DNA from: a virus
IMG/VR virus record: IMGVR_UViG_3300028837_001486
Location: 1 to 57,928 of that record
Strand: one strand, 5' to 3'
Length of the DNA stretch: 57,928 nucleotides
Under the pieces are notes generated by a model. That model had not been told where the DNA came from and did not search any database. It saw nothing but the letters and a program-made list of their open reading frames with translations. Positions 1-57,928 of the stretch are shown here, piece by piece (the stretch's first letter is position 1; each line of letters starts with the position of its first letter). The translations under genes were made by a program, and so were the position numbers.

Positions 1-103
1 AGCGGTAGAACTCTTTGGCGACCTTCAGGACATGGCGGACAGCGTAGCACACGCACTGGCAAACTTAAAGGACGTTCACAACACTATCTCCTGGCTGGCC
101 CGG
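1..103. repeat. Terminal direct repeat, identical to 57826-57928; the contig closes on itself
   Basis: The same string agcggtagaactctttggcgacc...ctcctggctggcccgg is read at both ends. The ORF from 57707 continues in frame through it. Confidence 0.95.
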
Positions 104-148
104 GAGATAGCCGAGAGGAGCGATGACGCCCCGCCAGCGGGCGAGTAG
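2..148 (+). CDS. 3' part of the junction-spanning hypothetical gene that starts at 57707 (88 aa in total)
   Basis: The frame from ATG 57707 continues across the terminal repeat to TAG 146-148. The peptide ends ...ISWLAREIAERSDDAPPAGE. Confidence 0.5.
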   Translation, partial: AVELFGDLQDMADSVAHALANLKDVHNTISWLAREIAERSDDAPPAGE

Positions 149-154
149 CTGGCA
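129..154 (+). repeat. Gene-boundary element copy 1: ccccgccagcgggcgaGtagctggca, a hairpin GCCAGC-N9-GCTGGC that contains the stop codon
   Basis: Matches 57668-57693 at 25 of 26 positions. Both copies sit at a gene end immediately before the next RBS. Confidence 0.7.
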
Positions 155-165
155 AGGAGGCAAGC

Positions 166-345
166 ATGGGCCTTATCCGACTCGAACGCAAGCCCCGGGG
201 GAAGCTCCACCGCGTGACCGAGGCCGTCATCGGGACTATAGGCTGGGAGAGCGACCTAGTCTGCGATGAGAACGACGACCTCTACCGGCGCGATCAGCGC
301 AAGCGCAACGGACGATTGGAGACCAGGTGGTGGCGGATCGAGTGA
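166..345 (+). CDS. Hypothetical small protein (59 aa)
   Basis: ATG at 166 is preceded by AAGGAGG (154-160). The frame is open to TGA 343-345. It is below the ORF-track length cutoff. Confidence 0.45.
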   Translation: MGLIRLERKPRGKLHRVTEAVIGTIGWESDLVCDENDDLYRRDQRKRNGRLETRWWRIE

Positions 346-401
346 ATGCCCCATCTGCAACCCCAGGATTGCCCATCTACCAAGAGAAGGAGGGGAGAGC
401 A

Positions 402-953
402 ATGGCTGATCCAAGTCTGAGGGAACTACTGCTGCACGTTGGCAAAAGCAAAGACCTCAACCTAGACCTCTACATCTTGCTGAAGGCGCTGGTCGAGGCT
501 GTGGAGCCAGACGACACCCCAACTGACGAGGAATACAACGATGCGCGTGATGCAAGGATTCGCTTCTTGCAGGAGAGGCTTGCCGAGGCCAAGGCGGAGA
601 TAGAGCGGCTGCGCAAGGAGTGCGACATTCTTCGCGGAACCAGGGCCAGGGCTGTTGATGCCCGAGTTCGCGCCAGGCGGGAGCGTAACGAGGCGATGCT
701 GAGGTTGCAAGACGTGAGGGCAGAGCTGGCTTCCTATACGGCTTCAGTCAACGCCGACGCCGAGGTTGGCCAGTTGGTGCGGGGGATGGCTTTGGGAACT
801 CGGCTGGAGCGAACCGCAGACCAAGTTATTGCCCCCCGTGCGGGCTTTTGGGGCTACCACTGTGTGGAGAACAAGTGGCGGTTTGTCAAAGGAGCATGGG
901 ATGACCCTGCCGAGGCCCTGCGTGCGATTCAGAAGGAGGTGGACGATGCCTAG
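402..953 (+). CDS. Hypothetical coiled-coil protein, tandem paralog A
   Basis: ATG 402 follows GAAGGAGGGGAG. It shares LAEAKAEIERL and DPAEALRAIQKEV with the next gene. Confidence 0.6.
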   Translation: MADPSLRELLLHVGKSKDLNLDLYILLKALVEAVEPDDTPTDEEYNDARDARIRFLQERLAEAKAEIERLRKECDILRGTRARAVDARVRARRERNEAMLRLQDVRAELASYTASVNADAEVGQLVRGMALGTRLERTADQVIAPRAGFWGYHCVENKWRFVKGAWDDPAEALRAIQKEVDDA

Positions 954-1338
954 TCTGCTGGAGAGAGTTGAAGCATTAGAAGAGAGACAAGGGCTTCTAA
1001 TGCAGTGTGGTATCACGGGTGAAACAGTAGAAACGAGTTGGCAGATTCTGGGACTACGTAAGGAGCTTGCCGAGGCCAAAGCGGAGATAGAGCGGCTAGA
1101 GACGCGATGCAACCGCTGGGCACAGCGTGCGCACACTGCTGAGTCCGTCGCCAAGATCGGCAGAGCAATACGGGCCATGAAAGAGGCAAGCTGTCTCTAC
1201 CGCTTTAGGGGCGGGCGGTTTGGCGTGGGCCTGTACTTGACGCCTGGCGGGTGGACCTCCCTGGGGCGGCCAGCCTCTCTTGACCCCGCCGAGGCTCTGC
1301 GTTCGATCCAGAAGGAGGTGGGCGATGACGAAGGCTAG
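946..1338 (+). CDS. Hypothetical coiled-coil protein, tandem paralog B
   Basis: ATG 946 overlaps the upstream stop and follows AAGGAGGTGG. Motifs LAEAKAEIERL and DPAEALRSIQKEV are present. Confidence 0.6.
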   Translation: MPSLLERVEALEERQGLLMQCGITGETVETSWQILGLRKELAEAKAEIERLETRCNRWAQRAHTAESVAKIGRAIRAMKEASCLYRFRGGRFGVGLYLTPGGWTSLGRPASLDPAEALRSIQKEVGDDEG

Positions 1339-1630
1339 GTTGGGTCGGGGCATCATTACCAAGTTGCGAGTCGGACAACCGCTCAGTCTGCGGAATCGGC
1401 TCCGCCTGCGTCTCTGGCAGAAGCGACAGCATCGGCGTTACCTGGCCTCGCTGAATGACCGAGGTCCGCACGCAATTAGTGGTGCGCTGGTCTGGACAAT
1501 CCGGGCAGCAATGGCCTACGCGATAGCCGGCCTCATCATCTGGCTGGTCACACCCCTGGTTGGGCTTGGCTATGCCTTGCTGCTTGCAATGCTGGCGTGG
1601 ATCGTGATGGGAGCCTATTGGCTCTCGTAG
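1325..1630 (+). CDS. Small membrane protein
   Basis: ATG 1325 follows the duplicated AAGGAGGTGG. The C-terminal half is hydrophobic (AMAYAIAGLIIWLVTPLVGLGYALLLAMLAWIVMGAYWL). Confidence 0.5.
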   Translation: MTKARLGRGIITKLRVGQPLSLRNRLRLRLWQKRQHRRYLASLNDRGPHAISGALVWTIRAAMAYAIAGLIIWLVTPLVGLGYALLLAMLAWIVMGAYWLS

Positions 1631-1672
1631 CATGGAACGTGGGAACCATTCGAGCATAGAGGAGGACAGGAT

Positions 1673-1876
1673 ATGGCAGAACACCTATTTTGCTTCTGCG
1701 GATACGCGATCACAGTCGAGGATGTGCCGACCGTCGAGGGAGAGCGCCAGATCTACACGGACGGCAAGACTGGCGAGGTGATCGAGGAGTGCCCCAGGTG
1801 CGGAGATTGCCCGCTCGATGCGGAGTATCTCTTCACAGAGAAGGAAGCACACTATATGAGGAGGAAACTACGATGA
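1673..1876 (+). CDS. Small Cys-rich, zinc-ribbon-like protein
   Basis: RBS GGAGGA precedes ATG 1673. Cys pairs FCFCG...ECPRCGDC are present. Its stop overlaps the next start. Confidence 0.5.
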   Translation: MAEHLFCFCGYAITVEDVPTVEGERQIYTDGKTGEVIEECPRCGDCPLDAEYLFTEKEAHYMRRKLR

Positions 1877-2829
1877 GTGACAATGTTCCCGCGATCAGCC
1901 CGACGCAAGACCTGGCATTGCTTACCGAGGGCCAACTGGCCCTCATAAAGAAGACCATTGCGAAGGGGGCTACCGACGACGAATTGCGCCTCTTCCTGGA
2001 GGTTGCACGAGCTACTGACCTCAACCCGTTCGCGAAGGAAATCTACTTCGTGAAGTACACCATGCGCAATGGCACGGCGAACGTGGCCATGCCCGTGGGC
2101 ATCGACGGCTTGCGACGCAAGGCAGCCGAGTCAGGAGACTATGCTGGTCAAGCAGGCCCCTTCTGGTGTGGGGAGGACGGCGAGTGGCGGGACGTATGGC
2201 TCGGGCCAGGCCCGCCGGTAGCCTGCAAGGTCGGCGTGTATCGCTACATGCCCAACGGCCTTGTCAACCCAACGCCAACCTGGGCCGTCGTCAAGTGGAG
2301 CGAGTTCGCCAAGGATGTCACGAAGCCATTTGGCAAGTTCTGGAAAGACATGAGCTCGCACATGATGGCCATAACCGCAGAGCGACACGCTCTCCGCAAG
2401 GCAGCCCCAAGGTTGGTGGAGAAGATACAGGCAGCGGGAGCGCAGGTCATCAATGCCGACTACCTGATCGCCAAGGCCGACCAGGCACAGCGAGAGACCG
2501 CGCTGCCTCGGCTCGCGCCACCAGCAGACTTGGATGCCACGCTGTACCAGGATGAGCAGGAGAGCGAGGGGGCAGGCGAGTCTGAGGGCGATGGGAAGGA
2601 AGGCCCGGTCGAGTGGACCAACGCAGACCTGGCAAAGCTCAAGGTAGCCGTCGAGAAGAGGGAGCTATCGTCCAAGGAATGGCGTGGGTTGCTTGGCTTG
2701 GCGGAGGACGCCGAGCTATCGGACGTGGTGGCACTTGGCTCGGTGACGCAAGTCATCCAGTTGCTGACAGCCGCCTTTGCCAAGGCACTGGCGGGAGAGC
2801 CAACTGAGCAGTCCAAGCTCGGCTTCTAG
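1873..2829 (+). CDS. recT: RecT/Bet-family single-strand annealing recombinase
   Basis: The segment QLALIKKTIAKGATDDELRLFLEVARATDLNPFAKEIYFVKY...VGIDGLRRKAAESGDYAGQ...AERHALRKAAP matches the phage Bet/RecT pattern. The ORF-track start at 1690 is an upstream extension. Confidence 0.8.
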   Translation: MSDNVPAISPTQDLALLTEGQLALIKKTIAKGATDDELRLFLEVARATDLNPFAKEIYFVKYTMRNGTANVAMPVGIDGLRRKAAESGDYAGQAGPFWCGEDGEWRDVWLGPGPPVACKVGVYRYMPNGLVNPTPTWAVVKWSEFAKDVTKPFGKFWKDMSSHMMAITAERHALRKAAPRLVEKIQAAGAQVINADYLIAKADQAQRETALPRLAPPADLDATLYQDEQESEGAGESEGDGKEGPVEWTNADLAKLKVAVEKRELSSKEWRGLLGLAEDAELSDVVALGSVTQVIQLLTAAFAKALAGEPTEQSKLGF

Positions 2830-2855
2830 CACAAACTGATAGTCCTACGGACAAC
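2830..2855 (+). promoter_or_regulatory. Conserved 26-nt intergenic motif, copy 1 (cacaaactgatagtcctacggaCaac)
   Basis: Matches 38655-38680 at 25 of 26 positions. Lies in the 42-nt gap between recT and sbcD. Confidence 0.6.
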
Positions 2856-2871
2856 ACGAGGGGAGAGAACG

Positions 2872-4074
2872 ATGAGCAAGCGTTTCCTGCACATGGCTGA
2901 CGTTCACCTGGGCTACAAGCAATATCATCTCAAGGCGCGGGCGACGGACATCGCCCGCGCCTTCAAGACAGCGTGCCTAGCATCCCGGGCTGCAAACTGC
3001 GACTTCGTCCTGGTGGCGGGCGACCTCTTCAACGCAGGTGTGGACGCGACCACGTTCCTACAGGCCATCTTGGCCCTACCGCATGGCATCCCTTTGTATG
3101 TGATTCCTGGCAACCACGACCGGCCCAAGCCAGGCGAGGAACTGAACTGGCTCCACGCTCTGGCGTACGTAAGCGACGTGACTGTGCTCGAGGTGGGCAT
3201 CAACAATGGGAAGCTAGACCTGACGCAGGCCGTTGCCGAGCTGGACGGCATTCGCATAGTGGGGATCCCCTACCTGGGAACGGGCCTAGCACAAGTGATC
3301 CCTCAGATTGCCGAATGGCTCTCGGATTTGCCCCGCAAGTACACTATCCTGATGATGCACGCTGGGCTAGACGGCGAGATGCCCCACTTCAAGCAGCCGC
3401 TGACGATGGAGGACTTAGCACCCCTACGAGACGTGGTAGACTACGTTGCTCTGGGGCATCTACACAAGCCCTACGAGCGAGACAACTGGGTGTTCAACCC
3501 TGGGTCTCTGGAGGCCCTGAGTGTGGATGAGATTGAGCATCCTGGGGGGTGGTATCTGGCAGAGGCCTGGGACCATCTGAAGATGCACGAGGTCGAGTTC
3601 GTCCCCTATGCTGGCCGACGCCCGTTTGAGCGCCTCACGTTAGATGTCAGCGGGTACGAGACAGCAGAGGACTTACGCCTCGCTCTCGCCATACTCAGTT
3701 CCTCTCTCCACAGCAGGGAGTCCGGCAGGATGCGCGAGCTCACAATAGATGGTCGCCTGCGCTTTCCTCGCGCATCTATGGACTTGGCGATGCTGACTGC
3801 TGCATTGGCCGACGGCATGACTGATCCATTGAGGGTCTGGGTGCGAGACATGACCACGGGAGAGGAGACCGAGGTCCAGACACAGGACAACCTCAGCCGC
3901 ACAGAGATGGAGCACGACGTACTCATGCAGTTGGTGGGCAGAGAGCAGCAACACGCCGATCAGTGGGCCGAGGCAATCCTGGAACTCAAGGAGCGCGCAC
4001 TACAGAAAGCGACGCCTGATGGGGTGATACAGTTGGTCCAGACTTACAATGAACAGATAGAGGGGAAGCCATGA
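2872..4074 (+). CDS. sbcD: SbcD/Mre11-type nuclease (calcineurin-like phosphoesterase)
   Basis: Motifs FLHMADVHLG, VLVAGDLFN, PGNHD, MMHAG and LGHLH occur in the canonical order. Confidence 0.85.
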   Translation: MSKRFLHMADVHLGYKQYHLKARATDIARAFKTACLASRAANCDFVLVAGDLFNAGVDATTFLQAILALPHGIPLYVIPGNHDRPKPGEELNWLHALAYVSDVTVLEVGINNGKLDLTQAVAELDGIRIVGIPYLGTGLAQVIPQIAEWLSDLPRKYTILMMHAGLDGEMPHFKQPLTMEDLAPLRDVVDYVALGHLHKPYERDNWVFNPGSLEALSVDEIEHPGGWYLAEAWDHLKMHEVEFVPYAGRRPFERLTLDVSGYETAEDLRLALAILSSSLHSRESGRMRELTIDGRLRFPRASMDLAMLTAALADGMTDPLRVWVRDMTTGEETEVQTQDNLSRTEMEHDVLMQLVGREQQHADQWAEAILELKERALQKATPDGVIQLVQTYNEQIEGKP

Positions 4075-4655
4075 TGGAGGGCTTTGCTATAGCAAGCGGC
4101 ATCTATCAGATCACGAATCGGGAAAACGGAAAGCGCTACATAGGGAGTGCCGTGAACCTCAAGAAACGGTGGCGGAATCATCTTGGCGCTCTGCGCCGAG
4201 GGCAACACTCCAATCCCCATTTGCAAGCAGCTTTTCTCGTATATGGGGAACAGGCATTTATGTTCTCGATTTTGAAGCGAGTTGCCCCTGAGAAACTGAT
4301 CGAGCATGAGCAGCGTTTTCTTGACACGCTCCTGCCCGAATACAACATCGCGCCGATGGCGAGCAATTCGATGTTGGGGCGACAGCATACAGCGGAGACG
4401 CGGGTGAAGATGAGCGAGGCGATGACTGGGAAGCACCCCAGCGAGGAGGCGCGCAGGAAGATGAGCGAGGCACACAGAGGCAAGCATTTCAGCCCAGAGA
4501 CGCGGGCGAAGATGAGTGCGGCATGGACGCCTGACCATAGGCAAGCCCAAAGCGAAGCACACATGGGGAAGCACCATAGTGACGAGACACGCGCGAAGAT
4601 AAGCGAAGCGAGAAAGGCGTGGTGGCGCCGGTACAGGCTCTCGACGAACGATTAG
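4071..4655 (+). CDS. Free-standing GIY-YIG homing endonuclease with NUMOD3-like repeats
   Basis: GIYQITN...KRYIGSAVNLKKRW...EHEQRFLDTLLPEYNI is followed by repeated (T/A)R(R/A)KMSEA..GK units. It sits exactly between sbcD and sbcC. Confidence 0.9.
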   Translation: MMEGFAIASGIYQITNRENGKRYIGSAVNLKKRWRNHLGALRRGQHSNPHLQAAFLVYGEQAFMFSILKRVAPEKLIEHEQRFLDTLLPEYNIAPMASNSMLGRQHTAETRVKMSEAMTGKHPSEEARRKMSEAHRGKHFSPETRAKMSAAWTPDHRQAQSEAHMGKHHSDETRAKISEARKAWWRRYRLSTND

Positions 4656-4664
4656 GGGGGAGAC

Positions 4665-7094
4665 ATGCATATCGAAAGAGTCAGATTGGAGAACTTCAAG
4701 GGCTACGCTTTCGCCGAGATACCCTTGGAGCCTGGGGTCACGGCCATTCTGGGACTGAACGGCGCAGGGAAGTCGTCGATCCTGGAGGCCATCAAGTACG
4801 CACTCTTCGGCCTTCGCCCTGGCACAGCGAGCGAGCTGCTGCGGGAGGGAACCAAGAGCGGTAGCATCGAGATCAACCTGCGCCTCGGCGAGCACGTATA
4901 CTTCGTGGAGCGGCGATTCAACGCCAAGGGCACGACGCGCTATCGCATCTATGCCTCTCCGAGGCCAGACGCTGACATCCTGGCCGAGGGAGTGCGGGGA
5001 GTCCAGGCTTGGCTTCGTGATCGCTTGCACATCAGCCCCGACTCGGATATGGGCACGCTCTTCGAGAACACAGGGGGAGTGCCACAGGGCATGATGGCCA
5101 CCGCCTTCCGCTTGGCCCCTGGCCTGCGCAAGCTGGTCTTTGACCCATTGCTTCAGGTCCAGGACTTTCGCAAGGCCAGCGACAATCTGCGGCCAACGAA
5201 CGGGCAGCTCGCAGACCAGGCCAGCGTTCAGAAGGCCAACCTTGCCCGGCTGGAGGGGATGCAAGAGGGCCTGCCAGACTTGCAAGAGGAGGGGCGGGAG
5301 CTTGAGAAGGAGATCAGTAAACTAGGAGACACCCTCGACCAGTCCCGTTCCAGCCTCGTCAGCGCCGAGAGCAACATGCACTTTCTGGACAAGGCTCAGA
5401 GTCAGAGCGAGGAGGCTGATAAGCGTGCGGAGGAGGCAAAGACCCACCTGGAGGCCCACGAACCTATCGTGGCAGCCACCCAGAAGGCACTCGTGGAAGC
5501 CGAGGCAGCGACGCAAGTCATAAAGCACAACCTGCTGGCGCACACCGCTTACTCCCAGGCTGACACGGAGCTCCAAAACTTGGAGCCGAGCAGGACACTC
5601 CGCGATGGGCTGCTGCGAGAGCAAGCGGACGCCAAGGCCGATCTTGCTCGTTACGTCGGGGCCAAGGCAAGGGAGCCTGCCTGCCAGCAAAGGCTAGAGC
5701 AGTGGGCAGCCCGTGTGGGCGAGATAGAGGCAGCGCTTGTCGAGGCGTCTCAGACGGGCAAGCTCATAGAAGACTGGGACGCCAGCATTGAAGAAGCACG
5801 GGCTATGAGCAATCAGCATAGGCAGCTTATCGGTGCCATCGAAGGAATGCTCGACAGACTGAATCGACAGACCGCCCTACTCACCGACTCCGAGATAGCT
5901 GTCTGCCCGACTTGTGGGACTGAGCTGACTACCGACCATCGGCAACACTTGCTTGATGAGACCCAGAGCAAGATAGCCGAACATGGCGAGCAGTTGGCAG
6001 AGGGCAGGCAGAGCCTCAGCATTCTCTCCGCTCAGATGACGGCTGCTCAGTCCCGCCAAGCGGCGGGACGAGCCAAGTTGCGGCTCATGCCTACTGTGCT
6101 ACAGCTTGACAGGGCTCGGGAAGAATATGAACAATCGCAGACTGACCTGACAGCTTTGAGGGCGGAGATAGTCCAGGCCGATGCTGCCCAAGCGCGTGTT
6201 GATCGGCTCAATGGAGAACTCAACCAGTATGCGGGCCTAGACGCGATTCTCTCCCGCTTCCAGGAGTCGCGCCGCGACAACCAAGCCGGCCACGATACCT
6301 ACATGAGCAACCTTTCTCTGGCTGGACACCTCCCCAAGCGACAGGAGGCACACGCCGAGGCCCTGAGCGAACTTGCGAGGCTCAAGCGGTGGGTTGAAAG
6401 CACCAGGGTAACCGCCGAGATGGAGCGCGTCGCCTACGATCAGCAGCTACACGAGACAGTGAAACGGCAGGCAGAGCAATGCCGGGACGACATAGTTGCT
6501 GGTGAGGCCAAGCTGATGCTCAAGGGTGACCGGCTGACTGTGGTTCGTATGAAACTCCTGGAGTTAGAGCGCGTCGAGGCCAAGCGTGCCGCCCTGGTCG
6601 CGGATCTGGCGTTGACCGAGAAAACCCAGAAGACGCTGCAGTGGGCACGCGGCGTGCTCCGAGAGGCTGGCCCCTATGTGACCCAGCGACTGGTGCGGCA
6701 GGTCTCGCAGCACGCATCGGAAATCTACGCTGACTTGACTGGGGATGCCGACAAGCGCTTGGACTGGTCTGAGGATTACGCGGCCAGCTTGCGGGTCGGC
6801 CCCTATACCCGGAACTTCTCTTCTCAGCTCTCTGGCGGCGAGCAGATGTCTGTCGCGTTGGCTTTGCGGCTCGCCCTCTTGCGGGAGATGTCAGGCATCG
6901 ACGTGGCCTTCTTCGACGAGCCGACCGCAAACCTGGACGCCGATCGGAGAGGGAGCTTGGCAGAAAGCATCAGCCAGGTGAGAGGTCTCTCGCAAGTGGT
7001 TGTGATCTCTCACGACGACACCTTTGAGCCTGCTGCCGAAACCATCATCAGGGTGGTGAGTGATGAGGGGGGGAGTCATGCCAGCACCGAATGA
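4665..7094 (+). CDS. sbcC: SbcC/Rad50-type ATPase
   Basis: Walker A GLNGAGKSS, long coiled coil, CPTCG zinc hook, signature LSGGEQMSVALALRLA and Walker B AFFDEP are all present. Confidence 0.9.
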   Translation: MHIERVRLENFKGYAFAEIPLEPGVTAILGLNGAGKSSILEAIKYALFGLRPGTASELLREGTKSGSIEINLRLGEHVYFVERRFNAKGTTRYRIYASPRPDADILAEGVRGVQAWLRDRLHISPDSDMGTLFENTGGVPQGMMATAFRLAPGLRKLVFDPLLQVQDFRKASDNLRPTNGQLADQASVQKANLARLEGMQEGLPDLQEEGRELEKEISKLGDTLDQSRSSLVSAESNMHFLDKAQSQSEEADKRAEEAKTHLEAHEPIVAATQKALVEAEAATQVIKHNLLAHTAYSQADTELQNLEPSRTLRDGLLREQADAKADLARYVGAKAREPACQQRLEQWAARVGEIEAALVEASQTGKLIEDWDASIEEARAMSNQHRQLIGAIEGMLDRLNRQTALLTDSEIAVCPTCGTELTTDHRQHLLDETQSKIAEHGEQLAEGRQSLSILSAQMTAAQSRQAAGRAKLRLMPTVLQLDRAREEYEQSQTDLTALRAEIVQADAAQARVDRLNGELNQYAGLDAILSRFQESRRDNQAGHDTYMSNLSLAGHLPKRQEAHAEALSELARLKRWVESTRVTAEMERVAYDQQLHETVKRQAEQCRDDIVAGEAKLMLKGDRLTVVRMKLLELERVEAKRAALVADLALTEKTQKTLQWARGVLREAGPYVTQRLVRQVSQHASEIYADLTGDADKRLDWSEDYAASLRVGPYTRNFSSQLSGGEQMSVALALRLALLREMSGIDVAFFDEPTANLDADRRGSLAESISQVRGLSQVVVISHDDTFEPAAETIIRVVSDEGGSHASTE

Positions 7095-7620
7095 TGACCG
7101 TCTCTACGCCGAGGACCGACCGTATTGGACCACGACCGTGCAACCCAGCAAGAGCCTGGGTGAATTGATGGCGCAGTTGGCCAAGTTCGGCATCTTCCGC
7201 CACGAGATACGCCAAGGCCAAGCTCATGGCAATGTAGCCTGGCTGATCCGCTTTCAGTACCTTGGGAGGACACACCGCTTCGTGTTCACCCCTCGGCCTT
7301 GCCGAGAACCCGACACGGTGCGCAGTTTCGGAGGCGTCAGGCGCACCCATGCGAGGCAGGCGATCTTCCAGATGGGCCGAACAGCTTACCACTTTGTCAA
7401 GAACCTTCTGGCAGCCGCCGATGATCAGCCAGCGGCGCTGTTCGGGTTCCTGGAGTTACCAGGCGTCTTCCATGCCGGCGAGCTGCCTGCGACTGCGGCG
7501 GAGATCGAGGTGGCTGAGCTGACCGGGGCTTTGGCAGAACTGAAAGTGATCTCGCCATTCGCACATGGCTCCCGAGCCTTGCCCGGGAAGGAGGGCGCCG
7601 ATGCCAGCACCATTGAGTGA
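7078..7620 (+). CDS. Hypothetical protein
   Basis: ATG 7078 follows GAGGGGGGGAG. The frame is continuous and I recognise no motif. Confidence 0.5.
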   Translation: MPAPNDDRLYAEDRPYWTTTVQPSKSLGELMAQLAKFGIFRHEIRQGQAHGNVAWLIRFQYLGRTHRFVFTPRPCREPDTVRSFGGVRRTHARQAIFQMGRTAYHFVKNLLAAADDQPAALFGFLELPGVFHAGELPATAAEIEVAELTGALAELKVISPFAHGSRALPGKEGADASTIE

Positions 7621-8401
7621 GGAACTGACCAAGGCCGCCAGAAAGATATGGGACATTGCGCCGTGTAGTGGCGTTTATGAAGTCCAGAATCAGAGAAATG
7701 GCAAGCGATATATTGGAAGTGCTGTGAACATTAGGGATAGATGGGCTGTTCATCTAAGCACTTTGCGACAGAACGCACATCACAACTCTCATTTACAATA
7801 CGCATTTGATAAGTATGGTGAGGAGGCCTTCATGTTCTCCGTCCTAGAGCATATTGAGGATACTTCGCAGCTCATTGCGCGTGAACAATACTATTTGAAT
7901 GTGCTGAAACCTGAATACAACATTGCCATGGTTGCGGGAAGTAAGCTTGGCGTTCATCCTACAAAGGAGACCCGCAGAAAAATGAGTGAGGCGAAGAAAG
8001 GCAAGCGGAATCCGAACTACGGCAAGCATCTTAGTGCACAGACGAAGCAGAAATTGAGTCTAGCAATGAGCGGTGAGCAAAGCTTTTTTTATGGCAAGCA
8101 TCTCAGCCCTGAGCATCGGGCGAAAATAGGTAAAAGAAACGAGGGAAAGCATCCTAGTAAAAGAGCACGTCGTAGGATGAGTGAATCTCGGCGGGGGGAG
8201 CAAAACCATTTCTATGGCAAGCACCATAACTCGGAATCGCGCAAGAAGATAAGCGAAGCATTGAAGGGGAATCAGAATAGTAGAGGGCGAATTCTTAGCC
8301 AAGAGACGCGTAGGAAGATGAGCATAGCACAAAAGGTGCGTAGGAGGAGAGAATGTATCGCTAGGGACAGAGAGGAGGGACTTAGTGACAGAATCGAATA
8401 G
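7601..8401 (+). CDS. Free-standing GIY-YIG homing endonuclease with NUMOD3-like repeats, visibly low GC
   Basis: GVYEVQN...KRYIGSAVNIRDRW...REQYYLNVLKPEYNI is followed by repeated YGKH.S.E.R.K.S units. ATG 7601 follows GGAAGGAGGG. Confidence 0.9.
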   Translation: MPAPLSEELTKAARKIWDIAPCSGVYEVQNQRNGKRYIGSAVNIRDRWAVHLSTLRQNAHHNSHLQYAFDKYGEEAFMFSVLEHIEDTSQLIAREQYYLNVLKPEYNIAMVAGSKLGVHPTKETRRKMSEAKKGKRNPNYGKHLSAQTKQKLSLAMSGEQSFFYGKHLSPEHRAKIGKRNEGKHPSKRARRRMSESRRGEQNHFYGKHHNSESRKKISEALKGNQNSRGRILSQETRRKMSIAQKVRRRRECIARDREEGLSDRIE

Positions 8402-15709: not shown

Positions 15710-16105
15710 ATGCCCGTGAAGTCAACCAGAGAGAGGATCGCGGAGAGGTTGCGAGATGGGCCTGCGACTGTGACCCAACTGGCAGCGGTGTTAGACCTCA
15801 ACCGTGATACGGTCAGCAAGGCGCTTCGACGTTGGCCCAATGCACGGAGTAGGTGGGGCAGGGGGCGTGGTAAGATTTGGTCGTTGATCGACCCCCTGGA
15901 GAATCCCTCCCCACCCCAGGCTCGCAATCAGAAACGCAAGATACGTGGAGCGGCAAGATTCCCAGAAGCCTCTTCGCGGGTATTCTCTAGCCCTACTGTT
16001 GCTCACTTGGACATTGTCCCAGGTTGTCCAAGGTCGACCACCGCTCTCTTAAGAGAGAGCGGTGTCCGACCTAACTTGGACAAAGGCCAACCTGGTGGCG
16101 AATAG
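15710..16105 (+). CDS. Winged-helix (MarR-like) DNA-binding protein; the C-terminal part may not be coding
   Basis: RERIAERLRDGPATVTQLAAVLDLNRDTVSKALRRW resembles the wHTH at the end of gene 11511. The 3' third coincides with the TGTCC repeat cluster and a 10-bp hairpin. Confidence 0.5.
   Translation: MPVKSTRERIAERLRDGPATVTQLAAVLDLNRDTVSKALRRWPNARSRWGRGRGKIWSLIDPLENPSPPQARNQKRKIRGAARFPEASSRVFSSPTVAHLDIVPGCPRSTTALLRESGVRPNLDKGQPGGE
16040..16063 (+). promoter_or_regulatory. Perfect hairpin accgctctct-taag-agagagcggt (10-bp stem)
   Basis: Read directly from the sequence. It has no U-tract and is embedded in the TGTCC/GGACA cluster upstream of terS. Confidence 0.45.
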
Positions 16106-16165
16106 TCCAACATAGGCTATGTCCGAGGTTGTCCAGGACACTCTGTCCGAGTTTAGGAGAGTAGG

Positions 16166-16738
16166 ATGGCCCTGACCAACAAGCAGCGAGCGTTCGTTAC
16201 CCACTACGTGGGGGGGGCTAACTGGAATGCGAGCGAGGCCGCGAGACGTGCGGGCTACAAGCATCCAGGGCAGCAGGGTTACAGGCTGTTGAAAAATATT
16301 CAAGTGAAGCAGCGTATCAGGGATGTGCAAGCAGCGATGGGGGCCATAGCAGAGGCAATCCGGCAACAATGGCTTGACCTCTCACAGGTAGACATAAGTC
16401 CGTATCTAACGAGCGAAGGGCTAGACCTTGATGGGTTCATCCTTGCTGGCCTGGGCCACCACATCAAGGCGTATCGGATGACCAAGGAGGGCTTTGTCCC
16501 CATCTTCCGAGACCCCGACCTGGCCTTGACCAACCTAGCCAAGCACCTGGGCATGTTCGTAGAGCGGAAGATTCTGACAGGGGCAGACGGAGGCCCGATC
16601 GAGACGAAGGATGCTACCGAACACCTTAGCGACGCAGAAGCAGGCCGAAGACTACTGGCGCTCCTTAGGCTCGGGGCGGCGGAAGACGTGGATGGCGATC
16701 CTACTGAGGAACAGCATCTTCCAGAAGACGTATCGTGA
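16166..16738 (+). CDS. terS: Terminase small subunit (Terminase_2-like)
   Basis: LTNKQRAFVTHYVGGANWNASEAARRAGYKHPGQQGYRLLKNIQVKQRI matches the terS N-terminal HTH pattern. Confidence 0.8.
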   Translation: MALTNKQRAFVTHYVGGANWNASEAARRAGYKHPGQQGYRLLKNIQVKQRIRDVQAAMGAIAEAIRQQWLDLSQVDISPYLTSEGLDLDGFILAGLGHHIKAYRMTKEGFVPIFRDPDLALTNLAKHLGMFVERKILTGADGGPIETKDATEHLSDAEAGRRLLALLRLGAAEDVDGDPTEEQHLPEDVS

Positions 16739-18161
16739 TGACCCCGTCGCCTTCATCCATGACTGCATCGACTGGAAGAGAGGTGAGTCTCCGACGCTAT
16801 ATCAGGATGAGTGCCTCGCGGAGCTGCAGGCACACCGTCGCATCGCAGCCCGTGGGCCTCACGGGGTTGGGAAGACGGCGCCGGCAGCATGGGCAGTCCT
16901 CTGGTTCGCAACGACGCGAGAGAACGACGATTGGAAGGTGCCTACGACGGCCTCGGCGTGGCGGCAACTTAGCCACTACCTCTGGCCCGAGGTTCACAAG
17001 TGGGCGCGACGGCTACGGTGGGATCGGATAGGCCGGCCACCCTTCAGTGAGAGAACGGAGTTGCTGGGCCTGAGCCTCAAGCTGCGAGGCGGTGAGGCTT
17101 TCGCCCTGGCGAGTGACAACAGCGCCCTGATTGAGGGAGCACATGCGGAGCAGCTACTGTACGTGTTCGATGAGGCCAAGACAATCCCTTACCCAACCTG
17201 GGACAGTGCCGAGGGTGCCTTCTCCATTGGAGAGTGCTACTGGATGGCCTTCAGCACACCAGGGGAGCCACTGGGTCAGTTCTACGATATACACGCTCGC
17301 AAGCCTGGCTACGAGGACTGGTGGGCCAGGCACATCAAGAAGGAAGAGGCGATCGCTGCTGGGCGCATCAGCCGCGCCTGGGTCGAGCAACGCAAGAAGC
17401 AGTGGGGTGAAGAGAGTGCGGTCTATCAGAACAGGGTCGAGGGCGAGTTCGCCTCAAGTGCGGGTGATGGCGTGATCCCCCTGGCCTGGATCGAACAGGC
17501 GGTTACCCGATGGCACAAGTGGGTCGAGGCTGGCAAGGCAGGGCTGTTCAACGCCGTCGGCGTGGACGTGGCCAGGCAAGGAGAAGACAAGACGGTACTG
17601 GCCCTCCGGTTTGGCAACGCCATAGCGACGCTGCGAAAGTACAGCCAGCAGGACACGATGCGCACGGCTGACCAGGTGCGACGCGTGTTGGTGAAGTACC
17701 GGTCACATGATGCCATCATCGACGTGATTGGCCTCGGCGCAGGAGTGGTAGATCGACTGCGACAGCAAGGTATGAGGGTCACGGCCTTCAATGCGTCGGA
17801 GAAGTCGGAGAAGCTGGACAGCAGCGGAGAGCTTGGCTTCTCCAACAAGCGGTCAGCGGCCTGGTGGAACCTGCGAGAGATGCTGGACCCCACCAGCGAG
17901 GCACGCGTGGCCCTTCCCGACGACGACGAGCTGATCGGAGACCTCGCGGCTCCCCACTGGCGCGAGATGAGTGGCGGGCGCGTCCAGGTCGAGAGCAAGC
18001 GCGAGATCATCAAGAGGCTCGGTCGGTCCCCCGACTGCGGTGATGCAGTCGTGATGGCGTTCTACGAGCCTCCCCGGCGTGCCCCACTGCCGCAGGTGCG
18101 GGCGCGGATAGGGCGCGGCAGGTCTTCTGCGGCACGCAACTACAACCGACGACAGAGGTAG
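16692..18161 (+). CDS. terL: Terminase large subunit
   Basis: Walker A GPHGVGKT, Walker B LLYVFDEA, and a C-terminal nuclease-like GVDVARQGEDKTVLALR...DCGDAVVMA. It lies directly after terS. Confidence 0.85.
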   Translation: MAILLRNSIFQKTYRDDPVAFIHDCIDWKRGESPTLYQDECLAELQAHRRIAARGPHGVGKTAPAAWAVLWFATTRENDDWKVPTTASAWRQLSHYLWPEVHKWARRLRWDRIGRPPFSERTELLGLSLKLRGGEAFALASDNSALIEGAHAEQLLYVFDEAKTIPYPTWDSAEGAFSIGECYWMAFSTPGEPLGQFYDIHARKPGYEDWWARHIKKEEAIAAGRISRAWVEQRKKQWGEESAVYQNRVEGEFASSAGDGVIPLAWIEQAVTRWHKWVEAGKAGLFNAVGVDVARQGEDKTVLALRFGNAIATLRKYSQQDTMRTADQVRRVLVKYRSHDAIIDVIGLGAGVVDRLRQQGMRVTAFNASEKSEKLDSSGELGFSNKRSAAWWNLREMLDPTSEARVALPDDDELIGDLAAPHWREMSGGRVQVESKREIIKRLGRSPDCGDAVVMAFYEPPRRAPLPQVRARIGRGRSSAARNYNRRQR

Positions 18162-18169
18162 GAGGAGAC

Positions 18170-18634
18170 ATGGCAGAGGCAGAGACGGCTACCGTCGCAG
18201 AAGAGGAAGAGACGATTCCCCTCACAGACGATGCCATCGTAGACGAAGAGGAAGAGTTCGTGGCAGCTCCTTGGGAGGACGGCGGGGGGGCTACGGATGC
18301 TGCCGAGGTGACCAGTATGGCCGACTCTGACGTGGAGATAGCCACGCTTGAGGCCCAGGCTGACGAGGCCCTGGAGGCGTTGGAGGCAATACAGGCGGAG
18401 ATCAGGGAGCGAGTGGCCGCCGCCAAACAACGGCCGCCCCTCGCGAGTCGAGAGTATCGCCTTGAGCTGTTCGAGGAGGGCGACAATAGGGTGTTTGGCC
18501 GACAGAGGTCGCTGGCCCGGGAGGGATGGGACTTCCCTGCCATCCACGGCTTCGAGCGGCAACTGACGGGGAATCGGGGCGTTGATAGGTTCCTCATCGT
18601 CGTGGCGTCACGCGATGTGGAGGCGACGGCATGA
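18170..18634 (+). CDS. Hypothetical protein with a strongly acidic N-terminus
   Basis: ATG follows GGAGGAGAC. The first ~70 aa are rich in D and E. Confidence 0.5.
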   Translation: MAEAETATVAEEEETIPLTDDAIVDEEEEFVAAPWEDGGGATDAAEVTSMADSDVEIATLEAQADEALEALEAIQAEIRERVAAAKQRPPLASREYRLELFEEGDNRVFGRQRSLAREGWDFPAIHGFERQLTGNRGVDRFLIVVASRDVEATA

Positions 18635-18668
18635 TGGCTGAGCAAGGGGAGTGAGGAGATAAGACCCG

Positions 18669-20762
18669 ATGCCTAAAGAGGAGACCATCACGGAGCTGAC
18701 GAAGCGCCTGAAGTCAGACTGGGCTCCCCGAGACACTGTGATCCGCCAGATGCGGGAGCTCCGCTTCATGGAGACCGACCTGAACTTCCCTGATGCCGTG
18801 GAGCCAGAGGTGGTGCGGGCCCCCATCGGGCATCAGATCGTCGAGCGCATGACTGGCACGCTGACGGCAGACCCCATCACGGTGACGGTGCCTCCGGCGA
18901 GCGAGAAGACCAAGAGCAAAGAGCAGTCGTCTGTCATGGAGAAGTTCGCCCTGACTGCCCTGAACCACCTAGAGAGGCAGTCCGATACCGACGTGGCCGA
19001 CAGGTTCGTGGAGACCCTCATCGCTGATGGCCACGGCTGCATGAGGATGCTCTACGCCCCCCAGCTCAAGCGAAGACGTCCCAAGAAGCGCGAGTCGGAA
19101 TCACCAGAGACCTATGAGGGCCGCGTCGACGGCTGGCGGCGGGGCAGGATCCCGATCTCCTGGCAATGGCTCGACCCCCTCACCGTGTATCCGGTGTGGG
19201 GAGAACTCGGGCTAGAGCTAATCCTGGAGACCGACGATAGGGACGTGCTCACTCTGGATAGTCGGCGCTGGAATGTCGATAAACCCGACCTTTGGCAGTT
19301 GAGCACGCTCCATCACGGCGACACCGGGCAAGTCACCTTTCAGCAGAAGTGGACGCCGGATACCCTGACCTACGCTGTCGATGGCGAGATCGTCCACACA
19401 CAGAAGCACAGATATGGCACGGTGCCCTATGCCTACAACGTGGGCCTCGGAGCCGCATCGAAAAACCCCAAGTACATGGGCTACTCCGTGCTCTACCCCA
19501 TCCGCAGCCTGATCCCGTACCTCGACAGGCTCCTATCACAGAAGGGCACGGCGATTCGGATGTGGTGCTGGCCCACGATCGTCTTCAAGGCGGCTGTCAA
19601 GAGTGCGGGCGCAGAGCCGGAAGCGCTCATTCGCCAGATCGACGTAGACCCAGGCGGCCAGGTCGCCATCTACAGCGACGAGGACATCACCTTCCTCACC
19701 TGGAAGGGCAACGGGCCAGACCTGGACGAGCAGATCAAGCTGGTGATGAGCATGATGGAGCGCGCTGGCTTTGGCGACACCATGTACGGCCAGAGCTCGG
19801 GCGACTCCGGGTATGCCATCAGTCAGTTGGTCGCAGCCGCGCGGATGCGCTACAAGCCAATCGTCGCCCATGCCGAGCGGTCGCTCGAGCAGCAGATAGC
19901 GACGCTCTATGACATCGTGGAGTACCAGATACACCTGCCAGTCTACGTGTTCAGCTACAAGAAGAAGGGCGGGTGGGTCAAGATAACGCCGGACGATCTC
20001 CTGGGCTACAGGCAGGTCAAGGTGAAGCTCAACCCGCTCATGCCGACGGACACCTATGCTAGAAGCTCCCAGGCCTTGAACGAGAACAGAGGGGGGCTGC
20101 GGAGCACACGGAGCTCGATGGAGCTCATAGGCATAGAACAGCCTGACGAGATGATGCGGGAGATAAGGACAGATCGCTGGATGAACCGCCCGGAGATCGA
20201 CACCTACATGACCCAGCAAGCGGTCAAACGCCTGGGCCTGCAGTTGGCGAAGGGCGATATGACGATGGGAAGGCTCCAGGGTGAGTTCCCTAACCTGCCT
20301 GAGCAATTGCAGGGCGTCCTGGCCCAACAGGTGGAGGCAACAGCGCCACAAGGGTACGGCGCAGCCGACGTGGGCATGGCAGGGCCAGAGCAACAGCAAC
20401 AGCAGCCGATGCCACCTGAGGTGGCTCGGATGATCGAGACCTTGGCGGAGCACTTCGGTGTGCCTGCCCAGCAGATGCTACAGCAGCTCCTCCAGATGGC
20501 CCAGAAGATGAACATCCCTCTGCTGAGCCTGATCCAGATGCTGATGCAGCGGCACAACATCACGGCACAGCGCACCATGTCAACGCCTGGTGGCCCCGCT
20601 GGTGGGCGCGTAGGGCAGGTCTACCGGCCAGCCGGTCCGCAGGTGCAGGCACAACCAGGGATGAACGCGACGCCACCCAGACCGCACGTCGGGCCGATCA
20701 CTCGGCCTAGCGGGATTCGGCAGGGCGCGGCCCCGATGACCAAGAGAGAGAGACCACGGTGA
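18669..20762 (+). CDS. Portal protein (assigned by position and size)
   Basis: A 697-aa ORF downstream of terL with a Q/P-rich C-terminal tail. I did not verify any motif. Confidence 0.6.
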   Translation: MPKEETITELTKRLKSDWAPRDTVIRQMRELRFMETDLNFPDAVEPEVVRAPIGHQIVERMTGTLTADPITVTVPPASEKTKSKEQSSVMEKFALTALNHLERQSDTDVADRFVETLIADGHGCMRMLYAPQLKRRRPKKRESESPETYEGRVDGWRRGRIPISWQWLDPLTVYPVWGELGLELILETDDRDVLTLDSRRWNVDKPDLWQLSTLHHGDTGQVTFQQKWTPDTLTYAVDGEIVHTQKHRYGTVPYAYNVGLGAASKNPKYMGYSVLYPIRSLIPYLDRLLSQKGTAIRMWCWPTIVFKAAVKSAGAEPEALIRQIDVDPGGQVAIYSDEDITFLTWKGNGPDLDEQIKLVMSMMERAGFGDTMYGQSSGDSGYAISQLVAAARMRYKPIVAHAERSLEQQIATLYDIVEYQIHLPVYVFSYKKKGGWVKITPDDLLGYRQVKVKLNPLMPTDTYARSSQALNENRGGLRSTRSSMELIGIEQPDEMMREIRTDRWMNRPEIDTYMTQQAVKRLGLQLAKGDMTMGRLQGEFPNLPEQLQGVLAQQVEATAPQGYGAADVGMAGPEQQQQQPMPPEVARMIETLAEHFGVPAQQMLQQLLQMAQKMNIPLLSLIQMLMQRHNITAQRTMSTPGGPAGGRVGQVYRPAGPQVQAQPGMNATPPRPHVGPITRPSGIRQGAAPMTKRERPR

Positions 20763-21505
20763 CACAAACTTGCGTGATTTGTGGCGAGGAGTTTGAGACC
20801 AAGCGTAAGCCTAGTGCTTATAGGCGAAAGACTTGCTCAGAGGCTTGTTATCGTGAGCTTTCCAGTCGGGTACGAGGCGGAAGGGTTACTCTGACCTGCA
20901 AGGTGTGCGGCAACAAGTTTCGGGTTATCTCTAGTCGAGCGGAACATCATCACGCAACCTGTTCGCCTGCGTGTGCAGCCATGCTACGTGCGTCACAAAG
21001 GGTTGCGCTGACTTGTCCTATCTGTGGCAAGCAGTTTTCGGTCAAGAGATCTCAGGCCAACAAGAGGCTGACCTGCTCGCGTGTCTGCCAAGCCAAGCTG
21101 TTCCTTCGCCGGGGCCGCGTGCCGAACGCGGTTTGTGCCTTTTGTGGTAAGAGCTTTCGGGCCGTGCCGCACGAGTTAGGCAAGCGACTTACGTGCTCGA
21201 AATCTTGTTATCTTGGCTTGTTGAAACGGGAGCGCAATCTCATAAATGATAGGCACGATTGGGACAATGCTCAAGCACGGAAAGTTTGGCGTGATGCCGT
21301 TCTTCGGCGCGATGACCACGAGTGCCAGAGATGCGGGGCTACTACAGGCTTACAGGCTCACCATATCATCCCTGTGTCAGTCCGCCTCGACCTAGCGGCT
21401 GAAGTGTCAAACGGCATTACCTTGTGTCGGGCTTGTCATGCGATTGAGACCAAGATGGAGTGGATGAGTAGGCGACGCTACGGTGTAGCAATGGCGCCCG
21501 CGTGA
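20759..21505 (+). CDS. HNH endonuclease preceded by four tandem zinc-ribbon modules
   Basis: Four copies of C.(I/V/F)CG..F...(~14-17 aa)...TCS..C are followed by RRDDHECQRCG...LQAHHIIP...NGITLCRACH. Confidence 0.85.
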   Translation: MTQTCVICGEEFETKRKPSAYRRKTCSEACYRELSSRVRGGRVTLTCKVCGNKFRVISSRAEHHHATCSPACAAMLRASQRVALTCPICGKQFSVKRSQANKRLTCSRVCQAKLFLRRGRVPNAVCAFCGKSFRAVPHELGKRLTCSKSCYLGLLKRERNLINDRHDWDNAQARKVWRDAVLRRDDHECQRCGATTGLQAHHIIPVSVRLDLAAEVSNGITLCRACHAIETKMEWMSRRRYGVAMAPA

Positions 21506-21770
21506 CAGAAGGGCACCAGGGACAAGGAGAAGGTGAGGGTGGTTGCGAGCGTGGGGGATAAGGAAAGTGGAGAGACCGACCAGGGACGTAAATCGCACAG
21601 CCGGGGTAAGCTCGGAGGTTCTGTGAGTCGTGGCAAAAACCGCCTGACACATTTTTGGCCGATGAGTGGCGACCGGAAGATTGCGGGACTCGTCCCGCCC
21701 TGCGGGGGTAATCCACCTCGGGCCGCCCGTGGTGCAAAGGTCGAACCCACGCATGAAAGGAGGTAGGGGA

Positions 21771-22025
21771 GTGGGCGAGGAAGGGATGATGGGCTTCGCG
21801 ATTCCGCTGGTAGACCACGGCCAAGGGCTCTTCAGCTTGGCGGGCAGGCCAGGGCATCCGCCAAGCCGACTAATTTGGATGAAGCCCAGTCGGAAGATAG
21901 CCTTTGCTAGGTTGCACAGAAGCTTCGTGGACTCTCTTGGGCGAAAGCACCGAGTCTACATGCTGGCTGGCTTTGCTGACACGCTCTCGGAAGCCTATCC
22001 GTGGTTGGCAGGAGAGGAGGAGTGA
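21771..22025 (+). CDS. Hypothetical protein (start uncertain)
   Basis: GTG 21771 lies 7 nt after GAAAGGAGG. ATG alternatives exist at 21753 and 21786. Confidence 0.4.
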   Translation: MGEEGMMGFAIPLVDHGQGLFSLAGRPGHPPSRLIWMKPSRKIAFARLHRSFVDSLGRKHRVYMLAGFADTLSEAYPWLAGEEE

Positions 22026-22270
22026 TGGCTAGGTTCCGCAAGAAACCGGTGATCGTCGATGCGGTGCGAATCAAGCACAAGGTGACGGTTACGGTTGCGA
22101 AGGGGAACACCTGGCAGGGCAAGACCTCGGAGATCAAGCTGAGGGCGAATCCAGGCGATTGGCTCATTACGGGAGTCGCGGGTGACCGAGCGGTAGTGAC
22201 CGATGATGTATTCCGTGCCACACACGATCCAGTCAATGGCGAAGCAGAGAAGATGATGGAGGGGGAGTGA
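22025..22270 (+). CDS. Hypothetical small protein
   Basis: ATG 22025 overlaps the upstream TGA. The sequence begins MARFRKKPVIVDAVRI... Confidence 0.55.
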   Translation: MARFRKKPVIVDAVRIKHKVTVTVAKGNTWQGKTSEIKLRANPGDWLITGVAGDRAVVTDDVFRATHDPVNGEAEKMMEGE

Positions 22271-22455
22271 TGGCAAAGCAGAGATTGAGAGTTGTCTACA
22301 ACGGGCCAGAAGAGACGCCGTTCATCGACGAGGAGTTGGATAAGGCAGTCGAAGAGACACTAGCGAAGTTCGGCTATGAGCGGTGGGCGTCAGGATGCGA
22401 CATGGTGCCTCCCTTTGAGCGCGATGTCGCATTCGAGAAGGAGAGTCATGCCTAA
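22270..22455 (+). CDS. Hypothetical small protein
   Basis: TGATG overlap start. The frame is open. Confidence 0.5.
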   Translation: MAKQRLRVVYNGPEETPFIDEELDKAVEETLAKFGYERWASGCDMVPPFERDVAFEKESHA

Positions 22456-22561
22456 AGGGAAGCCGCGCACAGCAGCACAGAGGAAGACGAGGCATAAGAG
22501 GCTCTACGGAAGCAAGAGCAAGCCTCCGACGAAGAGGAAGCGGAAGAGGAGAAAGCGGTGA
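22448..22561 (+). CDS. Very basic 37-aa peptide
   Basis: MPKGKPRTAAQRKTRHKRLYGSKSKPPTKRKRKRRKR. ATG follows GAAGGAGAG. Confidence 0.35.
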   Translation: MPKGKPRTAAQRKTRHKRLYGSKSKPPTKRKRKRRKR

Positions 22562-22854
22562 TGGCAACCCTACAATGCCAGAACTGTGCGGAGTGGCGGC
22601 CTACGGGGGTTGGTGGAGGGATGTTCCCCATTCTAGGGGCCACTTTCTGGGGGCCATGTGAGCACGCAGGAAGCTCTCACTACAAGCACATCCTGGCAGC
22701 AGACCATCCCGCGTGCGAGGACTTCACGCCGAGAGTCTTGGAAGAGGAGCCGGAGGTGCCTGAGGAGGCTGAGGAGGCTGAGGAGGCTGAGGTGCCTGCG
22801 AAGCCCGAGGACACGAGCTTGCTCGACGCTTTCGATCGCTTGTGGCGGCCATAG
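22561..22854 (+). CDS. Cys-containing small protein with an acidic tail
   Basis: CQNC...C...C is followed by EEEPEVPEEAEEAEEAEV, encoded by three copies of gaggaggct. Confidence 0.5.
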   Translation: MATLQCQNCAEWRPTGVGGGMFPILGATFWGPCEHAGSSHYKHILAADHPACEDFTPRVLEEEPEVPEEAEEAEEAEVPAKPEDTSLLDAFDRLWRP

Positions 22855-22868
22855 AGGAGGAATGAGCA

Positions 22869-23012
22869 ATGCCTGTCCGTAGGTGCAAGAATGGCAAATA
22901 CCGCATCGGGTCTGGCCCGTGCATCTACAAGAGCAAGGCGTCCGCCGACAGAGCATACGGCGGGTACAGGGGCAAGAAATACGGGAAGCGCAAGAAGGGG
23001 AGGAGGCGGTGA
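22869..23012 (+). CDS. 47-aa protein with a basic tail
   Basis: MPVRRCKNGKYRIGSGPCIYKSKASADRAYGGYRGKKYGKRKKGRRR. It is below the ORF-track cutoff. Confidence 0.4.
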   Translation: MPVRRCKNGKYRIGSGPCIYKSKASADRAYGGYRGKKYGKRKKGRRR

Positions 23013-23098
23013 TGGACACCTTGGCCCTCTTCTTGGTGTGGTGCGTCGGGGCGGCTCTTTGGAACTTGGCCGGGCGTGTGTGGGCGAGGAAGCGATGA
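23012..23098 (+). CDS. 28-aa hydrophobic peptide
   Basis: MDTLALFLVWCVGAALWNLAGRVWARKR. Start and stop both overlap the neighbouring genes. Confidence 0.3.
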   Translation: MDTLALFLVWCVGAALWNLAGRVWARKR

Positions 23099-23370
23099 CA
23101 GACGCCAACCGCAAGGTGAACCTGTTTGAGGAAGACCTGGAGAGAATGGTCGGCGAGCTTGCCGAGACTCTGGAGTCCTTGCCAGAGGCCCAAACGCCTT
23201 TTGCGTCTGTACGGCTGACGCCCGCTGAGAGAAGGGAGCGCTACGCTACCATGCGGGAGGATCCCGAGGCATGGACAGAGATGCTGAAGGAACGCGGCTA
23301 TCCTGATACACTGAAATATGCAAGAACTATGGAGCGACAGTTCAGGAAGAGCGAGGGGGAGAGTGAGTGA
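23095..23370 (+). CDS. Hypothetical protein
   Basis: ATGA overlap start. The frame is open. Confidence 0.5.
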   Translation: MTDANRKVNLFEEDLERMVGELAETLESLPEAQTPFASVRLTPAERRERYATMREDPEAWTEMLKERGYPDTLKYARTMERQFRKSEGESE

Positions 23371-23786
23371 TGGAGGGATTCTCTGTGTTCCGCTCGCATA
23401 GGCAGGAGCAGCGGCTGGACCAGCCCTGGGTTCTCCTGGGGCGAGTTCCGCGCCAAGACGTATGGATTGCTATCGGCCCAACAGGGCCACATATCGTAGA
23501 CGCCGAGGACGTTGAAGATGCGCCCCATCTCTTCGTGCGTGCCAAGCAGCTTCCGCCTGGGACACGCGAGTATATGCGGCCAGTCGAGCCCACGATTGAG
23601 GTGGTGTTTGCGCCAAAGGTCCTGCCGCCATGTCCCGTGCCAGAGTTCCGTGTTCACACGACGCTGATCGAGAAAATGGTTATTGGCACCCGAGGTGGTG
23701 GCCTCTGGCATGTGTATTGCGGCTACGATACCCTGGCCCATGAGTGGGTGGTCGCTGGGGAGCCACAGGAGGTGAGTGATGTCTGA
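23370..23786 (+). CDS. Hypothetical protein
   Basis: TGATG overlap start. Confidence 0.5.
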   Translation: MEGFSVFRSHRQEQRLDQPWVLLGRVPRQDVWIAIGPTGPHIVDAEDVEDAPHLFVRAKQLPPGTREYMRPVEPTIEVVFAPKVLPPCPVPEFRVHTTLIEKMVIGTRGGGLWHVYCGYDTLAHEWVVAGEPQEVSDV

Positions 23787-24696
23787 TCCGATAGGACGCT
23801 GGACGGAAGCCGCAATGCCCAGGCCAACGATCCCGCCCAGGCGACCAACACCAAGTGGCCCGATAGTGCTGCCAGGGCAGGCGCCACCAGCCGGGCCAAG
23901 CCGTTTCCGGCCTTCAGGGAGTGCCGTGGCCGCGAGCGAGAGGCGGACTCGCGGTCTTGCAACTGGGCCAAGAGCTCGATATGCACGGGCCTACATCCCA
24001 CAGCAACAGCAGCCTAGCTTCTTCATGCCCTCGGTAGAGGAGCAAGGAGCGGCCTATCGGATAGGGGCGGGTATAGACCCCCGCGCCCAAGCTGTCCAAC
24101 CGCCTGGCATCATGGACTGGATCAAGGCGGCGATGGACATCAAGGCGGCTGCGGATAAGCGAGAGCAGGATAGGCTTAACTGGGAGTACAAGGAGCTGCA
24201 AGACCAGCGCGACTGGGATGTGGCCAACAGGGAGTTCGCTGAGCTGCTTCGCCAGTTCCAGGTGACCTCTGGGGGCTTGGCAGATTGGCGACAGGGCCAG
24301 CTTGGCCAGCAGCAGGCTGATCTTGCACAGAGATACGCCCAGATGCAACAGACCGGTGCCTATAACCAAGCCTCCCTTGCCCAGAGATGGGCGCAGACGG
24401 AGATGGAACGCCAAGCAGCGGCTGCCCAGCTAGGCCAGCGGCGACGCGAGATGGGCGCCGACATCGGGCAGGGGATCGCCGGGATGCAATCGCAGCAGTG
24501 GGCGCAAGGGATGCCATATGCGCTTCCTTCGGGCACGATGTTCGCTCCAGGCATGGGGCCTGGTGGCCCGGTCAGCGAGATGGCCCGCAGGAGCGGCGTG
24601 AGCTACACGCCGCCGAGGCTTGCCAAGACTCCGCCGCCAAGCAGCGCACAGATGGAGGCGTGGATTTCGGACGCTATCGCCAAGTTCGGACAATAG
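23779..24696 (+). CDS. Pro-rich then Q/W/R-rich helical repeat protein
   Basis: ATG follows AGGAGGTGAG. The sequence includes NWEYKELQDQRDWDVANREFAELLRQFQ...ADWRQGQLGQQQ... Confidence 0.5.
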   Translation: MSDPIGRWTEAAMPRPTIPPRRPTPSGPIVLPGQAPPAGPSRFRPSGSAVAASERRTRGLATGPRARYARAYIPQQQQPSFFMPSVEEQGAAYRIGAGIDPRAQAVQPPGIMDWIKAAMDIKAAADKREQDRLNWEYKELQDQRDWDVANREFAELLRQFQVTSGGLADWRQGQLGQQQADLAQRYAQMQQTGAYNQASLAQRWAQTEMERQAAAAQLGQRRREMGADIGQGIAGMQSQQWAQGMPYALPSGTMFAPGMGPGGPVSEMARRSGVSYTPPRLAKTPPPSSAQMEAWISDAIAKFGQ

Positions 24697-24704
24697 GGGG
24701 GAGC

Positions 24705-25010
24705 ATGGACAGGGTAGGCTACATAGAGATCAGATACGGCGAACTGCGTGAGTTGCTGGGGTTGCCAGAAGACGCAATCATCAGAGACGTCTCTCGGCGC
24801 GCGGGCGATATGCACAACGTGATCCAAGTCAAGGTAGAGCATCCAGACCTGCCAGAGTCCCCAGAAGGATGGGTCTTGTCACCCTTCCGCATCCGGCGAG
24901 AGACGCGCCGCCTGCCATCTGGCGAGGTTCTGAAGAATGTGCCTGTGGACGGATGGCCTCTGTATCCCAATGACGAGCCGAAGGGGCGCTTTGTACCCAA
25001 AGTGAGGTGA
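24705..25010 (+). CDS. Hypothetical protein
   Basis: ATG 24705 follows GGGGGGAGC. Confidence 0.5.
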   Translation: MDRVGYIEIRYGELRELLGLPEDAIIRDVSRRAGDMHNVIQVKVEHPDLPESPEGWVLSPFRIRRETRRLPSGEVLKNVPVDGWPLYPNDEPKGRFVPKVR

Positions 25011-25013
25011 GAG

Positions 25014-26924
25014 ATGACTGACGTATTTGGCGGCAGTTCTTGGATGGCCCAACTAGCCCAGCAGATGTACCAGATGTTCATGGCCAACATGCAGCAAGAG
25101 ATGGCCACGGGCTACGTCACTCCGAGTGACAAGCCTCCAAACAAGTCCGACGCCTACAATGCCATCTATCAGTCCAGGCCAGACCTCCAAGCGCAGCACC
25201 AGGACAAGTATGGGGATTGGTCGGTTACTCGGTACATGGAACACTGGTGGGAAGGCAGTGGCGAGATGAGGGAAGGTCGCCATTGGACAGATCCCACAAC
25301 TGGTCGCGAGTGGGTCAACACCAGCGACGTGACGCAGGTACAGTTCGCAATAGCCAGGGGGTTCCTCAACCCTGGCCCAGGCGAAGAGGGCGACTATGGC
25401 ATGGCTCCCTCAGACCCGATGGCAGGGGACTGGCAACCGCCACTCAAGGGTAACGAGACGGAGGCGGAAATCGCGGCTCTGTACGCGGCCCACGTCCCAG
25501 ACGATGCTCCTTGGCGGCAGTGGCCTGAGAAGCAGAAGACCTTGGATCGAGAGGCGTTCGAGGCTGGTCAAGAACAGTGGCAGCAGGAGTTTCTGCGTGC
25601 GCAAGGTCTGGATGAGGAGGCTATACGGCAGTTCAATGAGGGCATGAAGCTTCAGAGAGACCAGTACGATACCGCTGTCGTGGAAGCCAACAGGCAGTTT
25701 CTACGCGCTCAGGGCTTGGACGAAGAGGATATGCGGCGCTGGGAAGCAGGCCAGGAGCAACTCAAGGAAGCCACTGCCGAAGACAAGCGCCGGTGGAACG
25801 AGACCTTTGCACGGGAGCAAGGACTGGACGAGGAGGCCATACGTCAGTTTGGCGAGCAGATGACCCTCTCCTACTACCAGGCCGACCAAGCACAGAGCCA
25901 GTTTGAGGCGGAGCACTTGAGGCTCATGGGTCTGGACGAACAGCAGGCTCTCCAGTTCCAGCAAACCCACCAGCTCGCACGCGACCAGTTCGATGTCGGC
26001 AACCAGCAGTGGCAACAGCAGTTTGGGCTTGAGCAAGCCTACTTTGACGAAGACAAGATGCGCTGGCGCTCTGAGTTCGACATAGCCGAGCGACAGTGGG
26101 ATGCGGAGTTTCTGCGGCAACAGGGTCTGGACGAAGAGAGTGTGCGTCAGTGGGAGGCCGAGCAAGATCGGCTAGACGAGCTAAGCGGCGAAGATAAGCG
26201 GCGCTGGAACGAGGAGTTTCTCCGACAGCAGGGCTTAGACACAGAGACAATGCGCCAGTTCGACGCCACGCATGAATTGGCGAGGCTGAACTATGAGGCT
26301 GGGAACAGGCAGTGGCAACGGCAGTTTGGGCTTGAGGAGCGGCAGTTCGATCGAGAGACGGGGCAGTGGGAACAGGAGTTTGGATTGGAGGAGCGTCGGT
26401 TTGGGTTGGAAGAGGGCTTCTTCGGCTTGGCTGGACAAGAGCAGACTGAGGTAGAGCGATACAACCGCCTCCAGCAAGAGCTTGAGATGATGGGCTTGAT
26501 GACCCAGCAGCAGGGGCCGAGAAACTGGCTGCAATACGGCGCTCTCCAAAGACAGGCGCAACCGGGGGGGCGCCCTGACTGGGAGCAGCGGCTACTGACA
26601 GGCGCGGGCTTTGCCCCGTTCCAGGGCGGTGGGCCGATGCCCGTGGCAACAGAAGGCGTCCAGTTCGGGCCGCAGCTCGAGGCTGGGTGGCAGCAGAACC
26701 TGATGGACAATGCCATGCAGCAGTACATCCAGCCACACCAGATCGGTCCACAGCAATGGGCGAACATGGCACCCTCAGAGAGGGAGCAGCTCATGGGCCT
26801 GGTAGAGATGCCACAGCAGTTGGGCGGCTATGGCGGATGGGCAGAGGACTATCTCGATCGGATGATGAAGGGTTGGCCGACGGGGGGCAATGTGCAGGGA
26901 GTTAGCGCATTCACGGGATGGTAA
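25014..26924 (+). CDS. 636-aa tandem-repeat protein with FLR.QGLDEE..RQ(F/W) and QFGLEE units; virion-internal or tape-measure-like candidate
   Basis: At least six QGLDEE-type and four FGLE-type units, with aromatic residues recurring at roughly 11-14 aa spacing. Confidence 0.55.
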   Translation: MTDVFGGSSWMAQLAQQMYQMFMANMQQEMATGYVTPSDKPPNKSDAYNAIYQSRPDLQAQHQDKYGDWSVTRYMEHWWEGSGEMREGRHWTDPTTGREWVNTSDVTQVQFAIARGFLNPGPGEEGDYGMAPSDPMAGDWQPPLKGNETEAEIAALYAAHVPDDAPWRQWPEKQKTLDREAFEAGQEQWQQEFLRAQGLDEEAIRQFNEGMKLQRDQYDTAVVEANRQFLRAQGLDEEDMRRWEAGQEQLKEATAEDKRRWNETFAREQGLDEEAIRQFGEQMTLSYYQADQAQSQFEAEHLRLMGLDEQQALQFQQTHQLARDQFDVGNQQWQQQFGLEQAYFDEDKMRWRSEFDIAERQWDAEFLRQQGLDEESVRQWEAEQDRLDELSGEDKRRWNEEFLRQQGLDTETMRQFDATHELARLNYEAGNRQWQRQFGLEERQFDRETGQWEQEFGLEERRFGLEEGFFGLAGQEQTEVERYNRLQQELEMMGLMTQQQGPRNWLQYGALQRQAQPGGRPDWEQRLLTGAGFAPFQGGGPMPVATEGVQFGPQLEAGWQQNLMDNAMQQYIQPHQIGPQQWANMAPSEREQLMGLVEMPQQLGGYGGWAEDYLDRMMKGWPTGGNVQGVSAFTGW

Positions 26925-27163
26925 GAGGAGGGAGAGAAGTGAGCTTTGACTACATCACCACTGAGACCCTCGTTGCTGGTTCTATCGCCTCTGTCAAGCT
27001 ATCAGAGGAAGCAGTGGGCCGTATTTTGCGAGAGCTGGAGCGACAGCGCAGAGCGAACCCAATCTGCTCTTGGTGTGGTGGGCGTCGGCAAGTCCATTCT
27101 ACTCCGAGCTGGCCCTACTTCTTCATGTCTGACAAGTGCCCGAATTGTGGAGGAGCGTTGTAG
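26918..27163 (+). CDS. Small zinc-ribbon protein
   Basis: CSWCGG...CPNCGG is present. Confidence 0.45.
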   Translation: MVRGGREVSFDYITTETLVAGSIASVKLSEEAVGRILRELERQRRANPICSWCGGRRQVHSTPSWPYFFMSDKCPNCGGAL

Positions 27164-27439
27164 ATGAGAGACCCTGTGTTGCACACGCACGTAGAGGACA
27201 TCCTGCCAAGCGGTCATCCTCTGGCCTTTCAGCACATTTCCTGTGACGGCCCTAAGTGCGGTAAGCTACTGCATTCCGCCAACAACGAGTGTATGCAAAG
27301 CTGGATCGAGACAGGAATGGGCAACTACTGCCTGCCTTGCTTCGAGATGCTAACAGAGGGGGCTGCCGACATATGGTGGGGGCTTCCAGAATCTGACTAT
27401 GACAAGAGAGTTATTCAGAGTGCAGGAGCGACAGGATGA
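27164..27439 (+). CDS. Small Cys-rich protein
   Basis: CDGPKCG...CLPCF is present. Confidence 0.5.
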   Translation: MRDPVLHTHVEDILPSGHPLAFQHISCDGPKCGKLLHSANNECMQSWIETGMGNYCLPCFEMLTEGAADIWWGLPESDYDKRVIQSAGATG

Positions 27440-30400
27440 ACTTTTGGGACTGGTTGCCAAAAGATGAGTATAGGGAGCATCAGAGGCGTCGGCCTCCACC
27501 GCAACCCCCTCAGCCTGCGTATGGGCCACCCGCGCCGCAGCCGCAGCCAGAACCGCAAGGATGGATGGCGAAGCTGTGGGAACAGGCGCAACAGTTGCTG
27601 ACGCCGCCTCAGCAGTCGCCCCTGCTGGGGACTATCGCGGGAACGCTTGGCATAGGGCTAGACGTACTCCAGGGGGAGACCACGCTGCCTCAAGTGGCAG
27701 CCGAGTATCGCCAGCGACTGGGGCAAGCCTGGCAAGCGCCACAGATGATGCCTTTGCGCTTGTCTCCATATGTTCCTCCAGAAGTATTACCGCCACAGTT
27801 GCGCCCACAGATGAGAATGCCCGCTCCCATTCAGGCTTGGGCGGAAATGGCCGCTGCAAATGTGCCAGCGCAGAAGGCGATGCAGACCGCGCAATTTGTC
27901 TCAGACCCTGTGCGACGATTGGCCGAGGCTGGCGTAGGGCGAACGATGGGGATGCTGACGGGCGAGCGTCCTGTACTACCCGAGCTGGCCAAGGAAGCCA
28001 TGCGTGCCCCTCTCAGGCCCTTACTAGGAGGCTTGGCCCAGTTCGTAGACCCCATTGAGCTGCTACGCGATCCAGCCAAGGTATCGGAGCAGGTGAAGGA
28101 ACAGTGGCAGCAGGACATAGAGCAGTTGTCGGCTGCGCCCTGGTTGGTGCGGCTCCTGCCGATGGCAATAGACGTTGGCATTAGCATGTTGGTGGGCAAG
28201 GGTGGCGCACCCAAGCCTATTATGGTAGCCCAGCGAGCGTCGTACATCACCTACGCGGCCACGGCGGAGCCTGGCGACCTGGCGGCGATGGCTGCCCTCT
28301 ACGCAGGCGGCAGAATGGCAGGGGAGGCCCTGGCGGGCTTGCGAGTGCGCAAACTCCTGTTCCGGGCAGGCCGTGACCCACGCGATATGGCCTTTGAGGA
28401 CGTAGACTCAGTCGCTGAAGCAGCGGCGGCGAAGTGGAGCCAGCAGCATCCTGAAGAGGCCCTGACGCCTGACCAGCTACGGCGAGTCGCTGAAGCGGCC
28501 ATCTATGGCCGACAACCGCCGCCCGACATGCCCTCTGGCGTGAACCTGCGCTGGATGGAGATTGGCAACGATCTGGTGGAGCGTTACGCACACGCGCAGA
28601 AGGCCAGCCTGGAACTCCTTTACGAGATGGACAAGAAGATGGCCTGGCTGACGAGGCTGGTCTCGGGCTGGCAAGACAAGACCAAGGACATTACGCTAGA
28701 GACGCCCGCAGGACTGACTCCCAACCTGGCAAGCGAGGTTGCGGAGAGTCTGGGCAGAACACAGCAGATCACGAGCGACACGCAAGCCTTGGCCATCTAC
28801 AACGGAGAGCAGAGCGGCTTGGGCGGGGCACTGGAACGTATAGCGCAGCGCATGAGGGACATCGGGCACGGCTACCTGGGCGACCTGCTCAGGGGCGAGG
28901 CTGGGGCGGTGAGATTGGAGCCCCCCGCAGAGCCAGCGGTGCCAGAGCCGCCTAAAGAGCCGTGGGAGATGACCACGGAAGCCCAGCAACGGATAGAGCA
29001 GGTCATCCGCAATATCAGGCGTCGAAAGTACAGCCGAATCACGCAACTAGATTATGCCAACCTGGGCATAGAGCTATTTGACGAACCACAATTTAGCCAA
29101 GACTTGGGAGTTGCTGTCAGTGATTTGGCGACCATATTTCCTCTCAAGCGCTATCCGTCTCAATTTGGCGGAAAGGGCATCATGCAAAAGCCCACGCCAG
29201 AAGAACTCCGTGGTATAGTGCCAGGGCTGGCTAACTACCTAAGAAAGTCAAAAGCCGACTTCTATCTTCGGCAAGGCAAGCCCGTACCCCCCGAAGTCCT
29301 GGCTGACTACCCTGAACTGGCCCCCCGCCGCGCACCAGAGATAGCCGAGCCAGAGCCGCCAGAAGTGCCCGCAACACTCTCCACTCTTCTGGATAAGGCC
29401 GAGACCAAGCGGCGACCTATCTGGACGAGCCGAGGCCCACAAAGCCCAGAAGTCCAAGGCTACAAGCTCCTGCGCGAGATGGAAGCCAGAGGCGAGGCGA
29501 CAAAGGTAGCCAAAGGCTACACCTGGCAGCGCGACCGAGGGAGGCTGACGCTCGTGAACCATGGCACCGAGGAGACACCAGACGTAGAGGTGGTCTTCAA
29601 TCGAGCGAGAGCACCCCTCGAGCTCCGCCCCGAAGTAGTGGAGCCAACACCCAGGCCAGTGCAACCCGACTTCCTCACACCAGAGGAGCGTCGGCCTGTG
29701 TTCGGAGCCGAGGGCCTGCCAAGACCAGTCGCGGAAGGCCCGCCAGAGGCATTGAGGCCGATGGAGGTGCCGCCAGAGGAAGCGGCGAGAAGGGAGAGAG
29801 AAGCGGCAGAAGCGGCGGGGCAGAGACGGCTGGAAGTCGTTCCCCCAGAGGAACCGCCAGACGCAATCAAGGAGCGCATCTGGGCAGAGGCGCGAGAGCT
29901 AGAATTGGCTGAGGAAGAGGAAACTGGGCTACGGGCACGCTATGGGGAGCTTGAGGAGCCGCCAGAACTGCCAGAGGCCCCAGCGGCAGCAGAGCCAGTA
30001 GAGGCAGGCCCTTCCATACCGTTCCGTCTAACCGAGCAGGTGCCGCTGGAAGACATCAAGATATTTCCAGAGAAGTACCAGCTTCGTAAGACGCCAGAAT
30101 CACCAGAGCTAGGCTTTGATGAGAGTGCTGTCAAGCGCATTATGCGGGAGTTTGACCCCGACCAGTTGACGGAGGTTCTGCTTAGGCGGATGCCCGACGG
30201 TTCTCTTGAACTCATGTCTGGGCATCACCGTATGGAGGTGTTCCGCCGCCTAGCTAAGAGTGGTTGGAAAGAGTGGCCTGCGGAGACCTTCAAGCGCATA
30301 CCGGCCAAGATACTTGAGAACCTTACAGACGAGCAGGCACTTGAGAAGGCTATCCGGGCGAACACTGACGTTCGGCAATTCACCCCATCAGAGTATGGTC

Positions 30401-33400
30401 AGATTCTGGCCAGGAAGGCCGCAAAGGGAGCAGAAGTTCAGGAGTTGGCGGCGTCATATGGGAAAAGCCCGCATTGGGTCCAGAGCCGTCTCTATATCAA
30501 CAACCTGCCTGAGAATGTCAAAGACGCTGTGGATCGAGAACCGCCATTGTTTAGCGTCTCTGCGGGCGCGGCCCTCGGGAAGGCGATGGAGCAATACAAC
30601 ATCCCCCCAGCCACTATCCAGTGGCTCTGGCTTCACGAGATTAGTCAAGCAGACCCTAAGTACAGTGGTGAGGCTATTGAAAGCCTCTTTGCCAGATATG
30701 CTCCCAGAGCCAAACAGATAGACCAACTGACGATGGACTTTGGCGAGCTACCTGGTATGGAGGGCCAACGGGATTCCTTCCTGACGGCCTTGCGTGAGAT
30801 GAGAGCAGAGGAGAAGAAGCTCAGGTCTGCGAGGCGAACATGGAACAGGGTGACGAGGCTGATTGACGACAAGCGGCGTGCAGGCGACTTAGTCTCTAAG
30901 AGACTTGAGCAGGGTTACGAGACTGCTGGTGAGGAGGTAGCGAAGATTGATGCGGCGATAGAGGCTATGGCACGCGGGCAGTTAGATCAGGCATTGGCCC
31001 AGGCACGGCGACCAGCCGTACCAGAGCCGCCAACAGTTGTACCAGAAGTGCCCGTGTCAGAGGAAGTCCCAAGGATTACACGCGAAGCCGTGCCAGAGGA
31101 GGCTCCAGAGGTTGTGCCAGAGGAGGCCCCAGAGGTTGCGCCGCCTGTCGAAGAGGCAGTGCCAGAAGTGTGGCAGATGACGCAAGATGAGTTCCTTGCG
31201 TACATTCGCGGCCCAAGGGCCGTGCCGCCGACAGAGCAGCTCCTTGGTGATGATGTGGCCATTGATAGGGCCAACCATGAGCGGGTTGTGCGGCGCGCAC
31301 TGGCAGAGGGTAAGCCGGTTCCCGCTAATGTACTAGCCGAGTATCCAGAGCTTGTGCCAGAAGCGGTCCCGTCCGTTGAAGAGATGCCGCCAGAAGTGCC
31401 CCCCGAAGCCCCACCGTCGCCTGTAGCACAAGCCATAGACCAGCTACAGCAAGCAGTCCAGCAACTGGCGGGGGCACTGACGCCAGCAACTCGCGCTGCA
31501 GAGCTTCTCCGTCCCGCTGCACCCCCGCTAGGCGCGGTGGGCCGTGCAGCGCGAGCGGCGGGGGCACCGGTCGTGCCGCCAGAGGAGCCACCGCCAGAGG
31601 AGCCACCGCCCATTGCTAAGCCGCCCACTCCAGATGAGCTATGGCCGCGCCCCCTAGACAACGTGGCGATGACTGCTATGCGACACGAGCCTGATGGTTG
31701 GCGCAAGATGAAGGCTTGGGCCGAAGAGCATTTCAAGCCATTGTCGTGGGCTATGGAGAAAATGGGTGTTGTGGGCGATGACCCGGTGGCAGACGCTATG
31801 GTCGTCCATGGATTCATCAAGGGGCTGGCGCGAACCGCTGAGCTAACTGTAGCAGAGTTGGATGCTATTTCTGACGGCGACACCTACAAGTTCTTTGGCG
31901 CAGACAAGAACGGGCTAATAACATACCAAGGCAAGCAATATCATGTGGGCGACCTGTTGGAGAACAAGCCCGAGACTCGATCTCTACCCCTTACGCCCGA
32001 ACAGACAGAGTTCAGGCAGAAGGGGTGGGACTTGGTTGATGACTTGTCTCGCCTTGCTGCCGAGGAAGGGGTTGAGATAGAACCCAGAGGCCTTCAGCCA
32101 GGGGAGCACCACTGGTTTAGGGCGATAGTATCTCACACCAACCCCATAACGGGCGAGGTGGAGTATGGAGTAGTCCGTGGTAGGCGTGGCGGCAGGCAAA
32201 TCGCAGCTGAGATGGGCATTGAGAAGGAGAGAGAGTTTGCGACCGCGCAAGAAGCTAGTGATGCGGGGTACGAGGTTGCTGACCCAGTAGAGGCAATGAG
32301 ATTTGCTTCGCGCCAAGTGTACACTCGCATAGCCGACGAGCGGGTGAGGGACATTGTGCTCGATTTCCTGCCTCATAGGAGAGCCGAGACAGGTAGGCTG
32401 GGAGAGGTACTGATAAGGGGCATACCTGGCGAGTGGTTCCCGTTCAAGGATGTCAAAAGGCTACTAGACCTGCTGGGCGACCTGCCCGAAACCAAGCTGG
32501 AGACTGCGGCCAAGGCTGCGGATATGCTCACCAACGTTTCCCGTATGTTCCAGGTGGGCTTTGATGCTGGCGGAGTAGCACTGCAAGCCCTTATCTCGGC
32601 AGCTCGCCATCCGGGAGTGTATTTTGAGGCCGTAGTGCGAGGCGAGGTGTCCAGCTTCTCGCCCAAGAGTATGGCTCGTTTCTATGCCCTACCCTGGGTG
32701 CAAGAGATACTCCGAACCTATGGCCCTTACGGGCTCCAGGGACCCGGGACGGCTCAGGAAACAGCGGGGGCTAGAACCATCCTTGGTAAGCGGGGCCTTC
32801 TGGGGAAGATACCCCTGGCGGGTAGGGCTGCCCGTGCTGGTGCTCGCATCTTTGACAATATGCTAGCGGCGCAGCGCATATTACTCATCAGAGCAGAGCA
32901 GCACAGGGCCAAGACGCCAGCAGACAAGGCCCAGCTAGTGCGCTTTGTCAACACCATCACTGGCACAGTGAACACCGCGTCGCAGGGGCTGTCTCGCAGG
33001 CACCGGGTAATGGAGGGCGCGACCCTATATGCGGGGCGGCTGCTGCGTTCTACTATTGCTGCCATCTTCGATGTTGCCCACGGGGGACTACGGGGGAAAC
33101 TGGCCCGCGAATCCTTGGGGGCCTATGCTATTGCAATGGTGTTGGGATACCTAGCTTGGTGCGGCCTACTAAAGCAAAAGCCCAAGCTGAATCCCCTGAA
33201 AGATGGCAGCAAGTTTATGACTGTCAAGATAGGGGATCAGTACATAGGGCCTGGCGGTTCCTACTTTATGATTGCACGGACTTTGATGCAAATGGCCCAA
33301 GACCCCAAGACTGCGGCTGAAACAGCGAAGCGATTCTTGAGAGGCAAGCTGGCCCCAGGTATCAGCACGGTTATGGACATCTACAACCGACGCGACTTCT

Positions 33401-34578
33401 TGGGTAATCCCGTGCCAGAAACCCTCCTTGGCCTTAGCGCGTACATCCTCAAACACAACTATGTTCCCATCTGGTTGCAGGGCGTCTTTGAGTCTGGAGT
33501 CAAGGACATTGGTATGACAGCGGGGATCAGCGCGCTGGAGCTAATAGGGGTGCGTACCTTTCCTCAATCGGCTGGGCGGAAGCGCAATGAGCTGCGGGAG
33601 GAACTCGCTGAGGGCACATACTACAAACCCTGGGCAGACTTGAACCGCTTTGAGCGGCTCCTATTGGAAAAGACGCCAGAACTGAAGCAGCTCACGCAAG
33701 AAGCACGCGCTATCGGTGTGAAGCGCGGGAATGAGTGGCAACTGTTCTGGGCAGACGTGGATAGCCAGCGAGAGCCTTACAATATAGAAATAGCACAACT
33801 GGGAGAGGCTCTGAGGGAGGGACGGATTACAGGAAACCAGTACCGCGAGGAAGTAGGCCAGCGGCGGATGATTATGGCACGTATTCCTGAGATGCTACAA
33901 CGAACCCAGGAGTCCCGGGGTATTGTACTGGGTGGCCGAGAGGCGAACACACCAGTAGACATCTTCATCGAGGAGTATTACCAGATAGCCGACAAAATCC
34001 GCGATCCCCTAACGGGAGTTGCTGATGGCAGGGAAATAGTTAGGCAGAGAGAGTTGCTGAAAGAGGCAGCCGACCCCGACGTTGTAATCGAGGCAATGGC
34101 TTACATCAACAGAAACCTCGATCCTGAGTACGTGAGGGCGCGAGAGCTGTATGCGGAGTACCAGCGTATTCCCCAATACCTCGGGTTGTCAGAGGAGGAG
34201 ACGCGGTTGGTGAGCGAGACCGAGCAACAGTACAGGTCACTACGTCGGATTCAGCCATGGGCGGATGCCTCTACCACCAGGTGGGCCATGGCACAAACCA
34301 ATCCCAGGGGCGTTGCCCTTATGCAGCAAGCGAGTAAGCTGCGCAACCCAGCCCGTCGCCAGTTTTGGGCTATGCACCCCGAGATGGCGTTGTTCTACAG
34401 CGACCTGACTGTGGAGGAGGTTGCGGGCGCGACGGGTATGGGTATGTATGGGTCGGCCTTTGGGATCGCTCCCTCCCCCGATCTCCGCTGGGCGCAACAG
34501 GCGATGATAGTAGGGCAGCCTCGCACAGAGCGGTGGACGCAAGCGGCAATGGCCGGCATGAGCTTCCCGCTGACATGA
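27436..34578 (+). CDS. 2380-aa polyvalent protein with a ParB/Srx-like nuclease domain; probably virion-associated
   Basis: ParB-like segment at about nt 30010-30560 (IKIFPEKYQLRK...LELMSGHHRMEVFRRL). Also P/E-rich linkers, a duplicated W(E/Q)MT...GKPVP..VLA(D/E)YPEL module, and hydrophobic helices in the C-terminal third. Confidence 0.8.
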   Translation: MNFWDWLPKDEYREHQRRRPPPQPPQPAYGPPAPQPQPEPQGWMAKLWEQAQQLLTPPQQSPLLGTIAGTLGIGLDVLQGETTLPQVAAEYRQRLGQAWQAPQMMPLRLSPYVPPEVLPPQLRPQMRMPAPIQAWAEMAAANVPAQKAMQTAQFVSDPVRRLAEAGVGRTMGMLTGERPVLPELAKEAMRAPLRPLLGGLAQFVDPIELLRDPAKVSEQVKEQWQQDIEQLSAAPWLVRLLPMAIDVGISMLVGKGGAPKPIMVAQRASYITYAATAEPGDLAAMAALYAGGRMAGEALAGLRVRKLLFRAGRDPRDMAFEDVDSVAEAAAAKWSQQHPEEALTPDQLRRVAEAAIYGRQPPPDMPSGVNLRWMEIGNDLVERYAHAQKASLELLYEMDKKMAWLTRLVSGWQDKTKDITLETPAGLTPNLASEVAESLGRTQQITSDTQALAIYNGEQSGLGGALERIAQRMRDIGHGYLGDLLRGEAGAVRLEPPAEPAVPEPPKEPWEMTTEAQQRIEQVIRNIRRRKYSRITQLDYANLGIELFDEPQFSQDLGVAVSDLATIFPLKRYPSQFGGKGIMQKPTPEELRGIVPGLANYLRKSKADFYLRQGKPVPPEVLADYPELAPRRAPEIAEPEPPEVPATLSTLLDKAETKRRPIWTSRGPQSPEVQGYKLLREMEARGEATKVAKGYTWQRDRGRLTLVNHGTEETPDVEVVFNRARAPLELRPEVVEPTPRPVQPDFLTPEERRPVFGAEGLPRPVAEGPPEALRPMEVPPEEAARREREAAEAAGQRRLEVVPPEEPPDAIKERIWAEARELELAEEEETGLRARYGELEEPPELPEAPAAAEPVEAGPSIPFRLTEQVPLEDIKIFPEKYQLRKTPESPELGFDESAVKRIMREFDPDQLTEVLLRRMPDGSLELMSGHHRMEVFRRLAKSGWKEWPAETFKRIPAKILENLTDEQALEKAIRANTDVRQFTPSEYGQILARKAAKGAEVQELAASYGKSPHWVQSRLYINNLPENVKDAVDREPPLFSVSAGAALGKAMEQYNIPPATIQWLWLHEISQADPKYSGEAIESLFARYAPRAKQIDQLTMDFGELPGMEGQRDSFLTALREMRAEEKKLRSARRTWNRVTRLIDDKRRAGDLVSKRLEQGYETAGEEVAKIDAAIEAMARGQLDQALAQARRPAVPEPPTVVPEVPVSEEVPRITREAVPEEAPEVVPEEAPEVAPPVEEAVPEVWQMTQDEFLAYIRGPRAVPPTEQLLGDDVAIDRANHERVVRRALAEGKPVPANVLAEYPELVPEAVPSVEEMPPEVPPEAPPSPVAQAIDQLQQAVQQLAGALTPATRAAELLRPAAPPLGAVGRAARAAGAPVVPPEEPPPEEPPPIAKPPTPDELWPRPLDNVAMTAMRHEPDGWRKMKAWAEEHFKPLSWAMEKMGVVGDDPVADAMVVHGFIKGLARTAELTVAELDAISDGDTYKFFGADKNGLITYQGKQYHVGDLLENKPETRSLPLTPEQTEFRQKGWDLVDDLSRLAAEEGVEIEPRGLQPGEHHWFRAIVSHTNPITGEVEYGVVRGRRGGRQIAAEMGIEKEREFATAQEASDAGYEVADPVEAMRFASRQVYTRIADERVRDIVLDFLPHRRAETGRLGEVLIRGIPGEWFPFKDVKRLLDLLGDLPETKLETAAKAADMLTNVSRMFQVGFDAGGVALQALISAARHPGVYFEAVVRGEVSSFSPKSMARFYALPWVQEILRTYGPYGLQGPGTAQETAGARTILGKRGLLGKIPLAGRAARAGARIFDNMLAAQRILLIRAEQHRAKTPADKAQLVRFVNTITGTVNTASQGLSRRHRVMEGATLYAGRLLRSTIAAIFDVAHGGLRGKLARESLGAYAIAMVLGYLAWCGLLKQKPKLNPLKDGSKFMTVKIGDQYIGPGGSYFMIARTLMQMAQDPKTAAETAKRFLRGKLAPGISTVMDIYNRRDFLGNPVPETLLGLSAYILKHNYVPIWLQGVFESGVKDIGMTAGISALELIGVRTFPQSAGRKRNELREELAEGTYYKPWADLNRFERLLLEKTPELKQLTQEARAIGVKRGNEWQLFWADVDSQREPYNIEIAQLGEALREGRITGNQYREEVGQRRMIMARIPEMLQRTQESRGIVLGGREANTPVDIFIEEYYQIADKIRDPLTGVADGREIVRQRELLKEAADPDVVIEAMAYINRNLDPEYVRARELYAEYQRIPQYLGLSEEETRLVSETEQQYRSLRRIQPWADASTTRWAMAQTNPRGVALMQQASKLRNPARRQFWAMHPEMALFYSDLTVEEVAGATGMGMYGSAFGIAPSPDLRWAQQAMIVGQPRTERWTQAAMAGMSFPLT

Positions 34579-34703
34579 GCGACAAAGCGTTTTGGACCCT
34601 CATTCGAGAGGCGTTACTGTTGATGCTTGATGCACTGGAGCGCTGGCTGGGGCAGGCCCCCACGACTAGCGAGATACGAAGGCAATGGAAGCGTAAGCGA
34701 TGA
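34575..34703 (+). CDS. 42-aa hypothetical peptide
   Basis: ATGA overlap with the giant gene's stop. Confidence 0.35.
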   Translation: MSDKAFWTLIREALLLMLDALERWLGQAPTTSEIRRQWKRKR

Positions 34704-34736
34704 TACCTTTGAGAAGCGCAGAAAGAGGCAAATGAC

Positions 34737-35168
34737 ATGGGCTTCCCAGAATGGCTAGTAGGGCGTAGGAGAGCCTCGATACCATATGATGAGGAGGGCA
34801 ACCCTCTATTCAGGGCTGCGAACCCTGGTGTCGTTCAGGTTGCCAGCCCAGACCTGACGACCTGGAACGGCACGAAGGCAGGGGCTGGTATCAGCGTGCT
34901 GGTGGCCGCACCGGGGGCAGGGAAGCGGCTCGTGGTCACGGCGTTTGTCCTTCAGAACGAATCTACAACGGCACTTATCATGCGGCTGAAAAGTGGGGGC
35001 ACAACCAACGGCTGGCGCTGCCTGGGTCAGAACCAAGGTGATGGGCTTGCGATGACTTTCCACGCTGGGCATGAGTGGACGCTGAATGAGAACGAGTCGC
35101 TGAATCTCGAACTGAGCGACGCCGATACATGCGCAGTCAGCTACAGCTACTATACCGAGTCTGTGTAG
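34737..35168 (+). CDS. Hypothetical beta-rich structural-module protein
   Basis: Open frame. Loosely resembles 53210-53551 and the C-terminus of 54232-54930. Confidence 0.5.
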   Translation: MGFPEWLVGRRRASIPYDEEGNPLFRAANPGVVQVASPDLTTWNGTKAGAGISVLVAAPGAGKRLVVTAFVLQNESTTALIMRLKSGGTTNGWRCLGQNQGDGLAMTFHAGHEWTLNENESLNLELSDADTCAVSYSYYTESV

Positions 35169-35177
35169 GAGGGAACG

Positions 35178-35573
35178 ATGGGGATACGTGAGTGGTTTCG
35201 GCGCAAGAAGGAACCCGAACCCACAACGGCTGTGGAGGAGCCGGTCGAGGAGCGTGCTCGCAGGTTTGACGGAACGCCTTCTCCAGCGCGTCCCACCGAG
35301 CCATTGCCCTTGGCGCTTGACTACATAGCGGACATGCTCAGCGACAAGAGGCTTGTGCCCAGCTATCTGCGGGGCGAGATGGCGATGGCACGCAGGCTGC
35401 CCGCAGAGGCTTGGGAAATGGCCCGAAAGCACGAGGATGAATGCCCGGTGGAGCTTATGGAGATTCGCAGTGCCGCCCTGGAGCACGCCAGGCGGGTGGC
35501 TGCTCTCTGTGACGAACGTAGCGAGGTAGGTCGTGGCCAAAGAATGGCGCGAAGTTCTAGCCAGACGTCGTAG
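35178..35573 (+). CDS. Hypothetical protein
   Basis: ATG follows GGAGGGAACG. Confidence 0.5.
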   Translation: MGIREWFRRKKEPEPTTAVEEPVEERARRFDGTPSPARPTEPLPLALDYIADMLSDKRLVPSYLRGEMAMARRLPAEAWEMARKHEDECPVELMEIRSAALEHARRVAALCDERSEVGRGQRMARSSSQTS

Positions 35574-36954
35574 AACGTCCAAGACGAAGCGGCTATACGA
35601 GGATGACCAGCCTGCCAACAAGTACAGCTGGGATGGGATGGTCGGCACGTCCGTTCACTATGAAGAGACGGAAGGCTCTGGCGATTGGCTGGAGGTTGAC
35701 CCACGCATAGTGCCCAGCGACGAGCCTGGCTGGGACTGGGAGATGCAAAAGGCATCTTGGCGCTTCCTGGGTAGGAATGAAGGCTGGTTTGCTGCCGAAA
35801 AGCAGGGCGTGGGCATCGGGTTCAAGTTGGGCTGGGTGGCCTATCTGAACATTGAGAGTAAAGAGTGGCAGATCATCCGCACGGCCAGCTACACCACGCC
35901 GACCGTGGATGTCATCGAACACGGCAACGACCTCTTGGCGAATCCGCTGGGCAAGCTCACCTGGACCAACTTATTCCCCGACACCACCTTCGAGATACAC
36001 ACGTCACCAGACAAGCTGCACGAGGAGATCAAAGTCGGCCAAACGGCTAGGGATGCCGTGCTGAGCCCGCCTTATCCGTATGCAGCAGAGGACACGGCTC
36101 TTGTCCTGGTCTACGAGGTGGACTGGGGGCAAGTCCCAGGGCTGGGCGACGACGGCGGCGACATAGACCCCGACGCCGACTTTGAGCGGCAGGCCAGGCT
36201 ATATCTCAAGAATCACCAGGGGGAGATAATCACTGCGCTGCCAGCGAGCAGGGCGTGGCCCGAAAGTGAACCTGTTGACGAGAACGGTGAGCCGATACAA
36301 GTTTCTCTGCGCAAGCGGTTCGTCAAGAAGGGCGGTCAGCACTATTTGCTCGTGGGCGCGCCAGTTCTTGCCCTCAATGCTCTGCCAGAAGGCACAATCA
36401 TCTTTGACCCTGACGTGGATGTGCAGGTAGCGGCGGACTTAGATGATACATACGCGAGCGCAATAACCAATTACAACGCTGCTCTGTATGTTTATCTGGG
36501 CGGATGGGCGAATAATGTGGGTCTTCGCTTTATTGGTGTAAATATCCCACAAGGAAGCATAATAAGCGTAGCATACATACAAGTACATGTATTTACTAAT
36601 GATGACCCTGATGGTAACTGGTATTGCCAAGATGGTACAGCGACGCCAGAAAACTTTGATGATGCAAATCCACTAGTTGGGGTTCGCAGTAGAACGACAA
36701 ACAAAACCGAATGGTCTGTTACTGGTATTGGGACAGGCTGGAAGCAAAGCCCATCTATCCTAGACCCTGTGCAAGAAGTTGCTACAGACCATGGTATAAC
36801 TGACTTAGGAATTTTGGGAATATATGCAAGTGGCGATAAACTATATTTTCGGTCACATGAATATGACGACACCTACGGGGCCAAGCTCCACATCGAGTAC
36901 ACGGCGGGGGCGGCGGGGGGGAACCCGTGGCACTACTATGCTCAACAGCAATGA
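35533..36954 (+). CDS. Structural (tail/receptor-binding candidate) protein with a low-GC C-terminal segment
   Basis: 473-aa ORF. The stretch at about 36440-36880 is visibly AT-rich compared with its flanks. Confidence 0.5.
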   Translation: MAKEWREVLARRRRTSKTKRLYEDDQPANKYSWDGMVGTSVHYEETEGSGDWLEVDPRIVPSDEPGWDWEMQKASWRFLGRNEGWFAAEKQGVGIGFKLGWVAYLNIESKEWQIIRTASYTTPTVDVIEHGNDLLANPLGKLTWTNLFPDTTFEIHTSPDKLHEEIKVGQTARDAVLSPPYPYAAEDTALVLVYEVDWGQVPGLGDDGGDIDPDADFERQARLYLKNHQGEIITALPASRAWPESEPVDENGEPIQVSLRKRFVKKGGQHYLLVGAPVLALNALPEGTIIFDPDVDVQVAADLDDTYASAITNYNAALYVYLGGWANNVGLRFIGVNIPQGSIISVAYIQVHVFTNDDPDGNWYCQDGTATPENFDDANPLVGVRSRTTNKTEWSVTGIGTGWKQSPSILDPVQEVATDHGITDLGILGIYASGDKLYFRSHEYDDTYGAKLHIEYTAGAAGGNPWHYYAQQQ

Positions 36955-36962
36955 GGTGAACG

Positions 36963-38270
36963 ATGGCTGATATTTGGATGGACGTAGATGCAGCACTGGC
37001 CGAAGTACCGGTGAACATCATGCCCCTACTCGACGATACGGACTTCAAGAGCAGGGAGGTTGCCATCACCTACGACCAGGCGGGCATGGACCTGGTATGG
37101 AACTTTGTCACCACAGCGGGGGCGACCACCCAGACCGCCGTTACCCCAACGACGGGCGGGGACTATGACTGGGCGCATCAAGGCGATGCGATGTACACGA
37201 TAGAAATACCAGCCAGCGGTGGCGCATCAATCAACAACGACACTGAGGGCTTTGGGTGGTTCACTGGCTTTGCCACGGGGGTACTTCCTTGGCGCGGGCC
37301 GGTGATTGGTTTTCGGGCTTCTGGACTCAACGACCTCTTGATTGATTCGGCGTACTCCGCGACACGCGGCCTTGGTGGAACCGCGCTTCCTGACGCGGCG
37401 GCAGATGCAGCAGGCGGATTGCCGATCAGCGACGCTGGCGGGCTTGACCTGGACACGCAGATCGCCACGGACATAGATGCTATCCTTGCGGACACGAACG
37501 AGCTTCAGGCGGACGATACGCCTGGCGCAATCGCCGCGCTGAACGACCCAACAGCCGCTGCGATAGCCGATGCTGTGTGGGATGAGGCTTCTGCTGGGCA
37601 CACTGGCGCGGGCAAGGCGGGTGAGCAGCTTTGGACCGACCTGGATGCCGTTCTCGCTGATACTAACGAACTCCAGGCGGATGACACCCCCGCTGCAATC
37701 GCTGCACTGAACGATCCAACTGCCGCCGCTATCGCCGATGCCGTTTGGGATGAGGACGTAGTAGCAGCCCATAACGGGGCCGACAGTGCTGGGGCTTTGA
37801 TTGATGACATAGGGACAAAGGCTGACTTCAAGGCGGACGTGGCTGCGCTTGCCACAGCAGCAGCAGTTGCCGTCGCCCAAGCCGATCTTGATAACCCAAA
37901 CCAGTACAAAGCGAATGTGGCTGGATTGGCTACAGCGGCAGCAGTTGCCGCCGCACAGGCTGACCTGGATAACCCGAACCAGTACAAGGCCACGGGGTTC
38001 AGCACCTTGAGTGCGGCGCAGATCAACACCGAAGTCGTGGATGGCCTGAACGGCGATACCTACGCTGAGCCAGGACAGGGAGACCCCTCAGCGATAGCGA
38101 GTATTGCAGCCATGATCTCCTATCTCTACAAGCTGGCCCGAAACAAAGTGACGCAGACCGCCACGGAATTGAATCTCTACAACAACGCTGGTGACACGGT
38201 GGATCAGAAGGCCGCTGTCAGCGACGATGGGACGACCTATACCAGGGGCAAGATTGGGAGCGGCCCGTAA
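36963..38270 (+). CDS. Fibre-like protein with internal duplications
   Basis: Ala-rich. Two copies of ILADTNELQADDTP.AIAALNDPTAAAIADAVWDE and two copies of A.LATAAAVA.AQADLDNPNQYKA. Confidence 0.55.
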   Translation: MADIWMDVDAALAEVPVNIMPLLDDTDFKSREVAITYDQAGMDLVWNFVTTAGATTQTAVTPTTGGDYDWAHQGDAMYTIEIPASGGASINNDTEGFGWFTGFATGVLPWRGPVIGFRASGLNDLLIDSAYSATRGLGGTALPDAAADAAGGLPISDAGGLDLDTQIATDIDAILADTNELQADDTPGAIAALNDPTAAAIADAVWDEASAGHTGAGKAGEQLWTDLDAVLADTNELQADDTPAAIAALNDPTAAAIADAVWDEDVVAAHNGADSAGALIDDIGTKADFKADVAALATAAAVAVAQADLDNPNQYKANVAGLATAAAVAAAQADLDNPNQYKATGFSTLSAAQINTEVVDGLNGDTYAEPGQGDPSAIASIAAMISYLYKLARNKVTQTATELNLYNNAGDTVDQKAAVSDDGTTYTRGKIGSGP

Positions 38271-38485
38271 TGGCGAACCTAGACAGTAGAAGCAAGCGGG
38301 CGTCCTCGGTCAGCATTTTGGTTCCGTTCGTGCTTGCACCGCCGCTGCCAGACGGGACAATATCCCAGGCAGACAGACAGCACATCGCCTGGTGCTTTAG
38401 CGGGATTATGGCGGCGGGGGCAGCCGCAGTAGTGGGCCTGCGCAGCAAACATGGAGTAATTGGTGCTTCAATCATACAGACATAG
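38270..38485 (+). CDS. Hypothetical small protein
   Basis: TAATG overlap start. Confidence 0.4.
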   Translation: MANLDSRSKRASSVSILVPFVLAPPLPDGTISQADRQHIAWCFSGIMAAGAAAVVGLRSKHGVIGASIIQT

Positions 38486-38496
38486 GCTGGCCAGAC

Positions 38497-38524
38497 TTGA
38501 CAGGCGAGCCTATATCTGTATACT
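38497..38524 (+). promoter_or_regulatory. Sigma70-type promoter TTGACA-N16-TATACT
   Basis: TTGACA lies at 38497-38502 and TATACT at 38519-38524, in the largest non-repeat intergenic gap. Confidence 0.55.
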
Positions 38525-38654
38525 GGTGGAGAGATCGGGCAAGCGATAGAGTGCGGCATTGTAAGTCCTGGTGATCTTGGCCGTGGGGACCACGACCTAG
38601 CTGTCGCTGAAATGCTACGGGACAGACTGAAATCGGGGCCCAGGGATTGCCGCA

Positions 38655-38680
38655 CACAAACTGATAGTCCTACGGATAAC
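38655..38680 (+). promoter_or_regulatory. Conserved 26-nt intergenic motif, copy 2 (cacaaactgatagtcctacggaTaac)
   Basis: Matches 2830-2855 at 25 of 26 positions. Confidence 0.6.
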
Positions 38681-38735
38681 TGAATAAAGGTAGTCCGAAC
38701 TAGGTCGGAACGCCGCTTCTCGTGCGAGCTGAGAT

Positions 38736-38761
38736 AAGCCGCACAGGAGGCGGCTTTTTTT
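38736..38761 (+). terminator. Rho-independent terminator
   Basis: Stem aagccgc / gcggctt with loop acaggag, running into a T-run that ends at 38761. Confidence 0.75.
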
Positions 38762-38806
38762 GTTGGCGCTGAGACAAGCGCCCAGATTCCACATTTGGAG
38801 GTAGAG

Positions 38807-39520
38807 ATGCCAACCGAGACATCTTCGGCCACTGGGGGCCAAGAGCTACAGGAGCCGGGCGAGCAAGTTGCAGCAGCGACCACTGCGCCCCCGTCTTCCG
38901 AGGGCCAGGAGACCCCAGCGGAGGAGCAAAAGGTCACGGCCCCTCCTGAACTGAGTCCTGAGCAGATTGAGCAGCTTCTTGACCGAAAGGATGTCCAGGC
39001 TCGCATGTATCAGCGGGCCCAGGGCATGAAGGACAAGGAGCTGGCCCAAGAACGGCGCAAGGCTCAGCAGGAAGCGGAAGCCCGCCGCAGGGCGCAAATG
39101 GACGACGAAGAGTATGGCAGCTATACACGCGCACAAGAGAAGCGGCAAGAGGATCTTCGGGGCGGCATAGCCCAAGCCCTGGGGGGGCTCATTGGGCAGA
39201 TGCGGGGACAAGCTGCATCTGTGATAAGCAACAAGAAAGTGCGCGAGGAGATGGAGGCCAAGTCTTCTTCGTATGCCACCTTCCCAGAGTATGCTCGTGC
39301 TTGTGCCAAGGCCGAGGCCGATCACCAGGTCGAGCTACGGATGGCCAGGCGCGAGAAGGAACTCACCGAATCCCTCACAGAGAAGATTCGGGCAGAGCAG
39401 GTGGAGCAGCTTTACCCTGCAATAGGAACTGGTCTTGCCACAGGACGCCAGCCTGACATTCATGGAGAACAAGCCATCGGTGCGGGATTAGCCGCAGAGT
39501 TGGCGAAGAAACGTAAGTAA
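38807..39520 (+). CDS. Scaffolding protein (assigned by position and composition)
   Basis: Charged helical sequence (KELAQERRKAQQEAEARRRAQMDDEE...) immediately upstream of the capsid gene. Confidence 0.6.
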   Translation: MPTETSSATGGQELQEPGEQVAAATTAPPSSEGQETPAEEQKVTAPPELSPEQIEQLLDRKDVQARMYQRAQGMKDKELAQERRKAQQEAEARRRAQMDDEEYGSYTRAQEKRQEDLRGGIAQALGGLIGQMRGQAASVISNKKVREEMEAKSSSYATFPEYARACAKAEADHQVELRMARREKELTESLTEKIRAEQVEQLYPAIGTGLATGRQPDIHGEQAIGAGLAAELAKKRK

Positions 39521-39536
39521 AGCGAGGTAAGGCGCA

Positions 39537-40466
39537 ATGGCAGTCACATTGGCAGAATCAGCGAAGCTCTCCCAGAACCTGCTCCACCGGGGCGTGGTCG
39601 AGGAGATGCTGAAGGTCAGCCCGATATTGCAGAGAGTCCCCTTCATCGACATCGTGGGGAACGCTCTGCAGATCCCAAGGGAAGACCCGCTGAATATGGG
39701 GAATGTTGGATTTGTTGCGACTGGTGGAGTGATCGTGGGTAGCGAGGCCAAGTTCACCAACCCGACCTACAACTTGTACGAGTTGATCGGGCAGGCGGAC
39801 GTACCCGGATTGATCCAGCAGACACGCTCGAACGTCATAGACCAGATGGCGGCTCAAGTGAAAATCAAGAGCAAGCTGATGGCCTATGAGTGGGAAGACA
39901 GGGCAATCTACGGTCAGCACCTCGTAGATGCTGGCTTCGACGGCTGGCATGTAATGACGGTTGCTGGCCAGATGCTTCACGCTGGGGCAGGAGTGGGCGG
40001 CGGCGTGTTGACCGAAAGATTGATGGATCAGCTCTTCGATCTCATCAAGGGTGGCCCCCCAAGCTGCATCGTGATGAACCTCAACATCAGGCGGCGCTTC
40101 TCTCAGTACCTGCGCCCCCTGGGGTCCTACCGCACAGAGCGGGACGACTACGGGAACTACTTTGGAGTCTGGAACGAGACGCCGGTTATCGCAACCGAGC
40201 ACCTGTTGCAGACGGAGACCATCCTGGGAGGGGCGTACAATCTTCCCACGACTGGGGTCTGTAGCTCCATCTTTGCCATTCGCTGGGGCGAGGGCGACGG
40301 GGTCTGCGGCATCCAGAACGGTGGTATCCAAACGGAGATCTTTGACAAGCTGGAGCAGTTCAACGCATCCCGCACGCGGCTCTTGTGGTACACGGGCCAG
40401 GCGCTATACAGCACCCTGGCGCTGGCCAGGATCGACGGCGTGCTGGATGGGATAATGACTGCGTAG
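39537..40466 (+). CDS. Major capsid protein (HK97-fold type, called by eye)
   Basis: 309 aa following the scaffold gene. The pattern ...VSPILQRVPFIDIVGNALQIPRED...LYELIGQADVPGLIQQ...AIYG is typical of HK97-like coat proteins. Confidence 0.65.
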   Translation: MAVTLAESAKLSQNLLHRGVVEEMLKVSPILQRVPFIDIVGNALQIPREDPLNMGNVGFVATGGVIVGSEAKFTNPTYNLYELIGQADVPGLIQQTRSNVIDQMAAQVKIKSKLMAYEWEDRAIYGQHLVDAGFDGWHVMTVAGQMLHAGAGVGGGVLTERLMDQLFDLIKGGPPSCIVMNLNIRRRFSQYLRPLGSYRTERDDYGNYFGVWNETPVIATEHLLQTETILGGAYNLPTTGVCSSIFAIRWGEGDGVCGIQNGGIQTEIFDKLEQFNASRTRLLWYTGQALYSTLALARIDGVLDGIMTA

Positions 40467-40538
40467 GCTTGGCCCTCCGAGGAGGGCCATAGAGGGGCGG
40501 GCTAGGCTCGCCCTGAGACACAGAAGGAGTAAAGCGAA

Positions 40539-41456
40539 ATGGCTTTCACAGATACAGCCCTCCGCAAGGTCCTTCAGGGCTGGGGGCTTGACCATGTTTT
40601 GTTGGGCGAAGCTGTCGCAGTTGGCGACCCCGTTGGAGTCAATGCAACCAACGAATGGATGCTGGCCTCGGCAGGTGCGACGCCCCACTACTTGGCGCGG
40701 TACGTGGCTGCTGAAGGTGGCGCAGCGGGGGACACCGTCGCGGTGTTTCGTATGGCCATTCTTGAGGGTGCGTTCGGCGCCACTCTCGCCGACTATGGGG
40801 ACCCGCTCTACCTGGCGGATACGGCTGGGAACTATACCGCCGCCGCAGGTACGGTTCGCCAGAACGTTGGATGGGTCAACGATGCCACTCACATCCTAGT
40901 AGAGCTACGAAGCCCGCTGGCCCTCGACGCCTCCGACATCGGGGACGACTCGATTGACTCCCAGCACTATGCTGCGGATTCAATCGACACCGAGCACTAT
41001 GCACCAGGGTCGGTAGACGGAACAGCTATCGCTGCTGATGCGGTCACCTCGACGCACTTGCTGGCTGGAGGCGTGGATACCACGGCGATCGCGACGAACG
41101 TGTATGGGATCGTCTGTGTAACCATCCAGACGGGTTCGAGTGACACGGTCCCTGTGACCGAGGACGCCTACGCACCCGTTGCTGGCGATGTCGTCGCCGT
41201 GCAGTTTATGAACTCGAGTTCCGGGACCATGTCGGCGGCGGCCGGGCTGACTGTTGGCAGCTACCAGACTGCCTGTGCGGAGTCAGGGGCTACCATGATA
41301 GCTGGCGCGGTGTTCCGCGACACGACCATGAACAGCTCGTGCGTGGCGCACGCCGTAGGCGCTACCCTGCTCTTCACCTCAGGGGAAGTGCATACCGGGA
41401 CTGAACCACAGACCTGCATCGTCGAGATCAGGTATCAGATCAAGCTCGTTACCTGA
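40539..41456 (+). CDS. Capsid decoration-like protein (DUF2190-like N-terminus) with a repeat-bearing extension
   Basis: N-terminal GEAVAVGDPVGV...AAEGGAAGDTVAVFRMAILEG pattern, then DSIDSQHYAADSIDTEHYAPGSVDGTAIAADAVTSTHL repeats. Confidence 0.45.
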   Translation: MAFTDTALRKVLQGWGLDHVLLGEAVAVGDPVGVNATNEWMLASAGATPHYLARYVAAEGGAAGDTVAVFRMAILEGAFGATLADYGDPLYLADTAGNYTAAAGTVRQNVGWVNDATHILVELRSPLALDASDIGDDSIDSQHYAADSIDTEHYAPGSVDGTAIAADAVTSTHLLAGGVDTTAIATNVYGIVCVTIQTGSSDTVPVTEDAYAPVAGDVVAVQFMNSSSGTMSAAAGLTVGSYQTACAESGATMIAGAVFRDTTMNSSCVAHAVGATLLFTSGEVHTGTEPQTCIVEIRYQIKLVT

Positions 41457-41464
41457 GCATGAAA

Positions 41465-41490
41465 GGAGAGGGGACTGAGAGCCCCTCTCC
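41465..41490 (+). terminator. Hairpin ggagagggg-N8-cccctctcc after the capsid genes (weak U-tract)
   Basis: 9-bp stem read directly. The downstream sequence is tcaactaagg. Confidence 0.4.
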
Positions 41491-41510
41491 TCAACTAAGG
41501 GGGGAGAGAA

Positions 41511-44500
41511 ATGACGCTGCCAGGAAAGGCGGCACTAGAACGCAAGGGTGAGTTGCTATGTCTGCGTGCCACTTTGGGCAAGCAAGAGGTGGACATCAGG
41601 ATAACACTCTTGTCTGTGTTGGAAAGCATCTCGGGTCTATTCCCTGAGTATCAACTGCAATGGGAGAAGGCGGAGCAGAGACCAAGACCGACACTATCCG
41701 TTGCCATGATCGTCAAGAACGAAGAGAAGTTCTTGGCTCAATGTCTGGACAGCATCAAGGAGATTGCAAATGAGATAGTCGTCGTGGACACAGGGTCTAC
41801 CGACAAGACCGTGGAGATAGCCTGGAGATACACGTCGCAGGTGTACTCGCACCCCTGGGAGGATAGTTTCAGCAAGGCGCGAAACCAATCCTTGTCCTAC
41901 TGCACTGGCGACTGGATTCTTCAGATAGATGCGGACGAAGAGCTGACGCCAGACAGCATACGGGTCATCCGCGAAGACTTCCCTCGAATAGCAAGCGATC
42001 CTGCGGTGGGGGCAATCTCGGTATCCATCCTCAACGAGTCCAAGACCGGAGGTATCTCACGCAACTTTTACCCACGGCTCTTCTGCCGCGAGGGCAGCCA
42101 TTTCGAGGGCATAGTACACAATCAGATCAAGTGGCGCGGCAAAAAGCTTCCCCTGCCTAGCGTGAAGATTCTGCATCACGGCTACAACCTCTCGCCCGAA
42201 GAGATGGAGCGAAAGCGCAAACGCTCAGAAGCTTTACTAGAGAAGCAGATAGAGGCCGACCCAGAGAACTGGTTTGCCTGGCGATGCCTGATACACAGCC
42301 GCCGCAATGACCACGACTGGGCTTATGTGATTGCCAATGCTGGGCGTGTGCTGGATACCCCTGGTGTTGACAAGGCAAACGTGCAGACCGTGAGCCTAGA
42401 CCTGGCGATAGCTCTACAGATGACCAAGCAGTATGAACAGAGCATAGCGGTTTCGCTGAAAACACTGAGCAGCTATCCCGAGAACGCAGACATAGTGTGG
42501 CATCTGTCCGGGACTTACGGGCTGAATGGTCAGAGAAAAGAAGCCATCAAGCAGATGAAGCGCTTCTTGGCCATAAGAGAAGAGGAGAAGCTGCGAGGGC
42601 CAACGGTCACTGGCGTAGCTTGCGACAGCTACAGCTTGGAGTCCAGAGGCAGGGCGTTTCTGGCGAAGTGGGAGGCGGAGCTGGAGGGCAAGAAAGCCCC
42701 ACCGCCCACTCAAAGACCTAGTGCTCGCAGCATAAAGATTCTCTCCCATTGCGAGATGGAAAGAGGTCTGGCGGCACGCAAGCAGTGGGCAGACTACTGG
42801 ATCAAGCGCGAGCTAGAGCAGCAGTTCACAAGCCTTGGCCTACAGGTCGTAGAAGAGTCCCCCGACATAACGCTTCACCTGTTCGGAATCCCGCTGAGGA
42901 AGCTCCCTGAGAACACGCGCAACATCGTGTGGGTATACAGCCACCCCGACCTAGTAACCCCCGCAAACCTTCGCGGCTATGACAAGATATTCACCAAGTC
43001 GGAGGCCCACGCGAGCAAGCTCCGCGCAATGGGATATGAGAATGTGAGCGTCTTGGTGGGAGCGACTGGGCACACGCTCGTAGAGTGCGAAGAAATGTTC
43101 ATGGAGCGAGACATCGCTTTCGTGGGGAACGCGAGGCGGAATGGCCGGAAGATCATATCGGACATTGGCGACACGCCTTACAACCTGAAGGTATGGGGGC
43201 GAGGCTGGGAGAAGCTGCTACTCGCTAAGTATCGCGGTGGAAGATACTTCCCCAACGAGAAGCTCAACACCCTCTACGCCTCCTCGCGCATATCGGTCTG
43301 CGACCACCATGCGGACATGGCCAGAGAGGCGTTTATCTCGGTCAGGCTCCTCGACATTCTGGCAAGCGGCGGCTTTGCCATCTCGGACCAAAATGCAGCG
43401 ATCGAGGGAATATTCGGCGACACAGTACCCCAGTACAGGGATCCCGAGCATCTCAGGGAACTGCTTGAGCACTACATCAACGATCCTGATGCGCGGCGCG
43501 AGTTGGCGGAGCGGGGCAGGAAGATTGCTCTGAGATACACCTGGAACAAGGCTGCTCGGCAGCTTTTGGGGATGCGGCCCAGAGTCCTCTACGTTGATAC
43601 GCTGAACACGCCCCAAGCGGCGTCCAACGTTGCAGGGACTGACAAGGCTTACCGGAACGCTGCGACAGTGAGGGCCTTTGATTACAGGGCCCTGGCCCAA
43701 AAGCATGGGCAGGATGCCATGAATCAAATGCTGGTCAGCGCGGCGGAGAAGTTCCGCCCAGACCTCATTCACCTCGGCAAGTGTGAGTTGGTCAAGGGAA
43801 GCGCCATCAAGGCCATCAAGGAAAAGCTGGACACCACGGTAGTCCATTTCTACGGAGACTACCGCTCCGCCCCTCAGCCCTGGGTTGTGGACATAGGCAA
43901 GTACGCTGATCTCACCCTGTTCAACTCCAAAGACGAAAGAGTGAGGGGCATGTACCGGGAGGCCGGGGTAAGGAACCCATCGGGCTTCTGGTTCGTTGGC
44001 GCTGATCCTGACGTGTTCTATCCCAGAGATGTGGAGAAGACCTACGACGTTGCATTCATGGGAAGCAACTTGCAGGTGCGCAACCCTGGGTATCCGAAGC
44101 GACGAGAGCTGCTGCGGGCTATGCTAGGCGCGGGGCTGGACGTTCACATCTTTGGCAATGGCTGGGACTATCTGAAACCGCTCTACCTGAACGTCCACCT
44201 GCACCCGTTTGTCAATGGCGACGTGCTGGCGGAAGCCTACTCGCGGTCCAAAGTCACGCTGGGCATCAATGGTATCAACACCATCAAGATGTATGCCTCC
44301 TGGCGTCGCGCCTTCTGCTCAATGGCTAGTGGGGCGTTTCACCTGACCCACTACGTTCCTGGACTGGAGACTGTGTTCGAGAACGGCAAGCACCTGGTCT
44401 GGTTCAAGTCGGAGGCTGAGGCCCTAGAGCTAGTGCAATACTACCTCTCCCATGAGGATGAGCGAGGCAGAATCGCCGCCGCAGGGCGCAAGGAGGTCTT

Positions 44501-45089
44501 GGCGAATCACACCTGGGATGTGCGCATTGCCGCAATGCTAGAGCACATAGCCCCACGGAAGCCACGGCCTGAGACCAAGAAAGAGACTCCTCTGAAGCTG
44601 CACTTGGGATGTGGCTCGGTGCGCCTTGAGGGCTACGTGAACATCGACGTGGAGGACAGGGCCGGTGTCTGTGATCTGACAGCAGACGTGAGCGAACTCC
44701 CCATGTTTGAGACCGAGAGCGTGGAGCATATCTTCAATCACGCACTTCTGGAGCACCTGCCTCCGTGGGATACGATGAAAGCCCTCCGAGAATGGCACCG
44801 GGTCCTCAAGCCTGGGGGGACAATTCAGATCGAAGTGCCAGACCTAGAACGAGTGTTCCAAGAGTGGCTCATCGACAAGACTCTGCATGAGGAAGGGGCT
44901 CTGGCTTGCATCTATGGGGGCAACAAGAGTCCCGCCAGGTCAAGTTGCGAGCAGCATCACTTGACCGGCTTCACCTATGACCGACTGACGAGAATGATGG
45001 CCCAGTGTGGCTTCGAGAGATTCCGAAGACACGAGCATCCCAAGTTCCACCTCAATTTGGTTGTGCGCGCCCAAAAGGGGGCGCTATGA
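41511..45089 (+). CDS. 1192-aa multidomain enzyme: GT2 glycosyltransferase, TPR-like region, two CgeB-like (Glyco_trans_1_2) domains, and a class I SAM methyltransferase
   Basis: GT2: SVAMIVKNEEKFL...VVVDTGSTDKT...HPWEDSFSKARNQS...DWILQIDADEEL. CgeB-like: DIAFVGNARRNGR...SVRLLDILASGG...RYTWNK and YDVAFMGSN...HIFGNGW...ANHTWDVR. MT: LKLHLGCGSVRLEGYVNIDV...LEHLP...LKPGGTIQIEVPD. Confidence 0.8.
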   Translation: MTLPGKAALERKGELLCLRATLGKQEVDIRITLLSVLESISGLFPEYQLQWEKAEQRPRPTLSVAMIVKNEEKFLAQCLDSIKEIANEIVVVDTGSTDKTVEIAWRYTSQVYSHPWEDSFSKARNQSLSYCTGDWILQIDADEELTPDSIRVIREDFPRIASDPAVGAISVSILNESKTGGISRNFYPRLFCREGSHFEGIVHNQIKWRGKKLPLPSVKILHHGYNLSPEEMERKRKRSEALLEKQIEADPENWFAWRCLIHSRRNDHDWAYVIANAGRVLDTPGVDKANVQTVSLDLAIALQMTKQYEQSIAVSLKTLSSYPENADIVWHLSGTYGLNGQRKEAIKQMKRFLAIREEEKLRGPTVTGVACDSYSLESRGRAFLAKWEAELEGKKAPPPTQRPSARSIKILSHCEMERGLAARKQWADYWIKRELEQQFTSLGLQVVEESPDITLHLFGIPLRKLPENTRNIVWVYSHPDLVTPANLRGYDKIFTKSEAHASKLRAMGYENVSVLVGATGHTLVECEEMFMERDIAFVGNARRNGRKIISDIGDTPYNLKVWGRGWEKLLLAKYRGGRYFPNEKLNTLYASSRISVCDHHADMAREAFISVRLLDILASGGFAISDQNAAIEGIFGDTVPQYRDPEHLRELLEHYINDPDARRELAERGRKIALRYTWNKAARQLLGMRPRVLYVDTLNTPQAASNVAGTDKAYRNAATVRAFDYRALAQKHGQDAMNQMLVSAAEKFRPDLIHLGKCELVKGSAIKAIKEKLDTTVVHFYGDYRSAPQPWVVDIGKYADLTLFNSKDERVRGMYREAGVRNPSGFWFVGADPDVFYPRDVEKTYDVAFMGSNLQVRNPGYPKRRELLRAMLGAGLDVHIFGNGWDYLKPLYLNVHLHPFVNGDVLAEAYSRSKVTLGINGINTIKMYASWRRAFCSMASGAFHLTHYVPGLETVFENGKHLVWFKSEAEALELVQYYLSHEDERGRIAAAGRKEVLANHTWDVRIAAMLEHIAPRKPRPETKKETPLKLHLGCGSVRLEGYVNIDVEDRAGVCDLTADVSELPMFETESVEHIFNHALLEHLPPWDTMKALREWHRVLKPGGTIQIEVPDLERVFQEWLIDKTLHEEGALACIYGGNKSPARSSCEQHHLTGFTYDRLTRMMAQCGFERFRRHEHPKFHLNLVVRAQKGAL

Positions 45090-45565
45090 AACTGAACCTG
45101 GGTTGTGGTGGGCGACACCTGAAGGGCTACGTGAACATCGACAGGTATCACCCCGAGGCGGATCGGCGGATGGATGCAAGGCATCTGGATTACCCCGATG
45201 AGAGCGTAGACGAACTCTACTCGTCGCATCTGATTGAGCACATACCGGCGCCGGACTGCGACTCACTACTCAGAGAGTGGTACAGGGTCTTGAAGGCGGG
45301 CGGGTTGCTAGTGGTTCGCTGCCCCAACATAGCCACTCATATGCGACGGTGGCTGGAAGGGAGTGAGGAGTTCCGGCTGCCTGCGGTGAATAGCATCGTG
45401 GGAGCAGCGAGAGGGCCTGGCGACCTGCACCGAAACCTCTTTGACGTGAGGAGATTGCGCCTCCTAGTAGAAAGAGCAGGCTTCACTGTTCTGTCTTGTG
45501 AGGAACACCCATCACGCGATGGCAGGATCGCCACGGGCGATCTGCTATGCACGGCTGTTAGGTAA
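45086..45565 (+). CDS. Class I SAM-dependent methyltransferase (Methyltransf_11-like)
   Basis: MKLNLGCGGRHLKGYVNIDRY...SSHLIEHIP...LKAGGLLVVRCPN. Confidence 0.8.
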   Translation: MKLNLGCGGRHLKGYVNIDRYHPEADRRMDARHLDYPDESVDELYSSHLIEHIPAPDCDSLLREWYRVLKAGGLLVVRCPNIATHMRRWLEGSEEFRLPAVNSIVGAARGPGDLHRNLFDVRRLRLLVERAGFTVLSCEEHPSRDGRIATGDLLCTAVR

Positions 45566-45580
45566 GGGGGGAGAAAGACC

Positions 45581-46372
45581 ATGCAGCTTTCCATTGTAAC
45601 GCCAAGTCTCATAGACCGCACCAAGCGCAAGGAGCTGGCGCGGAGGTCTTTGGCTTCGCTCAGGGAAGCCACCAAGGATGCCTACCGCCATGTCATTGTG
45701 AGCGACATAGTACACCCGCGCTGGCTCAAGGCGAGTCGCGAGACATATGACCGACCTGGGGCCATTCACATTCTGCGCTCAGGGAAGAAGGGAAGTGCCG
45801 AGGCAACTCTGTGTGCGGTTCGGGAGACCCGCAGGCAGGGCGCAGACCTCGTGTTCATCCATCTGGACGACGATGTGTACGTGCCCGAGCTGGAGGCACT
45901 GCTGAAGCACAGCATCGACGCATTTGAGAAAGACGAGAAGCTGACACAGATTCGGCTAGTCGGCTATCCCGTCATCAACAGGAACTGCACGGCGGAGTTG
46001 GGGAACAGGACGCAGATAACCATAGAAGAAGAGGAAGTTTCCTTCCCTGGTGTTCGCCTTAGAGCGTCCCGAGAGGAGAACTATACGCTGTGGTGGGCAC
46101 GCTATGAGAGCGGGGTCTTTGCCAGTCGCTGTTGGCCGGTCGTCCTCTGGCTGACAGTATACCGAGCAGACTTCCTGGAAGCGCTACTGTCTGGAGCGAG
46201 GGAACAGGGGCTTGGTGGAGTCGAGCTCTTTTACAAGAACAAGGCCAATTGGCCCAAGGCATGGCTCTCCCAAAGATTGGGCTTTATCAACATGCAGTTT
46301 GGTGGACTTGAGATGCAACGCAACAAAGAGTGGAAAGAGACGATCAGGGTTCCCAACGCGGCGGTGAGGTGA
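45581..46372 (+). CDS. GT-A-fold glycosyltransferase-like protein
   Basis: N-terminal LSIVTPSL followed by VFIHLDDDVYV (DxD-like). This is a weaker call. Confidence 0.5.
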   Translation: MQLSIVTPSLIDRTKRKELARRSLASLREATKDAYRHVIVSDIVHPRWLKASRETYDRPGAIHILRSGKKGSAEATLCAVRETRRQGADLVFIHLDDDVYVPELEALLKHSIDAFEKDEKLTQIRLVGYPVINRNCTAELGNRTQITIEEEEVSFPGVRLRASREENYTLWWARYESGVFASRCWPVVLWLTVYRADFLEALLSGAREQGLGGVELFYKNKANWPKAWLSQRLGFINMQFGGLEMQRNKEWKETIRVPNAAVR

Positions 46373-46374
46373 GT

Positions 46375-47625
46375 ATGCCTGCAATTGCGCCCCAAATCCT
46401 ACAGATTGCCAGGGATGCTCAATGCAATGTCTTTGTGGAGTCAGGAACATTCCGGGGGCAGTCCTTCCGAAGAGCACTTGAGTCAGGCATATTCGAGCGT
46501 TGTTACACAGTTGAGATTGTGCCAAGACTCTACGAGAAAGTCGCTTCTCAGTATCCGACGCAAGCGAATCGTCAGGTCTTTCTGGGCAAGAGTCACGAGG
46601 TATTTCGGAGCCAAATCTTCCCGCTGTGCTCTCCAGACGATCGCATCTTCTTCTGGCTCGATGGGCACTTCAGCGGCGGGCACACAGGGGGCGCGGAGTC
46701 CCTGGCTCCCTTGCTGGATGAGCTGGAGGCCATTCGGCAATCCTGTCCCACTTCGTCCCTGGTCATTGCAATCGACGACAGCGATGATCTGGGGAAGAGG
46801 GACGAGGTGCCTGGCCATAATTGGCCTACCAGGGCCGAAGTGGTCACCGCTATAGACAAGATCAATCCCAACTTTGCCTGCGTAGACTACACGGGCAAGG
46901 GCGCTTTGCAGAAGGTATGCCGAGGCGTCCTGGTCTTCTCGTATCGGGCAGTACGGCAGAGCCAGCCCAGTTGGGCGAGATACCTTGAGGGCTTGGCGGA
47001 GTACAGGCGGCTGCCTGGCAGCGAAGCCAGAGTGGTGCTGCATCCCTGCCTTGATGAGAAGACAGCCAAGACACCCCTGGACAAGTTCTACTTCTATCAG
47101 GATACCTGGGCCTTTCGGCGAATCGTTGCGCACCAGCCAAGGCGCGTCGTCGATATAGGGTCTACTGCCCTTCTCGTGGGCGCCGTGTCATGCCTGTTCC
47201 CAACCGTCAGCATCGACGTGAGACCGCTTCCCGTATCGCTGCCAGGACTGACTTGCCTTGAGGGATCAATCACTGCGATCCCTCTCGGAGATAATTCGAT
47301 AGAGCTACTAAGCAGTCTCTGTGTGATAGAGCACATTGGCCTGGGTCGATACGGCGATCCGCTAGACCCCCTGGGGAGCATCAAAGCCGTTCGGGAGGTA
47401 GTACGTGTTGTGCAGCCTGGAGGCCACTTTCTGATGAGTGTGCCGGTGAGCCACAGCCCTGTCCTGTGCTTCAATGCTCATCGGATTTTCGCTAAGTCCC
47501 AAGTGTTGGAGTGGATGCCAGAGTTCTCGGTAGAGGACGAGGCGTTTCTGTTTCCAGAGCCTGGCCCAGAAGAGCGGGTGGGCAAGCAATTCTGTGTCTG
47601 GTGTGCCGATCTGGTGAGGAGGTAG
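46375..47625 (+). CDS. Two-domain methyltransferase-like protein (N-terminal MT-like domain plus C-terminal DUF268-like MT)
   Basis: N-terminal NVFVESGTFRGQS. C-terminal VVDIGS...IPLGDNSIELLSSLCVIEHIGLGRYGDPLDP...VQPGGHFLMSVP. Confidence 0.6.
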   Translation: MPAIAPQILQIARDAQCNVFVESGTFRGQSFRRALESGIFERCYTVEIVPRLYEKVASQYPTQANRQVFLGKSHEVFRSQIFPLCSPDDRIFFWLDGHFSGGHTGGAESLAPLLDELEAIRQSCPTSSLVIAIDDSDDLGKRDEVPGHNWPTRAEVVTAIDKINPNFACVDYTGKGALQKVCRGVLVFSYRAVRQSQPSWARYLEGLAEYRRLPGSEARVVLHPCLDEKTAKTPLDKFYFYQDTWAFRRIVAHQPRRVVDIGSTALLVGAVSCLFPTVSIDVRPLPVSLPGLTCLEGSITAIPLGDNSIELLSSLCVIEHIGLGRYGDPLDPLGSIKAVREVVRVVQPGGHFLMSVPVSHSPVLCFNAHRIFAKSQVLEWMPEFSVEDEAFLFPEPGPEERVGKQFCVWCADLVRR

Positions 47626-47629
47626 ATAG

Positions 47630-48256
47630 GTGTCCTATAGGGAGAATCCTGAGCTAGAGAACGACATGGTGGAGTCCCTCTTCCGTCGCTGGCGAAAGGG
47701 CAGGTTCCTTTTGGCCCGCCCCCAGCGGGACATCTACGAAGCCATTGCATCCAGGGTTGAGGGCAAATCGGTATGCGATGTTGGGTCTGGGTCGGGGCTA
47801 GGCACCGTGATTCTGGCCCAGAAAGCCCGCTCCGTTGTGGGGCTTGAGAAGCTGGCATCGTCTACCGAGTTTTCACAAAAGTGCTTCCCGCTGAACAATA
47901 TCCGCTTCGTCAACCAGGACATAACGACGTGTTCTTTGCAAGAGAGGAGCTTTGATGTCGTTACTGCCATTGAGATAATCGAGCACGTTGCGGCTTACCA
48001 GGCAGCCCTTATCCAGATGTGGCGCATTCTGAAGCCTGGGGGCACCCTCTACATCTCGTCGCCCAACAGGAACAACCCCCACATCCCAAACGATAGGCCA
48101 GGGAACAAGCATCACGTCCGCGAGTGGACAGCCGGGGAGTTCTACGACATCCTCTCTGGCTATTTTCGGGCCATTGAGCTTCGCGACTTTACTCTCACTC
48201 GGCCACAGGAGCGCGAGACACAGATTACCCCGCTGATTGCGGTGTGCAAGCGATGA
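47630..48256 (+). CDS. Class I SAM-dependent methyltransferase
   Basis: VCDVGSGSGLGTVILA...FDVVTAIEIIEHV...LKPGGTLYISSPN. GTG start lies 8 nt after AGGAGG. Confidence 0.8.
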   Translation: MSYRENPELENDMVESLFRRWRKGRFLLARPQRDIYEAIASRVEGKSVCDVGSGSGLGTVILAQKARSVVGLEKLASSTEFSQKCFPLNNIRFVNQDITTCSLQERSFDVVTAIEIIEHVAAYQAALIQMWRILKPGGTLYISSPNRNNPHIPNDRPGNKHHVREWTAGEFYDILSGYFRAIELRDFTLTRPQERETQITPLIAVCKR

Positions 48257-48266
48257 GGAGCAGGCG

Positions 48267-49331
48267 ATGAACCTAACTCTGAGTATGTTGCGAGAGGCTG
48301 TTGGCAACGACCTTGCTGAGTTTTACGAGGGCACCATCACCGCTCCGGCGGCAACGACGTTCATAGATGCAGACCTCGTGGATTCTGCCGAGTCTGACGA
48401 GCAGTACGTGGGAGCATGGGTCATGGTGACCGAATCAGGAAGCCCGGCTGAGGGCGTGGTTCGGCGCATAAGTGCGTATGACCCAGCGACGGGGCAGATA
48501 ACCATCTCGCGCGCCTGGGCTCCTGCCCCAGCCCCCGGGGACGAGTATGAGCTGCACACGCTCCTATCGCCGGATGACCTGGAGCAATGTATCGCTGTCG
48601 GGATGGGCAAGTGCATGTATGTTGACCGTTGGATCGTAGATGCTGTGGCCGACCAACGCGAGTACATCCTGTCACCTCCTAGCATAGGGGCTTACAACTG
48701 GATAGAGCAAGCAGCCGCAGTGCGCAACGTCTACTGGTGCCCTGGGGCCGTGCATGTGTCTGACACCAGCATCGCGTTCGCAGCCACCGACCCAGGAACG
48801 ATCACCGACGCCAACAACAACTTTGAGAGATTCGCGACTGGCGATGTCATTGTGGTCAGGGGCTCGGCAGAGAACGACGGCACATACACTGTGAGCACTG
48901 GTGGGGTTGCGGGAACAATTCGGACCAGAGAAGCGACCCTAGTGGAAGCCGCCGCCGCAACAGTTACCATCCTCGCAACAGGCGCAATCCAATACCGGCC
49001 ACTAAGGCGGTGGAGGGTGACGGAGAACGCCGGGGTCTTCTCCCTGCACGTTCGGCCCTACGGCACAGATGGCGTGTACGTGGTGGAGATTCTGCGACGC
49101 TATGCCACGCTGAACGGTGACGAAACGACCTCCTGCCCCGTTTTCTGGGCCGTTGCGGCAGCGGAGGTAGAGGTCTACCGCTTGCTGGCGAGAAAAGACC
49201 CCGGCCAGGACAGCACGCGATTCAAGCAGGCACAGGCTGAGGCAGCGGCGAGGTTTGCGACCTTGACGAGGCGCTACCAGCCGAGGCCAAAGATAAGAAT
49301 ACACACGTCCGACTCAGCTTGGGCGGTCTGA
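48267..49331 (+). CDS. Hypothetical virion structural protein
   Basis: Assigned by position in the structural module. No motif recognised. Confidence 0.45.
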   Translation: MNLTLSMLREAVGNDLAEFYEGTITAPAATTFIDADLVDSAESDEQYVGAWVMVTESGSPAEGVVRRISAYDPATGQITISRAWAPAPAPGDEYELHTLLSPDDLEQCIAVGMGKCMYVDRWIVDAVADQREYILSPPSIGAYNWIEQAAAVRNVYWCPGAVHVSDTSIAFAATDPGTITDANNNFERFATGDVIVVRGSAENDGTYTVSTGGVAGTIRTREATLVEAAAATVTILATGAIQYRPLRRWRVTENAGVFSLHVRPYGTDGVYVVEILRRYATLNGDETTSCPVFWAVAAAEVEVYRLLARKDPGQDSTRFKQAQAEAAARFATLTRRYQPRPKIRIHTSDSAWAV

Positions 49332-49332
49332 T

Positions 49333-51288
49333 ATGCCAAGAGTTCCGAGCGCGTATGACATAACCATAACCCAGGGGCCCACGACCAGGGGCTATCTCCT
49401 GGCGCGTCAAGGCTCCTTGGGGCGCGGCGCAAGGAGATGGAGCGTCGAGGCCGTGGCAGCCTCTATCGCCCAGCGGACACCCGCCGAGGCCCAATATGGC
49501 AACCAGGCGGCCATCATCGAGTTGCCGATGGTCTTCCGCTCGACCCACAAGGGCTACGGCGATGCGCGCGTGGTAGCCGACGATCGCTACCACTACTCGG
49601 TGAGCGTAGATGGGCGATTCCCCCATCAAGTCATAGCTGGGCCTGCGGTGAATCCATTTCAGACCTACATGGGCGCAAACTGCGTGGGCTTCTTCGAGCA
49701 GGACGGGATGTTGTTCGCCATTGGGGGCCGGCACTGTGTCTCCATAGAGACAGACGGAACTGTTGGCGTTGCACAGGACTTTGGCGCTGGCAAGGTGGCT
49801 ACAGACTGTGGCGTGTTTGGCTGGGGTGCCCCGGCAGCCGCTTACGGCTATGTTGGCATGGGCTACGCCGAGCCGTTCTGGGAAAGGGCAGCGAACGCCA
49901 ACCCAGCGCTGGGCTGGACGCAGGCAGCAGCACTTTACATGGGGCAGATCAGCGTCTTCAAGGATAGGCTGTGGGCCTCCACAACAGCTCACGAAGTGCA
50001 GCCTGTAGCAACCGCGCCCAAGACGGCAACCAACTGGGGGGCCCGCTACGGGATAGGCGACCCGGGGAAGAGCATAACGGAGCTCGCCGAGCTTGCTGAC
50101 CTGCTCTACGTCGGCAAGACCAACGGGCTGTTTGCGCTGGACTCCAGCGGCCTGGGCCAGATGGCTACGCCAGAATTGGGTCGCGCGGTAGCGGCCGCGA
50201 ACTGTGTTCAGATGGGGGCTTGGCACGGAAGTATGTGGGTTCCACACGAGCGCGGCTTGTTCAACTACCGATCAATGGGAGCGCAAGGCTTCTTGGTGAC
50301 GCCTGCGACGCCAGGTGCCTTTGCGGTAGAGGACAACCCAATCAAGGGCAAGATAACGGCACTCGTTGGAGATGACCGCTGGCTCTACGTGGCACTCTAC
50401 ACAGCGGGAGCAGACACGTACATTCTCGCGGGCCGCCAGTCAATGGGTGATGAGCAGGCGTTCGGCCCGATGATATGGCACCCCCTCGCTCACCTAGCAA
50501 GCATGAAAGTCGAGGCGATGCACATATCGGGCTTGTGGGGCAACCCCCGCCTCTTTTTCGCATACGGTGCCAACGATATGGCCTACATCATCCTGCCGAG
50601 GAAGGGTGAGAACCCCATCTCCGACACAGCCTACAGGTATGCGACGAGTGGTAGCATCTACTACCCAGCGCATTGCAGCCTATCCCCCACTACGACGAAA
50701 ATCTACAAGAGCATCCAGATAGGGGGGAGTAAACTCACTGCCACTCGGTATGCAGACGTCTACTACCGCATCGACGAGGGGCCCTGGCTCTTGGCGGGGA
50801 GGGCCAACCGCTCGCCACGGGACATCGTGATCTTGCCGGCGGCAGGGGTGTCTGGCCTAGAGATGGAGATACGCTTGGACCTGACCCTGCCTGACGCGAC
50901 GGAGACACCCAGAATCTATAGCGTTGTGGTGAGATGTGTCGAGCGCCCACCAAGCATCAAGGTCTTCACCGTGGCAGTCAGGTGCGCTGACGGCATGATG
51001 CGCAACAACAACACGCGTGAGCGGAGAACGGGCGCCGAGATACTCCTGGAGCTTGAGGGCCTCGCCCAGCTCGATGAGGCGGTCCTCTTGAGAGACACGA
51101 TCGGTATCGAGCGGTGGGTATTGATCTTGCCGCCCATCGGGGAAGTGGAGACCGTACAAAGAGACAGCCAGATTCCCGAGAAGGTTGCAATGGTCAAAAT
51201 GGTACTGTTTGAGGCTGAGGCGCGACCAGGGATTGGCGGCGGGTTCATCATTGGATCATTGGTCGGCGGTACAGACGTAATCATATAG
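49333..51288 (+). CDS. Hypothetical large structural protein (beta-rich; tail or hub candidate)
   Basis: 651-aa ORF adjacent to the fibre gene. No motif recognised. Confidence 0.45.
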   Translation: MPRVPSAYDITITQGPTTRGYLLARQGSLGRGARRWSVEAVAASIAQRTPAEAQYGNQAAIIELPMVFRSTHKGYGDARVVADDRYHYSVSVDGRFPHQVIAGPAVNPFQTYMGANCVGFFEQDGMLFAIGGRHCVSIETDGTVGVAQDFGAGKVATDCGVFGWGAPAAAYGYVGMGYAEPFWERAANANPALGWTQAAALYMGQISVFKDRLWASTTAHEVQPVATAPKTATNWGARYGIGDPGKSITELAELADLLYVGKTNGLFALDSSGLGQMATPELGRAVAAANCVQMGAWHGSMWVPHERGLFNYRSMGAQGFLVTPATPGAFAVEDNPIKGKITALVGDDRWLYVALYTAGADTYILAGRQSMGDEQAFGPMIWHPLAHLASMKVEAMHISGLWGNPRLFFAYGANDMAYIILPRKGENPISDTAYRYATSGSIYYPAHCSLSPTTTKIYKSIQIGGSKLTATRYADVYYRIDEGPWLLAGRANRSPRDIVILPAAGVSGLEMEIRLDLTLPDATETPRIYSVVVRCVERPPSIKVFTVAVRCADGMMRNNNTRERRTGAEILLELEGLAQLDEAVLLRDTIGIERWVLILPPIGEVETVQRDSQIPEKVAMVKMVLFEAEARPGIGGGFIIGSLVGGTDVII

Positions 51289-51296
51289 GAGGCGCT

Positions 51297-53207
51297 ATGG
51301 CTTTCGTAAGACCAAGTACCGGAGATACGTTCACCCAGGCTTTGGCACAGCAGATCATCAAGGCTCTGGAGGGTGATGCGGGATTCGGTCAGGCGATAAA
51401 TCTGACCAAGCTCAACGACGCGGGGAGCTACGCACTCACAGTACAGAACCTCGATGCCGTCAACCAGTATGCCTTGAACGCTCTCAACGCCGCTGGCGGT
51501 GTGGTCTTTCAGGTGGCGGGAGGCGCGGCCTACTTTGGCGTATCGCCGACTTTCGGCGCTGGCGCGGGGATAGGCCACGCGGGCTTGGCCGATGATGCCG
51601 TAGAGGACAACAACATCTTGGACGGGGAAGTAACATTGGCGAAGTTGCCAGACGGCGTGTTCACCGCCAACGTCGCTGGTCGCGCAAAGCTGGCCAATGG
51701 CTTCGTGAATGCGGCAAAGGTGGCTGCTGACGTGGCTACGCAGGCCGAGCTCGACGCCCACGCGGCATTGACTGCTGCTGGGACTCACGGGAGCACAACT
51801 GCGGCAACTGCCGACAAGCTCGTTCACCGAGATGCTGCCGGGCGCGCGAAGGTGGCAGCCCCTGGTGCGGCCACAGACATCGCGCTCAAGAGCACTGTCA
51901 CGGCAGACATAGCGACGCACCAGGCGCTCACATCCCCCCACAGCGCAGTCAGTGCCGCTACAGCTCTCAGGCTGATCGTCCGAGATGCTGCCGGGCGCGC
52001 GAAGGTGGCAGCCCCTGGTGCGGCCACAGACATCGCGCTCAAGAGCACTGTCACGGCAGACATAGCGACGCACGCCGCACTTACTTCACCCCACAGCGCG
52101 ACGGCCAATCCAACGGCCAGCAGGTTGATCGTCCGTGATGGGGTTGGTCGCGCGGCGGTGGCAGCCCCTGCTGCTGCCGACGATATTGCCCGGAAGGATA
52201 CCGTTGACGCGGTGCAGACCAACCTCAATACGCACGCGGCACTGACTGCTGCTGGGACTCATGGGAGCACAACTGCGGCGACGGCGAACAAGCTCGTTCA
52301 CCGAGATGCCGCTGGGCGTGCGAAGGTTGTGGCTCCTGCCGTGGCTGGTGACATCGCGCTGAAGAGCACGGTTACAGCAGACATAGCGACCCACGCAGCC
52401 CTGACGGCCGCTGGCACACATGGCAGCACGGTCGCGGCAACTGCCGACAAGCTCGTTCACCGAGATGCCGCTGGGCGTGCCAAGGTTGTGGCTCCTGCCG
52501 TGGCTGGTGACATCGCGCTGAAGAGCACGGTTACAGCAGACATAGCGACGCACGCCGCACTTACTTCACCCCACAGCGCGACGGCCAATCCAACGGCCAG
52601 CAGGTTGATCGTCCGTGATGGGGTTGGTCGCGCGGCGGTGGCAGCCCCTGCTGCTGCCGACGACATAGCACGCAAGGATACCGTTGACGCGGTGCAGACC
52701 AACCTCAATACGCACGCAGCACTGACGGCGGGTGCTGCTCACGCGAACAGAACCCGAGTGTTCTTCATCCAAGCAAGTGGCTCATGTCCCGACGGTGGTG
52801 GTGATCAACTAGCTTGCGATGAGTATGGGATCATCCTACCTAACATGGGAACTCATCAGGTTGACGGATATGGAATCATCCCGAATGATTTTGTCCCGGG
52901 GGGAACCCTCGATATGCGCCCGATCTTCTTCCCGCGGGGAGCAAGCGGCGATATTAGAATCCACGGGACGTTTGGGGCTAATGACTGCGACAACAACTTT
53001 ACAGTGAACTTTCTGGGTCCCGCCACGCAAGCACTCGTGGTCAATCAAATCAAATGTGCGAGCAATCTGGGGATTTCTGGCGGGCATGTCGCTGCCGGCA
53101 ATTTCATCAGACTGCTTATCGAACGCCAGGGCGATCATGCAGACGACGATTTTGCGGGTGTTTGCCACTTTTGTGGTTGGCGACTTTCATACACGGCGGA
53201 CTCCTAG
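51297..53207 (+). CDS. Tail fibre protein with many tandem repeat units
   Basis: Recurrent ...HAALTAAGTHGSTTAATADKLVHRDAAGRAKVAAP.AA.DIALKSTVTADIATH... units. Near-identical DNA repeats lie within the gene. Confidence 0.7.
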   Translation: MAFVRPSTGDTFTQALAQQIIKALEGDAGFGQAINLTKLNDAGSYALTVQNLDAVNQYALNALNAAGGVVFQVAGGAAYFGVSPTFGAGAGIGHAGLADDAVEDNNILDGEVTLAKLPDGVFTANVAGRAKLANGFVNAAKVAADVATQAELDAHAALTAAGTHGSTTAATADKLVHRDAAGRAKVAAPGAATDIALKSTVTADIATHQALTSPHSAVSAATALRLIVRDAAGRAKVAAPGAATDIALKSTVTADIATHAALTSPHSATANPTASRLIVRDGVGRAAVAAPAAADDIARKDTVDAVQTNLNTHAALTAAGTHGSTTAATANKLVHRDAAGRAKVVAPAVAGDIALKSTVTADIATHAALTAAGTHGSTVAATADKLVHRDAAGRAKVVAPAVAGDIALKSTVTADIATHAALTSPHSATANPTASRLIVRDGVGRAAVAAPAAADDIARKDTVDAVQTNLNTHAALTAGAAHANRTRVFFIQASGSCPDGGGDQLACDEYGIILPNMGTHQVDGYGIIPNDFVPGGTLDMRPIFFPRGASGDIRIHGTFGANDCDNNFTVNFLGPATQALVVNQIKCASNLGISGGHVAAGNFIRLLIERQGDHADDDFAGVCHFCGWRLSYTADS

Positions 53208-53209
53208 AC

Positions 53210-53551
53210 ATGAAGATACGCGAGGGCACGGCATTAGTTGAGAACATCGTGGTCAATGGGCTATTGGCCGGGGCGGAGGCCGAAATCTACGCCTGCCCGG
53301 TGATGTGCAAGGCAACCATCGAGACGCTGGTGTTCGAGAACACCCATGCCGCCAACGTGAACACGGTCAAGCTCTACACGCAGCCAAGCGGGGGAGCGTC
53401 GAGGTTGTTCCGCGAGGTGGCGCTGGACCCAGGGGATAGCCTGAGTGAAGAGATGCTGAAACTGGACGGGGGGGGGTCCTTGCGTGGCGAGGCTACGAAC
53501 GTGGACGAGGTGACGTTTACGCTGTCTGGGATAGAGGAGAGTGTCATTTAG
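53210..53551 (+). CDS. Hypothetical beta-rich protein
   Basis: ATG 53210 lies just after the fibre gene stop. The RBS is weak. Confidence 0.45.
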   Translation: MKIREGTALVENIVVNGLLAGAEAEIYACPVMCKATIETLVFENTHAANVNTVKLYTQPSGGASRLFREVALDPGDSLSEEMLKLDGGGSLRGEATNVDEVTFTLSGIEESVI

Positions 53552-53552
53552 C

Positions 53553-54235
53553 ATGGCAGGCGGCATCTACCAGATTGACAATCGCATCAACGGCAAGTGC
53601 TACATCGGCAGCACCGTGAATATCGAAAGGCGATGGGCAGACCACCTACGCCTCCTACGGCGCGGTCAGCACGAGAACCAACATCTGCAATATGCCTTTG
53701 ATAAGTATGGTGAGGGCGCATTTGACTTCTGCATCCTAGAGGGTGTTCACGACTCTTCCCAGCTCGCCAAGCGGGAACAAAGTTATCTGGATAGGCTGAA
53801 GCCTGAATATAACATCTGCCCGACGGCTGGAAATTGTCTCGGGCGTCCATGCTCAGCAGAGACGCGCAGGAAGCTCAGCCTAGCCGCGCAAGGCAAGCGC
53901 CAGAGTGCAGAGAGCCGTAGGAAAAGAGCGAGGCATTGCGTGGTGAGCGGGGCTTCTGGTATGGAAAGCGTCTTAGCGAGGAGACTAAGCGGAAGATGAG
54001 TGAGGCGCATAAGGGCAAGCCGCTTAGCCCTGAACACCGCGCGAAAATCAGCGGCGACCGGAATCACAATTACGGCAAACACTTCAGCCCAGAGCATCGC
54101 AGAAAGATCAGTGAGGCCCAGAGAGGCGAGCGGAGCACCCACTATGGCAAGCATCTCAGCGAGGAACACCGGCGCAAGCTAAGCGTAGCTCAAAAGGCAT
54201 ATTGGCGCAGGAAGCGCGAAGGAGTCACTGAATGA
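53553..54235 (+). pseudogene. GIY-YIG homing endonuclease split by a 1-nt frameshift near 53921-53929
   Basis: The catalytic domain (GIYQIDN...KCYIGSTVNIERRW...REQSYLDRLKPEYNI) is in one frame to 53999. The NUMOD3-like repeats (SEALRGERGFWYGKRLSEETKRKMSEAHKG...) continue in the +1 frame to 54235. Confidence 0.75.
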
Positions 54236-54930
54236 GCATCTTTGGCAGGGGCAAGCCCCAAGTTATGGACAACGAGGGACGCATCAAACTCGCCGCAGCC
54301 GTTACGTCGAGCGTGCTACCCGCCGGTGCCTCCACAGCCGCACACCAAGTGACGATGATTACGGCCTTGCAATTGATCGACGACCTGCGTGCAGCACTGG
54401 CCACGGTTGCAGGAGATCAACTGCGCACCGACGTGATCTCAAGCGCACTGCCCGCTGGCGCAGCGACCGCCGCGCACCAAGTGACACAGAACACAGCCCT
54501 ACAGCTCATCGACAACCTGGTGACCGCCCTTCAGTCCGTGGCCACTGACCGGCTCATCGTGCGGGGCGAGGATCAGCTGTTCTCGTTCAAGGGCGTCTAT
54601 CAGGAGAGACAGATGGACCTCAACACCCCTGCCGGTGGCAGTACGCTCAGCGGGGCCGTGGTGCCGGCTGGCGAGGTCTGGATCGTACAGAACTTCATTG
54701 CTTTTGATGTTACTTCGGCCTGCGCATACATTCGCCTAGGCGTCGACATCGGAGGAACCCGGTATTTTATCGACTGGCTTCCAAACCCAGCCGCAGCGCA
54801 GGTCTGTGGCGGACCTTGCTTCGCCTCGATGAAGACTGGGGATCGGCTCGCAGCTGATTTCTCTGGTGTCGTGTTGAATGATGACACCCACTTGGGTGCG
54901 TTCGGCTACAAGATGACCCTGGAAACGTAG
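54232..54930 (+). CDS. Hypothetical structural protein with a duplicated N-terminal unit
   Basis: Two copies of LPAGA.TAAHQVT..TALQLID.L..AL..VA.D.L, then a beta-rich C-terminus. Confidence 0.5.
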   Translation: MSIFGRGKPQVMDNEGRIKLAAAVTSSVLPAGASTAAHQVTMITALQLIDDLRAALATVAGDQLRTDVISSALPAGAATAAHQVTQNTALQLIDNLVTALQSVATDRLIVRGEDQLFSFKGVYQERQMDLNTPAGGSTLSGAVVPAGEVWIVQNFIAFDVTSACAYIRLGVDIGGTRYFIDWLPNPAAAQVCGGPCFASMKTGDRLAADFSGVVLNDDTHLGAFGYKMTLET

Positions 54931-54973
54931 GAGGAGGCTGTGCCGCACGGAACGCCTGATTGGAGGAGGAACA

Positions 54974-56122
54974 ATGACCAAGTTAGCGGCCCACGTACAG
55001 GAGACTAGCGACACAGCGGCGGAGCACCTGCGTAGGGCACTCTATCCGGCCATCAAGTGTATGGGCAACACGACCCCCGCCTGGCTGAGAGAGAAGGTGC
55101 TGCCGGAGTACGATCGATGCGGCGTGCCGAGACCGTTCATCTGGAGACGCCAGTGGACTGACGACAAGCGCGATGAGTGGGTGAGAGCGGGCAAGATGGG
55201 TGCACGGGCGTTCTTCGACCATGCGGCCTCAGCATATGATGCCTGGGCCGACTTGACGCTTGTGGTAGAGGGCATCAATGAGTTTGTCGCCTGGAGTGTT
55301 GAGGACATGCGATGGCTCAACGAGTTCGACGCCGAGGCCGCGATGATCTGGCAGGCGCATGGAAGGCAGTACATCGGCGGTAACTGGTCTGTAGGCCACC
55401 CTGATCTCGCATTGTGGCCAGAGTACCGAGACGCGCTTGGGCGGATGGACTTCCTGGGCCTCCATATGTACGGTTGGCCAGAGGGCGTCGCAGAGGATGG
55501 CGTGCCATTCCTCTGGCATCCCTGGCGGGTTTTCCGCTACCAGAAGGTTCGGCAGACGATACTGGAGAACAACATGCGTTTGCCGCCCATTCTGCTAACC
55601 GAGGTGGGATGGGCCCGCGGCGTGTGGAATGGAGACCTGGGGGATGTAGGCTTCAAGAGATCCCCCGACCCGAATGCCTACTTCGCTTGGCTGACGGGGT
55701 TCGATTCCCGCATAACGTCCGATGCCGATGTACTCTACGCCTCGATATTCCAGACGGGGGCAAAGGCCGACTGGCGAGAGAGGGGATTCGACATCGTGGG
55801 CCACTATGTGGGCAACGTCTTGGCAGACTACACCCGGGTTGATGCCTTGACCCTCCCACCGGAGCCGCCGCCATATGCCCCAGGGCCGCCAAGCGACGAC
55901 GAGATACGGAACTTGGCATCTAACTCTCTTGGGATCCCCTACACCCCAGGCCACGCCTTCCCTTCCTACGCGCGCGCGCATGGTTTGGGAGCCCCCCTCG
56001 GCAGCACCTTTGACCGCCGGGGGCTGAGGATACAGGCTTTCATGGGTGGCGTCGTAACGTGCGTGCTCGCGCCCAACCCAGAGGATACCGATTGGTCTAA
56101 GACGACTCACATCAAGTGGTAG
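54974..56122 (+). CDS. TIM-barrel glycoside hydrolase-like protein with a C-terminal LGFP-like repeat; endolysin or depolymerase candidate
   Basis: GINEF and LLTEVGW resemble the clan GH-A NE...E acid/nucleophile pair. The tail HGLGAPLGSTFDRRGLRIQAFMGGVV is LGFP-like. It lies next to the holin. Confidence 0.5.
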   Translation: MTKLAAHVQETSDTAAEHLRRALYPAIKCMGNTTPAWLREKVLPEYDRCGVPRPFIWRRQWTDDKRDEWVRAGKMGARAFFDHAASAYDAWADLTLVVEGINEFVAWSVEDMRWLNEFDAEAAMIWQAHGRQYIGGNWSVGHPDLALWPEYRDALGRMDFLGLHMYGWPEGVAEDGVPFLWHPWRVFRYQKVRQTILENNMRLPPILLTEVGWARGVWNGDLGDVGFKRSPDPNAYFAWLTGFDSRITSDADVLYASIFQTGAKADWRERGFDIVGHYVGNVLADYTRVDALTLPPEPPPYAPGPPSDDEIRNLASNSLGIPYTPGHAFPSYARAHGLGAPLGSTFDRRGLRIQAFMGGVVTCVLAPNPEDTDWSKTTHIKW

Positions 56123-56130
56123 GAGGCAAT

Positions 56131-56565
56131 ATGAGCGGACAGAATCTCAGAAGGATCGCAACAGTAACCCTGGCGGCCATCTTTGCTGCTCTCAACACAC
56201 TGATCGGGGGCTGGGACGAGGCCATGAAAATCCTATTGGTGTTCATCCTACTGGACATTCTCTCAGGGTGGATGCGCGCCTACATCCAGAAGAAGCTATC
56301 CAGCAACGAGAGCTTTCGTGGCATGGCCAAAAAGGTCTTGGTTTTGATGATTGTGGCCGTAGCAGCCCTGGGTGACCGGATGGCGGGAACGGACTTGCTT
56401 CGCAAGGCCACCTGCGCCTTCTACTGCGCAACGGAAACCCTTTCTATCCTGGAGAATTGCGCGGCAGTTGATGTTCTCGTACCGCCTTTCCTGCGAGACG
56501 CTTTGGGCGAGATCGCAAACAAGAAGAAGCAGCCTACGGAACCGCCAACACCCTCTGCCCCATAG
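56131..56565 (+). CDS. Holin (Phage_holin_4_1/TcdE-like)
   Basis: GGWDEAMKILLVFILLDILSGW...GMAKKVLVLMIV...ETLSILENCAAVDVLVPPFL matches the family pattern. ATG follows AGGAGG. Confidence 0.75.
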   Translation: MSGQNLRRIATVTLAAIFAALNTLIGGWDEAMKILLVFILLDILSGWMRAYIQKKLSSNESFRGMAKKVLVLMIVAVAALGDRMAGTDLLRKATCAFYCATETLSILENCAAVDVLVPPFLRDALGEIANKKKQPTEPPTPSAP

Positions 56566-56689
56566 GCCACGACCTATGGGTGCAGTGCCTCCCTGGCACC
56601 TGGCCTCTCGGCGACTCTCCCCCGCCTGGGGCCAGGTGTCCAATCCAACTTTCCCTGCACGCATTGTCAGGCTTTCCCGACAGGCTCTG

Positions 56690-56719
56690 TTGTAGATGCA
56701 ACTGATAGTATGATAGAAT
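56690..56719 (+). promoter_or_regulatory. Candidate promoter TTGTAG-N18-TAGAAT pointing into the 3' end of the repressor gene
   Basis: Hexamers lie at 56690-56695 and 56714-56719. The spacer contains aactgatagt, a 10-nt match to the 26-nt motif. Confidence 0.35.
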
Positions 56720-56832
56720 GGACCAGCCAAAGCTTCTAGCAGGGGAATACATGGGAAACGCAACGCGGCGACAGCTATGGCGCATGGCAAAGATGCTCTT
56801 CAGGCAAGGGATTCAGACGGTCCTGCTCATCT

Positions 56833-57225
56833 TCAGGTCTCGGCCTTCGCCGAACTCTCCCTCTCGGCCTTGACCAGGCCTTCCAGGACCTGTCGGGCGA
56901 TGGCCCGAGAGTGCCCCGTTTTGAGTGCCCGGTAGTTGCTCAGCAACTCGGTCTCGGCAAACTCCAGGTCTCCCAGCTTCGCCTTGTCGCGCGGTCGGGG
57001 GTCTCCGCCTGTGCCGGTGAGATATGGCATGTTGGTGCGGAGAGCGCGGGAGAGGGCGTAGAGCGAGCCTGAGCCGATGCTGGTTGGCTTGCCGGCTTCA
57101 ATCTCGGAGATATGACTTTGGCTGATGCCTGACTTGCGAGCCAGATCCCATTGTGTCCAGCCTCGGCCTTCGCCCAAGGTGCGGATGCGATCACCACGAA
57201 CGAACCTCCTGCCTGTGGCGGCCAT
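56833..57225 (-). CDS. XRE-family (cI-like) repressor
   Basis: HTH IRTLGEGRGWTQWDLARKSGISQSHISEIEAGK. RBS AAGGAGGTG. Divergent from the cro-like gene. Confidence 0.8.
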   Translation of the reverse strand: MAATGRRFVRGDRIRTLGEGRGWTQWDLARKSGISQSHISEIEAGKPTSIGSGSLYALSRALRTNMPYLTGTGGDPRPRDKAKLGDLEFAETELLSNYRALKTGHSRAIARQVLEGLVKAERESSAKAET

Positions 57226-57287
57226 GAGGCACCTCCTTATCGGGAAACGAATTGTGCGATTTCTCTAAGTATATATGAAATTGCCCC

Positions 57288-57316
57288 TTGACAAACTATC
57301 GGAAGTGTGCTATATT
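57288..57316 (+). promoter_or_regulatory. Sigma70-type early promoter TTGACA-N17-TATATT
   Basis: Hexamers lie at 57288-57293 and 57311-57316. A CTATCGG half-site sits in the spacer. A weaker divergent TTGTCA-N15-TATACT is on the minus strand. Confidence 0.6.
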
Positions 57317-57426
57317 TACTGGTGAGGCGATAGAGCAGGGCCGATAATCGGGCGATGAGATTTATCGAGAAATACCTAATGTCATCGCTCGCCCGATAAA
57401 CAGCCGGCCCCGCAGAAGGAGGCAAT

Positions 57427-57687
57427 GTGAAGGGGTCTTTGGCGGCGGAAGTTCGGGCGATAATAGGTGAGCAAACGCAACGCGAGTTTGCGAAGCAAGA
57501 GGGACTCAGCCCGGCAATCCTGAGTCAGATCTTGCGCGGGTACATACCCGGTATGGACTCGAAGACGGCACAAGCCTTGGTTCTGAAACATCCTAGGCTT
57601 GTGCGTTTTCTTTTGCCTGGGAAGATTGTCGCCGCAATACTGAGATCGGACGAACAGCAGAGACAGACCCCGCCAGCGGGCGACTAG
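57427..57687 (+). CDS. Cro-like HTH regulator
   Basis: GTG follows GAAGGAGGCAAT. The HTH-like segment is TQREFAKQEGLSPAILSQILRG. Confidence 0.6.
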   Translation: MKGSLAAEVRAIIGEQTQREFAKQEGLSPAILSQILRGYIPGMDSKTAQALVLKHPRLVRFLLPGKIVAAILRSDEQQRQTPPAGD

Positions 57688-57693
57688 CTGGCA
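57668..57693 (+). repeat. Gene-boundary element copy 2 (ccccgccagcgggcgaCtagctggca)
   Basis: Matches 129-154 at 25 of 26 positions. Confidence 0.7.
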
Positions 57694-57706
57694 GAAAGGA
57701 AAGAAA

Positions 57707-57928
57707 ATGGAAGGCGAAACGACGGTATTGGAAAAGGCATTCGGGTTGATTCACGCAACCTTGATGGCCGAGTGGAAAGAGTTCCTTCGGTTATGGAACT
57801 ACGATCCTGCCGAAGACCCGAAGGAAGCGGTAGAACTCTTTGGCGACCTTCAGGACATGGCGGACAGCGTAGCACACGCACTGGCAAACTTAAAGGACGT
57901 TCACAACACTATCTCCTGGCTGGCCCGG
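57707..57928 (+). CDS. 5' part of the junction-spanning hypothetical gene, which continues at 104-148
   Basis: ATG follows AAAGGAAAGAAA. There is no stop before the window ends. Confidence 0.5.
   Translation, partial: MEGETTVLEKAFGLIHATLMAEWKEFLRLWNYDPAEDPKEAVELFGDLQDMADSVAHALANLKDVHNTISWLAR
57826..57928. repeat. Terminal direct repeat, identical to 1-103
   Basis: Direct comparison of the two ends. Confidence 0.95.

Follow-up and report, generated by a model that had tools for sequence, protein, structure and literature searches.

The window analysed here, a stretch of 57,928 nt, is the complete, circular genome of a previously undescribed phage that is probably virulent; the ORFs that were scanned include no integrase. 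The capsid and head-fibre genes are separated from the conserved downstream genes of the virion module by a block of five plus-strand genes at 41511-48256 (Table 1; the fourth, encoding a 416-aa protein, spans 46375-47625). These five are spaced by -4 to +15 nt, the start of the 159-aa methyltransferase gene overlapping the stop of the 1192-aa gene (ATGA), and their codon-position GC resembles that of the remainder of the genome. The preliminary description had read at least four glycosyltransferase (GT) and at least five SAM methyltransferase (MT) domains in this block; it encodes four and five, and all nine are confirmed by Pfam or PDB profiles or by structure models. The spacer upstream holds a GC-rich hairpin that a terminator scan also picks up on the minus strand; any role it may play is presumptive. 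The gene that follows the block most likely starts at ATG 48267 instead of TTG 48237.

Table 1. Features of the transferase block and its neighbours, in window coordinates
Feature	Coordinates	Strand	Basis
Major capsid protein, possible acceptor	39537..40466	+	phrog_212 1e-39
Head-decoration/fibre-like protein, leading acceptor candidate	40539..41456	+	weak tail-fibre PHROG matches on repeat region
Spacer with GC-rich hairpin upstream of the cluster	41457..41510	.	sequence AGAGGGGACTGAGAGCCCCTCT
1192-aa protein, GT2 - TPR-like linker - GT-B - GT-B - MT	41511..45089	+	Pfam
GT2 (GT-A fold) domain, aa 56-254, GmaR/SunS protein-glycosyltransferase clade, proposed initiator	41676..42272	+	PDB sequence search, profiles
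TPR-like helical linker, aa 255-407, proposed to recognise the acceptor	42273..42731	+	weak TPR matches
First Glyco_trans_1_2 (CgeB-type, GT-B) domain, aa 408-690	42732..43580	+	PF13524
Second Glyco_trans_1_2 domain, aa 691-1020	43581..44570	+	PF13524, best stretch aa 864-1011
C-terminal class I SAM methyltransferase, aa 1028-1192	44592..45089	+	Methyltransf_11, Methyltransf_25
159-aa class I SAM methyltransferase	45086..45565	+	Methyltransf_11 7e-11, Methyltransf_23
263-aa GT-A-fold glycosyltransferase, small uncharacterised family	45581..46372	+	borderline Pfam GT2, AlphaFold model
416-aa protein, N-terminal half, class I MT fold, family without Pfam model	46375..46974	+	PDB profile matches, structure model
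416-aa protein, C-terminal half, DUF268-type SAM methyltransferase	47002..47625	+	DUF268 5e-12, Methyltransf_11
208-aa class I SAM methyltransferase	47630..48256	+	Methyltransf_11 4e-17
Gene for a presumed virion protein, the first conserved one past the insertion	48267..49331	+	synteny in relatives
Two further conserved module genes, 651-aa and 636-aa proteins	49333..53207	+	relatives, PHROGs

The 1192-aa protein does fuse three GT domains, as first described: one GT2 and two CgeB-type (PF00535, PF13524). No full-length counterpart of this GT2-TPR-GT-B-GT-B-MT fusion was found among 5.8 billion proteins, any other covering at most 64% of it. PF00535 matches aa 63-195 (3e-23), and a PDB sequence search with the GT2 domain returns GmaR at 3e-31 and SunS at 6e-22, the next enzyme that does not act on protein, the best polysaccharide GT, following at 9e-6. 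Its DxD motif is retained as DAD and aligns in this search. The domain also matches TIGR04195, the SunS family, at 6e-25, under the equivalog cut-off (87.9 vs 350), and phrog_13126, the family of SPbeta YolJ, at 6e-26; yolJ of SPbeta is likewise matched in a tblastn search with the whole protein. By sequence, the GT2 domain is a member of the protein/peptide glycosyltransferase clade. The TPR-like repeats reported for the linker are borne out in part, in that this short, diverged region matches TPR families weakly (E ~0.015; MamA TPR 4.5e-5) while homologues of the protein are TPR-rich. PF13524 recurs in two stretches (1e-53, 181 bits vs a cut-off of 25); the first CgeB-type domain is 45-57% identical to TPR-plus-double-GT proteins and the second 58-60% identical to the L037 and L009 homologues, and the C-terminal MT is 61% identical to stand-alone MTs in L016 and L045.

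The 159-aa MT shares 65% identity with its L037 homologue, and the 208-aa MT 54-57% with those in L037 and L127. The 263-aa protein is borderline for Pfam GT2 (23.0 bits vs a cut-off of 23.3); its AlphaFold model (pLDDT 97) agrees with the original GT-A-like call, the top Foldseek matches all being GT-A enzymes (GnT-I, TarS, POMGnT1 and SpsA), of which SpsA is also matched in a profile search (2.5e-3). Its family comprises 60 cluster representatives among 1.84 billion proteins, and D96-D97 of the DxD motif is invariant across it. Both halves of the 416-aa protein are MT-like, as had been supposed, the C-terminal half by its DUF268 and Methyltransf_11 matches. The N-terminal half has no Pfam match, even at E<=5, and its homologues are stand-alone proteins of ~196 aa without Pfam domains; the profile of this family matches class I MTs in the PDB, and the model (pLDDT 91) matches the methyltransferases Hen1, COMT and TrmR in Foldseek. 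The two halves are separate genes in L037. No membrane segments were found in the five cluster proteins, whose only hydropathy peak corresponds to the SAM-binding motif VVDIGS.

Synteny in relatives shows that the genes flanking the cluster are conserved and that the block itself is not: in three of them (L002, L004 and L005) the head-fibre gene is joined directly to the homologue of the 48267 gene. The cluster is an accessory insertion, absent at this site in the three relatives and hence dispensable for building particles; its position in a structural operon stands, but a core part in virion assembly does not. The elongation and methylation cassette recurs at 46-72% identity in two related phages, L037 and L127, which otherwise share no genes with this one over the stretches compared and in which it comes after the terminase and portal genes and a further gene of the head module. 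Together they form a second, unrelated phage lineage that carries the cassette among its head genes. In place of a GmaR-like initiator, the L037 island encodes chondroitin-synthase-like dual GT2 enzymes, so the acceptors served by the common part of the cassette may differ.

Bacterial homologues lie in flagellar gene clusters in 7 of the 12 contexts examined, several directly beside flagellin-FliD-FliS. This position is taken by three of the four GT2-TPR relatives examined, the remaining one belonging to an LPS-like YfhO/GT9/GT4 locus, and half of the relatives of the CgeB-type part (4/8) are in flagellar clusters, accompanied by DUF268, Methyltransf_11, DegT and carbamoyltransferase genes. 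Both gene types occur together in one island, located between flagellin and FliD, and the flagellar locus L001 carries the closest homologue spanning the whole CgeB-pair-plus-MT region together with a TPR-GT protein whose DUF268 end is 43% identical to that of the 416-aa protein. Close relatives of the CgeB-type domains are TPR-GT proteins in Desulfobacterota, Zixibacteria, Omnitrophota and others. Some relatives sit in non-flagellar loci; a reference-genome scan found flagellar genes in only 2 of 25 loci, and the Wzx/Wzy (Wzy_C) polysaccharide locus L045 holds equally close relatives of the CgeB pair (48%) and of the MT (61%).

Which virion protein might such enzymes modify? The head fibre (40539-41456), in its variable distal domain, would be the most likely acceptor, followed by the capsid protein and then the tail fibre. 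In the head-fibre protein the N-terminal ~185 aa are conserved and the C-terminal ~120 aa lineage-specific: identity with the L002 protein (55%) is confined to aa 1-185, and the C-termini diverge. The NSS sites of this protein had been offered as possible sequons, an argument that does not apply here, no N-glycosylating enzyme type having been found in profile searches; the relatives that were matched make O- or S-linkages. The capsid protein is ~34% identical to the annotated capsid proteins of any isolate and 59-64% identical to those of L002 and L005, by comparison with which it has no additional C-terminal extension and no Ser/Thr-rich tail of its own. Downstream, relatives encode the 651-aa protein at 53-75% identity, and the 636-aa protein (51297-53207) has tail-fibre-like repeats that match tail-fibre and minor-tail PHROGs. 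Apart from these repeat matches, profile searches recognise no family for the genes downstream of the cluster, the 48267 gene product being without a match in Pfam, PHROG and NCBIfam.

We read the block, at about even probability, as a mobile, cytoplasmic protein O-glycosylation line that came from flagellin-glycosylation islands and is aimed at a virion protein. The suggestion of a protein acceptor, already present in the preliminary description, is strengthened by the kinship of the GT2 domain with GmaR and SunS, by the relatives in flagellin islands and by the cassette in the head module of a second phage. That the GT2 domain is much closer to protein/peptide than to polysaccharide GTs counts for such an acceptor, and the small gene gaps, the genome-like codon-position GC, the lack of membrane segments and, among the genes scanned, that of Wzx, Wzy, Gtr and integrase genes count for the reading as a whole; the absence of the cassette at this site in three relatives, the L045 relatives, the LPS-like GT2-TPR locus, the scarcity of flagellar loci in the genome scan, the different L037 initiator, the ordinary capsid C-terminus and the lack of a recognised family for the downstream genes count against it. 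The sequence of steps, the donor sugars, the methylation of sugar rather than protein and, above all, the acceptor are our inference, as follows. The cassette, inserted in the late structural operon, would be co-expressed with the virion proteins. The GmaR/SunS-like GT2, with its TPR-like linker, would, in the cytoplasm, attach the first sugar, drawn from the host nucleotide-sugar pool, to a Ser/Thr or perhaps a Cys residue of a phage protein; the two fused GT-B domains and the separate GT-A enzyme would extend the chain, and the five MT domains would O-methylate its sugars, yielding a particle coated with methylated glycan. If true, this would be phage virion glycosylation from flagellin-type machinery, an already-known process in a new form.

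Could the host envelope be the real substrate? The enzymes would then remodel LPS, capsule or EPS from the cytoplasmic face, by way of lipid-linked intermediates, to mask receptors or exclude other phages. The L045 relatives beside Wzy_C and Wzx genes, the GT2-TPR relative in the YfhO/GT9/GT4 locus and the mostly non-flagellar loci of the genome scan would fit, and the literature usually reads phage GT sets as envelope-modifying. Peripheral GTs need no membrane segment. The preliminary description had concluded from the lack of transmembrane stretches and of flippase or Wzy genes that a cytoplasmic substrate is more likely than O-antigen seroconversion; the premise holds (the genes scanned include no Wzx, Wzy or Gtr gene), but action on lipid-linked glycans is compatible with it, as the L045 relative illustrates. 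We nevertheless consider envelope remodelling unlikely: among the scanned genes of the complete genome, neither an initiating phosphoglycosyl transferase nor a flippase, a polymerase or a Gtr-type membrane protein was detected, integrase was not found, the block lies within a late structural operon, and its GT2 domain is closest to protein-directed enzymes. GmaR homology and the flagellin-adjacent relatives of both modules would also suit a cluster that kept its ancestral target, host flagellin or some other host protein, and glycosylates it in the course of infection, with the effect of changing motility or of shutting out competing phages that adsorb through the flagellum. Late-operon placement and the lack of recognisable lysogeny genes would however leave little time for new flagella, the second phage lineage likewise has the cassette in its head module, and the TPR-like linker is short and diverged, which makes a host-protein target quite improbable.

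Two further possibilities stem from what phage GTs and MTs are otherwise known to do. Both enzyme types are well known in the literature from DNA hypermodification, and the block might glycosylate and methylate bases of the phage DNA; this is very hard to reconcile with the families and bacterial contexts of the GmaR/SunS-like GT2, TPR, CgeB-type and DUF268 parts, which are glycan- or protein-related, with a scan of window ORFs that revealed no base hydroxymethylase, TET/JBP-type oxygenase or enzyme of that kind, and with cluster MTs that match no DNA methyltransferase family in Pfam or NCBIfam. The SunS-family, phrog_13126 and yolJ matches raise the prospect that the GT2 enzyme glycosylates a small secreted peptide of the glycocin type, the role that SunS has in prophage SPbeta. 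Its score falls far below the SunS equivalog cut-off, the tight packing leaves no space in the block for a precursor-peptide gene or ABC exporter, and four GT plus five MT domains far exceed the needs of a single-sugar glycocin, so this too seems extremely doubtful.

Glycosylation of a virion protein, the reading preferred here, can be set beside several known systems. In mycobacteriophages (Che8; cluster O/Corndog-type), the products of GT and O-methyltransferase genes reportedly modify subunits of the capsid and of the tail tube, the cluster O/Corndog-type phages having one O-methyltransferase and three tandem GTs. The present block resembles these in its phage-encoded soluble GTs with accompanying methyltransferases and in a content that varies among related phages. 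It differs in its nine catalytic domains, five-domain fusion and apparent flagellin-type origin, and in its phage lineage, to judge by the distance of its capsid protein from that of any isolate; tblastn with the 1192-aa protein found no Mycobacterium phage and no detectable homology, and virion glycosylation is here a prediction from genes. GmaR, the flagellin O-GlcNAc transferase of Listeria monocytogenes, is the best solved-structure match of the GT2 domain and has the same order of GT then TPR, the latter proposed to bind substrate, with the DxD motif kept; the phage protein, unlike GmaR, has no antirepressor domain, a much shorter TPR region and fused GT and MT domains, and its gene does not adjoin flagellar genes. 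FlmG-type flagellin GTs are soluble, cytoplasmic TPR-plus-GT-B enzymes whose TPR has been shown to bind the acceptor. The likeness to them is one of domain architecture, the closest relatives of the CgeB part being TPR-plus-GT-B proteins in flagellar clusters, whereas the phage block is without the nucleotide-sugar synthesis genes and flagellar neighbours of such islands. The SunS (YolJ) family of SPbeta, also phage-borne, shares a homologous GT2 followed by a helical region, but the phage protein scores below the family cut-off, has no precursor peptide or exporter and comes with many more transferase domains. The analogy drawn earlier with CgeB, the Bacillus spore maturation protein and type member of PF13524, holds only at the level of the family, which both GT-B domains match strongly; the close relatives are flagellar or glycan-island TPR-GT proteins, not spore proteins. 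Finally, the terminal part of the capsid-protein glycan of chlorovirus PBCV-1 is assembled and methylated in the cytoplasm by the multi-domain A064R (GT-GT-MT) together with the separate MT A061L; that virus is eukaryotic and its glycan N-linked, and what it has in common with this phage is an architecture, a virus-encoded multi-domain transferase accompanied by separate methyltransferases.

The five genes at 41511-48256 match the preliminary description and lie close together, with gaps of -4 to +15 nt; the description's count of four glycosyltransferase (GT) and five SAM-methyltransferase (MT) domains holds in profile searches and, for two domains, structure models. In Pfam searches the 1192-aa protein matched GT2 (3e-23), CgeB-type Glyco_trans_1_2 in two stretches (1e-53; PF13524, 181.2 bits against a gathering cut-off of 25) and, at its C-terminus, Methyltransf_11. 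Between GT2 and the first GT-B domain runs a linker (aa 255-407) that gives weak TPR matches; relatives are clearly TPR-rich. The five-domain fusion stands alone among 5.8 billion proteins, none of the others covering over 64% of its length. A sequence search for solved-structure relatives of the CgeB-type domains found none. Pfam places the 159-aa and 208-aa proteins in class I MT families and assigns the C-terminal half of the 416-aa protein to the DUF268-type MTs. No membrane segments occur in the five proteins, as had been judged by eye; the apparent one in the 416-aa protein, the sole hydropathy peak among the five, is SAM-binding motif I.

Two of the domains belong to weakly annotated families. 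The 263-aa protein falls slightly below the Pfam GT2 cut-off, and its family, absent from PHROGs, is small (60 cluster representatives among 1.84 billion proteins) with an invariant DD pair; the top structure matches to its model (pLDDT 97) are all GT-A glycosyltransferases. The N-terminal half of the 416-aa protein (46375-46974) has no Pfam match, nor has the whole protein a PHROG match, and its homologues are stand-alone proteins of ~196 aa without Pfam domains. Its family profile matches class I MTs in the PDB, and its model (pLDDT 91) matches the MTs Hen1, COMT and TrmR. This additional profile and model work indicates that all four GT and all five MT domains are real. The MT-fold family, recognizable by ESGT...FWLDGH and lacking a Pfam model, is common in phage and giant-virus contigs: relatives at 29-38% identity occur in 310 IMG/VR viral stretches, giant-virus MAGs included, and among viral structures proteins of Solumvirus, Iridovirus LCIVAC01 and Harvfovirus match best. 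Its invariant residues are E22, G24, T25, E47, D96, H98, D134 and D135. Both families, neither with a solid annotation, are now linked to glycan pathways.

The affinity of the GT2 domain bears on the acceptor. In order of score, its best solved-structure relatives are GmaR, the Listeria flagellin O-GlcNAc transferase (3e-31, aa 56-248), SunS, the sublancin (peptide) S-glycosyltransferase of prophage SPbeta (6e-22), and the related entry 7msk (9e-17). Among polysaccharide enzymes the highest-scoring one reaches only 9e-6. The IDADE of the domain aligns with the IDADE of GmaR, a DxD motif, and NCBIfam and PHROGs agree with the GmaR/SunS affinity. A GtrB-like PHROG match (2.7e-4) reflects generic GT2 similarity only. 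Judged from sequence, the putative initiating GT2-TPR module points to a protein acceptor.

The contig that carries the block ends in an exact 103-bp terminal overlap (1-103 and 57826-57928), which indicates a complete circular assembly of ~57.8 kb. All major genes lie on the plus strand, GC is ~0.59, and no DNA similarity to isolated phages was found. Besides the features tabulated below, RecT, SbcCD, a DnaB-like helicase and several homing endonucleases are recognizable; the ORFs scanned yielded no integrase. Relatives of two of the homing-endonuclease-type genes occur in the viral loci L005, L038 and L043, which are otherwise unrelated. Over its last ~150 aa the giant 2380-aa ORF shares 37% identity with the end of a 2949-aa ORF located directly 5' of the scaffold and capsid genes in the related contig L002, and its product may be an internal or ejection protein. 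The cluster bears no compositional trace of recent transfer (GC3 0.678, against 0.671 in the rest of the genome). A promoter and terminator scan stayed at background level; GC-rich hairpins after the capsid and head-fibre genes could reduce read-through into the enzyme genes.

Features of the genome around the enzyme block
Feature	Coordinates	Remarks
Homing-endonuclease-type gene	4071-4655	
Homing-endonuclease-type gene	7565-8401	phrog_314; GC 0.483, markedly below genome
Single tRNA-Thr (TGT)	8638-8712	within listed ORF 8385-8741, which is therefore probably no gene
245-aa ORF	10222-10959	among replication genes; IS110-family Transposase_20 domain, 4e-5
Large terminase subunit	16611-18161	
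Homing-endonuclease-type gene	20759-21505	HNH
Giant 2380-aa ORF	27436-34578	no Pfam match
Stretch inserted between 2380-aa ORF and scaffold gene	34737-38485	four sizeable ORFs without matches and one 71-aa ORF
Major capsid protein	39537-40466	phrog_212, 1e-39; ~34% identity at most to any isolate
GC-rich hairpin	40467-40538	3' of capsid gene; GGCCCTCCGAGGAGGGCC
Head-fibre gene	40539-41456	
GC-rich hairpin	41457-41510	3' of head-fibre gene
354-aa protein (364 aa from TTG start)	48267-49331	
651-aa protein	49333-51288	
Protein with tail-fibre-like repeats	51297-53207	

Relatives of the phage reveal how the block sits in the structural operon. These are L002/L003 and L005, whose capsid proteins are 64% and 59% identical to that of the window, and L004, whose homologues of the 364-aa and 651-aa proteins are 74-75% identical to those of the window. 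In L002, L004 and L005 the homologue of 48267-49331 comes immediately 3' of the head-fibre gene and precedes that of 49333-51288, which in L004 is set off by a ~630-bp extra stretch; none of the three has GT or MT genes in between. This synteny survey, which the preliminary description had proposed, identifies the cluster as an accessory module whose site is a fixed junction in the structural operon. The head-fibre protein is conserved over its first ~185 aa, and its distal domain differs among the relatives. The product of 48267-49331 has a ~90-aa insertion (aa ~170-250) relative to the L002 and L005 homologues, which the closest relative, L004, shares despite having no cluster at the site. 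The 354/364-aa and 651-aa proteins, like a 502-aa protein of the phage contig L037, have no matches in Pfam, PHROGs, NCBIfam or INPHARED tblastn, and their virion role is presumed from synteny alone.

The cassette recurs in a second phage lineage. The 91-kb viral contig L037 encodes, each as a separate gene, homologues of all parts of the cluster but the GT2-TPR module: the two CgeB-type domains, the 159-aa MT (65%), the 263-aa GT-A protein (53%), the 208-aa MT (54%) and the two halves of the 416-aa protein (72% and 64%). The island that holds them spans at least 13 kb, lies just 3' of the terminase, portal and 502-aa genes, and also encodes other GT2 enzymes, a GT47-like enzyme, a Methyltransf_24 and two DegT aminotransferases. 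The related 86-kb contig L127 (terminase 71%, portal 66% identity) has a variant island at the same place, and sets of CgeB pair plus MT also occur in L038, L043 and L039-L042. No other genes common to the window phage and L037 or L127 were found in the stretches compared, nor any virion protein that the cassette-bearing phages share as a marker of the acceptor. In L037, a 609-aa protein with two GT2 domains (7241-9070) has chondroitin and heparosan synthases as its best solved-structure relatives, a hint that this island may make a repeating polymer. The large terminase is split into two ORFs in L037 (420-2985) and L127 (11-2324) that match the N- and C-terminal halves of phrog_38, with small ORFs between them that suggest an intervening mobile element.

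Among 12 bacterial contexts examined, seven have flagellar genes within 10 kb (P0002, P0123, P0124, P0133, P0008, P0097, P0005), two are polysaccharide or LPS-type loci (P0127, P0038) and three are other glycan islands (P0047, P0126, P0125). P0002, the closest homologue to span the CgeB pair and MT in full (45% identity over 809 aa), and its near-twin P0123 lie 3' of FlgK-FlgL-FliW-CsrA; the P0002 locus also holds a 43% relative of the DUF268 half of the 416-aa protein. P0133 follows MotAB. P0124 lies between flagellin and FliD-FliS, in an island with a GT2-TPR gene, a giant GT-MT-carbamoyltransferase, DegT genes and an acetyltransferase. Three of four GT2-TPR relatives, chosen solely for their position on long contigs, directly adjoin flagellin-FliD-FliS-FlaG. 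Flagellar linkage of the CgeB-type module is nevertheless not universal: a scan of reference genomes yielded 25 loci, most of them from MAGs of Desulfobacterota, Zixibacteria and Omnitrophota, and flagellar seed searches detected such genes at only two of these; one close relative, the TPR-less CgeB pair P0127 (48% identity), shares its locus with Wzy_C and Wzx genes and an MT 61% identical to the phage C-terminal MT domain. These mixed contexts suggest that the elongation module serves both flagellin glycans and polysaccharides.

The best reading of these data, drawn from sequence comparison, is a captured flagellin-type protein-glycosylation line that would be expressed together with the virion proteins. 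On a phage protein the GT2-TPR module would start a glycan, which the other three GT domains would lengthen and the five MT domains methylate; the acceptor, the donor sugars and the order in which the enzymes act are all inferred. In its full form, the proposal is tentative: tailed phages outside the actinobacteriophages may have captured a cytoplasmic line of this type, in which a GmaR/SunS-like initiator forms one polypeptide with two elongating GTs and a capping MT, with four further transferase domains alongside. The cassette would move between unrelated phages and coat the head fibre or a capsid protein with a heavily O-methylated glycan. The observation in the preliminary description stands, and its interpretation as a methylated virion glycan is partly supported; an N-linked reading of its sequon-like sites is rejected because no N-glycosylating enzyme family was detected.

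Could the enzymes act on the host? Remodelling of a host envelope glycan would accord with P0127 beside Wzy_C and Wzx and with P0038 in an LPS-like locus, but Gtr-type or Wzx/Wzy O-antigen conversion employs a membrane GT, flippase or polymerase, whereas the five block proteins have no membrane segments and their GT2 domain is closest to protein and peptide GTs; we regard this as less probable than the main reading. Modification of host flagellin, suggested by GmaR as the best solved-structure relative and by the flagellin-adjacent bacterial relatives, seems slightly less probable again. DNA modification is unlikely, the supporting base-hydroxymethylating or base-oxidizing enzymes being absent among the ORFs scanned, which were all but a few small ones. 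Glycocin-type peptide modification is likewise unlikely: SunS systems have an adjacent precursor peptide and exporter, and the tightly spaced block has neither; the GT2 domain scores 87.9 bits against the 350 of the SunS family cut-off (TIGR04195).

If the cassette glycosylates virions, particle glycosylation would have arisen independently in environmental phages through capture of flagellin-glycosylation enzymes and would spread as a mobile module among unrelated phages, and unusually elaborate, methyl-rich glycans could be involved. The 1192-aa polypeptide would then be a compact candidate initiator-elongator-capping enzyme for cytoplasmic protein glycoengineering.

Known systems offer several parallels. 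Mycobacteriophage GT and O-MT genes are reported to modify capsid and tail-tube subunits, and in the few mycobacteriophages with documented virion glycosylation the modification alters antibody recognition. Those systems consist of soluble phage GTs with or without an O-MT, and the block is likewise soluble by prediction. Homology to the Che8/Corndog enzymes was not found: a tblastn search of 50,697 phage records with the 1192-aa protein matched 22, none from a Mycobacterium phage. The block would represent a putative form of virion glycosylation that is non-homologous to the mycobacteriophage systems. GmaR has the same order of GT followed by TPR as the 1192-aa protein, where the TPR match is weak, and its TPR is proposed to recognize flagellin; the window has no flagellar genes, and flagellar linkage is confined to the bacterial relatives. 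The FlmG-type flagellin GTs are soluble enzymes in which a flagellin-binding TPR lies N-terminal to GT-B, an architecture resembled by the TPR-like linker ahead of two PF13524 domains and by P0002 and P0121-P0126, which are TPR plus PF13524. In chloroviruses, the GT-GT-MT fusion A064R works with a separate methyltransferase, A061L.
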